Positions 1-64,000 are shown, counted from the first letter of the stretch. The stretch is 64,000 nt of DNA from an uncultured Gammaproteobacteria bacterium (GCA_965230935.1 OZ246400.1:502359-566358); one strand, 5' to 3'. Translations and numbers: made by a program. The notes: generated from the letters alone by a model not told the origin.

Positions 1-57
1 CATTGCTTGCGCAATTTTTTCTTGAAGTTCAGTCAATTTATCAAGGTATTCCTTCAT
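1..57 (-). CDS. N-terminal 19 codons (MKEYLDKLTELQEKIAQAM...) of a gene that continues beyond the window start; product unknown
   Basis: The reverse complement of 1-57 reads ATG AAG GAA TAC CTT GAT AAA TTG ACT GAA ... and stays open to the window edge. It lies downstream of groEL on the same strand. Confidence 0.3.
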   Translation of the reverse strand, partial: MKEYLDKLTELQEKIAQAM

Positions 58-270
58 ATTTGGGGCAAGTATAGCGAACAGGAGCAATAGTGGCAATGGT
101 AAATGGTTGTCATTTCTTTGTGGTATGAAAATGCACCCGCAGACATTCAGTTGGCTTGAGAGCACGGTCTTTGCGGAGCAAAGTCGAGAGCCAACTGCAT
201 AGCGCAGTCCGGCGCTGGCCGGACAAGCGTGTCTGCAGGTGCATTTTTGATGTGAAAAGAAATGACGACT

Positions 271-2207
<1,937 letters not shown>

Positions 2208-2238
2208 ATTTTCCTTAAATAATAGAAAAAGTACGGCC

Positions 2239-2267
2239 ATCTTAGCGTATTTGCGTGGCACTGTCAA
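2239..2267 (-). promoter_or_regulatory. sigma70-like promoter of groES-groEL (TTGACA-17-TAAGAT on the minus strand)
   Basis: The minus strand reads TTGACAGTGCCACGCAAATACGCTAAGAT about 30 nt upstream of the groES start. No CIRCE inverted repeat was found. Confidence 0.4.
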
Positions 2268-2269
2268 GC

Positions 2270-2308
2270 ATCAAAAAAATCAAAAAGCCCTGAAAGGCAG
2301 GACTTTTT
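2270..2308 (-). terminator. Hairpin plus T-run (AAAAAGTCCTGCCTTTCAGGGCTTTTTGATTTTTTTGA on the minus strand); bidirectional terminator-like
   Basis: 11-bp stem with one mismatch, 5-nt loop, flanked by A/T runs on both sides. It sits immediately upstream of the groES promoter. Confidence 0.4.
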
Positions 2309-2672
2309 GGCACCCTCCCATCGCGAGAAAGGAAGTAATTGCGAGAACGAGGTAATTCATGTGGCTACCCCCATTTACGTGCGTAAGAAAATGAGGATGT
2401 AAGGGAGATACATGAAGGAATTGTCGTTTCACATACCCGTCGGCTCGTCTACGCCACCGTCGTATAGGCAATACTCTTCCCTACACTTTTCGCACAGAAA
2501 CGATAACGCATCGTGGCACAACAGTATACTCTTGGAATTCTTGGTAGCGTGTACAACGATGGGAGGGTAAACCGCTACGCAAGAAGTGACACTCTCGCAA
2601 CTCTAGTATCTCCCTTTAATTGCAATGCTGTCAATGCCTATACAAGAGCTAAAATTTTGCTAAATGGGGAAA

Positions 2673-4034
2673 TCATGTGGACATGGAGTGCGCAGATGGT
2701 TGATAAATCAACCATAATCCAATAACAAACCCCAACAATACTTGTCCTGCATGTAATGACCACAAATAGTGATCAAACAATCCGATCACCATAAGCGCGA
2801 TAAGTGGGAGTGCACCAAGTAATATAAGCCGATGCTGTTTGTACAACCGCCGGATCACAGCCAAAATCATAACAACCAACAGCATTGTTTGTATTACCCC
2901 TAACTCTGCGAGTGCGAGTAAGTAACTATTATGCACCGGCTCAGGGGAAACATCTGCCTCGATCACTGTATCAGTAAGTACCATCTGCGCAATAGTATAT
3001 GCACCAAACCCAACACCACTGCTGTGCTGTTGCATAATGATTCGCCAACGATCAAACGCATCAAGCCGCTGTTCAATCGACATTTGCTCGAGACGATTGT
3101 GTTCATACCCAAATCCAAGACGCGCACTTACCGGTGACCAGGCAAACACAATTGCGGCAAGCACAACGACTACTGCAAAAAAACCAGGACGATGACATAC
3201 GCATTTGTAACTCACATGCTTGGTAAATTGCACCAGTTGTTTTCGGAACCGTATTGCTAGTAGCGCACCTACTGTTGCCAATGCCAACCATGCACTTCGT
3301 GAAAATGTCCATACCAATAGTACACCTGGTATTGCACTAAGATAATAAAGATGATGTCGATATTGTCGTGTACTGTCTTTGGTAAGCCATATCAACAAGA
3401 TAAGTGTAACAACCAAATATCCGCCAAAAATATTTGGGTGATCAAACGTACCATAGCTACGCAACACTCGCACTCCTCCACTGGTGAGCACCACGGCATC
3501 ACCCAATGTCTGGGCAGAATGCTGCGCCAATCCAAACACTGTACTTGCCGGACTGGTTTGCGCAAGATACTGATATGCACCAAAAAGACTCACCAATACC
3601 ATGCCCGTGATAAATGGCACGAGGATAAATTTTCTGCCGTGCAATCGCGCTGTCCAAACGACCACAAGCACCATTCCAACGATTGAGGCAACGTGGAGCA
3701 TAGTTACCAAATACACTATCAGCAACGCATGATCATTAAATGAACTCAATAAGGTGCCGGCGACTAACACAAGAAATGTTACCGGTAGCACCCAATTGCG
3801 CCAGCGAGTCTTTCGCAATACTCCGGCAATAAGATAGCTCATGACAGCAACTACTAAGACAATCTCCACAAGATATACTTGGGTAAATAAGAACTCGCGA
3901 TCAAACCACACCATGAGCCTATCATCTAAAAAACGGTAATGAGTTTGCAATGGTAATAGCAAAAATAAGACTACAGAGAACCATTTACTCAATTGATTAC
4001 TGATCCTGTGCATATGCTTGTGTCCATTGCTCAT
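2673..4034 (-). CDS. O-antigen ligase/polymerase-like (Wzy_C family) polytopic membrane protein
   Basis: 453 aa with about 10 predicted TM segments. The central FSRSAWLALATVGALLAIRF is a Wzy_C-like motif. Confidence 0.65.
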   Translation of the reverse strand: MSNGHKHMHRISNQLSKWFSVVLFLLLPLQTHYRFLDDRLMVWFDREFLFTQVYLVEIVLVVAVMSYLIAGVLRKTRWRNWVLPVTFLVLVAGTLLSSFNDHALLIVYLVTMLHVASIVGMVLVVVWTARLHGRKFILVPFITGMVLVSLFGAYQYLAQTSPASTVFGLAQHSAQTLGDAVVLTSGGVRVLRSYGTFDHPNIFGGYLVVTLILLIWLTKDSTRQYRHHLYYLSAIPGVLLVWTFSRSAWLALATVGALLAIRFRKQLVQFTKHVSYKCVCHRPGFFAVVVVLAAIVFAWSPVSARLGFGYEHNRLEQMSIEQRLDAFDRWRIIMQQHSSGVGFGAYTIAQMVLTDTVIEADVSPEPVHNSYLLALAELGVIQTMLLVVMILAVIRRLYKQHRLILLGALPLIALMVIGLFDHYLWSLHAGQVLLGFVIGLWLIYQPSAHSMST

Positions 4035-4836
4035 GATATTGCGCGCGTCGGTCGTTTTGATGAAATTTGAGCATAGTACTACTCAAACACACGGCACTTG
4101 ATTCAGTTTGTTGTGCAGCAGCTCGAATAGACGCTGGAAGTAATCGCATCTGTACACGTCGTGCCCATGATTCAACCCATGCCCAATCGACGATACACAA
4201 CACCATACGCGCCAAACGAGTTCCCCAACCAAATGCTGGTGGGTGTGCATGATGCACGCGTGCGGTTCCCCAACGATTTGCTGCAAAAAATTTTGAAAAC
4301 ACCCTATCAACCTCCCATACCGGAACCAATGTTGCCAACCAAAACTGAAGGTAACTGTCCCCTTCTGGCAAAGCAATTGATTGTAAATCTAATCCATCAC
4401 TGCTTACAAAAAAACTCGGACATACTGGATCACGCTTTGCCTCGCCTGGACGCAGACGTAACACCCGCAATAATCCTGCCACCACCAACCGCGCAAGCCA
4501 CACGCGATTCGGTTTGGTAATTACAAACAGATCAATGTCGCTATTATCTCGAACATGCAAGAACGAGAGCGTATTTGCGATTCCGACACCAGTGATCCAT
4601 GGGAATAACTGCAACACGTACGCAATACGCAATGCGCGGCGCCACTTGCGTGTGGCGTGTCGATACCGAGTTTGAAACTCTGGATGCACCTGTTGTTGCG
4701 GTGCAATATACTCTTGAACCACAAAGTCATCCTCACAAACAAACGCACGACGGTACCACGAAAGCTCGGCAGCGCTTAGCGGTCGATCAAACAACGCAAA
4801 GAATGTCGTGATTGCGCGAGTGGTGTTCATGCGCAT
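3997..4836 (-). CDS. Hypothetical protein with a minimal nucleotidyltransferase-fold-like motif (GVG...SDIDLFV)
   Basis: 279-aa ORF with a hG[GS]-x(9-13)-DhDh-like pattern. It overlaps the ligase gene by 38 nt. No confident family assignment. Confidence 0.45.
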   Translation of the reverse strand: MRMNTTRAITTFFALFDRPLSAAELSWYRRAFVCEDDFVVQEYIAPQQQVHPEFQTRYRHATRKWRRALRIAYVLQLFPWITGVGIANTLSFLHVRDNSDIDLFVITKPNRVWLARLVVAGLLRVLRLRPGEAKRDPVCPSFFVSSDGLDLQSIALPEGDSYLQFWLATLVPVWEVDRVFSKFFAANRWGTARVHHAHPPAFGWGTRLARMVLCIVDWAWVESWARRVQMRLLPASIRAAAQQTESSAVCLSSTMLKFHQNDRRAQYHEQWTQAYAQDQ

Positions 4837-4842
4837 ACGTGA

Positions 4843-5148
4843 TTACTCAATCTCAGATGACAATGCCGGCGCTGCTTCTTTTGTGGAATCCTCACCTGCC
4901 TGTTCAGCAGCCTTCTGTTGTGCTTCTTGTGTAACCAACGCATCATCAATCACCATACTCTGCTCAGTAATGGTAATAACTTGTGAGCGATGGACAACAC
5001 GCGTTTTGCCAAAAAATCCAACTCGCACGTCATACTGCAAAATACTTTGACTTTGTGGATCAATACGAAATCCGATGATCTTTCCCACACGTCGGCGCGT
5101 GGTCGTCACTACCGGCATGTGGAGTAATTGATCATGACCAAGATACAT
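4843..5148 (-). CDS. Small hypothetical protein (possible PRC-barrel-like)
   Basis: ORF of about 100 aa with an acidic C-terminus. Start uncertain (5118, 5148 or 5163). Weak resemblance only. Confidence 0.3.
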   Translation of the reverse strand: MYLGHDQLLHMPVVTTTRRRVGKIIGFRIDPQSQSILQYDVRVGFFGKTRVVHRSQVITITEQSMVIDDALVTQEAQQKAAEQAGEDSTKEAAPALSSEIE

Positions 5149-5149
5149 A

Positions 5150-5890
5150 TTATTCAATAACAATTCCCTCGCTCTCCTCTTGTTTTAATTTTCGAAACAC
5201 AATGTGCTGTTGCAAAATTGTAAGCAGAGTTGTTACCAACCAATACAACGCCAAACCACCGGGCAACTTCATTCCAATAATCACGGTGAGCACTGGCATA
5301 AAATACATCATCTGCTTGTTCATATTTGCCATCATACTCTCGTCCTTAGCACCATCAGACTTAACCACTGGTCGTTGACGATTGAGCATGCGCGCCTGGA
5401 AAAACTGCGCAATACCTGCACCGACCGCCAACCATACTGACGGTTCAATCATATCAAAGAATCCAAACGCTATTGGATTAAGTACTCCGGGATTGCTCAC
5501 AAAGCTATAGAGAAGATGAAAATCCTCTCCACGTAAACCGGCCAGAAATACCCAATACAACCCCAGCAACACCGGCAACTGAATCAACATGGGTAAACAA
5601 GAAGAAAACGGACTGACCTTATTCTCTTTATAGAGCTTCATGGTCTCTTGTGCCAATGCCTGTTTGTCATCTTTGTATCGTGCCTTGAGCGCCTCAATCT
5701 TTGGCTGCAACCGGGTCATGGCACGCTGCGCTTTGATTGACGATGCCGAAAGCGGATACAGTGCCAACTTGATCAAAATAGTGAGTACAATGATGGCAAC
5801 ACCGGTATCGTTTCCTGGGATCACGGCGTACAACCAAACCAGTGCGTTAAGCAACGGTTGATAGATAATGGTGGTAAAAAATGCTTTCAT
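5150..5890 (-). CDS. yidC: Membrane protein insertase YidC (short Gram-positive-type)
   Basis: 246 aa. IYQPLLNALVWLY...IIVLTILIKLALYPLS...KLYKENKVSPFSSCLPMLIQLPVLLGLYWV is the YidC/Oxa1 core. Confidence 0.9.
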   Translation of the reverse strand: MKAFFTTIIYQPLLNALVWLYAVIPGNDTGVAIIVLTILIKLALYPLSASSIKAQRAMTRLQPKIEALKARYKDDKQALAQETMKLYKENKVSPFSSCLPMLIQLPVLLGLYWVFLAGLRGEDFHLLYSFVSNPGVLNPIAFGFFDMIEPSVWLAVGAGIAQFFQARMLNRQRPVVKSDGAKDESMMANMNKQMMYFMPVLTVIIGMKLPGGLALYWLVTTLLTILQQHIVFRKLKQEESEGIVIE

Positions 5891-5917
5891 ACGAAATCGA
5901 CAAGACTTGAGAATGAA

Positions 5918-7267
5918 TTACTCTGCTGTTTTTTCTTCTGGTGTTGGTTCAGTAGCTTCGGCTGGCGCCTCTTCTTCTGGTGCATCCTCAGAAACAGGTT
6001 CAACTGCTTCTTCTGGAGCAACTTCTTCCGGGGCTTCCTCTTGGGACTCTTCAAGAACATTCTCTGGCACGTCTTCCGAAACATCTTCTGCCGGTGCTTC
6101 CACTGGATCACCACCTTCTTGATGCACATTGATCTTCCATCCGGTTAGCTGCGCGGCCAGTCGAACGTTTTGTCCGCCCTTTCCAATTGCCAAGGAAAAC
6201 TGATCTTCAACAACAGTTGCTGCTGCGGTATTTTCTTCTTCCCCTTCTTCATTGGTTTGTGTTTGCAAATCCACGGCAACTACTTTGGCAGGTGACAATG
6301 CTTGGCGAATGTATTCTTCAATATCATCATCATATTGAATGATATCGATTTTCTCTCCACCCAACTCGTGGATAATTGTTTGAATACGAGTACCACGCTG
6401 ACCGATACATGCCCCAACCGGATCAACGCCGTCTTCATCAGTCCAAACCGCGACCTTACTTCGTCCTCCTGCTTCACGGGCAATTCCCTTGATGATAACA
6501 CTTCCGCTGGCGATCTCAGGAATCTCAGTTTCAAAAATCTTTCGCACAAACTCAGGGGACGTACGCGACAAAATAATTTCTGGTCCTCGTCCACCCATGT
6601 CCACGCGATCAAGATAAAACTTGTAGCGCGCACCTGGTTCGTACCGTTCGCCTCGAACCTGACCACTGAGCAATACCAATCCCGTACCCCGTCCCAAATC
6701 AACAAGTATGTTACGGCCATCACGCCGTTGCACGGTCCCCATGACAATATCGCCGATGCGATCTTTGTATTCTTCAAAAATAGTATCCCGCTCTGCTTCA
6801 CGCAACTTTTGCATGATAACTTGTTTAGCGGTCTGCGCAGCCATACGACCAAATGCTGATGGTACTTCAAGTTCCATGCGAAGCTCCTCGCCAATTTCAG
6901 CTCCGGCTTTGATCTCTTGTGCCTCAGTCACCATCATGTCCGTCTTTGGATTAAACCGCGGACGATTTGGGTCTGGTTCTGGTGGCTCTTCACCGCGCTC
7001 GAGTGCTGCTTCGCGCTCTTCTGCTTCTTTTTTTGCGAGCTCTGCCAGCACATCCAAATCCATGTCAGGGACTACGGTCTTGATATCAAAAACTTTCATG
7101 TCGCCGGACTCTGGGTCAAACTCAACATGGATATTTTGTTGTTTATTTCCAAAGTCTTTACGATATGCAGCGCCAAGCGCAACTTGAAGCGTCTCCAAAA
7201 CCGCCTCATACGAAAGACCTTTTTCCTCGGCGATCAGTTTAATCGCTGCAATTACATCATTTGCCAT
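5918..7267 (-). CDS. nusA: Transcription termination/antitermination factor NusA with an acidic C-terminal tail
   Basis: The N-terminal domain (MANDVIAAIKLIAEEKGLSYEAVLETLQ...) is followed by S1 (DIVMGTVQRRDGRNILVDLG) and two KH domains (GACIGQRGTRIQ, AIGKGGQNVRLAAQLTGWKINV). Start is at the internal Met at 7267. The tail is rich in PEE/EEA repeats. Confidence 0.93.
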   Translation of the reverse strand: MANDVIAAIKLIAEEKGLSYEAVLETLQVALGAAYRKDFGNKQQNIHVEFDPESGDMKVFDIKTVVPDMDLDVLAELAKKEAEEREAALERGEEPPEPDPNRPRFNPKTDMMVTEAQEIKAGAEIGEELRMELEVPSAFGRMAAQTAKQVIMQKLREAERDTIFEEYKDRIGDIVMGTVQRRDGRNILVDLGRGTGLVLLSGQVRGERYEPGARYKFYLDRVDMGGRGPEIILSRTSPEFVRKIFETEIPEIASGSVIIKGIAREAGGRSKVAVWTDEDGVDPVGACIGQRGTRIQTIIHELGGEKIDIIQYDDDIEEYIRQALSPAKVVAVDLQTQTNEEGEEENTAAATVVEDQFSLAIGKGGQNVRLAAQLTGWKINVHQEGGDPVEAPAEDVSEDVPENVLEESQEEAPEEVAPEEAVEPVSEDAPEEEAPAEATEPTPEEKTAE

Positions 7268-7350
7268 AGAAATGTAAATTTGGTGATAAAAAAACCAGTT
7301 CAATCGTGAACTAGTATAGCACAACTATACCTGGTGTCGATGGTGGTGTC

Positions 7351-7380
7351 AAGAAAAAAGAACACCTGCCGTGGGCAGGG
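7351..7380 (-). terminator. Rho-independent terminator (CCTGCC-CAC-GGCAGG plus T-run on the minus strand)
   Basis: Hairpin at 7365-7379, followed on the minus strand by TTCTTTTTTCTT. It lies downstream of the 7399-7668 ORF. Confidence 0.45.
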
Positions 7381-7398
7381 TCTTGTTGTGATGAATTG

Positions 7399-7668
7399 TT
7401 AGCTACGTGTCCAGCGAAAGACACCTTCACTGTGGTTCCCGACCAGTACGCAACCAAGTACCAACTCCATGGCCTGGATGAACGTACCCAGGAGCAAATC
7501 CTTGGTGATCAGATGCGCGTGCGGCCGGTGGGGATGCTCGGGGTTGATCTCCTCGCCATTCTGGTCGAACAGTCGAAGCTCGTAGATACTCCCACCGAGG
7601 CGCGTAGCTTGGATGATACACGTGGCGTGAAGAACCAACGTGCTTTTTGCCTGACGATCTTCTGACAT
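7399..7668 (-). CDS. Small hypothetical protein (89 aa) in a GC-rich patch
   Basis: A strong SD (AAGGAGGG) sits 7 nt before the ATG and a terminator follows. GC is about 60% against a ~42% backbone. No recognisable domain. The antisense ORF 7396-7665 is considered less likely. Confidence 0.4.
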   Translation of the reverse strand: MSEDRQAKSTLVLHATCIIQATRLGGSIYELRLFDQNGEEINPEHPHRPHAHLITKDLLLGTFIQAMELVLGCVLVGNHSEGVFRWTRS

Positions 7669-7745
7669 GAGTTAGCCCTCCTTATAACGCCAATGGTTGA
7701 ACAAAAGAACGCGAGAAGACACCGTAGCACAAGATGCATTGGTGG

Positions 7746-8120
7746 TCAATAGACTGCTCGGTAATGACGAATCCGCGCCGTGCTACTGGGCGTTGGCCAT
7801 ACCTCAATCACATCGATCTGTGGTGCCAGATGAGAATTAGACTTTTGCAAAAAGGTTTGTCCAGCGCGCCAAATTTTTTTGAGTTTGCGCGCAGTAACGG
7901 CATAGGCTCCTTGCGCAGCAGTATTTTCATGTCGTGTTTTCACCTCAACAAAAATAACCGCATCCCCACGGCGGACGATCAGATCGATCTCACCATAGCG
8001 GGTGCGGTAATTTTTCGCGATAATTTCAAAATGATGTTTTTGCAAATACTGTGCAGCAACCTGCTCTCCCCAATCGCCAATGTGTTTTGTGCCGGCCTTA
8101 GTGTTTGGGGACAAAGGCAT
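7746..8120 (-). CDS. yraN: YraN-family (UPF0102) predicted endonuclease
   Basis: GEQVAAQYLQKHHFEIIAKNYRTRYGEIDLIVRRGDAVIFVEVKTR matches the UPF0102 signature. Start taken at MPLSPN (8120); 8132 and 8213 are alternatives. Confidence 0.75.
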   Translation of the reverse strand: MPLSPNTKAGTKHIGDWGEQVAAQYLQKHHFEIIAKNYRTRYGEIDLIVRRGDAVIFVEVKTRHENTAAQGAYAVTARKLKKIWRAGQTFLQKSNSHLAPQIDVIEVWPTPSSTARIRHYRAVY

Positions 8121-8502
8121 AGCGCTTGGCATCACGCGTATGCCGAGCACGAAGTTCAGGAACTTTTTTTCGATGATATTGGATAATACGGTATGCCCAA
8201 AATGCACCACCAATCAGCCAAATGAGCAACCAAAACCGATTGGAAAACCACGGCACACGTTCGTAACGCACAAAGACATAGAGCATCCCGAGTCCGCCCA
8301 TAGTTAACGCGAGAGATCCCCAACGTGCGATGACTTTAGCCATAAACTTCTCTAACTTCCCTTTTGCAGAAGCGCTTTTGAGTGCAATCCCAGCGAGCAG
8401 CATCAATCCAAATACAGTCAAAAGCACCGTCAATCCAGAAGAAGTGATGACTTGCGGCGTACTAAACCAATAGTGAAAGACAAATAGATTCGTAATCGAC
8501 AT
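8098..8502 (-). CDS. Hypothetical membrane protein (3-4 TM)
   Basis: 134-aa hydrophobic ORF with no recognisable domain. Confidence 0.45.
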   Translation of the reverse strand: MSITNLFVFHYWFSTPQVITSSGLTVLLTVFGLMLLAGIALKSASAKGKLEKFMAKVIARWGSLALTMGGLGMLYVFVRYERVPWFSNRFWLLIWLIGGAFWAYRIIQYHRKKVPELRARHTRDAKRYAFVPKH

Positions 8503-8556
8503 AGCGAAAAGTATGCTCCTGTTCTACCACATACGATAGGAGCTGACAAGTGGTGT

Positions 8557-9114
8557 TTATTCAGTGGCTTTGGTGAAGATAAGCGCAAAATGATATTTGC
8601 CTGCAGCGAATGACTCGGTCAATGCAAGGCGATGGCGCTTGGTAGTTTCAATAACTTCTTGAGGTTCAACCGCCTGTGTTGTCGGCTCAATTGATGCAAG
8701 CGCTTGGGCTAACCAATCCACAACCACCAGTCGGCCGCCTGGCTTGAGCAATCGTACCGCTTCTTCAATCATAGCATCGCGCTGTTTGGAATGGAGCAAT
8801 GTGGTGACGAGTAGCGCAATATCAATTGTCCCTTGAGGAATACGTGCCATACCAACCTGCTCCAAATCAGTCCAAATGGTTTTGACATTTTCAAAATGAC
8901 GAAACTCTGATGCAGATTTGATTGCTTGTACGGCATTCTTTTGGATGTCTGCTGCATAGACTGTACCAACATCACCGACGATGAGTGAAGCAGGAAACAC
9001 AAACTGACCGACACGCCCGCAACCTAGATCTGCAATACGACTCCCGGCAACTGCACCGGCGTGCTGGAGAATTTCAACCGGATCAATCAAACAGGTTCCT
9101 GCAGTGGTATACAT
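8557..9114 (-). CDS. Class I SAM-dependent methyltransferase
   Basis: Motif I (IADLGCGRVGQ) and post-I (TVYAADIQ), then ...LKPGGRLVVVDW. Start probably at MYTTAGT (9114), abutting the stop of the upstream ORF. Confidence 0.8.
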   Translation of the reverse strand: MYTTAGTCLIDPVEILQHAGAVAGSRIADLGCGRVGQFVFPASLIVGDVGTVYAADIQKNAVQAIKSASEFRHFENVKTIWTDLEQVGMARIPQGTIDIALLVTTLLHSKQRDAMIEEAVRLLKPGGRLVVVDWLAQALASIEPTTQAVEPQEVIETTKRHRLALTESFAAGKYHFALIFTKATE

Positions 9115-9115
9115 A

Positions 9116-9391
9116 TTATTGAAGACCGAATAGTGGCCTGAGGATTGCTTCTGCTGCACCACCGGCTAACCCGGTGACCATGAGTAAGCCAATAATAATG
9201 GCGAGAATGCCAATCAACTTGTACCACATGCGTGAACCGCCTTGAATCTGCATATGCTCTTCTGCCCAACCAATACGACCAAAGGTGCGCAGCATGGTTT
9301 CAGTTTTCCACACAAAAAATACTCCTGCCGCAATGATGATTAAACCAAGAATGAATTTCATATGGAGGTAGTATAACATAAAAGACCTCAT
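9116..9391 (-). CDS. Small membrane protein (2 TM)
   Basis: 91-aa ORF with two hydrophobic helices (ILGLIIIAAGVFFVW, LIGILAIIIGLLMVTGLAGG). Confidence 0.4.
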   Translation of the reverse strand: MRSFMLYYLHMKFILGLIIIAAGVFFVWKTETMLRTFGRIGWAEEHMQIQGGSRMWYKLIGILAIIIGLLMVTGLAGGAAEAILRPLFGLQ

Positions 9392-9409
9392 GAAAGAGGT
9401 CTTATTCTG

Positions 9410-9483
9410 TGCGTGCTGAGGGATTCGAACCCCCGGCCCTCTCGGTGTAAACGAGATGCTCTAACCAACTGAGCTAAGCACGC
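9410..9483 (-). tRNA. tRNA-Val (anticodon TAC)
   Basis: Minus-strand sequence GCGTGCTTAGCTCAGTTGGTTAGAGCATCTCGTTTACACCGAGAGGGCCGGGGGTTCGAATCCCTCAGCACGCA. It has a 7-bp acceptor, a canonical D arm and TTCGAAT T-loop, and anticodon loop TTTACAC. No encoded CCA. Confidence 0.9.
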
Positions 9484-9553
9484 GGAGTGAACAAATAAAA
9501 ATGCTTGCATTTTAATTTGTGAACGGAGCGGGCTTAGCCAATGGCTAAGCACG
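9484..9553 (-). promoter_or_regulatory. Conserved tRNA-upstream module: sigma70-like promoter (TTCACA-17-TTTTAT) plus a hairpin that duplicates the tRNA 5' end
   Basis: About 70 nt are nearly identical to 38507-38575 upstream of tRNA-Ile (GGAGTGA..AAATAAAAATGCTTGCATTTT.ATTT..GAACGGAG + GCTTAGCCAATGGCTAAGC). Confidence 0.5.
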
Positions 9554-9630
9554 CAACACACTGACTCCAAGCCAGATTCAGCCCCTACACTACCAAATCA
9601 TCTTCTTTTTCGCAAGCTGTTGATGAATTA

Positions 9631-9659
9631 TTGACAAAGTTCAGGCAATTTTTTATAGT
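9631..9659 (+). promoter_or_regulatory. sigma70-like promoter TTGACA-17-TATAGT for the 9743 gene
   Basis: TTGACAAAGTTCAGGCAATTTTTTATAGT. A GAGGAGGG SD lies 7 nt before the ATG at 9743. Confidence 0.45.
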
Positions 9660-9742
9660 AAGACATCCCAATTGGGAGACTGTGACATCGGTCGCAGTTG
9701 GTTTCGCTCTTTTTCATGGATGCTTACGAGGAGGGCATCGCC

Positions 9743-11017
9743 ATGCGGCAAACAGTAATCATCGTAACGGCACTGGTCATGGGCTTGTATGCCCGCAGTG
9801 CCGACGCGCGCCCGATCAAGGACGTGCTCATCGTGGTGGCGGCCGGAAACGGGCTGGAGGAGGTGCGCACGAACGTGTCGCGCCTGCAGCAGTCGATCGA
9901 GCTGCACCTGCAGCGGGAGTTCCCGACCCAGAATCTCACGTTCGCCAAGACCAGGACGATTCTGCGACAAGGAGGACTCAACGCCAAGCGGTTGGAGACG
10001 TGCACGTACAGCGCGACCTGTCTGCACGATCTGCGCACCAAGTTGGGAGTCAAGCCGGACCGGCACTTCCTGGTCGTGCGCATCACTGGTGCTGACGCTA
10101 CCCATGCCGATCAGTACCGGGTGGTGGTCTGGAAGATCGCCGCAACGCAGGACATGGACGAGATGAACCACTCCACCTGGGTGGCGCAGGACCTGAGCTC
10201 GTTGATCAACGGAACGCGGAACCTGACGGCGACGCCGCTGCGCCCGCGCGAGGCGGTGGTGAACTTCGAACTCAAACCAGAGAACACCCGGGTGAGCGTC
10301 AACGGGACCCGACTCACAGCACCGCGCATCACGCTTCCGTTTGGCAGCACTCAGGTGACGTTCAGTGCGTCGGGGTACGTCACGCGAAAGGTGCGAGTAA
10401 CGGTGGATTCGCGTCAGGCGCGTACGTTCAAGATCACGCTGGAGCGTGCAGCGCCGGTCGATCCATGCGCCGAGGTGGTTTGCACCGCCCCGGACACGTG
10501 CGTGGACGGCCGCTGCGTGTGTCAGCCGCAGTGCACTGGTAAGCAGTGTGGTGACGATGGCTGCGGCGGGAACTGCGGCGTGTGTGGTGAGGGGACGATC
10601 TGTTCGAGCGCCAACCAGTGCATCGAGGAGCCGTTCGCCTATGGAAGAACGCTCAAGATCACCGGCTGGTCGGTTGGCGCCGTGGGCGTGATCGTGACCA
10701 TCACCGGTTCGATCATCTACAGCAGCGGGCTGGACGCCGACGACGCGCTGAGCGAGAAGTGCCCAGGCAACCGCTGTCCCGACTTCACCGAGGAGCAGAT
10801 CCGCGACGAGGCGGCTGACGTGAACAGCCAGCTGGGTACCGGACGCGCCTTGTTGATCGGTGGGATCATCGCCGCGGTGGGTGGCGTTGCCACGGCCATC
10901 ACCGGCCATGTGCTGAGTGCGGACAACACCGATAGCTCGGTCGAGGTGATGGGCTTTGAGCTCATGCAAGATCCTCGCGGACGACCGATCGGGTTCCTCA
11001 GCACCGTGCGCTTCTAG
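9743..11017 (+). CDS. Secreted PEGA-domain protein with a Cys-rich repeat region and a C-terminal Gly-rich hydrophobic segment (about 62% GC)
   Basis: Signal peptide MRQTVIIVTALVMGLYARSADA. PEGA-like VNFELKPENTRVSVNGTRL...FSASGYVTRKVRVTV. Cys-rich CAEVVCTAPDTCVDGRCVCQPQCTGKQCGDDGCGGNCGVCGEGTICSSANQC. Start at the internal Met with SD; the ORF extends to 9698. Confidence 0.7.
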   Translation: MRQTVIIVTALVMGLYARSADARPIKDVLIVVAAGNGLEEVRTNVSRLQQSIELHLQREFPTQNLTFAKTRTILRQGGLNAKRLETCTYSATCLHDLRTKLGVKPDRHFLVVRITGADATHADQYRVVVWKIAATQDMDEMNHSTWVAQDLSSLINGTRNLTATPLRPREAVVNFELKPENTRVSVNGTRLTAPRITLPFGSTQVTFSASGYVTRKVRVTVDSRQARTFKITLERAAPVDPCAEVVCTAPDTCVDGRCVCQPQCTGKQCGDDGCGGNCGVCGEGTICSSANQCIEEPFAYGRTLKITGWSVGAVGVIVTITGSIIYSSGLDADDALSEKCPGNRCPDFTEEQIRDEAADVNSQLGTGRALLIGGIIAAVGGVATAITGHVLSADNTDSSVEVMGFELMQDPRGRPIGFLSTVRF

Positions 11018-11146
11018 CGCATCGACCACAACACATAACAACTGACAACGAGATCGCTCTGCTAAACCTTCAGCGGGGTGATTTTTATTTAGAATTAAAA
11101 GAACCTCGCGAACGCGCCACGAGACTCTCTTGTTGTTAGTTAGTTG

Positions 11147-12991
11147 TTACAGGTTTGTGCACCCGCTATCTGCCAACACAAACGTCCTAGCGGTACTGCG
11201 CTCTTTCCGAGGAAGGAACGAAAGATACCGCTTAAACGCCCGACAGGCAGCCGGCTTGTTGTGCCGACGCAGGTATGCGTACCCTTGCTTGCGCAGCCGC
11301 TGGGCTTGCTGGGCTTGCGTGAGCTGCGGCTTGAGCTTGCTTTGCGCACGCCGTGCGAAGCGCTCGGCCAGTTGATACTGACCATCACGCCGCGGCGTTC
11401 GCCAGGAGTCAAACTCCAAACTCAACGGCGCCCGAACACGTCGAGGCGGATTCATCACCTCACCGTCTCGTCGAGGAGTACGCATTGGCTGCTGAACCAC
11501 CTCTGGAACCGGTGCAGGAGCTTCCACTGTCTCGGGTGCAGGTTCCGACTGCTCCTCTTGGATCGGAACCGCCGACTCTGGCGCCGCCTGTGTGAGCGAG
11601 GTAGCGCTATCACCCATCTGCAGTGTATCGTCCTCCGGGCGTTGTACCAGAAAAACCACCACCAGCAGCAATGCAACGACCGCCACTGCGAAGAGCCCGA
11701 TCAGCCGCTTGTTACGCGCGACAGGTCCCACTCCAGCGGAGAGCATGTGTGCCATGGTCGGCGACGAAGCCGGTGTCGCATCCACCAGAACAGTCGGCGA
11801 GGCCGACGGTGTTTTGGTGGTCGGACTGTTCGGCGTCAGTGCCTGAGCAGTCTCTCCGCGCCCCGAAACGATCTGCCCCGGAGCGATGATCGACACACTC
11901 GGTGATGGCGACGGCGTTTCCACCAAAGGACCAGACACCATAGCAGCCGCGCCACGAGAACTGGTCCGAGCAACCTGCAAGCGCAAGCTGATCTGCTCGA
12001 GCTGCTCAGCCACCTCTTCTGCAGTTTGCACCCGATCCTCGGGCTTGATCTGCATCAGCTTGAGTGCCAGCGCGCTCAACTCCGGATCAGCGTCTGAATT
12101 GTGCTTGCGCGGATCCAGGCCCTTGACGATCTCGGGGTCAAAACGCTGAATCAGCATCGCCATGGCAACTTCGTGCGTCTCCAGCTGAGCCGAAGTCGAC
12201 GAATCCACGGTGAAGGGCATCTCGCCGGAGAGACACTCGTAGAGCATCACGCCCAGCGCATACAGATCGCTTCGGCCATCGATGCCAGCGTCGCCCCGCG
12301 CCTGCTCCGGTGACATGTACTGCGGCGTGCCGCACACCATGCCGGCGGTCGTCAGACGTTTGGCGAGCTCGGTCTGCTCCTCCCCTGGGCCTAAAACCAC
12401 CTCCACGGGCATCTTGACGATCCCAAAATCCAGAAGCTTGACCACGTCGCGACCCTTTGCACCGGAGACCACCATCACGTTCTCGGGCTTGAGATCGCGG
12501 TGGATCACGTCCTTGCCATGCGCATGGGCCAGCGCAAGGCAGATCTCCCGGAAGATGTACGCCACACGGAACTGTTCCATGAACTTGCCCACCTGGCGAC
12601 GCCCCCAGTTGATCACCGCCAGCTCCTTACCGTCGAGGTACTCCATGGCAATGTAGAGCAGCCCCTTGAGTGGAACCGGCGACGAGATTTCGTCAACCGA
12701 GTACACGGTGAGAAATCCGGGATGGTGCGACATCTTGGCCATTGCGGTGACCTCGCGCCGGAACCGTGCACGAGCCATCGATTCCTGGAGGAACTCTGGC
12801 TTGAACACCTTGAGTGCGACCTCACGTCCGCCGACGCTCTTCTCCTGGGCGAGATAGACAATACCCATCCCGCCGGTGCCGATGTGGCGAACGATCTTGA
12901 AGTTGCCGTTGATGATCTGACCTGGGACCAACGTCGTGGTCACCAGCTCACTCGACACCACTCCGGATGCCGGCTGACGTTGCTGTGCCAC
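11147..12991 (-). CDS. Membrane-anchored Ser/Thr protein kinase (Hanks-type) with a C-terminal TM and basic extracellular tail
   Basis: Kinase subdomains are present: GTGGMGIVYLA, VALKV, HRDLKPENVMV, DFGIVK, GTPQYMSPEQ. TM segment LIGLFAVAVVALLLVVVFLV. About 62% GC. Confidence 0.85.
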   Translation of the reverse strand: MAQQRQPASGVVSSELVTTTLVPGQIINGNFKIVRHIGTGGMGIVYLAQEKSVGGREVALKVFKPEFLQESMARARFRREVTAMAKMSHHPGFLTVYSVDEISSPVPLKGLLYIAMEYLDGKELAVINWGRRQVGKFMEQFRVAYIFREICLALAHAHGKDVIHRDLKPENVMVVSGAKGRDVVKLLDFGIVKMPVEVVLGPGEEQTELAKRLTTAGMVCGTPQYMSPEQARGDAGIDGRSDLYALGVMLYECLSGEMPFTVDSSTSAQLETHEVAMAMLIQRFDPEIVKGLDPRKHNSDADPELSALALKLMQIKPEDRVQTAEEVAEQLEQISLRLQVARTSSRGAAAMVSGPLVETPSPSPSVSIIAPGQIVSGRGETAQALTPNSPTTKTPSASPTVLVDATPASSPTMAHMLSAGVGPVARNKRLIGLFAVAVVALLLVVVFLVQRPEDDTLQMGDSATSLTQAAPESAVPIQEEQSEPAPETVEAPAPVPEVVQQPMRTPRRDGEVMNPPRRVRAPLSLEFDSWRTPRRDGQYQLAERFARRAQSKLKPQLTQAQQAQRLRKQGYAYLRRHNKPAACRAFKRYLSFLPRKERSTARTFVLADSGCTNL

Positions 12992-13374
12992 GGTTGTCCT
13001 CCCTGTAGCTGCGAGTTCGATGTTCGATAAGACGATTCTAGGCCAATCCCAGCATCATCTCACGAATCCGAACTCTCAGCTCATAAAAAGAACTGTCTAT
13101 ATTTAGTATAGACCAACTGATTTAGTATCCAAAATCAGGAGGATATATTGTAGGATTTCAGCGTAATTTTGTCAATAATTGAAAAACCACCAAAGATTAC
13201 TTTAGTGGCCTTTCAAATTTGGAATTTTGCATTCCAGTAATGTGCAGGCTACTGAACGACGTCGACAACCTTCTGCTCCAAATGCAGGAAAATCCCCTAA
13301 AATGGCAAAACCCACATACGATGTACTCGTCGTGGGCTGCGTTGTTGTGAGTTAGTTATTGGATGTTGGCCGAC

Positions 13375-14409
13375 CTACGAGTCGTACCGGTCAGGTTTGT
13401 CGTAGGCGATGATTACAATATCGATGCCGGAGATGTGATGATCGCGCCAGCCACGATTCTTACTGGCGATACGCCAAGCAACCGCCAACCCTGCCATGGT
13501 CGTGCGACCATATGGCAAAGTCAGGTAGTTGTCCCAGTGCGGCAACCCATGCGTCATCGGCAGTCCTGGAAATCCTTCCAGATCGCGACCAACCGGAGCG
13601 TATTGCTTGTTGGTCAACTCGTCGCTCACCAGGACCGTGTCTGAGACTAACTCTTCTTCAAAGGCCGCCCTGATGTGAGGAAAGGGAATCCCCGGAAAGC
13701 TGGTGCCAGGCAAGCGATGCCGTGGCAGACTACCAGGCTCGATCCCGTACTCTTGCTTGTACCGTCCTGGGTAGATCATCTCGTAACCCACCCCTGACTG
13801 GAAGGATTCGAACGTCACGACCCGGACCCCAGCACGATTGAACACGCGACCCGGACCCAGGACACTCGAACCGTTGCCAAGCCCAGCGACATAGACGTCG
13901 ACTTCACGCCCGCGCTGTTCGAGAACCTCTTCTCCGATCGCTGCGAGTGCTGAGGTTGTAATCGTGTTCTCTGTCCCCCCAGCCCACATCGAGTGATTCA
14001 AGAAGAACACATCGGGGTTATCCGGTAGGTACCTCCGGAGAAAATCCGGAAAGCCGCTCACGTAGGTTTCAGCCGAGGTGAAAATGAGCTCTGCGCCCTG
14101 TGCCTTGATGGCCTCCTCACGCGCACGCTCACCCCCTGCAGGGATCGCGACTATACAATGGTAGCCGAGCTCGCGACCAATCCCAGCAAATGACACGCCG
14201 GCGCTCCCTGAGGTTGTCTCCAACACCTTGTCACCTGGCTGTATCCGTCCCTGGCTTTCCCAGTACCGGAACAGCGCGAGGTACACCCGATCGTAGTGAC
14301 TCCCCCACGGGTTGTCGCACTCCAACTTGAGCCAGATGCGACAGTCGTTTGGCACATACCCGCTGTATTGAACCAGCGGAGTATTACCGATACTCTTCAG
14401 TATGGACAT
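13375..14409 (-). CDS. PLP-dependent enzyme of the CysK/CBS (Trp-synthase beta) superfamily
   Basis: MSILKSIGNTPLVQ... and TSGSAGVSFAGIGRELGYHCIVAIP resemble the cysteine-synthase N-terminus and the lysine/Gly-loop region. Start at the internal Met; the ORF extends to 14493. About 57% GC. Confidence 0.7.
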   Translation of the reverse strand: MSILKSIGNTPLVQYSGYVPNDCRIWLKLECDNPWGSHYDRVYLALFRYWESQGRIQPGDKVLETTSGSAGVSFAGIGRELGYHCIVAIPAGGERAREEAIKAQGAELIFTSAETYVSGFPDFLRRYLPDNPDVFFLNHSMWAGGTENTITTSALAAIGEEVLEQRGREVDVYVAGLGNGSSVLGPGRVFNRAGVRVVTFESFQSGVGYEMIYPGRYKQEYGIEPGSLPRHRLPGTSFPGIPFPHIRAAFEEELVSDTVLVSDELTNKQYAPVGRDLEGFPGLPMTHGLPHWDNYLTLPYGRTTMAGLAVAWRIASKNRGWRDHHISGIDIVIIAYDKPDRYDS

Positions 14410-14675
14410 CTCCGCTTCTCCTCTCGCACTACCACACGCAGCAAAACGGCGTATCGGCTTCTGTGTGCAGATGATGCGACAGGAGTAGATCACATTGAAT
14501 CACGATTTCATGATTTCGTCAACATGATCAAAGGGTTCAAGTCCTGTGGGGAGTCCCTACTGGAATGTGCCTAATTTTGGTAGAAGAAAATTCCCAAATT
14601 TCACTGACGTGGAACCCAAAAATCTCGCCTAAAATTAGACGAGATTTCGGGGTCAAAAATGACATTTTTTGTGAG

Positions 14676-14762
14676 TGCTGAAGAGAGGACTTGAACCTCC
14701 ACCCCGGTTGCCCAGGACCAGGCCCTCAACCTGGCGCGTCTACCAATTCCGCCACTTCAGCG
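14676..14762 (-). tRNA. tRNA-Leu (anticodon GAG), long variable arm
   Basis: Minus-strand sequence GCTGAAGTGGCGGAATTGGTAGACGCGCCAGGTTGAGGGCCTGGTCCTGGGCAACCGGGGTGGAGGTTCAAGTCCTCTCTTCAGCA. Anticodon loop TTGAGGG. Confidence 0.88.
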
Positions 14763-14764
14763 CG

Positions 14765-15538
14765 TTATACAAACGCTCGTTTTTTACCGGTGATCAACTT
14801 CACACGATGCGGAGCAAGTTTGATCTCCACACGAGTCTCTTTACTTCGTTGACCATCAATAAATAATTCAAACGGCGTTTTGGCATATACAGTCATACGC
14901 TCAAACGGCAATACGGTGAGCGGTGCATACTGGGTACGCCAAAAAGCCTTTTTCCTTGCTTGCTTTTGTAATGGACGAACAAACACCTCGAGCTTGCGAT
15001 CTTTTGGATGACTCATTTTACCATAATGCTGCTTACACCAGGGCATGGTTCGCAGATTGCATACCGCCAACTCAAGTGCATCACTGGTTGGTCCCATGGC
15101 ATACTTACCGTCCATTGCCATCCAAATCTTACTCATGGGGATGTGTACTTCACCAATGGCATATCGATTGTTAATCGACAGTACATCAATCGCGAGCACT
15201 CGTCGCGCGCTCACGACTGCACAGGCATCAGCACCATACGGAATCCCAAGTAACTTACTCATTCCAACTTCGCGCCCAATTGGAATCCACCCAAATACCA
15301 TCTCGACATCAGCGCATTGGGTCAACACCTTGCTAAACGTATTCTCATCTCCAACCACAACTGCAGTCTTTGCACCATGACGAATCTCGTCATGCAAGAT
15401 TGCTTTGGGATTTGAAAACGCAGCGAGTTTGACAATTTTGCCACTCAACTCCAAATCAGTCAACCGGTTTTCAATACTTTTCAGTACGCGTGCGTATGGT
15501 CCGGTTTTGACAAACGTGTCATACAAGTACACGTACAT
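14765..15538 (-). CDS. DAGK_cat/YegS-like lipid-kinase-fold protein with a degenerate GGDGT motif
   Basis: MYVYLYDTFVKTG...KTAVVVGDENTFSKVL matches the N-terminal beta-strand plus GGDGT-like loop of the diacylglycerol/NAD kinase fold. Assignment is tentative. Confidence 0.4.
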   Translation of the reverse strand: MYVYLYDTFVKTGPYARVLKSIENRLTDLELSGKIVKLAAFSNPKAILHDEIRHGAKTAVVVGDENTFSKVLTQCADVEMVFGWIPIGREVGMSKLLGIPYGADACAVVSARRVLAIDVLSINNRYAIGEVHIPMSKIWMAMDGKYAMGPTSDALELAVCNLRTMPWCKQHYGKMSHPKDRKLEVFVRPLQKQARKKAFWRTQYAPLTVLPFERMTVYAKTPFELFIDGQRSKETRVEIKLAPHRVKLITGKKRAFV

Positions 15539-15543
15539 AGTGG

Positions 15544-16032
15544 TTATGCAGTTGCACGTGCTTCAACCGTACTAGTACGTCGGGTACGTGCGCGACTGGT
15601 TGCCGGCTTGGTTTCTTTCACTGCTTTTGTATGCTCATTTGGCATGGCACATTTTCCATGCAACGTAGCACCACCTGCCACAATCAACCGTGCCGCTTGC
15701 ACATCACCGATCACAACTGCAGTCTCGGTTAACTCAAGCGTATCTTTGATTTTGACATTACCAGTAATCTCTCCGGAGATCTTTGCGTTTTGTGCACTGA
15801 CACTTGCCAAAATCTTAGCGCCGGTCTCGACAGTCAGATCTTTTGCTGTCTTGACATTGCCGGCAACTGTCCCTTGGACAATCATACTCCCTTTACTGCT
15901 AAAATCCCCTTCGACCTCTACTGAAGGACCAACAATGGTCTCCACATCATGGCCTACCTCTTGCTGAGTATCTACAGTGATCTCTTGTTGATCGCGATCG
16001 TTCTCCTCTTGTTTATTCTTTTGTTTGAACAT
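15544..16032 (-). CDS. Bactofilin-family cytoskeletal protein
   Basis: Repetitive beta-helix pattern (VEGDFSSKGSMIVQGTVAGNVKTAKDLTVETGAKILASVSAQNAKISGEITGNVKIKD...) typical of DUF583/bactofilin, with basic termini. Confidence 0.7.
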   Translation of the reverse strand: MFKQKNKQEENDRDQQEITVDTQQEVGHDVETIVGPSVEVEGDFSSKGSMIVQGTVAGNVKTAKDLTVETGAKILASVSAQNAKISGEITGNVKIKDTLELTETAVVIGDVQAARLIVAGGATLHGKCAMPNEHTKAVKETKPATSRARTRRTSTVEARATA

Positions 16033-16109
16033 AATTAGTATTCACCTAAATGCAAAATGAAAACAGTGCACCCATATGGTACACTGCACCGGATACTTTG
16101 ACAAGTAGC

Positions 16110-17834
16110 TTACATCTGCTCCAAATATGGCACGCCAAGAATTTCCATAGCATCTTTAAGTGCCTCGCTCATCACCTGCACAAGCGCCAAACGCACATGA
16201 TGAACCTCTCCTGAATCATCAATCACTTGAGAAGATTCATAAAACGTTCCAACCATCTGTGCGAGCTCATAAGCAAAGCGTGCAATGTGTGACGGGTCAT
16301 AGTGTGCTGCTGCTTGGGCCAAGACTTCTGGGTACCACAACAGATGAATCATAATCTTACGTTCAACAGCAGTAAGGTCATTGGTCCACTCAACTTTTTG
16401 GAGAGCATCCACACCAACCTTACTCAAAATCCCATGCAACCGGGCACCGGCATACTGCAATGCCACTGAGCTAAATCCATGCAAGGACAATGCTGAGTCC
16501 ATATCAAACACAATCTGTTGATTACTACCAACAGAGACCATGGTAAACTTCATCGCCCCCATTGCAATATCACGCGCTACCGCCTGTACATGAACCGCAT
16601 TCCAATCGGGGTGTCGTGCAACAATCTCCTCTTGCGCCCGCGCAATAAGTGCGTCACGTAAATCACGATGACGAATCACGGTTCCGGTTCTCGAACTCAT
16701 CATACCATCGGGCAAGGTCACAAAATCATACCCAATGTGCACCAACTCTTTTTGCATGCCAGAAAGCTCCAACACTTTGTACAGTTGTGCAAAGTATTGG
16801 CCCTGACGAATATCCGTAAGCACAATACTGGTGCTGGCTTCTGGATACCGCTCGAATTTCGCATCAACCAAAGCCAAATCGGTGGTAGAATACAGGCCAG
16901 TGCCATCGGACTTGAGCAGGAGCAAGACTCCAAGATTGTACTCTTCAAGATCTGCAATAATTGCGCCTTGAGATTTTTTCACCACTCCGGCACTTAATAG
17001 CGCATCAACCTTGGCCTTTCCATTGTGCTTAACATCACTTTCAAAAAACAAGCTATCAAACTCTAAATCCATCTCATTATATACCACCTCAAACCCAGCC
17101 ATACTCCAATCACGTGTCTTGCGCCACAGCGCATGCTCTGGTGAATTTGGGTCGTCTTCAATCGCCTTAAGCACTGCGTCAACCTCAGCTCGTGCAGCAT
17201 CATCGCCTTCCATCTTAGCGCTAGCCTCAGCGTATATGTCAGCAAGCGTTTCCATTTTAGTTGCTTCCTCTGTTGTGATTACTTCAATACCACCTCCACC
17301 ATGAAACTTCTGCAAGCCCCAAATACACTTGGCAACATTCATGCCAAAATCATTCACAAAGTTTACCGGGATAACCATGTTTCCTTGTGAGCGGAGCAGC
17401 TGAATAATACTTGCGCCAAGCGCATGGTTTCGCACATGACCAATATGCACCTCTTTATGCGTATTCAATCCTGAATATTCAAAAATGATTTTTTTCGTCT
17501 GCTCTTTGTGCCAACCATAGCGGTCGCCTTCTTTCAAAATTTCGTCACTGAGCCCCCCGGCAAGTCGCGCGGTATCCAAATGTACATTGACATATGGCCC
17601 GGTGGCCTCAACACGATCAACTAAGACTAATGTCGCCGCAGATAACTCTTTGACAATCTCTTTGGCAAGGTCAGCCGGAGAGATCTTCTTTTCTTTTGCC
17701 ATGGCAAAACAGGGATAACTAATATCACCCATCTCTGGTTTTGGCGGACTGAGTAGATCAGCCGGAGTCACGTTGTATTGCGCTGCCGCACTGATGGCAT
17801 CAGCAATGGTTTCTTTCAGGTGAAGTAGAATCAT
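16110..17834 (-). CDS. argS: Arginyl-tRNA synthetase
   Basis: Class-I HIGH motif (HIGHVRN), the N-terminal add-1 domain (MILLHLKETIADAISAA...), an anticodon-binding C-terminus and an MSSRTG KMSK-like region. The start codon lies 1 nt after the tyrS stop. Confidence 0.92.
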   Translation of the reverse strand: MILLHLKETIADAISAAAQYNVTPADLLSPPKPEMGDISYPCFAMAKEKKISPADLAKEIVKELSAATLVLVDRVEATGPYVNVHLDTARLAGGLSDEILKEGDRYGWHKEQTKKIIFEYSGLNTHKEVHIGHVRNHALGASIIQLLRSQGNMVIPVNFVNDFGMNVAKCIWGLQKFHGGGGIEVITTEEATKMETLADIYAEASAKMEGDDAARAEVDAVLKAIEDDPNSPEHALWRKTRDWSMAGFEVVYNEMDLEFDSLFFESDVKHNGKAKVDALLSAGVVKKSQGAIIADLEEYNLGVLLLLKSDGTGLYSTTDLALVDAKFERYPEASTSIVLTDIRQGQYFAQLYKVLELSGMQKELVHIGYDFVTLPDGMMSSRTGTVIRHRDLRDALIARAQEEIVARHPDWNAVHVQAVARDIAMGAMKFTMVSVGSNQQIVFDMDSALSLHGFSSVALQYAGARLHGILSKVGVDALQKVEWTNDLTAVERKIMIHLLWYPEVLAQAAAHYDPSHIARFAYELAQMVGTFYESSQVIDDSGEVHHVRLALVQVMSEALKDAMEILGVPYLEQM

Positions 17835-17835
17835 A

Positions 17836-19056
17836 CTATGGTTTGACCCGTGCAAAGTGCCGCTTTCCTTTTCGCAAAACAATTCCTTTGCCAAGAGTGA
17901 TCTCCTCTGTAATGTCAGTAATCTTTTTTTCATCAACTGAAACGCCACCCTGTTCAATCGCCCGACGTGCCTCACTTTTGCTTTTAACAAGCGTGGCTGC
18001 GACCAACAGCTCGACAATATTCATTGTTTTCGCGCCAACAGAAACCTCTGGCATATCATCTGGATTTTCTCCTGCGCTAAATACTTTGTCGAAATGCTCC
18101 TGTGCCATTTGGGCTGCTGCTTCGCTGTAATAATCACGTACAATAGTATATGCAAGCTGACGTTTGTAATCACGTGGGTTCTCTCCTTTTTTCAAACCTT
18201 TTTCGATCTGCTTGAGTGCATCCATTGGCTCAAGAGTACAGAGCTCAAATCCAGGAACAATTAGCCCATCGCTCCAGCTCATCACTTTGCCGTACGCATC
18301 TTCAGGAGTATCGGTGAACGCTAACATATTGCCAGTGGTTTTGCCCATTTTGGCTCCTGAGTTATCGGTCAACAACTTCATGGTGATGACAAACTTCTCT
18401 TTACCATTACATAGCGCCTTCATTAAAGTACGCCCAGCCAACATGTTGAAGGTTTGATCATTCCCACCAACCTCGCCATCAATTCCTCCTTTAACAATTT
18501 TGACTGAATCATAGCCTTGCATCAGTGGATACATAAACTCATGAAGGTAAATTGGCTTGCCCTCCTTCATGCGATTATCAAACATATCACGCTCAAGCAT
18601 GCGCTGAACTGTAAAATGGCTGGCAAGCTCAATCACATCAGCAAAACTCATCTCATGGAGCCACTCCCCATTGTATTTAAGCTCTGCCTTGTTCTTGCCG
18701 ATAAAGTCCAAAATATGCGCTGCTTGCTCTTGATACACTTTAGCGTTTTTCAAGGTCTCTTTGTGCGTCAACCGCTTGCGCGCGGAAGTCTTATCAGTTG
18801 GATCACCGATCATGCCGGTAAAATCACCAATGAGCATGATGACTTTGTGGCCAAGCAATTGAAAATGGCGAAGCTTAAGCAAGGTAATTGCATGGCCAAC
18901 ATGGAGCGTGGGTGCAGTAGGATCATACCCAACGTACAAGGTAAGCTTTTTTCCTTCTTGCAAGCGTGCTTTTACAAAATCGCGCGATGGATAGATATTT
19001 TCTACTCCGCGATCAAGCACTTGATCAATGAGTTGTGAGTCAGTTGAGATAGGCAT
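17836..19056 (-). CDS. tyrS: Tyrosyl-tRNA synthetase
   Basis: YVGYDPTAPTLHVGHAI (HIGH), KMGKT (KMSKS) and a C-terminal S4-like domain. Start at MPISTDSQ, 1 nt after the valS stop. Confidence 0.92.
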   Translation of the reverse strand: MPISTDSQLIDQVLDRGVENIYPSRDFVKARLQEGKKLTLYVGYDPTAPTLHVGHAITLLKLRHFQLLGHKVIMLIGDFTGMIGDPTDKTSARKRLTHKETLKNAKVYQEQAAHILDFIGKNKAELKYNGEWLHEMSFADVIELASHFTVQRMLERDMFDNRMKEGKPIYLHEFMYPLMQGYDSVKIVKGGIDGEVGGNDQTFNMLAGRTLMKALCNGKEKFVITMKLLTDNSGAKMGKTTGNMLAFTDTPEDAYGKVMSWSDGLIVPGFELCTLEPMDALKQIEKGLKKGENPRDYKRQLAYTIVRDYYSEAAAQMAQEHFDKVFSAGENPDDMPEVSVGAKTMNIVELLVAATLVKSKSEARRAIEQGGVSVDEKKITDITEEITLGKGIVLRKGKRHFARVKP

Positions 19057-19057
19057 A

Positions 19058-21817
19058 CTACAAAGAAGCAAGTTGATTAGTTATAGCATCGCATTTTTGT
19101 TTTGCTAACGCAATCTTTTCTTTGTCCTGTGCAATGACATCTGGTGCAGCATGTTCTTGATATTTTGGATTGGCAAACTTTTTCTCAAGTCCTGTTAAGT
19201 ACTTCTCGATCTGCTCCTTCTCTTTTAAGAGCTTTTTCTTTTTGGCTTCGATATCCACCTGTCCATCGATCGGGACAAACAAGACAGCACCAGCTAGCGG
19301 TGTCACTACACAATTCTCTGGCACACTATCAGTAAAGGTGAACTCAGCCACCCTTCCCATAGACTCAATATATGGTAGTTGGTCTTTCAGCGCTTCCCAT
19401 GAAGCTTCCTCAATTGCCAAGCCGGCACGAATCATGTCCCCTGGCGCGATGTCATATTCTGGTCGAAGTGATCGCAAGCCACTGACTACTGCCATTACCT
19501 TGGTAAATGAATAAATTGCATCAACATCAAATGGATATTGCTCAAGTACCTGCTGCTCACTTCTTGGACATTGCTTCATCATAAGCAGACCATCACCATT
19601 ATGCAGCTCTTGCCAAAGTGCCTCAGTAACAAATGGCAAAATCGGATGCCATAGTTGAAGCAATACACTCACCACATGAGCCATAAGATCAGGATTTGGT
19701 TTACTCTTACTTGCTTCCACATACCAATCAGCAACCGTATCCCAAGTAAACGCCCGTAATTTTTCAGCAGCTTGAGAAAATTGATAGTGATCTAACTTGT
19801 TTCTCACACTATTTATGACAACACCAAGTTGGCTCACCATCCACTGATCAGCCAATGTCTTCACTTCAAACTGATTCGGATCCCCACCTTGCGACTTGGC
19901 AAATCGCGCAATGTTCCAGAGCTTGTTCACCAAATGTTGCGCTGATTCAACTTTCTCCTCATAAAACCGTGCATCATTCCCTGGAGATACTCCGGCGATC
20001 AAACTGTAGCGTAACGCATCTGTTCCATACTTATCAATAATCACAAGTGGATCAATCCCATTGCCAAGCGACTTTGAAAACTTTCTCCCATCCTTGTCGC
20101 GCAAAATGCCATGAATATACGCATCATGAAATGGAATTTGATCAAGGGTGTACGTGCTAAACAAAATCATGCGCGCCATCCAAAAAAACAAAATCTCATA
20201 GCCCATTTGCATCCAGGTGGTTGGATGAAACGTCTCCAGCTCATGATCTTGCGCTGGCCACTTGAGCGTTGAAAATGTCCACATCCCAGAGCTAAACCAC
20301 GTATCCAATGTATCCTCATCTTGAGTCCAGCCGTCGCCTTCCGGAGCTGTGACGCTTGCCACAACCTCATCTTCTCGATACCACACCGGAATTCGATGCC
20401 CCCACCAAATCTGACGAGAAATACACCAGTCGCGAAGATTATCAATCCAGCCAAAGTAATTTTTTTCGAATCGTGCCGGAGTGATAACAACTTTTTGATC
20501 AGGATCACCATTATGCCCAGTAGTAACCGCTTCACGCATAAGATCTTTAAGCGATTTTCCACGCCCAGGAATCTCCTTATTCACATCAACAAACCACTGC
20601 TTGGAAATCATGGGTTCAACAACAGTATGCGATCGATAACACAGTGGCACGCGGTGGGTATAATTAACGTCTTCACCAACAATCAACCCTTGCGCTTTCA
20701 TAATCTCAACTGCCTTTTTGCGTGCCTGCTCGATTGGTAATCCAGCGGCCGGACCGGCAATGTCAGTCATCTTTCCATCAAAACCAATCTTCGTGATAAA
20801 CGTCTCATTAAGCCCTCGACGTTTTGCAAGATCATAATCGTCAGCTGAGTGTGACGATGAGATCGTCATTGCTCCAGCACCTTTTTCTATATCAATAACC
20901 TCATCAGCTAACACCGTAAACTGACGATCGCCGGCATAGGTAGGATAGGTAAACGAAACTCCTTCGAAATCGCTCCCCTGCTTTTTTTCTACTACGACAA
21001 AATCACTTTGCGCGCCAAGGGTATTGCACACCTGTGCAAACTGCTCTTTATCATTAAACAGATTCTCTGAAACCCAAAGCTTGTCCTGCTCACCTTGGGC
21101 ATTAGTAAATTCTACAAAGACATACGTTCCATTAGGATGAACCACCAGAGGTGAATCAGCGCATTTAGTCTCTGGACGAACGGTCCCGATAACAAATTCA
21201 CCGCACCGAATGTAGTAAAACGGCTCCTGCCGATCTTCCCATTCAAGTTCGTCATCTGACAATACTGAATTTGCACCAATGGACCAGTTCACCAATCGGG
21301 TGCCACGATAAATCAGACCGTCATTAAACATTCTGATAAATACTTCATTTACTGCGGCATTCCGCTGCTCATCAAACGTGTACGCCAACCGACTCCAGTT
21401 AGCACTCGTACCCATTTTTCGAATCTGTTTTAAAATCGTTGATTTTGAATCTTCAGCATACGTACGAATTTTTTCAAGCAAACCTTCGCGACCAAATTCT
21501 GTGCGAGGATCCTCATGACCTTCTTTTACCAAATTACTTTCAACACGTGCCTGGGTAGCTACGGCCGCGTGATCAGTTCCTGGTAGGAGCAAAACCTTTT
21601 TCCCTTGCATGCGCTGAAACCGCGCCATGGTATCCATGAGCGTATTCTCCAGAGCGTGCCCCAAATGCAGCACTCCGGTCACATTTGGTGGGGGCATCAT
21701 GATAGAAAATTGTTCGCCTTCAATGTTGTCAGGATTAAAAAACCCTGACTTCTCCCATTTCTGATAAATAGAATCCTCATGTTCCTGAGGATTGTAGGCC
21801 TTTGGCATGTCCTTCAT
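19058..21817 (-). CDS. valS: Valyl-tRNA synthetase
   Basis: PPPNVTGVLHLGHALENTLMD (HIGH), KFSKSLGN (KMSKS), an editing domain and a C-terminal coiled coil. Start at MKDMPKAYNPQ, about 915 aa. Confidence 0.93.
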   Translation of the reverse strand: MKDMPKAYNPQEHEDSIYQKWEKSGFFNPDNIEGEQFSIMMPPPNVTGVLHLGHALENTLMDTMARFQRMQGKKVLLLPGTDHAAVATQARVESNLVKEGHEDPRTEFGREGLLEKIRTYAEDSKSTILKQIRKMGTSANWSRLAYTFDEQRNAAVNEVFIRMFNDGLIYRGTRLVNWSIGANSVLSDDELEWEDRQEPFYYIRCGEFVIGTVRPETKCADSPLVVHPNGTYVFVEFTNAQGEQDKLWVSENLFNDKEQFAQVCNTLGAQSDFVVVEKKQGSDFEGVSFTYPTYAGDRQFTVLADEVIDIEKGAGAMTISSSHSADDYDLAKRRGLNETFITKIGFDGKMTDIAGPAAGLPIEQARKKAVEIMKAQGLIVGEDVNYTHRVPLCYRSHTVVEPMISKQWFVDVNKEIPGRGKSLKDLMREAVTTGHNGDPDQKVVITPARFEKNYFGWIDNLRDWCISRQIWWGHRIPVWYREDEVVASVTAPEGDGWTQDEDTLDTWFSSGMWTFSTLKWPAQDHELETFHPTTWMQMGYEILFFWMARMILFSTYTLDQIPFHDAYIHGILRDKDGRKFSKSLGNGIDPLVIIDKYGTDALRYSLIAGVSPGNDARFYEEKVESAQHLVNKLWNIARFAKSQGGDPNQFEVKTLADQWMVSQLGVVINSVRNKLDHYQFSQAAEKLRAFTWDTVADWYVEASKSKPNPDLMAHVVSVLLQLWHPILPFVTEALWQELHNGDGLLMMKQCPRSEQQVLEQYPFDVDAIYSFTKVMAVVSGLRSLRPEYDIAPGDMIRAGLAIEEASWEALKDQLPYIESMGRVAEFTFTDSVPENCVVTPLAGAVLFVPIDGQVDIEAKKKKLLKEKEQIEKYLTGLEKKFANPKYQEHAAPDVIAQDKEKIALAKQKCDAITNQLASL

Positions 21818-21871
21818 ATATAGCAATTGTATATAGAAAGGCTATTTTACGCAATAAACGCAATACTCACC

Positions 21872-21899
21872 TTGACAAAATCCAAAAATTTGGTATGCT
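21872..21899 (+). promoter_or_regulatory. sigma70-like promoter TTGACA-16-TATGCT
   Basis: TTGACAAAATCCAAAAATTTGGTATGCT, upstream of the 21981 gene. Confidence 0.4.
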
Positions 21900-21980
21900 C
21901 ATGAGAGCTTGCCGGTACCAATACCGGTGTACCAATCATCCCGTTTCAACCGGCCAACACACGGCCAAGGGGGTTTTCCC

Positions 21981-22976
21981 GTGTTTAGTTACCGTAAGGC
22001 GCTGGACGCCTTCATCGTCCTAGCTGTGCTGCTCTTCGCGAGCGTGGCCATGGCCCAGACCCAGGTGCAATTCCGGATCAGCTCGGACTTCTATTGGGCC
22101 GACGACACCACCCGTGGTGAGCAGAAGGCCCCGGAGTTCGACGCCAAAACCGATGCACGGCGGCGTGTGGGCATGATGGTCCACTCGTCCATGGGCGGGA
22201 GCGTGAGCTACCTCACCACCTTCCCCCAGGTGCTGCTGGTCAATGGGCGCAAGATGAACCTGCACGACCGGGCTGGCGATCACGAGCCGATCATGACGCT
22301 CATGCTGAGTGTCGGTTCGTACAAGATCAACGGGTTCGTGATCCAGGCGCTCGACGGAGCCTGGCACTGGGTCAAGCCGTTCACCATCCGTGTCCGGGGC
22401 AACTCGCGCGCCATGGTGCACACCGTGCGTGTGACCAAGCAGATCGCGCAGGTGACCTGGAGCCCACGGCACTGCCTGGCGCACAGGGGCAGCAGCGCGT
22501 GCTACGACCCGAACCTCTACAGCCGCCGCTACAACTTCGACTTCTCGGGGAAGAAGGTCGTGGCGATTCCGGAGGGTCAGTATGACATCGTACGTCGGCC
22601 CAACACCCCGGCGTTCGACGACTACTGCACCTACGACCAGTCGTGTAGCGACAAGGACGTGGCAGCGCACCAGACCATGTTCGCGCTCTCGTGCAGCGGG
22701 GCCGGCAACAACAAGACCTACCGCCGGTACAGTTGCGAGAAGCTGGACAAGCCCGATGCCCTCGGGATGACAGTCACCTTCACCGAGTTGGTCATCGACG
22801 CCGATCTCGCCGAGTCGGTGACGCTGTACCAGACCGGCCATGAGCCACGTACGGTGCATGCTGGCCAGACCCTGAAGGTGAACACCGGCGACACCTACTC
22901 CTTCGTGGCGCCGGCGCCTGCCAAAGCCGAGGGTGAAGGCAAGCAAGCAGAGGCCAAAGGAGACACCGGCGGCTGA
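21981..22976 (+). CDS. Secreted hypothetical protein (about 62% GC)
   Basis: A GTG start preceded by AAGGGGG (7-nt spacer) gives the signal peptide VFSYRKALDAFIVLAVLLFASVAMAQ. The mature part has several Cys pairs and a C-terminal Ala/Glu/Lys-rich tail. ATG 21909 is an alternative, near-leaderless start. Confidence 0.55.
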   Translation: MFSYRKALDAFIVLAVLLFASVAMAQTQVQFRISSDFYWADDTTRGEQKAPEFDAKTDARRRVGMMVHSSMGGSVSYLTTFPQVLLVNGRKMNLHDRAGDHEPIMTLMLSVGSYKINGFVIQALDGAWHWVKPFTIRVRGNSRAMVHTVRVTKQIAQVTWSPRHCLAHRGSSACYDPNLYSRRYNFDFSGKKVVAIPEGQYDIVRRPNTPAFDDYCTYDQSCSDKDVAAHQTMFALSCSGAGNNKTYRRYSCEKLDKPDALGMTVTFTELVIDADLAESVTLYQTGHEPRTVHAGQTLKVNTGDTYSFVAPAPAKAEGEGKQAEAKGDTGG

Positions 22977-23062
22977 CGCTTCGCTGCAAGGCGACCAAAC
23001 ACACAACAACCCACAACGAGAACGCACGCCAACTGGCGCGCTGTTTTCTTTTTGTGCCGGTA

Positions 23063-23091
23063 TTGACAACTGGCACAAAACGCGCTAAGGT
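23063..23091 (+). promoter_or_regulatory. sigma70-like promoter TTGACA-17-TAAGGT
   Basis: TTGACAACTGGCACAAAACGCGCTAAGGT. It resembles the groES promoter (shared CGCTAAG[AG]T -10 region). Confidence 0.4.
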
Positions 23092-23160
23092 ACGTATCTT
23101 GGGATGAGCAGTGCACAGGGCCAGACTCAATGACAACACCCGAGATAGGAGGAACGTCGT

Positions 23161-23727
23161 ATGATGCGATCCATCGGGATTGCGTTGTTGACCGTACTGG
23201 CCTTGGCCAGTGAAGCGCAGGCGCAGCGTGCTCCGAGCCCGGCGCAGATCCAGCGTCAGCGTGAGTACGTGGAGTACCTCGAGGGCGAGGCGCAACGCGC
23301 GCAGGAGATGCATTACCTGCGCGAGCGCGAGCAACGCGCACGTCAGGAGTTGCGCGAGTACGGTGGGGGCGGCTACTACCCTCAGCAAGGTGGCGGTGGC
23401 TACTACCCTCCTCAGGGGGGCTATGCCCCGCCGGGGTACCATCCTGGCTACCAGCCGGGTTATGGTCCGCCGCCAGGACATCATCCCGGTGGATATTATC
23501 CCCCACCATGTGAGCATGGTGGGGGGTACGGGCCACCGATGTACCATCCTGGCATGGATCGCCCGGGGCCGGGGTACTACCCACAGACCGGATCCGACTA
23601 TGGTTACCGACCGGCGCCAGCACCCCATCGGCTGCGCAGAGCGCGCGTACGACGTGCCCCGCGACAGCACCGCTATCGCAGACCGGTCCCGGTTCGACGA
23701 CGCGTCGTGCGCCGGCGCCATCGCTGA
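23161..23727 (+). CDS. Secreted low-complexity Gly/Tyr/Pro-rich protein with an Arg-rich C-terminal tail (about 65% GC)
   Basis: SD GGAGGAACGTCGT precedes ATG ATG. Signal peptide MMRSIGIALLTVLALASEAQA. Repeats GGGGYYPQQGGGGYYPPQGGYAPPGYHPGYQPGYGPPPGHHPGGYYPPP. Tail RRARVRRAPRQHRYRRPVPVRRRVVRRRHR. Confidence 0.5.
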   Translation: MMRSIGIALLTVLALASEAQAQRAPSPAQIQRQREYVEYLEGEAQRAQEMHYLREREQRARQELREYGGGGYYPQQGGGGYYPPQGGYAPPGYHPGYQPGYGPPPGHHPGGYYPPPCEHGGGYGPPMYHPGMDRPGPGYYPQTGSDYGYRPAPAPHRLRRARVRRAPRQHRYRRPVPVRRRVVRRRHR

Positions 23728-23860
23728 GAACCACAACCAACACACAACGAGACGACCGATCAAACGATCTGGTCGTTTTCAATTCACACCATTTGACACA
23801 AAAATCATTTCACGATAGGATACTTCTCTATCTCTGGGGAGAGGGGTTGATATTGAACAC

Positions 23861-25030
23861 ATGGCACTAACCCTATCACAGCAAATCACTGATCGCATTA
23901 ACCAGAGTCACCACCATTTGGTAGTGTTTCGTGCGGATGCTGCTCAAGGAAAAACGCAAAGCAGCAAAGACGCCATTGCTTCTTCACTTGCGCTTGCTCA
24001 ATTTCTGCGCCAACAGGGAAAGATTGTTGATGTGGCGTGTGATGGATTCACCAACCCGGGACAACTACGCTACCTCAGCGGATTGCGCAGCGTGCGCAAT
24101 ACTCTTCCGGCAATTCAAAAGTCTATTATCACTGTTGATGTTTCCAAAAGTGGTATTGAGTCGCTCAGCTATGATGTGCAAAATGAACAGCTGAGCATTT
24201 TTGTTACACCAAAACATCAACAACTCAGCGCTACGGATGTGCAAGTAAATGCATCACCATATCTGTATGATTGCATTTGGATTGTAGACAGCCACGACCT
24301 TGGTTCGCTTGGCAATCTGTATTTACAACACACTGATCTGTTTCATAATGTGCCAACGATTGTTATTGATCATGCGCCCAGTAACGAACATTTTGGCACG
24401 ATCAACCTTATTGATCTGACTGCAACATCAACTGCAGAAGTGCTCTACAATTTATTTGAACAAACCGCCCGCAAAGAGATCACCCCTGAAATTGCTACCG
24501 CGCTTCTCACCGGCATTATCGCTAAAACAAAAAGTTTCAAAAGTAACACCATGAAGCCGCAAACCTTTGCCCGAGTAAGTGCGCTCATGGAACTGGGAGC
24601 CAAACGGGACGTTATCGTTGATCATCTCTTTCGTCAACGACCAATTGCTACGCTTAAACTTTGGGGAAGTGTACTTACCCGCATGCACCATGACGCTAAA
24701 TACAACATGATTACGGTGACGATTCCACAAGATGAGTTTACCCGCACGGGCGCTCATGAACATGATTTGCCAGAAATCATTGATGAGCTCCTTATCAATT
24801 CACCAGAAGCTGGGATCATTGCATTGATCTATCAATCACCTATTACCAAAAAATTCCGCGCAATTGTTCACACCAAAAAACCATTCGATGCTCGTGAACT
24901 TCTCGCACAATACCAACCAACTGGTAATCGTGATCTGGTTGAATGTCATATTGATGCCTCAGATCTTACCGAAGCACAACGCGTAATCACCAAAATACTT
25001 CACCAAAACTTGGCGCACACCACCATCTAA
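23861..25030 (+). CDS. DHH-family phosphoesterase homolog (NrnA-like) with degenerate catalytic motifs
   Basis: Collinear with NrnA: motif II IWIVDSHD, motif III VIDHAPSN (DHH changed to DHA), motif IV TGIIAKTKSF (GDTG changed to AKTK). No GGGH in the DHHA1 region. Confidence 0.65.
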   Translation: MALTLSQQITDRINQSHHHLVVFRADAAQGKTQSSKDAIASSLALAQFLRQQGKIVDVACDGFTNPGQLRYLSGLRSVRNTLPAIQKSIITVDVSKSGIESLSYDVQNEQLSIFVTPKHQQLSATDVQVNASPYLYDCIWIVDSHDLGSLGNLYLQHTDLFHNVPTIVIDHAPSNEHFGTINLIDLTATSTAEVLYNLFEQTARKEITPEIATALLTGIIAKTKSFKSNTMKPQTFARVSALMELGAKRDVIVDHLFRQRPIATLKLWGSVLTRMHHDAKYNMITVTIPQDEFTRTGAHEHDLPEIIDELLINSPEAGIIALIYQSPITKKFRAIVHTKKPFDARELLAQYQPTGNRDLVECHIDASDLTEAQRVITKILHQNLAHTTI

Positions 25031-25139
25031 GTAAAACTCCCTGCACAAGCAAGGAGTTTTACGGCAATACCTTCAGAAGTGACAAAGGCGATCAGGAACG
25101 ACAACTAGCCATTGTCACCCCTGATACCTCTACCAACTT

Positions 25140-28100
25140 CTATGTCGAATCCAAGGTCGATCCAGAACTTTCTGGATGCGTGGTGTCAGATGGATTCTTT
25201 TGATTATCTGCGGGTGCATGCTCATGGTGCCCGCCTTTGTTGTCTTCCCGACCATATTGTGCGAGTTCTCGCATCTTGGCAAAGTCAAACTCTGGTTGAT
25301 CTTCCTTTACTTCTGGTTCAGTAGATGGTGGCGGGTTTTGTAACAACTTCTCTGTTGATTGTGGCGACTCCTCTTTTGGCTGAACCTCAGACGTTTCAAC
25401 AAGTGGCTTGTGATGTGGCCCGGCTAATCCAACAGTTGGTTGTAATGCTCCCGGATGAATCGTCGCGTTTTTGGCAATCACCCCGGTTGGCGTCTCAATC
25501 GTAATATGATCGGTTTTTCTACGACGATATCCAGACTTCTCATACGTCACATAGTAGGTATTTGGGCCAACCAAAAATGCATACCGGCCTTTACCCCGGG
25601 TGACTTGAGTTTCAAGTAATTTGTTGTACCGTGCATCAAAAATGCGCACGACTGCCTTACTCAAGGCTACATTAGTTGCTCCATCGAATACCACGCCCCA
25701 TTCACGCACCTTAGCAATCATGTGTACTCGCCTGACAAAAATAAACGTCAGTACGTGGAAAAGTAATGCCAAAGAAACCAAGATTGTTGGACTGATGACA
25801 AACGCGACCACTGCCGCAGCAACACCTGAGTAACTCACTGCCGCCTGGATACCCTTTTTAACCTGATCAACGCGCACCTGAGTAACCTGACGAGAATCCT
25901 CTTGTGGATCAAGGCCGATATTTGGAATCAGATACATTGATTCGGTATCAACGGTAATCACTTCGCCGTTGTAGATCTTCCCAAAGGTAGGGTCTTCGGT
26001 TTTGCTAATCAAGTATGGCGCTGGAAATGCAAACCCGTGTTTTCTGACTTCAACCCGATATGATCCACGTGTGACAAAAAACCCAAACCGTCCATGCACA
26101 TCTGTTACCCGCGTTTGTACCACGCGATTTGTCTGATCATTAATCAGACGAACCAGTGCCAAATCAATTGGCAACTTCGTTAATGCATTAAAGACCACAC
26201 CCCAACTCTTTTGTTTACGCCGCGAGAATAGTCCAATAAACTGAGAAAACAACAGATACAAATATGATGGAATTGAAGGAAGGGTTCCGGCAGCGGTTGC
26301 CACGTTCAATGCAGCAACACCAGCTAATGCCGGGGTAGCGACTTGTTCCGTAACGTGTTCAACTTGAGGATCATCGATTACCCGGTTGATTGCACGCACT
26401 GCTTGTGTGGTAGTGTCAACCACACTTTCAATTACGGTAGGAATGCGAGTTGGCGTGCTCGTGCTCAGCGTGACTGGTATCGTACTTGTTGGCACCATCT
26501 CCACCGTACTGGTTGGACTACTGGTTACTACGGGTGATGAACCATCGGGCTCAACTGGCCCAGGGCCGTCTGGAGTTGGCCCCACTGGTTCAGAACCAGG
26601 TGGCACACCAGGATCGTCAGGGTCTATTGGAGGATCAGGATCGACTGGTGGATCCTCTCCATCAGGAGGGTTACTTGGTATTGGTACCTCAGGAAGCTCC
26701 CCAACTTGGACAGATACCACATTAGGATCACTGGTGTTTGTTGCCTGATCACTTGATGTTACTTCAAGGTGATGCTCACCATCACTTACCTGAGCAAAAC
26801 TTACCTCCCAATCACCGTTGGCGGCTGCATCAACAGTTTGTGTTACGACACCAGCAATACGAAGTGCACCAGCAAGTGGCTCATCTCCGTCAAATGTTTT
26901 TGTGGCGACTATCTTGGCAAGTGGTTCGGTTTTACCTGAGACCACAAGATACTTGATACCATTCTCCGTAACCTCGATTTCAACATCCACGTCTGGAATT
27001 TCAGGCGCTAACCGGTCGAGTACAACCAGTGCGCGTCGGGAATAGATCACGTCATCATCTTGCAGTCCCACAAACTCCACCTGATAAATTCCATCCTCGT
27101 CCGGTAAAGTAAATTCACCTTCATATCCTTGAGTCGGATCTTCAACCAGAATCTTATTTGCTAAATCAACTTTTTTGGCGAGGTCAATCACAAAGTGGGT
27201 GTATGCTTTTGCAAATGCAAACACCGGAACGCTCAACACGTTGGTATACTTATTGCCATTGTTCAACACAAATTCACCCGGGCCTGGTTTTGGTTGTTTA
27301 GGTTTTTTCACCAGAGCAAAATCTCGATTGCTATTCAATAACTCCTCGCCGGTACCATCATCCCGCACCTGAAGCACAATACGATAGGTGCCGATCTCAC
27401 TCACGGACGGAAATTGTACTACCCATACTTTTTCAGTATCAGTAATATCGGAGGGGAATAGCGAAACTGACGACGAACTCTCATCATCCAAATACGGCAC
27501 ATACACGGTAGCTTGCTCACCGGTTTCAGGATCATCGGTCACCAATGTGCGATACAAGGTGAGTTGGGTAGTCTTACCACTATAGATCCCATGACCAGTT
27601 ACGGTCAGTTTGTGGTGGTCTGCTGCCAATGGATCACTCACGTTATGCAATACACTTGCTCCTTCCTGAGGATTATCAATCTCCACTTCTGGTGGAGCAA
27701 TTTTCTCATACGTAATACTTTGCTGATACACCTTGGTCACTCCACCATTAATGGTTTCGAACTTTGCATATACAATCTTTCCCCCTTCGCCATCACTCAG
27801 CGTGTGAGGAATAATTCCGTTTTCAAATGCAGCGATGGTTTCCCATTTTGAATTAACAAACGCGGAATCATTTGACAATGCAATTGATTTAGCTCCAGAC
27901 AAAAACACAGTAATGTCCACATCCTGCTCATGAGTTACTGAAGCACCGTCATTAATCAAAAACGCGGCTCCTGTGGGGTTGTCTCCATCAGGAACAGGAT
28001 CTGCAGGAGGAGATGGATTGCTTCCTCCAGTGCCTCCTTCAGTAGTGGCACTAATCGGCCCGGTATATCCTGAAGCAATATTATCTCCGTTAAATGCGCG

Positions 28101-31100
28101 TACCTGAAATGAATATGTCGTGTTACTTGAAAGGTCATTGAACGTGTGGGTCGTTGCACTCAATCCGGTTACGGTATCACCGGTAGTAATATTTTCTACT
28201 TCATATGTTGTGGTTGGTCCATTGCTATTTGCCCCCCACGTAAGGGTAATTGATTCACTACTATCTACTTGGGCTGCAAAACTATTTGGCCTTGCTGCTA
28301 AGGTATAAATCGCTGTACTCGTAGCATACGAAGAATTTCCCGCAGTGTTCTCTGCACGAACCCGCGCATAATGCACACTGTTTGGATCAAGGCTACTTAA
28401 CGCAACCGTGGTTGCATTGGGAGCATTCAACGCATAATCACTAAAAGAAGACCCATCAGTTGACGTTTGGATACGGAAAAGCCCCTCCACTGATGAATTG
28501 TCAGTCCACGAAAACGTGATCGCACTTGCCGTTACGCTTGAGGTGCCAACACTGGTCGGCGCCTTTGGAATATCTTGCAACGTAAACGTGGACGTTGCAG
28601 ACCACGCACCAACAGACCCATCATCATCAACATACGCCACACGCCAGTAGTACGCCGTGTCAGTCGCTCCTTCTCCACCATCATCATCTAGTGCCAATGA
28701 GAGTGTCGCGGCACTGCCAAGCGCATCATAAGTGATATCACTACAGCGATTACCTTGGGTACAATCACTTACCGTTGATCCACCAGCACCGGAGTCCCAA
28801 TGGGTAATCGAATCCATGGCTATATCAGTACTGACCTGAATTCGTGCCTTGTTTGCGGTATCGCCACTATCCGGATCATTGTAGATTGCCGAAAATGCCG
28901 GAGTGGTGTCAGTCAAACCGGTTGGATTGGTATCTCCCGAACTTGCATCATCATTATTTGAATATAAAGTAGTTGGTGCCGTTGGCGTTCCATTGCCATT
29001 AAAAGTTCCTGCAGCACCATTATTGGTATTTCCAGTTCCACCGGTTACAGCAACATCGCCGGACGAAACACTATTTGCCGTGATATAGGCGACGGCAATA
29101 CACCCGCCACCACCGCCACCACCAGCAGAACTTCCACTTGCCCCACCAGTAGCAGTCATACTTGATGGTGTCCCCGCAACGGTATCAGCAATGATATAGA
29201 TCCCCCCGCCAGCACCACCTCCACCGTTCGTACCGGTACCGGCATTTCCATCGGCCGTAACTGTACCGGCAATGTGCAAGGTATTAGTCACTTCAAATCG
29301 TATATGACCACCACCCGAACCTCCGCTGTTGGCTCCCGTGCTTCCTGAACCACCTGCAGAACCTGTGGTTCCGGGTGTTGAAGTCACACAATACGCTATA
29401 CCAGCAGCACCAGTTCCAGCGCCACCAGCGCCACCATGACCACCACCGCCACCACTACCAGCACCAGAACCACCGCCGCCGCCTGGGCCATTACCACTCC
29501 CACCAACAGCAGTGTGAACTTTGTATCCCTTGCCATCCACATTAATTGATCCACCGCTTGCAACTGTTGATGAAGAAGCTTCTAAATGAATTACATGCGT
29601 CTGCGCCGTATCATTTTGTCCATGGGTCAGTGTTCCGCCACTATTAATTGCTAAGGTATCAAGTGGCAGTGGGTTTGATGATGTGGTGAAGCTACGCATG
29701 TCAAACGTTCCACTACTTCCCAAAATCATATCAACACTACTCGAAGATGTGAGTGTTCCCCCAGCGTCTAAAATCAACTTTCCATTGGAAATAGTGAAGT
29801 TGGTTGTCGATGTTGGTGTAAAGGTCCCTCCAGAATCAACTTGCAATGATCCCGTACCATCACCCCCTGAAAATGGATCACCATTACGCAAGACCAACGT
29901 ATGCGTCGTGCTCACCACATAGATGGCAGAGGTGTCCATGTGCAAAGTGTCTGCAGTGATCGAACTTGCACCTTGCGTTGATCCAGCACCAGAACCACTG
30001 TTGATAGCATACAAATCTCCATCAGTGCCATCCTTTTTAAGGTAGGCATACCCGGCGCCACCGCGCTCATTGGTTCCGGTACCGCCGGTCAAATCAAGAT
30101 GGCTGGTTGCAGAAACCGAGTTGGTTGTTGCGTACTCAAGATACACACACCCGCCTCCACCACCACCGTCACCAGTACCACCAGCGCTGTTTCCGCCCGC
30201 AACAGAAAAGCTTTGCGGAGTTCCGACAATCGCACCAGCACTATCAACTTTTACTCCTCCACCGGCACCACCAGCACCATTGGTATTTATCCCGACCCCA
30301 CCTTCAGCTAAAATTTTTCCATTCAACGTCACGGCACTCGATGCAGTAAGCATAAATAATCCGCCGCCAGATCCACCCCCGTTTGCACCACCAGATCCCG
30401 AACCACCTGCAGATCCGATCGTGGATGGGTTAGTTACGTCACAATATCCGGTTCCACCGGGATCTAAACCACTCGCACCATCACCACCATCACCACCATG
30501 TGCACCACCGGCACCACCAGTTGCACCTGACCCATGACCAAAACCTGGCCCAAAACCATTTCCTCCGACAGTGGTTTTCACGATATATCCTTTTCCATTC
30601 AAATACACCACACCTCCTGAGTCGAGGGTGAAAGTAGCAACACTGAGATCAAGTTCATTCACTTGTGAATCTATATTTCCTCCATGAGTGAGATACCCCC
30701 CACTGTTCACCGCTAGTGTGCCACTGATTGTCTTGGTAGACGTGCCATATTGTGCCAGCTCACCTCCTTGACGAACCGTAATATCATCACCCACCGTAAT
30801 GTCATGAGCAAGACGCAACGTTGACGTCACCACACCGGCACCATCTCCGATGGTCAGTGTGTCAAACGAAATTGCGGCAGTGGTACTTACCGTTGCGGAA
30901 ATATCAATGGTCACATCATCCCCATCTGCCGGCACACGAGACAAATCCCAGTTTGCAGTATCAGACCAACTCGTTCCATCTCCACTTCCGGTCCAGGTAA
31001 TCGCAATACCACCATGGGCTTGTTGGGTAAGTAATCCTGGCCAACCAACTGATGCAACAATTACCCATATAAGCAAAGAGGCTACGATCAACAATCGCCA

Positions 31101-31232
31101 AGGATGTTTTACAAACAAAAAAATCTGCGCGAGAACAGATGCCAAGAAACCCGTCTTTTTTGTGTCCAAAAATAAAACGGTTCCCGTTTTGTGATCAGGA
31201 TCAAATCCTTTGTTCGACGAAGGTATTGCCAT
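25140..31232 (-). CDS. Giant (2030 aa) Gly-rich cell-surface protein: N-terminal signal anchor, two ~270-aa beta-helix-like modules, three FN3-like domains, a Pro-rich linker, and a C-terminal two-TM module with two CarboxypepD_reg-like domains
   Basis: Single uninterrupted ORF. Motifs NGKGY, GGxGGAHGGDGG, YCDVTNP, GGGGAGGG, GGGGGGC. FN3-like ITFSWTDNSS.../ITLTWGANSNGPTTTYEV.... TM segments at aa 35-60, about 1590 and about 1740. Confidence 0.85.
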   Translation of the reverse strand: MAIPSSNKGFDPDHKTGTVLFLDTKKTGFLASVLAQIFLFVKHPWRLLIVASLLIWVIVASVGWPGLLTQQAHGGIAITWTGSGDGTSWSDTANWDLSRVPADGDDVTIDISATVSTTAAISFDTLTIGDGAGVVTSTLRLAHDITVGDDITVRQGGELAQYGTSTKTISGTLAVNSGGYLTHGGNIDSQVNELDLSVATFTLDSGGVVYLNGKGYIVKTTVGGNGFGPGFGHGSGATGGAGGAHGGDGGDGASGLDPGGTGYCDVTNPSTIGSAGGSGSGGANGGGSGGGLFMLTASSAVTLNGKILAEGGVGINTNGAGGAGGGVKVDSAGAIVGTPQSFSVAGGNSAGGTGDGGGGGGCVYLEYATTNSVSATSHLDLTGGTGTNERGGAGYAYLKKDGTDGDLYAINSGSGAGSTQGASSITADTLHMDTSAIYVVSTTHTLVLRNGDPFSGGDGTGSLQVDSGGTFTPTSTTNFTISNGKLILDAGGTLTSSSSVDMILGSSGTFDMRSFTTSSNPLPLDTLAINSGGTLTHGQNDTAQTHVIHLEASSSTVASGGSINVDGKGYKVHTAVGGSGNGPGGGGGSGAGSGGGGGHGGAGGAGTGAAGIAYCVTSTPGTTGSAGGSGSTGANSGGSGGGHIRFEVTNTLHIAGTVTADGNAGTGTNGGGGAGGGIYIIADTVAGTPSSMTATGGASGSSAGGGGGGGCIAVAYITANSVSSGDVAVTGGTGNTNNGAAGTFNGNGTPTAPTTLYSNNDDASSGDTNPTGLTDTTPAFSAIYNDPDSGDTANKARIQVSTDIAMDSITHWDSGAGGSTVSDCTQGNRCSDITYDALGSAATLSLALDDDGGEGATDTAYYWRVAYVDDDGSVGAWSATSTFTLQDIPKAPTSVGTSSVTASAITFSWTDNSSVEGLFRIQTSTDGSSFSDYALNAPNATTVALSSLDPNSVHYARVRAENTAGNSSYATSTAIYTLAARPNSFAAQVDSSESITLTWGANSNGPTTTYEVENITTGDTVTGLSATTHTFNDLSSNTTYSFQVRAFNGDNIASGYTGPISATTEGGTGGSNPSPPADPVPDGDNPTGAAFLINDGASVTHEQDVDITVFLSGAKSIALSNDSAFVNSKWETIAAFENGIIPHTLSDGEGGKIVYAKFETINGGVTKVYQQSITYEKIAPPEVEIDNPQEGASVLHNVSDPLAADHHKLTVTGHGIYSGKTTQLTLYRTLVTDDPETGEQATVYVPYLDDESSSSVSLFPSDITDTEKVWVVQFPSVSEIGTYRIVLQVRDDGTGEELLNSNRDFALVKKPKQPKPGPGEFVLNNGNKYTNVLSVPVFAFAKAYTHFVIDLAKKVDLANKILVEDPTQGYEGEFTLPDEDGIYQVEFVGLQDDDVIYSRRALVVLDRLAPEIPDVDVEIEVTENGIKYLVVSGKTEPLAKIVATKTFDGDEPLAGALRIAGVVTQTVDAAANGDWEVSFAQVSDGEHHLEVTSSDQATNTSDPNVVSVQVGELPEVPIPSNPPDGEDPPVDPDPPIDPDDPGVPPGSEPVGPTPDGPGPVEPDGSSPVVTSSPTSTVEMVPTSTIPVTLSTSTPTRIPTVIESVVDTTTQAVRAINRVIDDPQVEHVTEQVATPALAGVAALNVATAAGTLPSIPSYLYLLFSQFIGLFSRRKQKSWGVVFNALTKLPIDLALVRLINDQTNRVVQTRVTDVHGRFGFFVTRGSYRVEVRKHGFAFPAPYLISKTEDPTFGKIYNGEVITVDTESMYLIPNIGLDPQEDSRQVTQVRVDQVKKGIQAAVSYSGVAAAVVAFVISPTILVSLALLFHVLTFIFVRRVHMIAKVREWGVVFDGATNVALSKAVVRIFDARYNKLLETQVTRGKGRYAFLVGPNTYYVTYEKSGYRRRKTDHITIETPTGVIAKNATIHPGALQPTVGLAGPHHKPLVETSEVQPKEESPQSTEKLLQNPPPSTEPEVKEDQPEFDFAKMRELAQYGREDNKGGHHEHAPADNQKNPSDTTHPESSGSTLDST

Positions 31233-31304
31233 TCCTTATATCGATCGAATTTGAATATAGTATATCACATATTTTGGTTTTATTTTAGGAAAATATCCAA
31301 TGGC

Positions 31305-31332
31305 AGACCCCGACACACTTGTGTCGGGGTCT
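31305..31332. terminator. Perfect 13-bp hairpin (AGACCCCGACACA-CTT-GTGTCGGGGTCT) between the two giant genes
   Basis: Inverted repeat seen directly. It lies 3' of the second giant gene (minus strand) and upstream of the first. No strong T-run. Confidence 0.4.
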
Positions 31333-31409
31333 TGGCAATGCCTTTAGGAGTGACAACAGCGATCAGGTGCGGCAACATACTGTTGTCACCCCTGATACTG
31401 CTCCCAATC

Positions 31410-34400
31410 CTATGACGTATTTTGCGTTTTATCTTTCGGCACATCGGCAGTGTGATCGTAATGACCGCCAGATTTATCTTCTCGCCCATACAATGCCATC
31501 TCTCGCATCTTTGCAAAATCAAACTCTGGTGATTCATTTTTGGATGGTGGTACTTTGGTCTGTTGATCGTCTGAAGTCGCTGTCGGCTTTTGAGGAGGTG
31601 CCGGAGGCGCGGGAGTCTGTTCTGAACCAGAAGAATCCTCTGATGCAGAACGCGAAGTGTTATCCTCCACAACATCAACTAATGGCTTGTGGTGTGGTCC
31701 AGCAAGTCGTACGGTTGGTTGTTGCGTTCCAGGAGTAAGTTTTTCATCACGTGCGATCATGTCACTGACATTAGTAATCACAACTTCATCTGTTTTTTTG
31801 CGTGTATATCCGGATTTTTCATACGTAAGGTAGTACGTGTTTGGCCCAACCAAGAATGCATACCGGCCATTTCCATGCGTGACCTGCGTTTCTAGTAATT
31901 TATTGTACTGTGCATCGAATAACCGAACCACCGCTTTACCTAATGCGCGACGGGTCTGCGCATCAGCCACAACACCCCACTGTGTTGGTTTGATAATGCC
32001 ACGTACTCGGCGCAAAAAGACAAAGGTCAAAATGTGAAACGCCAGTGCTAGTGTCACAATAATGGTTGGCGAAATAACAAATGACACTCCTGCAGCAGCA
32101 ATTCCAGAAAAGCTAACAATACGCTGGAGGTGTTTGAGGACCTGATCACGACTGATTCGCGATACGGCACGAGCATCTTCTTGTGGATCAAGTGCAATAT
32201 TTGGTGTGATGTATTGTGATGCACTGGTTATTTGAATTTTCCCTCCATCGTACAACTGACCAAAATGCACATCTTCAGTCTTTCCAGCAAGATATGGTGC
32301 AGGAAACGCAAAGCCGCGTTTCGTGACCTCAATACGATAGGAACCTTCGGCAGCAAAGAATCCAAATCGACCATAGGTATCAGTCACGCGTGTTTGTATT
32401 ACACGTCCGGTTGCATCGTCAACAAGTCGAATGAGTGCCAAATCAATTGGCAGCCGAGTGAGCGCATTAAATACCACACCCCATTGTTTTTTACGACGAC
32501 CAAACAGACCGAAAAATTGGGAGAGCAGCAAATACAGATACGGTGGAATCGATGGTAACGCTGCAGCTGAAGACACCACGTTTACCGTTGCAACCGTTGC
32601 CAATACCGGTGTTGCGATCTCTTCAGTAACTTGTTCAACTTGAGGGTCATCTACAAACGTTGCCACCGCTTCATAACCAGTAACTAAAGCGTAGATGGTT
32701 CGTTGTGCAAGTGGTGCCTCGTCTGAAGAAGTAGTCATCGTACTGGTACTCGTCTCAGGTTCCACAACAATGACCGGTGTTGGCAATGTAACCGGCTCTG
32801 GTGTCGAGGTGCTCGCCGGTGTACTTGGTGCTGCAGCATCAGGCGCTGGCGCTGCTGGAGCGGATGGTGCAGGCGTTGACGGAGCCGAAGGTTCTGGTGC
32901 AGCCGGAGTTGGGGTACTTGGCGCCGGACCTGTTGGCTGATCTGATGGCGCCGGATCTGTCGATGTTGGATCTGGTTGTGATTCCGGCTCAGTCGAGGGG
33001 TCCTCTGGCGGTTCGGCTGGTGCGTCGGGCACATCATCCCCTGCAATAACTGAAACTTCGGCAATATCACTGGTATTGTCTGCGCGGTCTTGCACAGAAA
33101 CCGCGAGGGTATGCTTACCATTCTGCAACCCAGAGAATGAAAGTTCCCAATCACCGTTCGCGGCCGCTTCGGTTGTCTGGGTAGTCACACCAGCAATACG
33201 CAAAACACCAGCAATTGGTTGTGGAATATCAGGACTTGTTTTGGTTACAATCACTTGCGCAAATGGCTCAGTTTTACCGGAGAGCACCAATTGTGTTTGG
33301 CTATCACTACGACCAGTCTGCACTTTTTGAAGCTGATAGTTAACTTCTGGTGTTTTCGGTGGCGTACGATCAAGCACCACCATGCCACGACGGCGATAAA
33401 TCGATTCTCCTGTTTTATCAAAAGCAACAAATCCTAAAAAGTACACACCATCTTTTTCCGGAAGGATAAATTCCCCTTCCCATGGCTCGCCCACTGCAAC
33501 GGTTGATTGCTTATCTGCTAGGTTGATGTCCCGAGCAAGATCAATCACAAAGTGTGTAAACTCCTGTGCATAAATGTATACCGGCACTTTTAATTCGTTC
33601 GTATATTTTTGGCCATGATTCACCATAAACTCTCCCAGAGAACCTGGCTGTGGACTACGCGTTGCAGCCACCAAAGTAAAGTCACGATGTTGTGTGGCAA
33701 CAATGTCGCCAGAACTGTCATCAATAATGTTGGTGGTCAATCGATATGCTCCAAGCGTATCAACCGCTGGGAATGACGCATTCCACTTTTTATCAGCATC
33801 ACTAATCGCTGATGGAAACAATGACACTTGAGAACGTTCTTCACTGGCAAGATACGGCACATAGGCAATACTCCGTTCCCCTTCTTGATCAATGGATGTG
33901 ACAACTTGATACAATGTAAGCACTGTTGTCTTATCTTCAAATACACCATGACCAGCCACAGAAACCGTCTGAAAATCAGCTTGATCACGTTGGGTGAGAT
34001 TATGCGATACCATTGCACCTTGTTCTGGAATATCAATCACCAATGCTGGCGCTTGTGTTGTCTGATACGTAATGACTTGTCGATATACTTGAGAAACTGC
34101 ACCGTTTACCGTTTCAAATTTCGCATAAATAATTTTGCTGCCCGCCCCGTCCGGCAATACAAATGGAACCGTATTATCACGAATGCTATCGAGTCGAACC
34201 CACTTAGCACCGGTAAACGTTGGTTCTGAAGAAAGAGTTACAGAAGTTGCTTTTGGCAAATACACTGTGACATCAACATCACGAATAAATGTAGTGCGTG
34301 CACCATCATTAATTAAGAATGTTGCGCCGGTTGGATTTTCTCCGCTTGGTTCTGGTTCACTTGGTGGAGCTGGGGTCGAGCCGCCAGTACCACTTGACGT

Positions 34401-37400
34401 AACATTTACAATAGCGGTTGAAAAAAGACCCACAGCACCATTATTATTCCCGCCAACTCCACCGGTTTTCGTCACGTCATCTTCAATCAAACTAATCGAG
34501 GATGTGTAGTTAAACAATGCACACCCACCGGCGCCACCACCACCTTCAGTTGCACCACTCGCGCCGCCAGTAATGGTAAAGCTTTGTGGACTACCTGCAA
34601 TTACATTGGCGGTAAATTGCACCCCACCACCGGCGCCACCACCACCAGAACTGTCTGTTCCGTTACCACCATCAGCAGTGACAGTCCCGTTAATTGTTAA
34701 AGTCCCAGTAATATCGAGCTCAATAAATCCACCACCAGCGCCACCTGCTTGAGATGGTGCACCACTACCACCTGATGAGCCAATAGTACCAGGATCACTT
34801 GCAATACAATATGCGGAGCCACCAGAAACACCACCGGCGCCACCAGCGCCACCATGACCAGCACCTCCACCGCCAGTCGATGCGGTATTAGTTCCACCAC
34901 CAGGACCATTTCCACTTGACCCATAGCCTTTCCCGTCTACATCAATAGCGCCTCCTACAGCAACTGTCGAAGAAGTAGCGGAGATATAAATCACATTTGT
35001 TTGTGTTGTATCGTTGGTTCCGTGCGTAAGTGTCCCCCCATCATTAATTAATAGTGTGTTAAGTGTTAAAGAATCTGATGACGTGGTAAAACTCCGCATA
35101 TCAAAAATACCATCATCACTAACCACCACATTGATATTATTTGATGAGGTAAACGTCGCACCAGCGTCTAGAATAACTGTTGTACTCGTAATCGTAAAAT
35201 CAACCGTTGATGTCGGTGTAAAGATGGCCCCTGAAGCAAGCTGTAACGAACCAGTTGCATCACCGTCAGCAAGTGGATCACTATTTTGCATCACAAACGT
35301 CCGACCAGAAGGCACAAGATATGTTGCTGAAGTTTGGGTAACAAGTGTATCAACGGTCAATGTCTCTGCGCCTTGAGTTGAGGTCTCACCGCTTCCCCCA
35401 TTAATCGAATACAAATCCCCATCAGTCCCACTTTGCTTAGTATAGATATATCCAGCACCCCCTCGTTCTGCACCACCAGTTCCTCCAGACATAGTAATAG
35501 ATGATGTTACAACAATTGAATTTGATGTAGTAAAGGACAAAAGTGCGCATCCACCCCCACCTCCGCCAGTTCCAGAAGATCCGCCATTACCACCAGTGGT
35601 AGTAAATGATTGTGGTGTCCCTTTAAAGTCCGCGGCAGTAAGTTTAACCCCACCACCAGCCCCACCACCCCCACGGGTAGCATCACCAACACCACCATCA
35701 GCGGTAATAGTTCCGTTAATTGTAAAATCCCCGGTGGCAGCAAACACAATCAATCCACCACCATACCCACCAACTTCTCCACTTGGGCCAAACCCACCAG
35801 AAGATCCAATCGTCCCTGGATCAGTCACGTCACAATATCCAGTCCCACCACTTGCTCCGCCTGTATCTCCCCCATCACCAGCATGGGCGCCTCCCGAACC
35901 AGCAACTGAAGCACTCGAGCCACCGCCACCAGGACCGTTGCTCGTAGCTGCACTCGAGTGTGGCTCATACCCCTTACCGTCAACATTAATTGAGCCACCG
36001 GCCTCGATTGTTGAAGAGGCAACAGAGATATTAATAACATGCGTCTGTGTAGTTGTGTTTTGACCATGAGTAAGGTTGGCACCGTTGTGGATCATCAATG
36101 TATTAAATGGTTGTGCTGCAGATGATGTGGTAAAACTGCGCATATCAAGTGCGCCATCGTATTCCACGAACACATCTAAAGAAGAGGAAGAAGTAATAGT
36201 TGATCCTGAAGTGATAATTAATGTAGAGCTTGCGATTTCAAAATCGGTTGTTGATGTCGGAGTAAATATTGCCCCGGAGGCGATTTGTAACGAGCCGGTA
36301 GCATCACTTTCATCAAATGGGCTGACATCTCTAAGCACCAACGTATTCCCTGATGGGACCAGATACACTGTTGATGTGTTTATGGTTAATGAATTAGCAG
36401 TGATGCTCGTTGCCCCTTGGGTGCTCGATGCGCCACTCGCTCCACTGTTGACTGAATACAGATCACCATCGGTGCCATCTTGCTTCACATACGCATATCC
36501 ACCACCACCTCGCTTATTTCCACCAGTACCTCCACCCATACTAACGGTTGAAGTCGCTGAGATGCTATTTGATGTGGTGTAAGAAAGCAAAACACACCCA
36601 CCTCCCCCACCACCACTACTTGTCGCGCCCCCATCACCACCAGAAACAGAAGCCCCTTGTGGTGTCCCAGCAACAATCGCAGCATCAATTTTAATTCCCC
36701 CACCAGCGCCTCCACCCCCGGTAGTGGCTTGGCCAGGATGGCCATCAGCAGTAATGGTACCGTTAATTGTTGCCGTCCCTGAAGCATTGAGGATAAACAA
36801 TCCACCACCGGCGCCTCCAAGTTGTCCACTTGGACCAAACCCACCAGAAGATCCCACTGTTGCTGGATTGGTGACATCACAATATCCAGTCCCGCCAGTC
36901 GCACCCGTTGAATCTCCTCCATCTCCTGCATGTGCACCCCCCGCACCAGCACTTGAGGCACTTGAACCACCACCACCAGAACCATTCCCACTTGGCTCAA
37001 ATCCTTTTCCATTCAAAAACACAAAGCCACCTGATTGCAAATCAAAGGTAGCCACATTCCAGTCCAGTTCATGATCTTGAGTGGTGGTATTTGCTTGGTG
37101 GGTGAGATACCCGCCACTACGAATTTCTAATGTACCAGTGATGGTTTCGGTGAGATCATCAACCTGTGTTAACTCTCCTCCTTGGAAAATAGTAATGTTG
37201 GTCCCTGCAGTGATGGCGTGACCGAGCTTTAGTGTTGATGTTACAGAACCAACTCCATCTCCAAGTGATATATTTGCAAAAGAAATTGCTGCAGTGGTAC
37301 TTACTGTCGCAGCAATATCTATCACAACAGAATCACCTGATGTTGGTAAACGATTAAGATCCCAATTGGCGGTATCATTCCAATCAGTTCCATCACCACC

Positions 37401-37652
37401 ACCATCCCACGTAATGGTCTCACTTACTCCTACTGCAGTAGGCTGCAAATCGCCAATCGGGAACCAATTCACCCCCACGATCACCCACATGAATACAGTA
37501 AACACGACCAACCAACGATATGGGTGATGGATAGTTTTAAAAAAATGACCAAGCAACTTGGTAAATTCTGCAAATTTTTTACCACAAAAAGCCAAAAAGG
37601 TTTTCGGCTTTGGTTCCGAAGCTTGATTGCGGTCCGATAAAGGCATTGCCAT
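31410..37652 (-). CDS. Giant (2080 aa) Gly-rich cell-surface protein, paralog of 25140-31232 with three beta-helix-like modules
   Basis: Same architecture and motifs as the neighbour. The C-terminal ~430 aa are about 65% identical to it (e.g. LPSIPPYLYLLLSQFFGLFGRRKKQWGVVFNALTRLPIDLALIRL..., YAFLVGPNTYYLTYEKSGY, EFDFAKMREMALYGRED). Confidence 0.85.
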   Translation of the reverse strand: MAMPLSDRNQASEPKPKTFLAFCGKKFAEFTKLLGHFFKTIHHPYRWLVVFTVFMWVIVGVNWFPIGDLQPTAVGVSETITWDGGGDGTDWNDTANWDLNRLPTSGDSVVIDIAATVSTTAAISFANISLGDGVGSVTSTLKLGHAITAGTNITIFQGGELTQVDDLTETITGTLEIRSGGYLTHQANTTTQDHELDWNVATFDLQSGGFVFLNGKGFEPSGNGSGGGGSSASSAGAGGAHAGDGGDSTGATGGTGYCDVTNPATVGSSGGFGPSGQLGGAGGGLFILNASGTATINGTITADGHPGQATTGGGGAGGGIKIDAAIVAGTPQGASVSGGDGGATSSGGGGGGCVLLSYTTSNSISATSTVSMGGGTGGNKRGGGGYAYVKQDGTDGDLYSVNSGASGASSTQGATSITANSLTINTSTVYLVPSGNTLVLRDVSPFDESDATGSLQIASGAIFTPTSTTDFEIASSTLIITSGSTITSSSSLDVFVEYDGALDMRSFTTSSAAQPFNTLMIHNGANLTHGQNTTTQTHVINISVASSTIEAGGSINVDGKGYEPHSSAATSNGPGGGGSSASVAGSGGAHAGDGGDTGGASGGTGYCDVTDPGTIGSSGGFGPSGEVGGYGGGLIVFAATGDFTINGTITADGGVGDATRGGGGAGGGVKLTAADFKGTPQSFTTTGGNGGSSGTGGGGGGCALLSFTTSNSIVVTSSITMSGGTGGAERGGAGYIYTKQSGTDGDLYSINGGSGETSTQGAETLTVDTLVTQTSATYLVPSGRTFVMQNSDPLADGDATGSLQLASGAIFTPTSTVDFTITSTTVILDAGATFTSSNNINVVVSDDGIFDMRSFTTSSDSLTLNTLLINDGGTLTHGTNDTTQTNVIYISATSSTVAVGGAIDVDGKGYGSSGNGPGGGTNTASTGGGGAGHGGAGGAGGVSGGSAYCIASDPGTIGSSGGSGAPSQAGGAGGGFIELDITGTLTINGTVTADGGNGTDSSGGGGAGGGVQFTANVIAGSPQSFTITGGASGATEGGGGAGGCALFNYTSSISLIEDDVTKTGGVGGNNNGAVGLFSTAIVNVTSSGTGGSTPAPPSEPEPSGENPTGATFLINDGARTTFIRDVDVTVYLPKATSVTLSSEPTFTGAKWVRLDSIRDNTVPFVLPDGAGSKIIYAKFETVNGAVSQVYRQVITYQTTQAPALVIDIPEQGAMVSHNLTQRDQADFQTVSVAGHGVFEDKTTVLTLYQVVTSIDQEGERSIAYVPYLASEERSQVSLFPSAISDADKKWNASFPAVDTLGAYRLTTNIIDDSSGDIVATQHRDFTLVAATRSPQPGSLGEFMVNHGQKYTNELKVPVYIYAQEFTHFVIDLARDINLADKQSTVAVGEPWEGEFILPEKDGVYFLGFVAFDKTGESIYRRRGMVVLDRTPPKTPEVNYQLQKVQTGRSDSQTQLVLSGKTEPFAQVIVTKTSPDIPQPIAGVLRIAGVTTQTTEAAANGDWELSFSGLQNGKHTLAVSVQDRADNTSDIAEVSVIAGDDVPDAPAEPPEDPSTEPESQPDPTSTDPAPSDQPTGPAPSTPTPAAPEPSAPSTPAPSAPAAPAPDAAAPSTPASTSTPEPVTLPTPVIVVEPETSTSTMTTSSDEAPLAQRTIYALVTGYEAVATFVDDPQVEQVTEEIATPVLATVATVNVVSSAAALPSIPPYLYLLLSQFFGLFGRRKKQWGVVFNALTRLPIDLALIRLVDDATGRVIQTRVTDTYGRFGFFAAEGSYRIEVTKRGFAFPAPYLAGKTEDVHFGQLYDGGKIQITSASQYITPNIALDPQEDARAVSRISRDQVLKHLQRIVSFSGIAAAGVSFVISPTIIVTLALAFHILTFVFLRRVRGIIKPTQWGVVADAQTRRALGKAVVRLFDAQYNKLLETQVTHGNGRYAFLVGPNTYYLTYEKSGYTRKKTDEVVITNVSDMIARDEKLTPGTQQPTVRLAGPHHKPLVDVVEDNTSRSASEDSSGSEQTPAPPAPPQKPTATSDDQQTKVPPSKNESPEFDFAKMREMALYGREDKSGGHYDHTADVPKDKTQNTS

Positions 37653-37722
37653 CCCTAAAATCGATCGAATTTGGTCTTATTATAGCAGAATTTATCAGAC
37701 AGCTGGAGTGACTTGTCCCCAA

Positions 37723-38355
37723 CTACCTTTTGGATTTAGTAAGCCAGCGCACGCCAAGATAGACAAAAGGTGTGTCAATGAATGCGAATACGATTTTAAA
37801 CAGGTAATACGGGATAGCAAGTGAGAAAATAAACGCTACAGTAAACTTTGGTGTTACCTGATAAAACGCAATGAACATGAACAGTAGTGTATCAATTGCT
37901 TGAGATACCATTGTGGAAAGGTTGTTGCGTAACCACAACTTTTTACCCCTTGTCTTACGTTTGAGCCAGCCAAACAACCACACATCGTGTGTCTGCGCAA
38001 CAATAAAGGCAATGACGCTTGCAATCATAATACGCAGTGATTGACTAAACACGCTGACATACGCTGGATTTTTCTCTGCAAAACGCGCATGCGGTTCAAG
38101 TCCTACAAACATAAAGGTAAAGGCAATGACCATAAGTAATGCTACTACCGCAGAGAGTACAAACTGATAGCTTAGTTTTTTGCCATACACTTCTTCCACA
38201 ACATCAGTGATTAAAAACATCACCGGCATCATAAAAATTCCAACTGATACTGAAATTCCAAAGAACGTCACGATTTTTCCACCAAGAAGATTCACTCCGA
38301 TAAGAAGTGCGACAAACAATGCGAATAAGATATTGAGTTTAAATGATTTTTCCAT
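37723..38355 (-). CDS. yhhQ: Queuosine-precursor transporter family (YhhQ/DUF165, VUT family) membrane protein
   Basis: About 210 aa, 6 TM. FLITDVVEEVYGKK and conserved hydrophobic spacing typical of YhhQ. Confidence 0.7.
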   Translation of the reverse strand: MEKSFKLNILFALFVALLIGVNLLGGKIVTFFGISVSVGIFMMPVMFLITDVVEEVYGKKLSYQFVLSAVVALLMVIAFTFMFVGLEPHARFAEKNPAYVSVFSQSLRIMIASVIAFIVAQTHDVWLFGWLKRKTRGKKLWLRNNLSTMVSQAIDTLLFMFIAFYQVTPKFTVAFIFSLAIPYYLFKIVFAFIDTPFVYLGVRWLTKSKR

Positions 38356-38432
38356 AGACAAAAATTATGATGAACTTCTAATTCCTCCTTTTTGTGCTAT
38401 GAAAATACTACAACATACAGATGTGATCTATG

Positions 38433-38506
38433 TAGGCGCACATGGAATCGAACCATGGACCGCCGAGATATAAGCTCGGTGCTCTAACCAACTGAGCTAT
38501 GCGCCC
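38433..38506 (-). tRNA. tRNA-Ile (anticodon TAT)
   Basis: Minus-strand sequence GGGCGCATAGCTCAGTTGGTTAGAGCACCGAGCTTATATCTCGGCGGTCCATGGTTCGATTCCATGTGCGCCTA. Anticodon loop CTTATAT, G1-U72 wobble in the acceptor, no encoded CCA. Confidence 0.82.
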
Positions 38507-38700
38507 GGAGTGAGAAAATAAAAATGCTTGCATTTTTATTTACGAACGGAGGAAGCATAGCCAATGGCTATGCGCCCGGAGTGAAAAGCGCTGTGCGCTT
38601 TCAGCAGAGGGTGCATAGCGACGAAGTTGCTATGCGCCCGAAGGGGTATGGCCACCAAGCCATATACCCCGCACAAAAACTCTATCACTTTACTTTTTAT
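38507..38700. repeat. tRNA-associated repeat region: a copy of the conserved promoter/hairpin module followed by three tandem hairpins, each carrying the tRNA-Ile 5' end (GGGCGCATAGC)
   Basis: GCATAGCCAATGGCTATGCGCCCGGAG, AAAGCGCTGTGCGCTTT, GCATAGCGACGAAGTTGCTATGCGCCCGAAG, GGGGTATGGCCACCAAGCCATATACCCC. CTATGCGCCCG[GA]AG occurs 3 times. Confidence 0.5.
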
Positions 38701-39156
38701 TGCTCAAGCGGCACAATTAGAAAGACCCGTCAGCGTTACACCGACGGGTCCCCTCGCACACGAGACAGAGGCACATTGCTCCCCATACACAGTCATGAAA
38801 TGAGCCGAACCTGACGTAACGCCCTGTGGGCAGAAGAGGCCAGTGGTACTCGACCGACGATGCGGAGTACGAAAGTGGGAGGAGGCTCGCGCATGTCTTC
38901 ATCGTACGAGGCGAGTAGTATCGCACATCTGGTCAAACCAGTCAAGGTTTGGCCAAAAGAGCAAACCCTGCTCGGTAGAGCAGGGCGCGAGAGTGAGTTT
39001 CTTGCTGTGTGGCCATTACCGACCCGAGAGATTACGGATCACCTCCTTCGCACTAGCGTCCAAAACCGGTTAGGGTCGAAGTTCGTTCGCTACCACGAGC
39101 CAATGCAGACCACACAACAAGAAGGTAGTTCTATATTCAGCATAATACAAAAAACT

Positions 39157-39855
39157 ATGGAACAACAAGTCCCAAACATCATCGCACAAACGCAAGAGTA
39201 TCTTGTTATTGAAAAACCATCAGGATTACTGACGCATCCAACTGAAAAAAACGAGCCACACACACTCACTGATTGGCTTGTTGAGCAGTACCCAGAGATA
39301 CAGTCCGTTGGAGATCCGAATAGACCGGGAATTGTCCATCGCTTAGACAAACTGGTCTCTGGTGTTATGGTAGTTGCCCGCACTGAGCAGATGTATGCGC
39401 ATCTGAAAGATGCCTTCCACAATCGTGAAGTGCACAAAACCTATTTGGCATTAGTGCATGGTGCGATCGAGGCAGACGAAGGAGTTATTGACTTTTCTAT
39501 TGCCCGCGCAAAACACGGTCGCGGCATGGCGGCAAGACCCAAAAACCAACATGGTCGCGATGCGCTCACTGAATATTTAGTTCTGGATCGATTTGTGAAC
39601 CATACCTATGTGCAAGTTGAACCTAAAACAGGACGCACCCATCAAATTCGTGTGCACTTATTTGCGCTTAATACCCCCATTGTAAAAGATCCGTTGTATT
39701 GGCAAAAACGATACAAAAATGAAAAAATTGCACAACGCACTCCACGCATTTTTTTACACGCAACACGATTGTCGTTTACTGATCTTGAGGGTGCTGTGGT
39801 AGACTTTGAAAGTCCATTACCACAAGAACTTCAAGATGTACTCAACTCACTATGA
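39157..39855 (+). CDS. RluA-family 23S rRNA/tRNA pseudouridine synthase
   Basis: LVIEKPSGLLTHP...GIVHRLDKLVSGVMVVARTE (catalytic Asp motif) ...RTHQIRVHL. Start taken at the internal Met (39157). The upstream 100 codons of the ORF lie in a GC-rich region that is probably non-coding. Confidence 0.85.
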   Translation: MEQQVPNIIAQTQEYLVIEKPSGLLTHPTEKNEPHTLTDWLVEQYPEIQSVGDPNRPGIVHRLDKLVSGVMVVARTEQMYAHLKDAFHNREVHKTYLALVHGAIEADEGVIDFSIARAKHGRGMAARPKNQHGRDALTEYLVLDRFVNHTYVQVEPKTGRTHQIRVHLFALNTPIVKDPLYWQKRYKNEKIAQRTPRIFLHATRLSFTDLEGAVVDFESPLPQELQDVLNSL

Positions 39856-40430
39856 TTATCACAATCTCCGGCAAACCTGGATCTGGTAAAACCACGGTTG
39901 GCAATATGCTTGCCAAGCATTTAGGATACGATGAATACGACATTGGTATTTTTCGCCGAGAAATGGCGCGCCGGCGCGGCATGACCATAGCCGAGTACAA
40001 CACCTTTGGTGAAACTAATCCAATCACCGACACCGAAGCTGATGAATATCAACGTGAGCTTGGACAGACACGAGACAATTTTGTAGTGCAAGGCCGCACA
40101 TCGTTTCATTTTATACCCCACTCAATCAAGCTCTTTCTTGATGTAGACACTGAAGTTGGGGCCAAACGCATTTGGAAAGATTTGCAATCTGACCCAGACA
40201 AACGTAATGAGGGTAAATATGCATCTTTGCAAGAAGTGATTGACTCTATTCCCAAGCGAATTGCTTCTGATACCAAACGTTACCAGCAATATTACAGTAT
40301 TGATGTGTCTGACAAATCCCACTACGACTTATGGCTTGATACCAGTGAGATGACAGCACAGCAAACCTTTGATGCTATTGTCGAATTTCTCCACACCAGC
40401 TACCCGCAGGTGTTTCTTGACAAAAAATAG
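39852..40430 (+). CDS. cmk: Cytidylate kinase-like P-loop kinase (short archaeal-type Cmk)
   Basis: MIITISGKPGSGKTTVGNMLAKHLGY is a Walker A. 192 aa. ATGA overlap with the rluA-like stop. Confidence 0.75.
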   Translation: MIITISGKPGSGKTTVGNMLAKHLGYDEYDIGIFRREMARRRGMTIAEYNTFGETNPITDTEADEYQRELGQTRDNFVVQGRTSFHFIPHSIKLFLDVDTEVGAKRIWKDLQSDPDKRNEGKYASLQEVIDSIPKRIASDTKRYQQYYSIDVSDKSHYDLWLDTSEMTAQQTFDAIVEFLHTSYPQVFLDKK

Positions 40431-40467
40431 ACATTTGGATACACTACTGCCGTATTAAAATTGCCCT

Positions 40468-40929
40468 ATGAGTACTGCAACCAAGACAACTGATACCATC
40501 TATCCTGACGTCGTCCCCGGCACCCGTGTACGTGTGTCTGTTCGTATTAAAGATGTCAACAAAAAAGGAGAAGAAAAAGAGCGTATCCAGGTATTTGAAG
40601 GACTGGTATTAGCACGTAAGCATGGTAGTGAGACTGGCGCAACCATTACCGTACGAAAATTGAGCGGCAATATCGGTGTTGAGAAGATTTTTCCACTCCA
40701 TTCACCAGTAGTTGCTGGTATTGAGGTGGTAGCGAAGTATCGCGTACGCCAAGCCAAGATCAACTACGCACGCAATCCAAAATTTAAGAAAAAGATGAAA
40801 GAGATCAAAGACAGCACACCGGTAAAAAAAGTAGCAAAGAAAAAAGCGACAACAGCAAAAGCACAAGAGGATAAACCAAGTACACCAGCCGTACCAAAAG
40901 AAACTCCATCAGAAGAGACTAAAAAATAA
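40468..40929 (+). CDS. rplS: 50S ribosomal protein L19 (bL19) with a Lys-rich C-terminal extension
   Basis: RIQVFEGLVLARKHGSETGATITVRKLSGNIGVEKIFPLHSPVVAGIEVV...RQAKINYAR matches the bL19 core. Confidence 0.88.
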   Translation: MSTATKTTDTIYPDVVPGTRVRVSVRIKDVNKKGEEKERIQVFEGLVLARKHGSETGATITVRKLSGNIGVEKIFPLHSPVVAGIEVVAKYRVRQAKINYARNPKFKKKMKEIKDSTPVKKVAKKKATTAKAQEDKPSTPAVPKETPSEETKK

Positions 40930-40986
40930 TGTTCCTAAAAAGACCGGCGCACAGCCGGTCTTTTGTATCCCATGAAGGCTACAATA

Positions 40987-43893
40987 CTATGTCTTTTTTG
41001 TCTTTGATTTTTTACCTGCCTTCTTTGCAGACAAAGAAGATGCTTTTGTTGAAGCGGCAATCGCCTCTTTCAAATATTTTCCAGTAAAGCTTGTCTTCAC
41101 TTTTGCCACCTCTCGCGGAGTTCCCTGTGCCACCACTTCTCCACCACGTTTACCGCCTTCTGGCCCCATGTCAATCACCCAATCCGCACTCTTGATGATG
41201 TCCATATTATGCTCGATCACCAAGACGGTATTTCCTTTTTCCACCAACTGGCGCAAAACTCCGAGCAATTGCTTAATATCTTCAAAGTGTAAGCCAGTGG
41301 TTGGTTCATCCAAGATGTATAATGTTTTTCCGGTCGCGCGGCGAGAAAGCTCAGTAGCTAACTTGACTCGCTGCGCCTCACCACCAGAAAGCGTGGTTGC
41401 CGGCTGACCAAGTGATACATACCCCAACCCAACATCAGCCAAAATCTCAAGCTTGTCTGCGATAGAGGACACATCGCTGAAGAATCGACGTGCTTCCTCA
41501 ACAGTCATGGCCAATACATCAGCAATAGTCTTCCCTTTGTAATGAATCTCAAGTGCTTCTTTGTTATAGCGTTTTCCTTCACACTCCTGACACTCCACAA
41601 ACACATCAGTTAAGAATTGCATCGGGATACGAACATACCCTTCACCAGCACAGGCCTCACAACGTCCCCCACCCTTCACGTTAAAGCTAAACTTCCCAGC
41701 ATCATATCCACGTAACTGCGCTTCTGGCACTTGTGTAAAGATATCGCGAATCAACGTGAACACGCCGGTATAGGTTGCCGGGTTACTGCGTGGGGTTCGA
41801 CCAATTGGTGCCTGGTTAATGGCAATCACCTTATCAACATTGCGCATGCCTTTGATCGTTTTAAATTCTCCTGGAGCAACCTTTGCGCGATGAAACTCAG
41901 CAGCAAGCGCTTTGGACAAAATATCAATCACCAACGACGACTTTCCAGAACCAGATACACCAGTAACACACACCAACTGCCCAAGCGGAATATCAACATC
42001 AATGTTTTTCAAATTAAACGACCGGGCACCAACAATGGTTAATTTTTTCCCATTCCCTTTGTTGAGCTTCTTGGGCATTGGAATTACCACCTTGCCGGTC
42101 AGATACTTTGCGGTCATGGACTTTGCTTGTTTTTTCACTTGCGCAACCGTACCAGCAGCCACGATCTCTCCACCATAAATTCCAGCTCCTGGTCCAATGT
42201 CAATCAAATAATCGGCAGCCTCCATCATGGCCTCATCATGCTCTACAACAATGACAGTGTTACCGAGATCGCGCAGTACACGCAAGGTTTCGATCAATTT
42301 GGCATTATCTCGTGAATGCAAACCAATTGACGGTTCGTCCAAAATGTAAATCACACCGGTGAGACCGGTTGAGAGCTGTGTAGATAATCGTACGCGCTGC
42401 GCCTCACCACCGGAAAGTGTTGCCATTGATCGATCAAGGGTTAGATAATCCAAACCAACCCGCATCAAATCATTTAATCGTGTAATCATCTCTTTGAGCA
42501 CTGGCAAAGCAATCTTTTTCTCGCGCTCATCAAAAACAATCCCCGCAGTTTTGCCACTTTGCACTGCAGTAAAGAACGCCACAATCTCATCAATACTCAT
42601 CCCCACAATATCAGCGATATTGTACTCACCAATACGAACCGCGAGCGCTTCGGGACACAAGCGCATCCCATTACACAACGGACACACACTCTCACGCATG
42701 TATTGCTCAATTTCTTTACGGATGTACTCACTCGTGGTTTGAGAATGACGAACCGTAAGATTAGGCACCACCCCTTCAAACACTACTGACTTATCATCAA
42801 TCACATAAGTCTTTCCGTCAGTTCCAAAATATAAAATATCCATCACGCGTTTTGACAAATCTTTAACCGGGACATCAACTGAAAACTTATGCTTTTTCGC
42901 AACCTCTTTTAAGAGCTTCTGATAAAACGCTTGATTCCCGGTAATGCGTGTCCACGGCTGAATCGCACCCTCAGCAAGTGTTAATTTTTGATTTGGAATC
43001 ACCAAACTCTTATCAACATCCAGTACCCGCCCAAGCCCGGTACACCGACCACATGCCCCATGCGGACTGTTAAAACTAAACGTGCGTGATTCAATCTCTG
43101 GAATCTCTTTTCCACACTTACCACACAAAAACTGTTCAGAAAATACCTCATCTTCATCATCATCCATGTCATAGATGATTACCCGTCCATTGCCCAAATC
43201 CATGGCACTCTCAATAAACGAACTGATGTTGTTTCGCTTCACATCAGTGACACGTCCAACCACCACATCAAGTGAATGATCGACTTTTGGCATCACGTCG
43301 ATAAGCTCGAGTTCGTTCTTCTTCATGAGCACACCATCAAAACGAACATAATCAAATCCGGAATGCTCCACATGCGAGAGCAGCGTCTTTTTATCAATAG
43401 ACTGATCCGCAAAAATAGGCGCTAACACCAACAGCTCATGATCAGTCCGCGCTAACGTACGCACTTGCTCCACAATCGCACCAGTGCTATAGCGCATTAC
43501 CGGCACATTACAATCCGGACAAAACTGCTGACCGATTCGTGAGAAGAGTAAGCGCAGATGATCGTATACCTCGGTCACGGTTCCAACGGTTGAGCGCGGA
43601 TTGCGTGATGTACTCTTTTGATCAATGGCAATAGTTGGTGACAAGCCTTTAATCTCATCAACATCGGGCTTATCTTGCAACTCCATAAACTGTCGCGCAT
43701 ACGAAGAAAGGGACTCCGCATATCTGCGCTGCCCCTCTGCATAAATAGTATCAAATGCTAAAGATGATTTTCCTGAACCGGAAAGTCCGGTAATGACGAC
43801 AAGGCTTTTTTTGGGAATCTCGATTGAAACCTCTTTAAGGTTATGCACGCGAGATCCTTTGATCGACAAGACATCTACTTTGGACTTTGCCAT
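40987..43893 (-). CDS. uvrA: Excinuclease ABC subunit A
   Basis: 968 aa with two ABC ATPase modules ([23 protein letters not shown]), zinc-finger Cys clusters and LSGGEAQRV signatures. Confidence 0.95.
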
Positions 43894-43975
43894 ACACCAT
43901 GGAAGATTTATAGTAAACGGTGTACAGCATACCAGAGAAGTTGTCCACTGTCAATGACGGAGAAAAGAATCGGAC

Positions 43976-46900
43976 TTACTCGTACACTTCATTGCCGATA
44001 AGCATACCGCAGGCGCCAGCAAGACCAGAAAGGGAAACGGTATTCCAGCAGACTGGCGTAGCATCACTATTCGATAATCCTTTTGCCGCCAACGTGCCTT
44101 TCCACTTCTCGGTAAGATGAATCTCATCACATTGGCTTGGTGCATGTGAGTAGATGATGCCATCTTCATTTGTAATTGAAGGATTGCCAGTTGCATCACG
44201 AGTACAAATAGAACCCCACGTCTCAGTAAACACTAGTGGAGTCGTTACAAAATTGTCATCATCATTGCTTAGATATACTTTTGCAGTGGTTTTTCCTGAC
44301 TTCTTCGCATAGGCACACTTCCCAAATTCATCACTCAAATTTTCCTTGTAACATACCGGCTTCCCACCACCCGGCACATCCCCGACACTCTTCTTAAGTA
44401 ATTTACAACTTCCAGCGTATGTTAATTTATAGGTGTTATCCTCGGTAAACTCGTATCCTTTAAGTTCTTTACATGGCGAATCCCATGTTTCTTTAGAGCA
44501 CCACCCTAATCCAGTGGAGACTGAAATACCTTGACATGTCAATAAGCCTGCACTCACCCCAACTTTACACGTATTGATCTCTGATCCACATGGTGTTCCT
44601 TCTGCATACGTGTCACCAAATGCACTTGATTCATTTGGTGGCGGCACACATCGATATGATTTACCGGCAAGGGTAGTTCCGACATCAAGACAAGACAATC
44701 CGGCATTACAAATCGAGGAATCAGGACCAAAGTCGGTCACTTCACAATCTTCAAGGTCCGCTGGAGTATTGGCTGCCTGCACCTCAAGCACTCGAAGCTC
44801 AGCAGTCAATTGAGAACCTTGAATGCCAACAATTTCCGCAACGGCGTTGACTGCGCCAAGTACCGCCTGAAGCTTGATAAGTTTTTGCGACAATGTAGAA
44901 CCGACATACGCAAGGTCAATATAATCTTGATATGCGGCATGTTGTTCCAAAAGACTCTTATTTGAATCAATCCAATCTTGCACTTCTTTGCGTTTGGCAA
45001 CTACTTGTTGTTCATAGAACGGCTTGAGCTTGTGACAATTTTTTGTTTGGTACCCACCGCATGATGCGCCAATACTTCCATCACTACATTCAAACCGACG
45101 ACCGCCCTTAGCCTCGGTAAATGAACAAGAAAGACCGGGATCACATGTTGACTTCACATTGGTGACCACATTCACCCCTTCCTCAAGAGAAAAGTTGAGC
45201 GGATGACAATAATCAAGCTTTTCTCCGGCATCACATACGCCATGAATCTTATTTACAAAGCAGCCTTGTGTATCCATCAAAGCGACGCAAAGATCAGAGG
45301 CGCATTGATCATTACTTTGACACCGTTGCCCATTGGCCAAACTCCCACTTGTTGGCTGCTTCCAGCAAAACCCTATTGGTCCTTGCCCAGGAATCATACT
45401 CCGCCACTCTTCTGTTGCCATACGCACACTGAGTGCCGGATTTAATACCACCTTACCATTAGTGAAAACCGGGATTCCCAATTCTACAAAAAAGCTCGCT
45501 CCACCAAGTACCGCTTCTGCCAATACTTCTACGGCTACTTGAACTCCCGGGAGCGCCAATGACAAAAATGCACTACATGCTCCTTGTGTTTTCGGATCAA
45601 CATCCGGACGCTGTAAACACTCACCACCAAGCTTTCTACAAGCGTCACCAAGTGGCCCAACCGGGCGACAAATTTCTCCACCACCGGTCATGAGACGACA
45701 GTTATTTTTAATCTCATCTACTTTCTCCTTTGGCAATCCTCCTGGAATGCGAATCTGCGTACAAAAATTATCACTCTTACAACACACACGATCCTCTCCT
45801 ATGAAATTGGAAAGATCAACATTTTGATTTAATACCGCAGGTATGGGCGGTGTCTCAAATCTGGTAAGCGCCGGATTTACGGTTTGCAACAATCCATACC
45901 CACCAGCACCAACTCCCATGGCAACCACACTCCCAAGAATAATCCCTTTAGCACCAGTGATCGCTGCGGCATTCCCAGCGGCCCCTGCCCACTGCATTCC
46001 AGCGGCCGCAATGCTGATCACTGATACAATCGCCAAAAATCCCAAACTGTATTGAAAGACCGCGCCGACATACCCACTGATATTGGTAGTGGTGGTGCCG
46101 GCGATCGGAATATTCAGTGTTGCTTCCCCATTAACAAAGCAGTATGGCCCTTCTTTTGCGTTCTTATTATTGGAAGGTGGCGCCCATTGATATCCCCGAT
46201 CTTCACACTGCTTCTTGGTCCAGTGCTTGTCACTTTCCGGAGTATTATCAATCGTCAAAGAATCTTTTTGCTGCTCTGAACCTGTTGTAAATTGCTGATT
46301 TGCCTGCTCCTCATTTAATGTTACCGAACCACAAGCACTAATCTCATTGCAAAGCGTACCTTGAACAATCTCAACACGATTAGGCATACCCGCCTCATTC
46401 TTAAAACCATGTTGTTCAAGAAAAGCAGTTCCACACCCTGCAGCAGCATTACTACATTGCAATACCGGCTCACCATCCTCTAAGTTGTGGTCACCATCAG
46501 CATCAGTAAACACCACACAACAGGACGCTGCTTTCTGACAAGCGAGCTGTGTAGAACACTCTGCAGTGAGTAATTGCAATTTAACCTTATTCTCAGGATC
46601 TATTTTGTCACACACTCGCCCAAAGGGGAGATCTTTAGGAGGAGTACAAGAGATGAGCTCACCATTATTCACGACGTCATTCCCATTCGTGTCAGTGTAC
46701 TTGGCACAACAAAGAATCTCATCAGTAACTCCTACGGCAAGTTGTTGCTTCTCTTGCTCAGCGTATGCAAGATGGAAACCAACAGCAAAACCACCACTAT
46801 AATCTTGTTGACACACCGCCTCCTTTTCAAGACCAGGATATTGCGTAACGGTATATCCTGGGATCTGAGGACAGGTATAATCATGGTCGATTAAATCTAA

Positions 46901-47398
46901 ATTTGTTTTTGAAAACTGCTTACAACCAACACCGCTATGGCCATCTGAGTCTACGGTGTTCGATTTGTAATGACAATAAAACTTGTCATCCCATGGATCC
47001 TTAATCTGTGTTTTAAATGCACTTACATGTTCAGGAGCTCCGTTAGGTGCAAAACAGGACCAAAAATCTGCCCCACTATTAGTCTCCGCACTGCATGCTC
47101 CTGGTTGCAGTAGTGGAAACAAACTCTGCCCATCAACTTGCGCACCACTACAAAACTTACCGGTACTATCATCAGCATCCATATCAGTCCCGTTTGGAGT
47201 AACCACGTCTAGACACCCAATGGTTTTACCGTCCTCATCACCATCAGGAGATGCATCCAAGTACACACAACACCCCGCTTGACCAGCTGCATATACACTC
47301 GCTGGTATGGCCGTCATCACCAAGACCACTGCAGCAATGATTATCCATGCTCCAGTCAAAATGCGATATATGCTTCGTACCCTACCACGCTGTACCAT
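43976..47398 (-). CDS. Giant (1140 aa) Cys-rich secreted/membrane protein with a central two-helix hydrophobic hairpin resembling TrbC/VirB2 pilin
   Basis: Signal anchor ILTGAWIIIAAVVLVMTAI. More than 60 Cys, many in CC/CxxC pairs. Central VGAVFQYSLGFLAIVSVISIAAAGMQWAGAAGNAAAITGAKGIILGSVVAMGVGAGGYGLL. The start codon overlaps the dsbA-like stop by 1 nt. Confidence 0.8.
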   Translation of the reverse strand: MVQRGRVRSIYRILTGAWIIIAAVVLVMTAIPASVYAAGQAGCCVYLDASPDGDEDGKTIGCLDVVTPNGTDMDADDSTGKFCSGAQVDGQSLFPLLQPGACSAETNSGADFWSCFAPNGAPEHVSAFKTQIKDPWDDKFYCHYKSNTVDSDGHSGVGCKQFSKTNLDLIDHDYTCPQIPGYTVTQYPGLEKEAVCQQDYSGGFAVGFHLAYAEQEKQQLAVGVTDEILCCAKYTDTNGNDVVNNGELISCTPPKDLPFGRVCDKIDPENKVKLQLLTAECSTQLACQKAASCCVVFTDADGDHNLEDGEPVLQCSNAAAGCGTAFLEQHGFKNEAGMPNRVEIVQGTLCNEISACGSVTLNEEQANQQFTTGSEQQKDSLTIDNTPESDKHWTKKQCEDRGYQWAPPSNNKNAKEGPYCFVNGEATLNIPIAGTTTTNISGYVGAVFQYSLGFLAIVSVISIAAAGMQWAGAAGNAAAITGAKGIILGSVVAMGVGAGGYGLLQTVNPALTRFETPPIPAVLNQNVDLSNFIGEDRVCCKSDNFCTQIRIPGGLPKEKVDEIKNNCRLMTGGGEICRPVGPLGDACRKLGGECLQRPDVDPKTQGACSAFLSLALPGVQVAVEVLAEAVLGGASFFVELGIPVFTNGKVVLNPALSVRMATEEWRSMIPGQGPIGFCWKQPTSGSLANGQRCQSNDQCASDLCVALMDTQGCFVNKIHGVCDAGEKLDYCHPLNFSLEEGVNVVTNVKSTCDPGLSCSFTEAKGGRRFECSDGSIGASCGGYQTKNCHKLKPFYEQQVVAKRKEVQDWIDSNKSLLEQHAAYQDYIDLAYVGSTLSQKLIKLQAVLGAVNAVAEIVGIQGSQLTAELRVLEVQAANTPADLEDCEVTDFGPDSSICNAGLSCLDVGTTLAGKSYRCVPPPNESSAFGDTYAEGTPCGSEINTCKVGVSAGLLTCQGISVSTGLGWCSKETWDSPCKELKGYEFTEDNTYKLTYAGSCKLLKKSVGDVPGGGKPVCYKENLSDEFGKCAYAKKSGKTTAKVYLSNDDDNFVTTPLVFTETWGSICTRDATGNPSITNEDGIIYSHAPSQCDEIHLTEKWKGTLAAKGLSNSDATPVCWNTVSLSGLAGACGMLIGNEVYE

Positions 47399-48129
47399 TA
47401 CATCACCCGATTAAGAATATCTTCCCATCCTTCAAATGGAATATCTCCTTGAATTCGAAAACCATTGATAAAGAAGGTCGGCGTACCCACAACACCGGCG
47501 TCCAATCCATCTTCAACATCTTGTCGAACCTTATCTTTTTTTGCATCATCATCAAGGCACGCACTGAATACTGCGGTATCCAAATTTAGGGTCTTGGCAA
47601 ACTCAATCAAATTTGGCTCAGTAATAACGTTTTGATTTTGAAAAAGCGCATCATGATATTCCCAAAATCGATCTTGATCTCGTGCACACTCTGATGCTAC
47701 TGCTGCCATTGGCGCCTCACTATGCAACTGCGGTACGGGAAAATGCCGATACTGGAGCTGCACGTCATCACTATATTTGGCCAACACTGCTTTTAAAATC
47801 GGAAATGACTTTTTACAAAACGGACACTGAAAATCACCAAACTCAACAATCGTCACTTTAGGATCCTGCGCCCCAATGGCTGCGTGATCGCCAAGTTGCA
47901 CCTGTTTTTGCGGACCAGTTACCTCAAGCGCCGGCCGCTCAAGCCCTTGCGCCACAGTGAACTCTCCCGTACTAATCACCTGACTCTCCTGCTGTACAAA
48001 AGCGGCGAAATTCCGCATCACCATAATGATAAAGATCAAAATGGCGAAAAAGACAATGGCGATGACTGAAATCCAATGCCATTTAGCGTTTCGTGGTTTT
48101 CCTGAAACCATTTCCCCTCCATGATGCAT
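47398..48129 (-). CDS. DsbA-like thiol:disulfide oxidoreductase (thioredoxin fold) with an N-terminal TM anchor
   Basis: GDFQCPFCKKSFP is a CxxC motif. TM WHWISVIAIVFFAILIFIIMV. Start at 48111/48129 with GGAGGGG just upstream; the ORF extends to 48222. Confidence 0.78.
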   Translation of the reverse strand: MHHGGEMVSGKPRNAKWHWISVIAIVFFAILIFIIMVMRNFAAFVQQESQVISTGEFTVAQGLERPALEVTGPQKQVQLGDHAAIGAQDPKVTIVEFGDFQCPFCKKSFPILKAVLAKYSDDVQLQYRHFPVPQLHSEAPMAAVASECARDQDRFWEYHDALFQNQNVITEPNLIEFAKTLNLDTAVFSACLDDDAKKDKVRQDVEDGLDAGVVGTPTFFINGFRIQGDIPFEGWEDILNRVM

Positions 48130-48231
48130 AGTATGTCTCGTTATCAATAGGCAAAGTATACCATAAGTATGGCTACTGATCATCGCAAGATTGACGAAAA
48201 ACCAACTCTGTGCTATACTCATCTCAAACCT

Positions 48232-48447
48232 ATGACCACCGTATTAAGCATTATCGAAATTATTTTAGGAATTTTCCTGATTGTGGTGATTCTCTTGCAA
48301 CAAAAAGGGAGTGGTCTTGGTGCAGCGTTTGGTGGTGCAAGTACGGTATATAGCAGCAAACGCGGTATTGAAAAAACACTTCACAACATTACGATTGTTA
48401 CTGCCATCTTATTTTTCGGTGTAGGATTTCTTCACCTCTTTATCTAA
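48232..48447 (+). CDS. secG: Preprotein translocase subunit SecG
   Basis: MTTVLSIIEIILGIFLIVVILLQQKGSGLGAAFGG matches the SecG signature. 71 aa from the internal Met. Confidence 0.78.
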   Translation: MTTVLSIIEIILGIFLIVVILLQQKGSGLGAAFGGASTVYSSKRGIEKTLHNITIVTAILFFGVGFLHLFI

Positions 48448-48506
48448 ATTAGAGCTACAGTGAGTAGCGCTCACATCCGTGAGTATTCATTACGATTCGT
48501 ATTGCT

Positions 48507-50489
48507 ATGCGCTTTGGGCGCAAATCTGAAACCTCTCGTGGAAAACAAGCACGCGCACGATTGCGCTCCCACGATCAAAAACTCCTAAAACTCAGTAGCG
48601 ACGCAACACTCCCTCGTCTCAACCAATTGCGTTTTCTCTTTCGGTTTCTTTCAAAAAAGGAATATCGTGTATTTTTGGTTGGATTAGCACTTGTGCTTAT
48701 TGGTGTGGTGATTGGTGGGTATCAGTTTGTGAAAACGCACCGCGTAAGTGCGCCTGATGTTGGTGGAGAATACCAAGAAGTGATTGTCGGCACACCACGG
48801 TTAGTCAATCCAATTTACAGCAGTGCAAATGAAGTGGATCAAGATCTTTCCCGACTTCTGTACTCTGGTCTTCTGCGCTATGACAAAAACGGATTGCTTA
48901 TCCCTGATCTGGCTGAATCGTTTACAGTCAATACCAGCACGACTCAATTTACTGTTACCTTGCGCGAGAATCTCACCTGGCATGACGAAACACTAATTAC
49001 CGCTGATGATGTGCTCTTTACGATCGAACGCATCCAAGACCCTACGGTTGGTTCGCCGATGCGATTGAGTTTTCAAGGTGTCACTGTTACGAAGAGCGAC
49101 GACCGAACCATTGTTTTTGATTTGGAAAATGCATTTGCACCGTTTGCCCATACGCTCACCGTTGGCATCTTACCAAAACATGCGTGGTTGGATGTTTTGC
49201 CAAGTGCAATGAAACTTGCAGACGCTAACATTCGCCCAGTGGTGGGGAGCGGACCGTATCAATTTGTAGAGCTGCAAAAAAACCGCAACGGTATTATCAT
49301 TAGCTATGCGTTAGAGCATTTTCAAAACTTCCATCGTGGAGAACCATTTGTAGAATCAATCCGTTTGCATTTTGCTCCGGACACCCTTTCGGCAATTGAT
49401 ATGTTTGCCAATAAGCGCGTGGATGGCATCCACTTTGTACCAAAAGCAGATCGAGAAACCATTGCCAAGCGTGACACCAACATTTATACCATTGCCTTGC
49501 CGCAATATACTGGTTTGTTTTTCAATCAAAAACGCAATGAGGCACTCGAAACACTTACGGTTCGACAAGCACTTGCCCATGCCATTGATCGCGAACAGCT
49601 CATCAGCTCAACACTGGGAGCAACTGCCCAAGCAATTGTCAGTCCACTACTCCCCGGAAGTATTGGTTATCAAGATGACGCACCATTTTATGAATTCTCC
49701 CCAACGACAAGTACGGCGTTACTTGACGGGGCAAAGTGGAAAACCATTGATCGCGAAACCTATATTGCCCTGCGCACTGAACAGCTCGTTACTGAATGGG
49801 AAGAACAACAACCAGTAGAAGATGTTAATAAGGATGAGCTGAGTGAAGAAGAACTGGCGGAATTTAACGAACAGAAAAAACAAAAACGCGCAGAGCTTGA
49901 AGGGCTGGCGCGCGAACAAATCGAAACACAGATCCCACCATCTCAAGATGTATTTCGCAAAAATGGTGATGACCAAATTCTTGGAGTAACGATCACCACA
50001 GTGCATAATAGCGAAACAATCGCGGTGGCGGAATTGATCCAATCCTATTGGCAAGCAATTGGTATTGATGTACAGATTCAAACCGTTGATCCGCAATTGA
50101 TTCAAAGCGAGGTGCTTAAAGATCGTAATTACGAAGTGTTGCTCTTTGGTGAGGTACTGAGTGCTGATCCTGATCTGTATCCATTCTGGCATTCATCACA
50201 AATTGATGACCCGGGCCTTAACTTATCACTCTTCATCAATCGTAAGGCGGATACCTTACTAGAAGAAGCACGTGAGACCACTAATCAAGATACCCGCACC
50301 GAGAACTACCAAGCATTTGAACAAATTTTGCATGCAGAACTCCCGGCAATCTTTCTGTACAATCCTAAGTATGTATATGCCCAACGGAAAAAAATACAAA
50401 ACTTTGACGTGAGTCGACTCTACACTCCAGCAGATCGATTCAATGAGATTGAAACCTGGTTTATTGAAACCAAAGGAGAGTGGCAATAA
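48507..50489 (+). CDS. ABC transporter substrate-binding protein, family 5 (peptide/nickel type), membrane-anchored
   Basis: 660 aa with a signal anchor and SBP_bac_5-like regions (LLRYDKNGLLIPDLAESF..., GSGPYQFVE...). No permease or ATPase gene adjacent. Confidence 0.8.
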   Translation: MRFGRKSETSRGKQARARLRSHDQKLLKLSSDATLPRLNQLRFLFRFLSKKEYRVFLVGLALVLIGVVIGGYQFVKTHRVSAPDVGGEYQEVIVGTPRLVNPIYSSANEVDQDLSRLLYSGLLRYDKNGLLIPDLAESFTVNTSTTQFTVTLRENLTWHDETLITADDVLFTIERIQDPTVGSPMRLSFQGVTVTKSDDRTIVFDLENAFAPFAHTLTVGILPKHAWLDVLPSAMKLADANIRPVVGSGPYQFVELQKNRNGIIISYALEHFQNFHRGEPFVESIRLHFAPDTLSAIDMFANKRVDGIHFVPKADRETIAKRDTNIYTIALPQYTGLFFNQKRNEALETLTVRQALAHAIDREQLISSTLGATAQAIVSPLLPGSIGYQDDAPFYEFSPTTSTALLDGAKWKTIDRETYIALRTEQLVTEWEEQQPVEDVNKDELSEEELAEFNEQKKQKRAELEGLAREQIETQIPPSQDVFRKNGDDQILGVTITTVHNSETIAVAELIQSYWQAIGIDVQIQTVDPQLIQSEVLKDRNYEVLLFGEVLSADPDLYPFWHSSQIDDPGLNLSLFINRKADTLLEEARETTNQDTRTENYQAFEQILHAELPAIFLYNPKYVYAQRKKIQNFDVSRLYTPADRFNEIETWFIETKGEWQ

Positions 50490-50499
50490 GGTAGCCACC

Positions 50500-50583
50500 G
50501 CCGTGGTGGTGAAATTGGTAGACACGCAGCGTTCAGGTCGCTGTTGCGTTCGCGCAGTGTGGGTTCAAGTCCCACCCACGGCA
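50500..50583 (+). tRNA. tRNA-Leu (anticodon CAG), long variable arm
   Basis: GCCGTGGTGGTGAAATTGGTAGACACGCAGCGTTCAGGTCGCTGTTGCGTTCGCGCAGTGTGGGTTCAAGTCCCACCCACGGCA. Confidence 0.88.
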
Positions 50584-50700
50584 CAAAGCTAAGTTCATAC
50601 GTCTCGCGAAGCGAGACGTCTAGCGAGCCGCAGGCGAGCGTTGTCTCTCCCACGGCACAGTCAACATGAGGAGAGCGTCGTCTCTCGCACGAGACAATCA
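50584..50700. repeat. Hairpin cluster downstream of tRNA-Leu(CAG) containing a 13-nt duplicate of the tRNA 3' end (CTCCCACGGCACA)
   Basis: Perfect hairpin GACGTCTCGCGAAGCGAGACGTC. A second inverted repeat GAGAGCGTCGTCTCTCGCACGAGACA. The duplicate of the CCCACCCACGGCACA tRNA end is at about 50648-50662. Confidence 0.45.
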
Positions 50701-50733
50701 CATAATTCATAAATCTATTATTCGTCATAAACT

Positions 50734-52731
50734 ATGACTGCAAATAAACGAACACCCCGGAGCACCCGCGGATCATCCTCGCGAGGATCGTCCCGTGCCT
50801 CGGCAAGCACTTCGCGGGCAAGTCGCTCATCGCGCAGCACCCGAAGTTCAAGTTCGCGTAGTACCACTCGAGGTACCTCGCGCACCAATACCTCTTCCAC
50901 GCGTCGAAGTACATCTTCACGTACGCAAACCCGTTCTGCATCGCGCAGTACTCGGCCGGCAAGCCGTGGACGCAATGTAAGTACTCGTACGCGTACCAGC
51001 CGCAACATGGTGCAAAAACGCATCGGTGGCGGTATTCGCAAAATTCGCGAACAAGTATTTGGCTCCGGCAAAAATACCGTCAGGGTCATTGTGTTAGGAG
51101 GAGTTGAAGAAGTTGGCCGCAACTGTACGCTTATTGAGTACGGAAACGATATCATCTTCATTGACATGGGATTGCAATTCCCAGAAGAGGGTATGCACGG
51201 CATTGATTACATCATTCCAAACATGGAATACATTCGTGGAAAAGAAAAAAACGTCCGCGGAGTTATCATTACCCATGGTCACTACGACCACATCGGCGGC
51301 ATTCCACACATCGTTCCAGAGATTGGTAACCCGCCAGTATATGGACTCCCGCTCACCTTGGCGATTATCAAAAAACGCCAAGATGACTTTGGACAGAAAA
51401 AACTCAACCTGACCCAAGTGGCGCTTGATGAAACATTGCAACTGGGAAAATTCAAGGTTGAATTTTTCCATGTTAACCACAGCATCCCTGATTCCATGGG
51501 AATTGTGGTGCATACTCCGGCCGGAACGATTGTCCACACCGGGGACTGGAAGTTTGACTATCATCCGGTTGATGGGAAGCCGGCAGACTTGGCACGGTTA
51601 GCTGAGATTGGAAATGCAGGTGTATTAGCGCTGCTCAGTGACAGCACAAACGCAAGCCAACCTGGTCAGCAACTCTCAGAAAGTGATGTTGGACGCACAC
51701 TGGACGACATTATTTTAAAAATGAAAGGGCGCTTGATCATTGGTACGTTTGCATCACTGCTTTCTCGTGTGCAACAAATCTTAGAGCTGGCCACTAAACA
51801 TGGAAAGAAAGTTGCGATCGAAGGATATAGCATGAAAAGCAATGTTGAGATCATGAAAGAACTCAAGTATATGGATATCCTGCGCAACACGATTATTGGG
51901 ATTGATGAGATTGATGATCATGATCTTGATAAAGTCATTATCATGGGAACTGGTGCGCAAGGCGAACGTAACGCCGTAATCTCACGCATTGCCCATGATG
52001 AACATCGATTCATCAAAATCATTCCCGGGGATACCTTTGTGTTTAGCTCATCGGTAATTCCAGGAAATGAGGGTGGTATTCAAAAACTTAAAGATACCCT
52101 GTTTCGTAAAGGCGCTGATGTCATCCACTACAAAATGATGGATGTGCACGCTGGTGGTCATGCCAAGATGGAAGACATCAAGCTTATGATCCGCTTGCTG
52201 CGACCAAAGTACTTTGTGCCAATTGAAGGTGCGCACTTTTTGTTGCGCTACAACGCCAAGGTGGCAAAGTCAATGGGTATTCCGGATGAGAATATCTTTA
52301 TCCCGGACAATGGACAGGTCATGGCCTTTACTGAGAAGGGTGAGGGACGACTAACCAAAGAAAAGGTAAACTCAGACTATGTGTTTGTTGATGGTCTGGG
52401 TGTTGGTGATGTTTCTCATGTTGTACTTCGCGACCGTCAGGCGCTTGCTGATGACGGCATGGTGGTGGTGATTGCAACCGTGATTGCCAAGACCGGTAAG
52501 CTTTCGCAAAATCCTGATATCATCTCCCGTGGATTTGTGTATCTGAAAGAAAATCGCGAGATTATCCATGAGTTGCGCAAGCGTGCCCGATCACTTGTTG
52601 AATCCAGTGATCCGCTTTCCTGGGCTGATACTGATGAGATTCGCAATAAGATCCGTAATGACCTTGGTGACTTTTTGTACCACAAGACACGCCGCCGACC
52701 AATGGTGTTACCAGTGGTGATTCAGGTGTAA
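50734..52731 (+). CDS. rnj: Ribonuclease J (metallo-beta-lactamase/beta-CASP) with a 91-aa Arg/Ser/Thr-rich N-terminal extension
   Basis: VIVLGGVEEVGRNCTLIEY, VIITHGHYDHIGGIP (HxHxDH), beta-CASP and a C-terminal domain. The conserved core starts at Met 51007. Residues 1-91 are low-complexity SR/ST repeats in a ~60% GC stretch, so the true start is uncertain. Confidence 0.88.
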   Translation: MTANKRTPRSTRGSSSRGSSRASASTSRASRSSRSTRSSSSRSTTRGTSRTNTSSTRRSTSSRTQTRSASRSTRPASRGRNVSTRTRTSRNMVQKRIGGGIRKIREQVFGSGKNTVRVIVLGGVEEVGRNCTLIEYGNDIIFIDMGLQFPEEGMHGIDYIIPNMEYIRGKEKNVRGVIITHGHYDHIGGIPHIVPEIGNPPVYGLPLTLAIIKKRQDDFGQKKLNLTQVALDETLQLGKFKVEFFHVNHSIPDSMGIVVHTPAGTIVHTGDWKFDYHPVDGKPADLARLAEIGNAGVLALLSDSTNASQPGQQLSESDVGRTLDDIILKMKGRLIIGTFASLLSRVQQILELATKHGKKVAIEGYSMKSNVEIMKELKYMDILRNTIIGIDEIDDHDLDKVIIMGTGAQGERNAVISRIAHDEHRFIKIIPGDTFVFSSSVIPGNEGGIQKLKDTLFRKGADVIHYKMMDVHAGGHAKMEDIKLMIRLLRPKYFVPIEGAHFLLRYNAKVAKSMGIPDENIFIPDNGQVMAFTEKGEGRLTKEKVNSDYVFVDGLGVGDVSHVVLRDRQALADDGMVVVIATVIAKTGKLSQNPDIISRGFVYLKENREIIHELRKRARSLVESSDPLSWADTDEIRNKIRNDLGDFLYHKTRRRPMVLPVVIQV

Positions 52732-52757
52732 CCACACGACACACTTATTTCAAAACC

Positions 52758-52783
52758 AAAAAATGCCCTACCGGGCGTTTTTT
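52758..52783 (+). terminator. Rho-independent terminator after rnj (GCCC-TACC-GGGC plus T7)
   Basis: AAAAATGCCCTACCGGGCGTTTTTTGG. Confidence 0.5.
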
Positions 52784-53102
52784 GGTTTATCATCTTGACA
52801 AACAATCATTATTATGATTGGATACAATCATATTTACAATCCAACAGGCTTCGGACGACGACACGTCGTGGTCCGCGTTGGGCTTCAGCAGGTCGTCGGT
52901 GGTAGGATCATCCGCGCGTCTGAGAGGCGCGACGCGGATGAACGGGCAGTCGCAGCAGTTCTGGCAGGTCATTCTTAGGTGCTCCTGTTGGGATTGTGGG
53001 CGTGAGCTGGTTGCACAGCTCGGCTCTTGCGATGGCTCCGATCCGAAGCCGTAGGTCGGCGGATGCAGCGCCAACTGCTCCGCCGATCCGCGCACTGAAC
53101 AT

Positions 53103-53135
53103 GAGACCGTCTCGAACACTGAGGCGGTCTTTTTC
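53103..53135 (+). terminator. Intrinsic-terminator-like hairpin plus T-run about 85 nt upstream of trpS (possible attenuator of a structured leader)
   Basis: GAGACCGTCTC-GAACACT-GAGGCGGTCT followed by TTTTTCGTGTTTG. It is preceded by about 250 nt of ~62% GC sequence. Confidence 0.4.
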
Positions 53136-53219
53136 GTGTTTGTGCTTGCGGCTTCTCCAATCATGACCAGAAACGATCGGCTTTTATTTCTCTCCTAAAC
53201 CCTTTATACTGTGGGTACT

Positions 53220-54179
53220 ATGTCAAAACAAAAACAAATTATCTACTCCGCAATTCAACCCTCAGGCGATCCCCATATCGGCAACTATCTTGGTGCCATT
53301 AAAAACTGGATCGATCTCCAAGAATCTGGTGAGTATCAGATGATTATTGCAATCGCTGACCTACACTCCATCACCCAAGACTATGATGTAAAACACAAAC
53401 AAGAACAGATCCGTAATACACTTATTGATTTGATCTCTGCTGGGATTGATCCGGAAAAAACCATATTATTTGTTCAATCACATGTACCGGAAACTGCAGA
53501 GCTTGCATGGTATCTCAATTGCCTCACGCCAATGGCAGAACTTGAGCGGATGACGCAGTTTAAAGATAAGGCAACCCGGTACAAGAATGTAAACGCAGGC
53601 CTATTTACATACCCAGTGTTACAAAGCGCTGATGTGTTGCTATTTAAAGGCACACATGTACCAGTAGGCGAAGACCAGGTCCAACATGTGGAGCTCATGC
53701 GCAAACATGCCAGATGGTTTAACAAACGTTTTACTCCAATTTTCCCAGAACCAAAAGTGCTCCTTACCAAGGCGGCGAGGGTCATGAGCTTGGCTGAACC
53801 CACTAAAAAAATGTCAAAGAGTAATGGAGAAAAACACTACATTGCATTAGCTGACGAACCAGAGATTATTTTGCAAAAACTCAAAAAAGCCGTTACTGAC
53901 AAAGCAGGAGCTGATAATCTCCTTGAGTTACTTGGTTATTTTGCACCAAAATCAGTGGTCAAAAAATTTAGCAAAAAAGATGATATCCGATTTAGTGACC
54001 TTAAAGTGGAGCTTGCTGCAGCAATAAGCGATTATTTTGCTCCTTTTCGTGAACATCGCAAGGTGCTTTTGGCTGATCCTACCACTATCTCTTCAACAAT
54101 CACCAAAACCACTAAACAAGCACAACAAATCGCTTCAGCCACACTTGAAGAAGTGCGCAAATCTATAGGAATTCGCTAA
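53220..54179 (+). CDS. trpS: Tryptophanyl-tRNA synthetase
   Basis: IYSAIQPSGDPHIGNYLGA (HIGH region), KMSKS and TrpRS-specific conservation. Start at MSKQKQ (53220) or 53211. Confidence 0.9.
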   Translation: MSKQKQIIYSAIQPSGDPHIGNYLGAIKNWIDLQESGEYQMIIAIADLHSITQDYDVKHKQEQIRNTLIDLISAGIDPEKTILFVQSHVPETAELAWYLNCLTPMAELERMTQFKDKATRYKNVNAGLFTYPVLQSADVLLFKGTHVPVGEDQVQHVELMRKHARWFNKRFTPIFPEPKVLLTKAARVMSLAEPTKKMSKSNGEKHYIALADEPEIILQKLKKAVTDKAGADNLLELLGYFAPKSVVKKFSKKDDIRFSDLKVELAAAISDYFAPFREHRKVLLADPTTISSTITKTTKQAQQIASATLEEVRKSIGIR

Positions 54180-54254
54180 ATTAAGCCAAGCTAACCTTGA
54201 CAAAAGGGCTTTTTTGTGCTATATTTAATATTGAGTACCTAATTTCAAAATTAT

Positions 54255-55046
54255 ATGGTATTTGAAGGTCTTAAACGATTTTTTGGAGGTAAAAAAGAAA
54301 AACCAAAACCAAGCCCTGAGCAGGTCGCCGCACGAAAAAGTGCATTTACTGCCGCAGCACGGGAGCATTTTGCACAATCAGACGAAGAGGGATTGGCTCC
54401 AGGCGAACTTCGTGCAGTAACTGCTGAAGATCTTGGCGAAGATCCTAATGAAGGCTATCCCCAAGAGCAAAACCCACATGATGCATATTTCTCTCCAAAA
54501 GGAGTACAAAAACTCGACCACCAAGAAGAACCAGTAGGAGAGACAATGGCTGAATCCTTAGAAAAAAAACATGCACGAATAGACTGGCCCGCTATGAGTG
54601 CAGCCGACCTACGCACCGCACATGAAAAAGAACAAGCCCGTCGCGCAGAACTCGAAGCAGCGGCAGCAGAAAAAGAGCAAGCAGATGCAGAATTTCTTGC
54701 AAAAGTACAATCGGTTATTGATGGTGAAGTGCGAATCAAACTTGAACGTAACATACTTGGGAAAAAGAAAGGAATCACAGCAGAACACCTTGGTATTACT
54801 GCCGAGAAAGTTCTTGCAGCAGTGGATGATCCAACCGCACTTGAGCATATGATTGAAGATGCACTGCGTGTCGCGCAAGGTCAATTTAAGGGGCGAGGTG
54901 CCCAGCTTGATCTTCATGATGCCAACACTGCTATTCAAGATATTAAACGTGTAATGGAAGGCGTGGTCAGGAATAAAGACAAGAAACCGCGAGTTGCACG
55001 AACCGATCAGCATGTTGGGGAATTTAAAGCGGTGAAGCGAGGATAA
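54255..55046 (+). CDS. Hypothetical protein, acidic and coiled-coil rich
   Basis: 263-aa ORF with no recognisable domain. A terminator hairpin AAAATCCTGTC-TCTT-GACAGGATTTT lies at 55065-55090. Confidence 0.45.
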   Translation: MVFEGLKRFFGGKKEKPKPSPEQVAARKSAFTAAAREHFAQSDEEGLAPGELRAVTAEDLGEDPNEGYPQEQNPHDAYFSPKGVQKLDHQEEPVGETMAESLEKKHARIDWPAMSAADLRTAHEKEQARRAELEAAAAEKEQADAEFLAKVQSVIDGEVRIKLERNILGKKKGITAEHLGITAEKVLAAVDDPTALEHMIEDALRVAQGQFKGRGAQLDLHDANTAIQDIKRVMEGVVRNKDKKPRVARTDQHVGEFKAVKRG

Positions 55047-55112
55047 TGTAACAAATCTCATTACAAAATCCTGTCTCTTGACAGGATTTTGTATTTCCGG
55101 TACACTATTGCC

Positions 55113-55503
55113 GTCATACGATGATCGCCCTGCGCTTAGCGCTGGGAGGAAAGTCCGAACTCCCCCGCTCATAGGTAGAGTGTGGAAAGTAGGAAGTGGG
55201 TAATACCCACCGCTGCCATGGCGACATGGTGGTAGGGAAAGTGCCACAGAGACAATACTAGCCCAGAGGGCAAAAGGTGAAAAGTGTGCTGAGGTAAGAA
55301 GATGAAGATATCTATTTTCTTGCTACTGCACATGCGCTACTGCGAAGTAGACGCACGGCAAACCCTTCCTGGAGCAAGAGCAGCGTTCCGGCTTGACCGG
55401 TTCGAAAAGTTAGCTCGCAAGGAATATGGCAGCAATGTCATATCAAGATATATGATCATCACCTCGCTTGCGAGGTACAGAATTCGGCTTATGTGTGACC
55501 ACA
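55113..55503 (+). ncRNA. rnpB: RNase P RNA (bacterial type A)
   Basis: P4 strands GGGAGGAAAGTCCGAACTCC (55144-) and ACAGAATTCGGCTTAT (55477-). Own promoter TTGACA(55078)-17-TACACT(55101). Followed by the terminator at 55504. Confidence 0.78.
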
Positions 55504-55533
55504 AAAACCTCCTCTTGTAGGAGGTTTTTGTGT
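55504..55533 (+). terminator. Rho-independent terminator after rnpB
   Basis: AAAAACCTCCT-CTTGT-AGGAGGTTTTTGTG, a perfect 11-bp stem plus T-run. Confidence 0.6.
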
Positions 55534-55587
55534 CCTTGCGCACATTGACCAACACCTTCAAAACCGCTATGATTACAACAGTATTCT

Positions 55588-57009
55588 ATGCGATTGGACC
55601 TCCTCTTAGCTGCAATCCGCGTCCCATTGGACTATCTAATGTTAGTGCTTGCCGGGCTTACGGCATGGTCTTTGCGTTTTTCAGAATCCATTGTTGACAT
55701 CCGTGCAGTGCGCTTTGCACTCACGTATGAAGCGTATGTCCAAATTGTGCTTAGTGTTGCAGCGATGTGGATCGTCATGTTTGCGCTTGTGGGACTGTAC
55801 ACCATTGGTCGCAATAAAAAGTTTTCTGAGGAACTTAAAAAAGTTTTTGTTGGGTGCACTGCCGGATTGGCGATTGTAGCAATTATCAGTTTCTTCAGCC
55901 AAGAGTTATTTCATTCCCGCTTTCTTGCTATGGCGGGTTTTGTATTTGCCATCCTGTATGTATTAATTGCGCGACTTATCTTGCGGGCACTGCGCGTCTG
56001 GTTACACCGTGCTGGAATTGGCTCACGCCGAGTCTTAATTATCGGCAACAGCGATACTGCCCAATCCATGAGTGATACCCTTGCCAACACACCCGGGTAT
56101 GGATATCACATTATCAAACAGATTGACGCATTTAGTAAGACGACTGAAAAATCATTGGCATCGCTCCTGCGTAAACGCGGGATTGATGAAGTTATGCTCC
56201 TGCAACGCGTTGACGAAACCCAAGCTGATCAGCTCTTGGCGTTTTGTACCAAACATCACTTAACGCTTAAGTTTGCTCCTGATGTATTTGGCACCTATCA
56301 ACGCCACACAGGAATTGATACGATCGCCGGCACTCCCATTATCGAGCTTAAACGCACCCGCCTTGAAGGCTGGGGTCGCATTATCAAACGAATGAGTGAC
56401 ATCATACTCGCGACATTATTTTTACTTATCACTCTCCCCCTGTTTATCATCGCTAGTATTGTTATTCTCTTAGAGACTGGCAGGCCGATCATTTTCAAAA
56501 ACAAGCGCGTTGGCGAGTTTGGTAAAACGTTTTTCACCTACAAATTCCGCTCCATGTTTCAAAAAGATTCCATTGGAGTACAGTTTACAAATCAAAAACA
56601 AGCGCGGGCAAAAGAAAAAGAACTTATCAAAAAGCAGAGTGATAAAAAGGGTCCGGTATACAAAATCAAGGATGACCCACGCGTGACGCCATTTGGTCGT
56701 TTTGTTCGACGGTGGAGTGTTGATGAGTTGCCACAGTTTATCAATGTGATTAAAGGGGATATGAGTTTGGTCGGCCCACGACCACATCAACCACGCGAAG
56801 TAGAACAATACGAACTCCACCATCGCAAAGTGCATATGATCAAACCAGGAATCACCGGCCTGGCACAAATTTCCGGAAGAAGCGACCTATCTTTTGAAGA
56901 AGAAAATCGTCTTGATATTTTTTACATTGAAAACTGGTCATTGCTCATGGACATTGCCGTACTGATTAAAACACCATGGGCTGTGGTGCGTCGTCGCAAC
57001 GTAGAATAA
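55588..57009 (+). CDS. Polyprenyl-phosphate sugar phosphotransferase (bacterial sugar transferase, WbaP/EpsB-like)
   Basis: N-terminal TM block and a C-terminal PF02397-like domain: RMSDIILATLFLLITLPLFII...KFRSM...DELPQFINVIKGDMSLVGPRP. Confidence 0.88.
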   Translation: MRLDLLLAAIRVPLDYLMLVLAGLTAWSLRFSESIVDIRAVRFALTYEAYVQIVLSVAAMWIVMFALVGLYTIGRNKKFSEELKKVFVGCTAGLAIVAIISFFSQELFHSRFLAMAGFVFAILYVLIARLILRALRVWLHRAGIGSRRVLIIGNSDTAQSMSDTLANTPGYGYHIIKQIDAFSKTTEKSLASLLRKRGIDEVMLLQRVDETQADQLLAFCTKHHLTLKFAPDVFGTYQRHTGIDTIAGTPIIELKRTRLEGWGRIIKRMSDIILATLFLLITLPLFIIASIVILLETGRPIIFKNKRVGEFGKTFFTYKFRSMFQKDSIGVQFTNQKQARAKEKELIKKQSDKKGPVYKIKDDPRVTPFGRFVRRWSVDELPQFINVIKGDMSLVGPRPHQPREVEQYELHHRKVHMIKPGITGLAQISGRSDLSFEEENRLDIFYIENWSLLMDIAVLIKTPWAVVRRRNVE

Positions 57010-57020
57010 CTGCTTACCAT

Positions 57021-58169
57021 ATGGAGTACTCAATTGCGTTGGTACATGATTATTTATCTCAAGATGGTGGGGCAGAGCGCGTCTTGCGGGTGTTTCATGA
57101 AATGTGGCCAGAGGCTCCGATCTTTGTCTGGTTTCATGATCGAGAAAAAGAGCATCTTGGATTTAACAGCGCTGATGTGCGCACCAGCTTTATTGAAAAA
57201 CTTCCCGGATGGAAAAATCATTACCAATGGTACCTCCCTCTCCTTCCGCGCACGACTGAATCATTTGATTTATCAGCATTTGATGTTGTGCTCTCCTCAA
57301 CGAGCGCTTATGCTAAAGGGGTAATCACCTCTGAGCAGACAGCGCATATTTGTTATTGCCATACGCCGACGCGATATTTATGGACTGAATCAGAGGACTA
57401 CATCAAAAACCTTCGTTATCCAGGATTTGTCAAAGCGCTTTTGCCTCCCATGTTTGATCGCCTACGTGAGTGGGATGCCTATGCGGCACGGAATCGTGTT
57501 GATCATTTTATTGCCAATTCACAGACCGTTGCCGACCGTATTGCCCAATACTACGGACGCGTAAGCAGTGTAACTCATCCTCCACTCGAGCTCTCGTGTC
57601 CAGCAACCCATACGCCAAGTACTGCACGCGAATACTTTTTAGCCGGGGGCCGACTGGTTCCCTACAAGCGGTTTGATTTAATTATTGATGTATTTAATAA
57701 ACTTGGTTGGCCGCTGAAAATCTTTGGCACCGGACGTGATGAGGCAAAATTACGCGCCATGGCTCACAAGAATATTACCTTTTTAGGCCATGTTGCTGAT
57801 GAACAAAAATGTGATTTATATGCCAACGCCAAAGCATATGTTCACCCGCAAGAAGAAGACTTTGGTATTACGGTGATTGAATCGCAAATGCAAGGCACCC
57901 CGGTAATTGCATATCGTAAAGGTGGTGCAACCGAATCTATTGCTGAAGGAATCTCTGGTGTCTTCTTTGACGAACAAGATTGGGCAAGTCTTCTTGATGT
58001 AGTATTACATTTTGATCCAAGTCAGTTTGACCCGCGTGCAATTGCCACGCATGCGCAACAATATTCCAAAGAGAAATTTAAACAGCAAATCCGCAAGACT
58101 GTTGAACGTGAACTCCAAAAAAAACAAAACGCGTATGAACATTCTGATCGACGCACGACCACTGCTTGA
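57021..58169 (+). CDS. Glycosyltransferase family 4
   Basis: MEYSIALVHDYLSQDGGAERV and a C-terminal E-x7-E-like region (GHVADEQKCDLYANAKAYVHPQEEDFGITVIE). Confidence 0.82.
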   Translation: MEYSIALVHDYLSQDGGAERVLRVFHEMWPEAPIFVWFHDREKEHLGFNSADVRTSFIEKLPGWKNHYQWYLPLLPRTTESFDLSAFDVVLSSTSAYAKGVITSEQTAHICYCHTPTRYLWTESEDYIKNLRYPGFVKALLPPMFDRLREWDAYAARNRVDHFIANSQTVADRIAQYYGRVSSVTHPPLELSCPATHTPSTAREYFLAGGRLVPYKRFDLIIDVFNKLGWPLKIFGTGRDEAKLRAMAHKNITFLGHVADEQKCDLYANAKAYVHPQEEDFGITVIESQMQGTPVIAYRKGGATESIAEGISGVFFDEQDWASLLDVVLHFDPSQFDPRAIATHAQQYSKEKFKQQIRKTVERELQKKQNAYEHSDRRTTTA

Positions 58170-59289
58170 TAAACACCCGACCGGTGTTTCTCGATATGCG
58201 CGTCATCTTCTTGATGCGCTTTTTGCACTTGAGAGCGATCACCATTATTACGTATTTATCAATTGTGCCAAAGACTCAGTGGCCAATCGACTCGCCCAAT
58301 GGGACAATCCGCAGGTTCATATTGTCCGCACTAAGATTCCCAGCAAATTATTACACGCCAGTATTGCTTTGTTTGGACGACCATATCTTGATCGGCTTGT
58401 AGCACAAAAAGCCCGAGTGACTATTGATCTGGTGGTCTCACTCAACTCACACTTTACTCGTGTCTCGCCACAAATCCCACACGTGCTTACGATTCATGAT
58501 CTGAGTATTGCCATTAACCCACGGTGGTACTCACGCTGGCAACGCTTGTGGCATCGCGCTATTGGTCTGCATACGCAAATTGCACGAGCAACAATGTTGA
58601 TTAGCGTTTCGCATAATACGAAACAGGATTTGATGGAATTATATGATATAACCCAAGAACAAATTGTGGTCATTCCTCCGGGGATTCCTAAACCGCTTGA
58701 AGCCGCTGATCATGTCGAGCACCATGATGAACAATCTTCCTCACAACAACAAACCATACTGTTTTTAGGCACCTTGGAATACCGCAAAAATATTCTGAAT
58801 GTAATTCGCAGCTTCGCTATACTCAAACGCAAGCATCCTCATGCGCACCTTATTCTTGCTGGGAATGCTGGTCATGGATGGCAAGAGGCTAAACGACTTA
58901 TCAAATCATTGGGCTTGGAGCAATCAATTACTCGACATCCCTATGTGAGTGAGGCTCGCAAAACCCAACTTTTATCTCATGCCGATGTGTTGCTCTATCC
59001 ATCGTTTTACGAAGGGTTTGGTTTACCGGTGATCGAAGCACTCCATCATGGGACACCGGTGGTAGCGAGTGTGGGCTCATCATTTACCCAAGCAGGTGCT
59101 GATGCAATCCTGAGTGTTAATCCATGGCAACCGGACATGATTGCTCATGCCCTTGATCTTCTTTTGACAAATCAGGAGCTTCGTACCACACTAGCTATAC
59201 GAGCTACCGTACATCTCAAGCAGTTTTCTTGGGACTTTAGTGCTCACAAACTTCTTAGGCTTTTGGATCAGTATGCACATCGGCATTGA
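58135..59289 (+). CDS. Glycosyltransferase family 4
   Basis: MNILIDARPLLDKHPTGVSRYARHLL...; ...PSFYEGFGLPVIEALHHGTPVV. Overlaps the upstream gene by 35 nt. Confidence 0.82.
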   Translation: MNILIDARPLLDKHPTGVSRYARHLLDALFALESDHHYYVFINCAKDSVANRLAQWDNPQVHIVRTKIPSKLLHASIALFGRPYLDRLVAQKARVTIDLVVSLNSHFTRVSPQIPHVLTIHDLSIAINPRWYSRWQRLWHRAIGLHTQIARATMLISVSHNTKQDLMELYDITQEQIVVIPPGIPKPLEAADHVEHHDEQSSSQQQTILFLGTLEYRKNILNVIRSFAILKRKHPHAHLILAGNAGHGWQEAKRLIKSLGLEQSITRHPYVSEARKTQLLSHADVLLYPSFYEGFGLPVIEALHHGTPVVASVGSSFTQAGADAILSVNPWQPDMIAHALDLLLTNQELRTTLAIRATVHLKQFSWDFSAHKLLRLLDQYAHRH

Positions 59290-60382
59290 TGCCCGAATGA
59301 CCAAGATCCCTGGTGGTCATGGTCGGTATCTCACACAACTTATTACTCATCTTCAACAGATTGATACTGATAATCAGTATACGCTTTTTGTACTTCCACA
59401 AGATACCGACTCTTTTTCTGTACCAAAACATTGGCGAATTATTCCCGTTAATATCCCATGGTATGGCTTACGTGAACAATTGTTGTTCTCACGTGCCATT
59501 TACAAAAGCGATGTCGAGCTGATGCATTTTCCTCACTGGAATGTACCGCTTAATTATCGCAGTAAGTTCATTGTGACGATTCATGACCTTACGCTTCTCC
59601 ATTACCCCTCTCGTAAAACAAGCACCAAAAGTTTGGTAACCTACTGGATCAAACAATGGGCGTTTAAAAAAACACTACGGAGTGCAGCTACACGAGCGCA
59701 ACATATCATCACGCCATCTGAGCATGTTCGAGACGATGTAATCAAGACCCTTGGTGTTTCGCCTACACATGTGACGTGTGTTTATGAAGGTGCACCAGAA
59801 CCTTTTGATTGCAACCAAGCAATTGCGCTGAGCAAGCCTATTGGTAAAAACAACATACAAATCCAAACACCTTATGTGCTCTATGTTGGTGTTGCCTATC
59901 CACACAAAAATCTTGATCGATTGATTCAAGCATTCGTCAAATATAAATCCAAAAATCCTGGTGCGCTCAAATTAGTATTGGCAGGAAAAAGCAATTACTT
60001 CTACAAACAACTTAAAAAGCAAACTGACCATCAAGACATTCTCTTTCTTGGTGAAGTCACTGATGCAGAGCTTGATAGTCTATATTGCAATGCCACCGCC
60101 CTTGCATATGTTTCGCTTTCAGAAGGGTTTGGACTCCCTCCTCTTGAAGCGCTTGCTCATGACATACCAGTACTTGCCAGCAATACGACCTGTTTACCAG
60201 AAATTTTAGGAAATTCCGCCATTTTTATTGATCCATTATCAACGTCTGATATTGCACAAGGAATCCACCATGTTACTACCCAAACACACAATCAACAACA
60301 GCGTCAAAAACGAAAAAACACCCTCGCAAAATACAATTGGAAGCGTATGGCCAAGCAAACCTTAAAAATCTATACATCGTAG
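59273..60382 (+). CDS. Glycosyltransferase family 4
   Basis: MHIGIDARMTKIPGGHGRY...; ...SLSEGFGLPPLEALAHDIPVLAS. Overlaps the upstream gene by 17 nt. Confidence 0.82.
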   Translation: MHIGIDARMTKIPGGHGRYLTQLITHLQQIDTDNQYTLFVLPQDTDSFSVPKHWRIIPVNIPWYGLREQLLFSRAIYKSDVELMHFPHWNVPLNYRSKFIVTIHDLTLLHYPSRKTSTKSLVTYWIKQWAFKKTLRSAATRAQHIITPSEHVRDDVIKTLGVSPTHVTCVYEGAPEPFDCNQAIALSKPIGKNNIQIQTPYVLYVGVAYPHKNLDRLIQAFVKYKSKNPGALKLVLAGKSNYFYKQLKKQTDHQDILFLGEVTDAELDSLYCNATALAYVSLSEGFGLPPLEALAHDIPVLASNTTCLPEILGNSAIFIDPLSTSDIAQGIHHVTTQTHNQQQRQKRKNTLAKYNWKRMAKQTLKIYTS

Positions 60383-60465
60383 CGGGTTGTATCAAGAATT
60401 CAGTGGACAAATCGCCTGTAAAAATGGCGATTTTTTTGCTATACTAAGGGCAAGAATTTATTTCC

Positions 60466-62979
60466 ATGCCGAGGAGGAAATCGATCAAAACGCAGTCTAG
60501 CGCTACTTCAAAAAAGGCGCGACGTGCTCGTCGTGTTCCTATTATTGTGATTGATGATTCAACACCAGTTGCATCTCCTCATGTTTTAAATTTACGACCA
60601 ACCAAACACAAGGCTGTAGATCCACTCATGCGCGTACAACCAGTACGCTCAACGCCAGTACGTACGCGTCATATTAACAATACCGCGCCAAACATTAGCG
60701 CATTTCGCAAGCAAGCTGGCGATCTTTCTGCAGAAGCATTTGCGATTACCGCTAAACCCAAGCGCGCAGCACAAATTGCCAAACGATCTACACGACCAAC
60801 CCCCATCCAAGCCACGGATGCGAAAGCGCCCACGGTTGCAACAACACAACCAGCGACTCAACCTGATCACAAACCTAAAAAATCACTTGATTTTGCTCAA
60901 GCAAAAGCACTCCTTCGTAAACGCCGTGCTAAAAAACAACGCCAGCGCGTGCAATACATTCAAACGGTGTATCACCAGATTGCCCAAACCTACAAAACAC
61001 TGGGCATCTTGCGCAAAGAAGTGGCGATTGGTTTTACTATCCTCTCCCTCGTCTTCACCATGCCAATCTATGCATTCACCAATTACCCTGAGCTAGTCAA
61101 AACCAAAAATGCAATTTTGAATCGAGGTGCTGATGCAGTCGTGAGCTTGCAAGAAACAAAAGGCACAATCGCCACAGGAGATCTTGCGCAAAGCGGCGTA
61201 CTGCTCTTTAGTGCACTTGATTCATTTGAAAAAGCCCAACAAGAAATTGATTCAATCGGCAACATCTCAAAAGCGCTTTTACGCGCCGTGCCGGTAGTTG
61301 GTGAAAAATTTTCAAGCGGCCAACATCTACTGCGGGCTGGTGAAGCACTTACAGTTGTTGCTTCACAAATGCTCTTTGCACAACAAGAAGCACCGGATGG
61401 ATACCCTACTGACAAGCTTGCCTTTTGGCATGAGCGCATTGAGCAAATCCACCCCAAAATAGAACTTGCCGCACAAGAACTTGCTAATGTACACATCGAC
61501 CGACTCCCAGAAGAAATTCAATCTCAAGTACAAACCCTTACCCAAGCAGTTGAAGCTTTGCGCCATGACACCGCACTCTTTATTCACAATACCCCATCAA
61601 TTATTGATGCTCTTGGCGCGCAAACCACTAAACGATACCTGCTCGTATTTCAAAACTCTTCGGAACTCCGTGCTACTGGTGGATTTGTAGGTTCATTTGG
61701 ATTACTTGATGTTGACCGTGGAGAAATTGCAAATCTTGAAATCGCTCAAGGAGGTTCATATGATCTACAAGGCCAGCTCGATACACATACCGAACCACCA
61801 TTGCCACTGTATCTCGTAAACAACCGCTGGGAATTTCAAGACGCGAATTGGTATCCTGATTTTCCGAGTAGTGCACAAAATCTGATGTGGTTTTACGAAC
61901 ATGCTGGTGGTTCAAGTGTCGACGGAGTTATCGCCATTACAGACCAGTTTGTTGAACAACTTCTTGGCGCAGTTGGTGGAGTAACACTTGAAGATGGATT
62001 GCAAATCTCTGAAAATAATTTTATTGAAACAACCTCTGAAAAAATTGCATCGTTGCGCGAAAGTGGGAGTGAAGCACCAAAAGCCATTATTGCTCAAGTT
62101 GCATCTGCGTTGATTGCACAACTCCACAATCCAAAACTTGATCAATCACTTTCGTTGGCCAACGTATTTACCAGTGCACTCAATCATGGTGATATCCAGA
62201 TCTATAGTACTGATTTAGCGTTTGCTGATACGATTCGCGCCTTTGGCTGGGACGGAAAACTCAAAGAAACTGATCGGGACTATTTGCATGTGAACCTCAG
62301 CAATATTGGTGGGCAAAAATCTGACGCCGATCTCACCGGCCGTATTGAGCATCAAGCATGGATCGAGCCGGACGGCAGTGTTGTTAACACCGTTACCGTA
62401 ATCCGCACACACTCTGGAACGAGCAGTGATGCGAGCAACATCACATACGCGCGATTCTATGTACCAAAAGGGTCAGAAATGATTGATGCCGTAGGGTTTA
62501 CCTTTCCGCAAGAAAGTCAGTTCCATGCACCACTCTCCTACACCGAACCACACCCCTATTTGAATAATTTTGAACAAGAGATTGGATATGACCAAGCTTC
62601 AGGAACCCGAGAAACAGAAGAATTTGGCAAAACTGTATTTGGTAATTGGGTTGTAACCAAACCCCATCAGACCAGTGTGGCGCGAATCAGTTATCGACTC
62701 CCCTTTGCTGCATTTAATACCGAAGAGGTGTACCACCCATTGCGCCAGCTAGGAGAGAAGCTCAACATCAGCGCTTCAGCATTTACGTATGGACTACTTA
62801 TCGAGCGACAACCGGGACTGCGCAATATGACGGTCCAATCACATGTGGTCGTTCCTCCAGACTGGCGAGCAATCTGGACCACGCCTGAAGAGTCGACCAT
62901 ACAATTTAGTGATGGAGTTAAATTTGAACAACCACTTACCAATGACATTTTCTTTGGTATGATTGCGGAACAAAAATAA
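60466..62979 (+). CDS. Large membrane-anchored extracellular protein, DUF4012-like
   Basis: Basic disordered N-terminus, one TM (VAIGFTILSLVFTMPIYAF), then RYLLVFQNSSELRATGGFVGSFGLLDVD..., which resembles DUF4012 proteins of envelope-polysaccharide loci. Assignment is tentative. Confidence 0.55.
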   Translation: MPRRKSIKTQSSATSKKARRARRVPIIVIDDSTPVASPHVLNLRPTKHKAVDPLMRVQPVRSTPVRTRHINNTAPNISAFRKQAGDLSAEAFAITAKPKRAAQIAKRSTRPTPIQATDAKAPTVATTQPATQPDHKPKKSLDFAQAKALLRKRRAKKQRQRVQYIQTVYHQIAQTYKTLGILRKEVAIGFTILSLVFTMPIYAFTNYPELVKTKNAILNRGADAVVSLQETKGTIATGDLAQSGVLLFSALDSFEKAQQEIDSIGNISKALLRAVPVVGEKFSSGQHLLRAGEALTVVASQMLFAQQEAPDGYPTDKLAFWHERIEQIHPKIELAAQELANVHIDRLPEEIQSQVQTLTQAVEALRHDTALFIHNTPSIIDALGAQTTKRYLLVFQNSSELRATGGFVGSFGLLDVDRGEIANLEIAQGGSYDLQGQLDTHTEPPLPLYLVNNRWEFQDANWYPDFPSSAQNLMWFYEHAGGSSVDGVIAITDQFVEQLLGAVGGVTLEDGLQISENNFIETTSEKIASLRESGSEAPKAIIAQVASALIAQLHNPKLDQSLSLANVFTSALNHGDIQIYSTDLAFADTIRAFGWDGKLKETDRDYLHVNLSNIGGQKSDADLTGRIEHQAWIEPDGSVVNTVTVIRTHSGTSSDASNITYARFYVPKGSEMIDAVGFTFPQESQFHAPLSYTEPHPYLNNFEQEIGYDQASGTRETEEFGKTVFGNWVVTKPHQTSVARISYRLPFAAFNTEEVYHPLRQLGEKLNISASAFTYGLLIERQPGLRNMTVQSHVVVPPDWRAIWTTPEESTIQFSDGVKFEQPLTNDIFFGMIAEQK

Positions 62980-62984
62980 AAGCT

Positions 62985-64000
62985 ATGACAAATAAAAAAC
63001 CGACACGCACGTTCACGCACAAAAATCTAAAGACAAAAGCGAAAAAAGTTACTCGCGCTTCTTCACGGCCAAAACGCAAAAAAACTACCCCCCTTAAAAA
63101 GAAAGTCATCTCGCCCAAAACCAAAGGGCAAATCAACAAACGACTTTCTAAGATCTATCAAGACGCTGACGGAACCATGCCAGATATGCACCACTTCACG
63201 CATGGAAGCCGGCATCGATTCCGTCGTTTGCTCCTTATCACGACTGGAATCCTATTGATATTCTCTGCAGCAGCATGGGCAGGATTTTTATTTTTTGGCT
63301 CCCATGGGCCAAGCTTTCTTGAAGAAGATGTCCGCGTGGTGATTAGTGCTCCTGAGCAGGTCGCGGTCGGAGAGGATATTACCTATCGTATCCGTATTGC
63401 CAATACGCAAACACTCCAACTCGCGCAAACTGAGCTTTCCCTTACCTACCCCGAAGGATTTGTCATTAACGAAACCTCATTGCTGCCACTGGATAACAAA
63501 CAAAACAAATGGCGCTTTGGCACACTTGATGGTGGCAAAGATGTGGTACTAGATATTACCGGAACACTTGTCGGCGATATTAACTCTGAACAATCACTCC
63601 GGGCGTTCTTTACCTATCGACCAAGTAACTTTAACTCACCATTCCAAGCAGTAGAAACCTTTACTCATACGCTTGCCAGCACACCAGCACTTCTTGATCT
63701 GAGTGCACCGGAGACTGCTACTGCCGGTGATGAAATCACGGTTTCTTTAACTGTAAGCAACGCTACCACCGAAGCTGCCGGTCCGTTTGATGTTCGTCTT
63801 GTTGCAAATAAACAATTTGTGCTTGCTGATGTTGGTGAACTCCCAGAAGGAGTAAGTTCTCCAGAACCTGGGGTATGGCATATTGAATCTTTAGCAGGAA
63901 GTGATGCGATTATTCTTACCCAAGCTGGTGCCTTCACTACCGATGCGGCAAGTCAAGAAACACTTCGCGCACAAATTAGCCAACGCCAAGATGGTATTGA
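62985..64000 (+). CDS. 3'-truncated membrane-anchored protein with repeated CARDB/DUF11-like beta-sandwich segments
   Basis: No stop from ATG 62985 to the window end. Basic N-terminus, TM LLLITTGILLIFSAAAWAGFLFF, then repeated GxxITxxxxVxNxxT segments. Confidence 0.45.
   Translation, partial: MTNKKPTRTFTHKNLKTKAKKVTRASSRPKRKKTTPLKKKVISPKTKGQINKRLSKIYQDADGTMPDMHHFTHGSRHRFRRLLLITTGILLIFSAAAWAGFLFFGSHGPSFLEEDVRVVISAPEQVAVGEDITYRIRIANTQTLQLAQTELSLTYPEGFVINETSLLPLDNKQNKWRFGTLDGGKDVVLDITGTLVGDINSEQSLRAFFTYRPSNFNSPFQAVETFTHTLASTPALLDLSAPETATAGDEITVSLTVSNATTEAAGPFDVRLVANKQFVLADVGELPEGVSSPEPGVWHIESLAGSDAIILTQAGAFTTDAASQETLRAQISQRQDGI

Follow-up and report, generated by a model that had tools for sequence, protein, structure and literature searches.

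What is made where the gene for a thiol-disulfide oxidoreductase runs directly into that for a giant cysteine-rich protein, and does the pair of hydrophobic helices at the centre of this protein make it part of a pilus? The preliminary description of the locus took the giant for a pilus or fibre subunit of a type-IV-secretion-like or competence-like surface appendage, an interpretation that is partly supported by the present analysis of the window (the whole 64,000-nucleotide stretch of DNA) and of related loci. It is considered reasonably likely that dsbA and the giant gene constitute a two-gene module for a disulfide-braced cell-surface protein in a bacterium of the Patescibacteria/CPR type, and the giant itself is a known type of pilin-like protein in a greatly enlarged form that had not been described before and whose role is putative. 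The encoding bacterium, of the CPR/Patescibacteria type, has a small genome and is probably host-dependent and monoderm.

The giant protein and its upstream oxidoreductase

The reading frame of the giant is intact (Table 1), as first described, and its translation contains exactly 60 cysteines, not more than 60 as the preliminary description had it. These are distributed as 24 in residues 41-440, none in residues 441-530 and 36 in residues 531-1140, leaving the central hairpin free of cysteine. Hydropathy identified a signal-peptide-like segment at the N-terminus (residues ~7-39) and two central helices. The N-terminal segment comprises an arginine-rich n-region, a hydrophobic core and the sequence SVYA-AG, has equivalents at the N-termini of the relatives, and is predicted to be cleaved after residue 37. 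The disulfides, topology and surface location of the giant are likewise predictions from its sequence.

Table 1 Features of the locus, with positions counted from the first letter of the window
Feature	Position	Strand	Basis or remark
uvrA, 82 bp downstream of giant	40987..43893	-	conserved neighbour
Giant ORF	43976..47398	-	1140 aa, 60 Cys; full-length relatives P0002-P0005
C-terminal Cys-rich ectodomain, residues 526-1140, 36 Cys	43979..45823	-	sequence, Cys map
VirB2-like T4SS_pilin module, residues 391-525	45824..46228	-	phmmer matches, profiles, AF2
Hairpin helix 2, residues 477-507	45878..45970	-	AF2 domain model, alignments A3/A5
Hairpin helix 1, residues 440-472	45983..46081	-	AF2 domain model, hydropathy
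N-terminal Cys-rich ectodomain, residues 38-390, 22 Cys	46229..47287	-	sequence, Cys map
Predicted Sec signal peptide, residues 1-37	47288..47398	-	hydropathy and sequence
TAATG stop/start overlap, dsbA TAA and giant ATG, one base common	47396..47400	-	sequence
DsbA/BdbD/MdbA-type membrane-anchored thiol-disulfide oxidoreductase	47398..48129	-	Pfam, PDB relatives
secG, divergent neighbour of dsbA	48169..48447	+	Pfam SecG 2e-14

An exhaustive phmmer search recovered four full-length relatives with 27-36% identity to the giant, in which 52 of its 60 cysteines are invariant; the family has 119 invariant columns, and cysteines account for 52 of them. Between the same genomes, UvrA is 73-83% identical and DsbA 43-58%, and the giant is, on these alignments, a rapidly diverging protein. 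Conservation is uneven along its length. The N-terminal ectodomain, which contains three CC-x-[YF]-x-D...C motifs (residues 43, 230 and 293), has counterparts only in the 4-6 members of the giant family and shows the lowest conservation (7% of columns invariant, with cysteine at 17 of the 25), while the pilin module, at 12% of the protein, is the best conserved (22% invariant columns). The C-terminal ectodomain is built of small repeated C-x2-GL-x-C...[YF]-x-C modules and includes an amphipathic hydrophobic stretch (~607-640) and, in a low-confidence structure model, long predicted helices (~792-876); the AF2 model of the full-length giant has a pLDDT of 36 and conveys no confidence about ectodomain structure.

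The upstream gene had been described as DsbA-like, and its product indeed matches Pfam Thioredoxin_4 (5e-26, 92.3 bits against a gathering score of 23.2) and DSBA (6e-22, 78.8 bits against 25.6). It carries a CPFC motif (47815-47826; CPFC or CPYC in orthologues) and a cis-Pro loop GTPTF, conserved in orthologues as VVGTPTF. The domain is preceded by an N-terminal hydrophobic anchor, WHWISVIAIVFFAILIFIIMVM, by which the enzyme is predicted to be held on the extracytoplasmic side of the membrane. With the start at 48129 called in public assemblies, the protein is 243 aa long; an alternative start lies at 48111, downstream of GGAGG, and the longest-ORF start at 48222 was rejected in favour of these two. 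The closest solved relatives in the PDB are B. subtilis BdbD, ScsC and C. diphtheriae DsbA (E about 1e-12), and matches to NCBIfam TrbB are weak (E 0.02-0.04, far below cut-off). None of the annotated ORFs in the window or its flanks gave a Pfam match to a VKOR or DsbB partner. The gene ends GTG ATG TAA, with the stop codon at 47400-47398 and the ATG of the giant at 47398-47396, which confirms the 1-nt overlap originally reported.

Conservation of the dsbA-X pair

The locus has the conserved order SBP-SecG/DsbA-X-UvrA, in which X, a Cys-rich pilin-domain protein throughout, ranges from PF18895 proteins of 373 aa to giants of up to 1202 aa. This synteny reaches genomes in which UvrA is only 57-58% identical and X measures 373-381 aa. 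UvrA is downstream in every locus that extends far enough, and secG adjoins dsbA in L002, L004, L006, L008, L009, L011 and L012. The tight pairing itself recurs in all informative relatives: the two genes overlap or are separated by no more than 6 nt in 9/9 distinct relatives with known upstream DNA, with overlaps of 1 or 4 nt in five giant-family loci (L001-L005), an overlap of 4 nt in the ORF listing of L006, and gaps of 4-6 nt where a short form of X follows dsbA. Taken with the E-values of the hairpin region given below, this recurrence is more than chance would give. Across the wider pilin-domain family, the DsbA linkage is not universal. For example, no DsbA occurs within 8 kb of P0060, and at the P0120 locus DsbA and the module gene lie 2 kb apart.

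The neighbourhood allows a simpler reading, possible but doubtful, in which the adjacency reflects only a housekeeping cluster for secretion and folding (SecG, DsbA) and the giant, not specially coupled to DsbA, is one substrate among all the exported proteins that it serves. The divergent secG, the housekeeping genes uvrA and then rplS beyond the giant, the domain-family members that have no neighbouring DsbA, and the widespread occurrence in CPR of one membrane-bound oxidoreductase family (bioRxiv 10.1101/335083) are all consistent with such a cluster. However, the overlap or short gap has been kept in all nine relatives despite threefold variation in the length of X and only 27-36% identity, and X is in every case a Cys-rich protein of the pilin-domain family. 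The housekeeping cluster is compatible with a two-gene module and does not exclude it; DsbA may be the general oxidoreductase of the cell, not dedicated to the giant, and uvrA probably has no functional link to it.

Kinship of the central hairpin to VirB2-like pilins

The preliminary description likened the centre of the giant to TrbC/VirB2 pilins, a kinship that holds through homologues and not through any direct profile match. Pfam and NCBIfam returned no match to the giant. PF18895 (T4SS_pilin; gathering score 26.6 bits) matched neither the whole protein (E<=1) nor its 98-aa hairpin (E<=10), and PF04956 (TrbC/VirB2), the profile search that had been proposed, matched neither the giant nor its hairpin. 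In the exhaustive phmmer search, by contrast, ~2000 proteins matched the giant only at residues ~390-540, with library-wide E-values for the hairpin region of 5e-15 to 1e-8. Among 61 proteins sampled from these region-only matches, 60 contain PF18895, at coordinates that coincide with the match, and 12 contain PF04956 (best E 6.7e-8); the hairpin is therefore a divergent VirB2-type pilin module. PF18895 also has sub-threshold matches precisely at the hairpin in the relatives P0004 and P0005 (17-19 bits, E 0.002-0.006), though none in P0002, P0003 or L006, and the A5 profile, which includes the module of the giant, recovers PF18895 proteins attributed by name to Patescibacteria, Sungbacteria and Saccharimonadales. 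Two further comparisons are circular, namely an hhalign match of the module (probability 100, 141 columns) and the score of 1.4e-36 given to the giant by an HMM of 145 module domains, the latter because its sequences had been selected using the giant.

The module consists of a small, Cys-stapled pre-domain (W393..C398..W405-PP..GPYC420), a hairpin in which a turn of four residues connects two helices of ~30 residues each, and a QT(V/I)NP...PP motif that reads QTVNP...PPIP in the giant. The two long helices and short loop described previously are supported by hydropathy and by the AF2 model of the module (pLDDT 87.2), and alignments A3/A5 place a near-invariant Ala-Lys at A483 K484, near the start of helix 2. 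In most of the 145 matches the module lies at the N-terminus, and an extension of ~250 aa, of which 6.9% is Cys, comes after it; the Ala+Gly+Ser content of the hairpin is 0.41 in the giant family versus 0.31 in other members.

Could the resemblance be compositional, the hairpin being a generic Ala/Gly-rich two-helix membrane anchor with no homology to pilins? The missing Pfam and NCBIfam matches would fit this, as would a Foldseek search with the module model, in which the best PDB E-value was 1.9, an archaeal conjugation pilin ranked 16 and generic helical hairpins were indistinguishable. The idea is nevertheless hardly credible and, on the alignments, largely refuted: library-wide E-values descend to 5e-15, motifs that are not hydrophobic are also aligned (W-T..C, GPYC, IGG, an invariant G, A-K, QTxNP and PP), nearly all sampled matches belong to PF18895, and two close relatives match that family directly. 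The central ~135 residues belong, as a divergent member, to the VirB2-like T4SS_pilin family, the link from the giant to PF18895 and PF04956 being transitive or by profile only. Two of the three refuting conditions set out in the preliminary description, a lack of VirB2/TrbC similarity by profile methods and a dsbA pairing that is not conserved, are therefore not borne out.

Surface protein or pilus subunit

The pilin kinship raises the possibility that the giant polymerises. VirB2/TraA pili expose both termini of the subunit on the filament exterior, where the ectodomains of the giant would also sit if it were a true T4SS pilus subunit, extracted from the membrane by a VirB4-type machinery and built into a VirB2-like pilus in a minor, tip or decorating position, with its Cys-rich domains exposed along the pilus or at its end and binding the host cell. 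Such a role is unlikely, although it would agree with the homology of the hairpin to VirB2-like pilins, with the module being more conserved than any other part of the giant, and with the wide occurrence of VirB2-like pilins and T4SS in Patescibacteria, where they are essential in one species (PMC12102498, PMC12857230). Against it, no sizeable ORF in the window, or in the 10 kb flanking it on either side, matched a T4SS Pfam family, in a search that covered ~84 kb around the giant in a genome of 931 kb and agrees with the earlier remark that VirB4, VirB6 and ATPase genes are absent from the window. The locus is moreover a housekeeping one, conserved across distant genomes, and polymerisation of the giant has no direct evidence.

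A thick, disulfide-cross-linked fibre with the giant as its major structural pilin is very unlikely. The homology of the hairpin would again be in keeping with it, and the Ala/Gly/Ser-rich composition would favour tight helix packing, but each subunit would carry about 350 + 615 aa of ectodomain. In published VirB2/TraA filaments, the surface left to each subunit is no more than a few hundred square ångström, and ectodomains of this size are hard to accommodate in the pilus lattice. The gene is also single-copy with no assembly genes nearby, and a lattice of fixed geometry is hard to reconcile with the size of X in the same locus of relatives, anywhere between 373 and 1202 aa. The giant is therefore probably not a major pilus subunit; no evidence points to polymerisation into the pilus or fibre first proposed, the gene sits in a SecG-DsbA-X-UvrA housekeeping locus and not with T4SS genes, and a link to competence or type IV pili gained no support.

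Under the preferred reading of a disulfide-braced surface protein, the giant would be exported by Sec (secG adjoins dsbA, and the window also contains yidC) and would lose its signal peptide by cleavage after residue 37. The hairpin would then insert in the manner of VirB2/TrbC propilins, its short loop being cytoplasmic and the two Cys-rich halves, of about 350 and 615 aa, facing outward, and the co-translated, membrane-tethered DsbA could oxidise up to 30 disulfides on the emerging chain. Translational coupling would ensure that DsbA and its heaviest substrate are made together. The product would be a rigid protein of the cell surface or of host contact, quick to diverge and anchored or displayed by a hairpin of pilin descent. 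Should the genome have a T4SS, the hairpin could permit extraction by the VirB4 machinery, and the giant could be a minor, tip or decorating subunit.

Parts of this arrangement are known from other systems. For example, in the pilus and pseudopilus assembly of monoderms (A. oris MdbA-FimA, B. subtilis BdbDC-ComGC) and with the pilin-assembly thioredoxin TrbB of the F plasmid, a membrane-tethered thioredoxin-fold oxidase is likewise required by an exported pilin-type substrate or encoded together with it. A membrane-bound, MdbA-like oxidoreductase family is enriched and widespread in CPR (bioRxiv 10.1101/335083). However, the monoderm Mdb/Bdb substrates have one or few disulfides and belong to unrelated pilin types (sortase pilins and type IV pseudopilins), whereas the giant may have up to 30, its gene is translationally coupled to that of the oxidase, and no VKOR/DsbB partner was found in the window. 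The TrbC/VirB2/TraA conjugative pilins of diderms (PF04956) share the layout, in which a cleaved leader precedes two long hydrophobic helices connected by a short loop, but the giant is about 10 times larger, has no direct PF04956 match, has no cyclisation or processing partners in view and no VirB machinery nearby, and is encoded by a probably monoderm host.

The VirB2-like pilins of Patescibacteria (PF18895) are closer. They occur near virB4 in 1135/1948 assemblies, often in tandem arrays (PMC12102498), and include the essential six-gene array of Southlakia epibionticum ML1 (PMC12102498, PMC12857230). They share with the giant a signal peptide, a homologous two-helix hairpin, the conserved G, A-K and QT(I/V)NP motifs, and a lineage of like type. 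In contrast, the pilins described so far are small, PF18895 matches being mostly 90-270 aa long, while the 1140-aa giant has the module mid-protein between two Cys-rich ectodomains, falls below the Pfam model threshold, and is encoded by a single-copy gene that is coupled to dsbA, belongs to a SecG-UvrA housekeeping locus and has no T4SS gene within the ~84 kb around it. Short DsbA-linked proteins that combine PF18895 with a Cys-rich region (P0007, 373 aa; P0020, 381 aa; P0009, 876 aa) are unnamed, and no description of their type was found in the literature searched. They occupy the same syntenic slot and have the module of the giant, including the pre-domain, with a Cys-rich C-terminal extension; P0009 also has its N-terminal 'CC' motif. 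Compared with these proteins, the giant family has gained in size at both ends, with an extra N-terminal ectodomain of ~350 aa and a C-terminal one that is roughly doubled.

The DsbA-coupled giant protein and its central hairpin

The giant protein (P0001) is encoded by an intact ORF of 1140 aa whose cysteines fall into two groups, 24 within residues 41-440 and 36 within 531-1140, the stretch 441-530 being free of them. Its size and cysteine richness are thus as given in the preliminary description, while the exact count is 60 rather than the 'more than 60' reported there. The N-terminus is Arg-rich and hydrophobic and resembles a signal peptide (ending SVYA before AG), and the hydropathy profile places two hydrophobic helices at the centre. 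The upstream gene, described earlier as DsbA-like, does encode a thioredoxin-fold oxidoreductase: Pfam matches to Thioredoxin_4 (5e-26) and DSBA (6e-22) lie far over the cut-offs, and the protein has a CPFC motif, a GTPTF cis-Pro loop and a hydrophobic N-terminal anchor. Its nearest solved structures are B. subtilis BdbD, ScsC proteins and C. diphtheriae DsbA. The one-nucleotide overlap of the dsbA stop with the giant's start codon can be read directly from the sequence. Scanning for promoters and terminators between 43.7 and 48.6 kb gave no excess over shuffled expectation, and operon boundaries are therefore based on gene spacing only.

Coordinates of features in the window and in locus L016, which holds more distant members of the module family
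Feature	Coordinates	Strand	Remarks
First GC-rich island	9600-14500
PEGA-domain ORF	9698..11017	+	first GC-rich island
Ser/Thr protein kinase	11147..12991	-	first GC-rich island
PALP enzyme	13375..14493	-	first GC-rich island
Second GC-rich island	21900-23800
Secreted 355-aa ORF	21909..22976	+	second GC-rich island; no Pfam match
Secreted 188-aa Gly/Tyr/Pro-rich ORF	23161..23727	+	second GC-rich island; no Pfam match
2030-aa paralogue	25140-31232	-	tandem
2080-aa paralogue	31410-37652	-	tandem
tRNA-Ile, anticodon UAU (tat)	38432-38506	-
Giant ORF (P0001)	43976..47398	-
Hairpin of giant	45878-46081
Giant start codon (ATG)	47398-47396	-
DsbA stop (end GTG ATG TAA)	47400-47398	-	1-base overlap with giant ATG
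DsbA start	48129 or 48111	-	48129 in public assemblies (243 aa); 48111 preceded by GGAGG
Strand switch	~48100-48250
P0120	within POR operon region L016 5304-9970
Pilin-type module fused to Amidase_2	L016 9967-11109

The proposed TrbC/VirB2-type character of the central hairpin is not visible to curated models. With Pfam, neither the whole giant even at E<=1 nor the 98-aa hairpin taken alone at E<=10 gave a match, NCBIfam likewise had none for the giant, and the direct test with PF04956 (TrbC/VirB2) was equally silent. Word-indexed homologue searches with the giant and with the five-member alignment returned only the giant itself, and its relatives come solely from an exhaustive search of 1.84 billion representatives with phmmer (E<=1e-3). 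This search yielded 2074 matches, including four full-length relatives (P0002-P0005; 1179-1202 aa, E 4e-112 to 5e-65), and all remaining matches align to giant residues ~390-540 only. PF18895 (T4SS_pilin) was found in 60 of 61 sampled partial matches (best 1.8e-25), with PF04956 also present in 12 of the 61, and the Pfam span coincides with the giant-aligned region (in P0006, residues 353-422 versus 347-441). Two close relatives of the giant match PF18895 directly at the hairpin below threshold (E 0.002 and 0.006), and a profile with the giant's module in it recovers proteins of which nearly all already had a PF18895 annotation, from sources with names including Patescibacteria group bacterium, Candidatus Sungbacteria and Saccharimonadales. 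Judged by these comparisons, the hairpin belongs, as a divergent member, to the VirB2-like pilins that are typical of Patescibacteria, its homology to PF18895 being established by transitive and profile comparison while membership at the curated threshold fails.

The module alignment extends past the hydrophobic helices into further motifs: W-T-x3-C ... W-x-PP ... GPYC in a pre-domain, a strand motif L-x-V-x-IGG, one invariant Gly within helix 1 and, at helix 2, a near-invariant Ala-Lys where it begins and QT(I/V)NP-x-L...PP after it. An AF2 model of residues 385-530 from 35 aligned sequences (pLDDT 87.2) places the helices at 440-472 and 477-507 and includes a confident small N-terminal module. 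Fold searches were uninformative, with a best E-value of 1.9 in the PDB, an archaeal conjugation pilin only at rank 16 and no match in BFVD; PDB sequence searches with the giant-family and module profiles returned nothing meaningful. The Ala/Gly/Ser fraction of the hairpin is 0.41 in the giant family (0.49 in the window's protein and P0002) versus a mean of 0.31 and a maximum of 0.36 in other members of the module alignment, which may be why the Pfam model misses the giant family and may reflect tighter helix packing. The competence-like appendage also considered in the preliminary description, and with it a type IV or competence pilin, found no support: the giant has neither a class III signal nor an N-terminal single hydrophobic helix, and all of its homology is to the VirB2-type module.

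The organism of the window is probably a member of CPR/Patescibacteria, to judge from its 931-kb contig, its gene content and the taxa named for relatives of the module. Two database records of relatives (L006 and L007) carry the title 'uncultured Gammaproteobacteria bacterium'; a PF18895 protein (P0223) is named 'pilin [Nevskiaceae bacterium]'. The Gammaproteobacteria-titled TPA MAGs are probably mislabelled, as gene content and other named relatives indicate Patescibacteria.

A conserved DsbA-coupled gene slot

The pairing of dsbA with the giant is conserved in relatives, as the earlier reading would predict. DsbA lies directly upstream on the same strand in every relative with upstream DNA available, ahead of nine distinct downstream proteins, and a metagenome scan with the giant-family profile added only three more loci.

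Junctions between DsbA and the downstream gene
Protein or locus	Junction or spacing	Remarks
P0001 (giant)	TAATG
P0002	ATGA
P0003	TGATG	gene call
L006	4-nt overlap	dsbA directly upstream (ORF listing); tblastn statistics near-identical to P0003
P0004	TGATG
P0005	ATGA	DsbA cut by contig end
L011/L012		DsbA upstream of one more giant
P0009	6-nt gap	876 aa
P0007	4-nt gap	373 aa; PF18895 pre-annotated
L013		DsbA-X pair on short contig

The wider synteny is also kept, in the order SBP_bac_5, SecG (divergent), DsbA, X, UvrA and L19, where X denotes the slot occupied by the giant. This order persists where UvrA is only 57-58% identical to that of the window and X is 373 or 381 aa. The shared slot and synteny identify the giant as the positional orthologue, in enlarged form, of a Cys-rich pilin-domain-family protein that is coupled to DsbA. 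The usual architecture in 145 matches with the module is a leader, the module and a ~250-aa extension with 6.9% Cys, and long extensions on both sides of the module occur in only 8. P0009, whose N-terminal 'CC' motif is in common with the giants, looks like an intermediate form. The DsbA link loosens farther out in the module family: P0120 is preceded by a co-directional DsbA gene at a distance of 2 kb, and no DsbA lies within 8 kb of P0060. P0120 occupies an odd insertion site within a pyruvate/2-oxoacid:ferredoxin oxidoreductase operon, with POR gamma, delta and alpha upstream, the TPP-binding subunit downstream and DsbA heading the gene string.

In the window, dsbA and secG diverge across about 60-120 bp at a strand switch, to the left of which almost all genes are on the minus strand and to the right all on the plus strand. 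The GC skew changes there from about -0.2 to about 0, and no dnaA was seen in the window. The sizeable ORFs of the window encode housekeeping or surface proteins (among them GroEL, YidC, NusA, aminoacyl-tRNA synthetases, RNase J, glycosyltransferases, a Ser/Thr kinase, a bactofilin and two fn3/Ig giants), and the pilin module occurs in the giant only. VirB4, VirB6 and ATPase genes were already reported as lacking from the window, and no T4SS component was found among its sizeable ORFs or in the 10 kb past each end; these flanks add RF-1, KsgA, RuvA, IleRS and others, together with a 2792-aa ORF just past the left end. The two fn3/Ig giants are paralogues of about 50% identity. Both combine fn3/Big_13/Ig-like domains with N-terminal regions that are Gly-rich and beta-helix-like, and both have hydrophobic segments close to their two ends; they are not kin of the 1140-aa giant, as they have only 6-7 Cys, belong to the fn3/Big_13 type and lack the pilin module. 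Large surface proteins take much of the coding capacity in this region of a small genome. Two GC-rich islands (GC 0.56-0.65, against 45% for the window) appear to have been acquired horizontally, from a high-GC organism that may be a host. The window also encodes a tRNA-Ile with anticodon UAU, which is uncommon in bacteria, where AUA is usually decoded via lysidine-modified CAU.

Ectodomain divergence and proposed role

The giant diverges rapidly. Between the same genomes, identity is 73-83% for UvrA, 43-58% for DsbA and only 27-36% for the giant, of whose 60 cysteines 52 are nevertheless invariant across the five full-length members; the sequence thus changes fast around a disulfide scaffold that stays fixed. 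These 52 are among 119 invariant columns. The share of invariant columns is highest in the pilin module (22%) and falls to 10% in the C-terminal and 7% in the N-terminal ectodomain; of the 88 that lie in the ectodomains, 50 are Cys. The N-terminal half contains three CC-x-[YF]-x-D...C motifs, and at least one small Cys module is weakly repeated in the C-terminal half (hhalign of sub-segments C3 versus C4, probability 82). Self-BLAST of the giant found no internal repeats, Pfam and PDB sequence searches found no known domains in either Cys-rich half, and a full-length AF2 model from the five-sequence alignment was unusable (pLDDT 36).

Starting from the observed architecture, homology, cysteine conservation, gene coupling and synteny, we propose that the giant would be exported by Sec and its leader cleaved. 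The hairpin would insert with its 4-residue loop in the cytoplasm, by analogy with VirB2/TrbC propilins, as only this topology places both Cys-rich halves outside and within reach of the membrane-tethered DsbA. The co-translated DsbA could then oxidise up to 30 disulfides, and the product would be a rigid, fast-evolving surface or host-contact protein. The module may serve for anchoring only, or may also let a VirB4-type machine extract the giant as a minor or tip pilin. A role as major pilin is unlikely, because each subunit would carry a ~965 aa ectodomain, the same slot holds proteins of 373-1202 aa and no assembly genes are linked. Of the original interpretation, the pilin-type hairpin and conserved DsbA coupling therefore stand, while a role as 'pilus or fibre subunit' is conjectural and, for a major subunit, improbable.

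More speculatively, the SecG/DsbA-X locus could represent a T4SS-independent surface display system widespread in CPR, in which a VirB2-derived hairpin was exapted to anchor in the membrane, or to oligomerise, hypervariable ectodomains that are knotted by disulfides and recognise or breach host cells, with cell-wall hydrolases carried by other members and the 1140-aa giants as the most elaborate form; we regard this as a tentative and rather doubtful generalisation. In an alternative version of surface display, the QT(I/V)NP...PP motif after helix 2 would be a processing site that frees the C-terminal Cys-rich domain. Fusions of the module to hydrolases were observed with Amidase_2 in L016 and, as single members of the 61 sampled matches, with SLT, VanY, NlpC/P60, Peptidase_M15 and GDSL lipase, which suggests that the module may be a general carrier or anchor of extracellular effector domains.

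Significance and comparison with described systems

Patescibacteria/CPR bacteria live on other cells, and we know of no established role for their VirB2-like pilins, although these and the T4SS are essential in the only species tested. As this locus shows, the pilin module is not restricted to small T4SS-linked subunits: a whole sub-family of module-bearing proteins, with fast-evolving, Cys-scaffolded ectodomains of about 200 to 1000 residues, has its genes in translational coupling with that of the cell's membrane-bound disulfide oxidase, at a conserved housekeeping locus. The giant and its kin are concrete, conserved candidates for host-recognition or host-attachment surface proteins in CPR bacteria, and their setting suggests a dedicated oxidative-folding route for such proteins. 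A simple genomic marker for them is a Cys-rich, PF18895-like gene that begins -4 to +6 nt after a DsbA gene, beside secG and uvrA. It also follows that surveys of 'VirB2-like pilins' at Pfam thresholds overlook the most derived members.

VirB2-like pilins (PF18895/PF04956) have been reported in 1948 Patescibacteria assemblies, adjoining virB4 in 1135 and often in tandem arrays (PMC12102498), a study in which DsbA, thioredoxin and disulfide are all unmentioned. In S. epibionticum, the T4SS and an array of six pilins are reported as essential (PMC12857230, citing Wang et al. 2023). An MdbA-like membrane-bound oxidoreductase family, enriched in CPR and often beside VKOR, has been proposed to act in type IV pilin folding (bioRxiv 10.1101/335083). 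Our literature search turned up neither a DsbA-coupled VirB2-like module combined with Cys-rich ectodomains nor any account of the ~1150-aa form. Whereas the VirB2-like pilins described in Patescibacteria are small and commonly T4SS-linked, the module is found here outside that setting, in DsbA-coupled, Cys-rich proteins.
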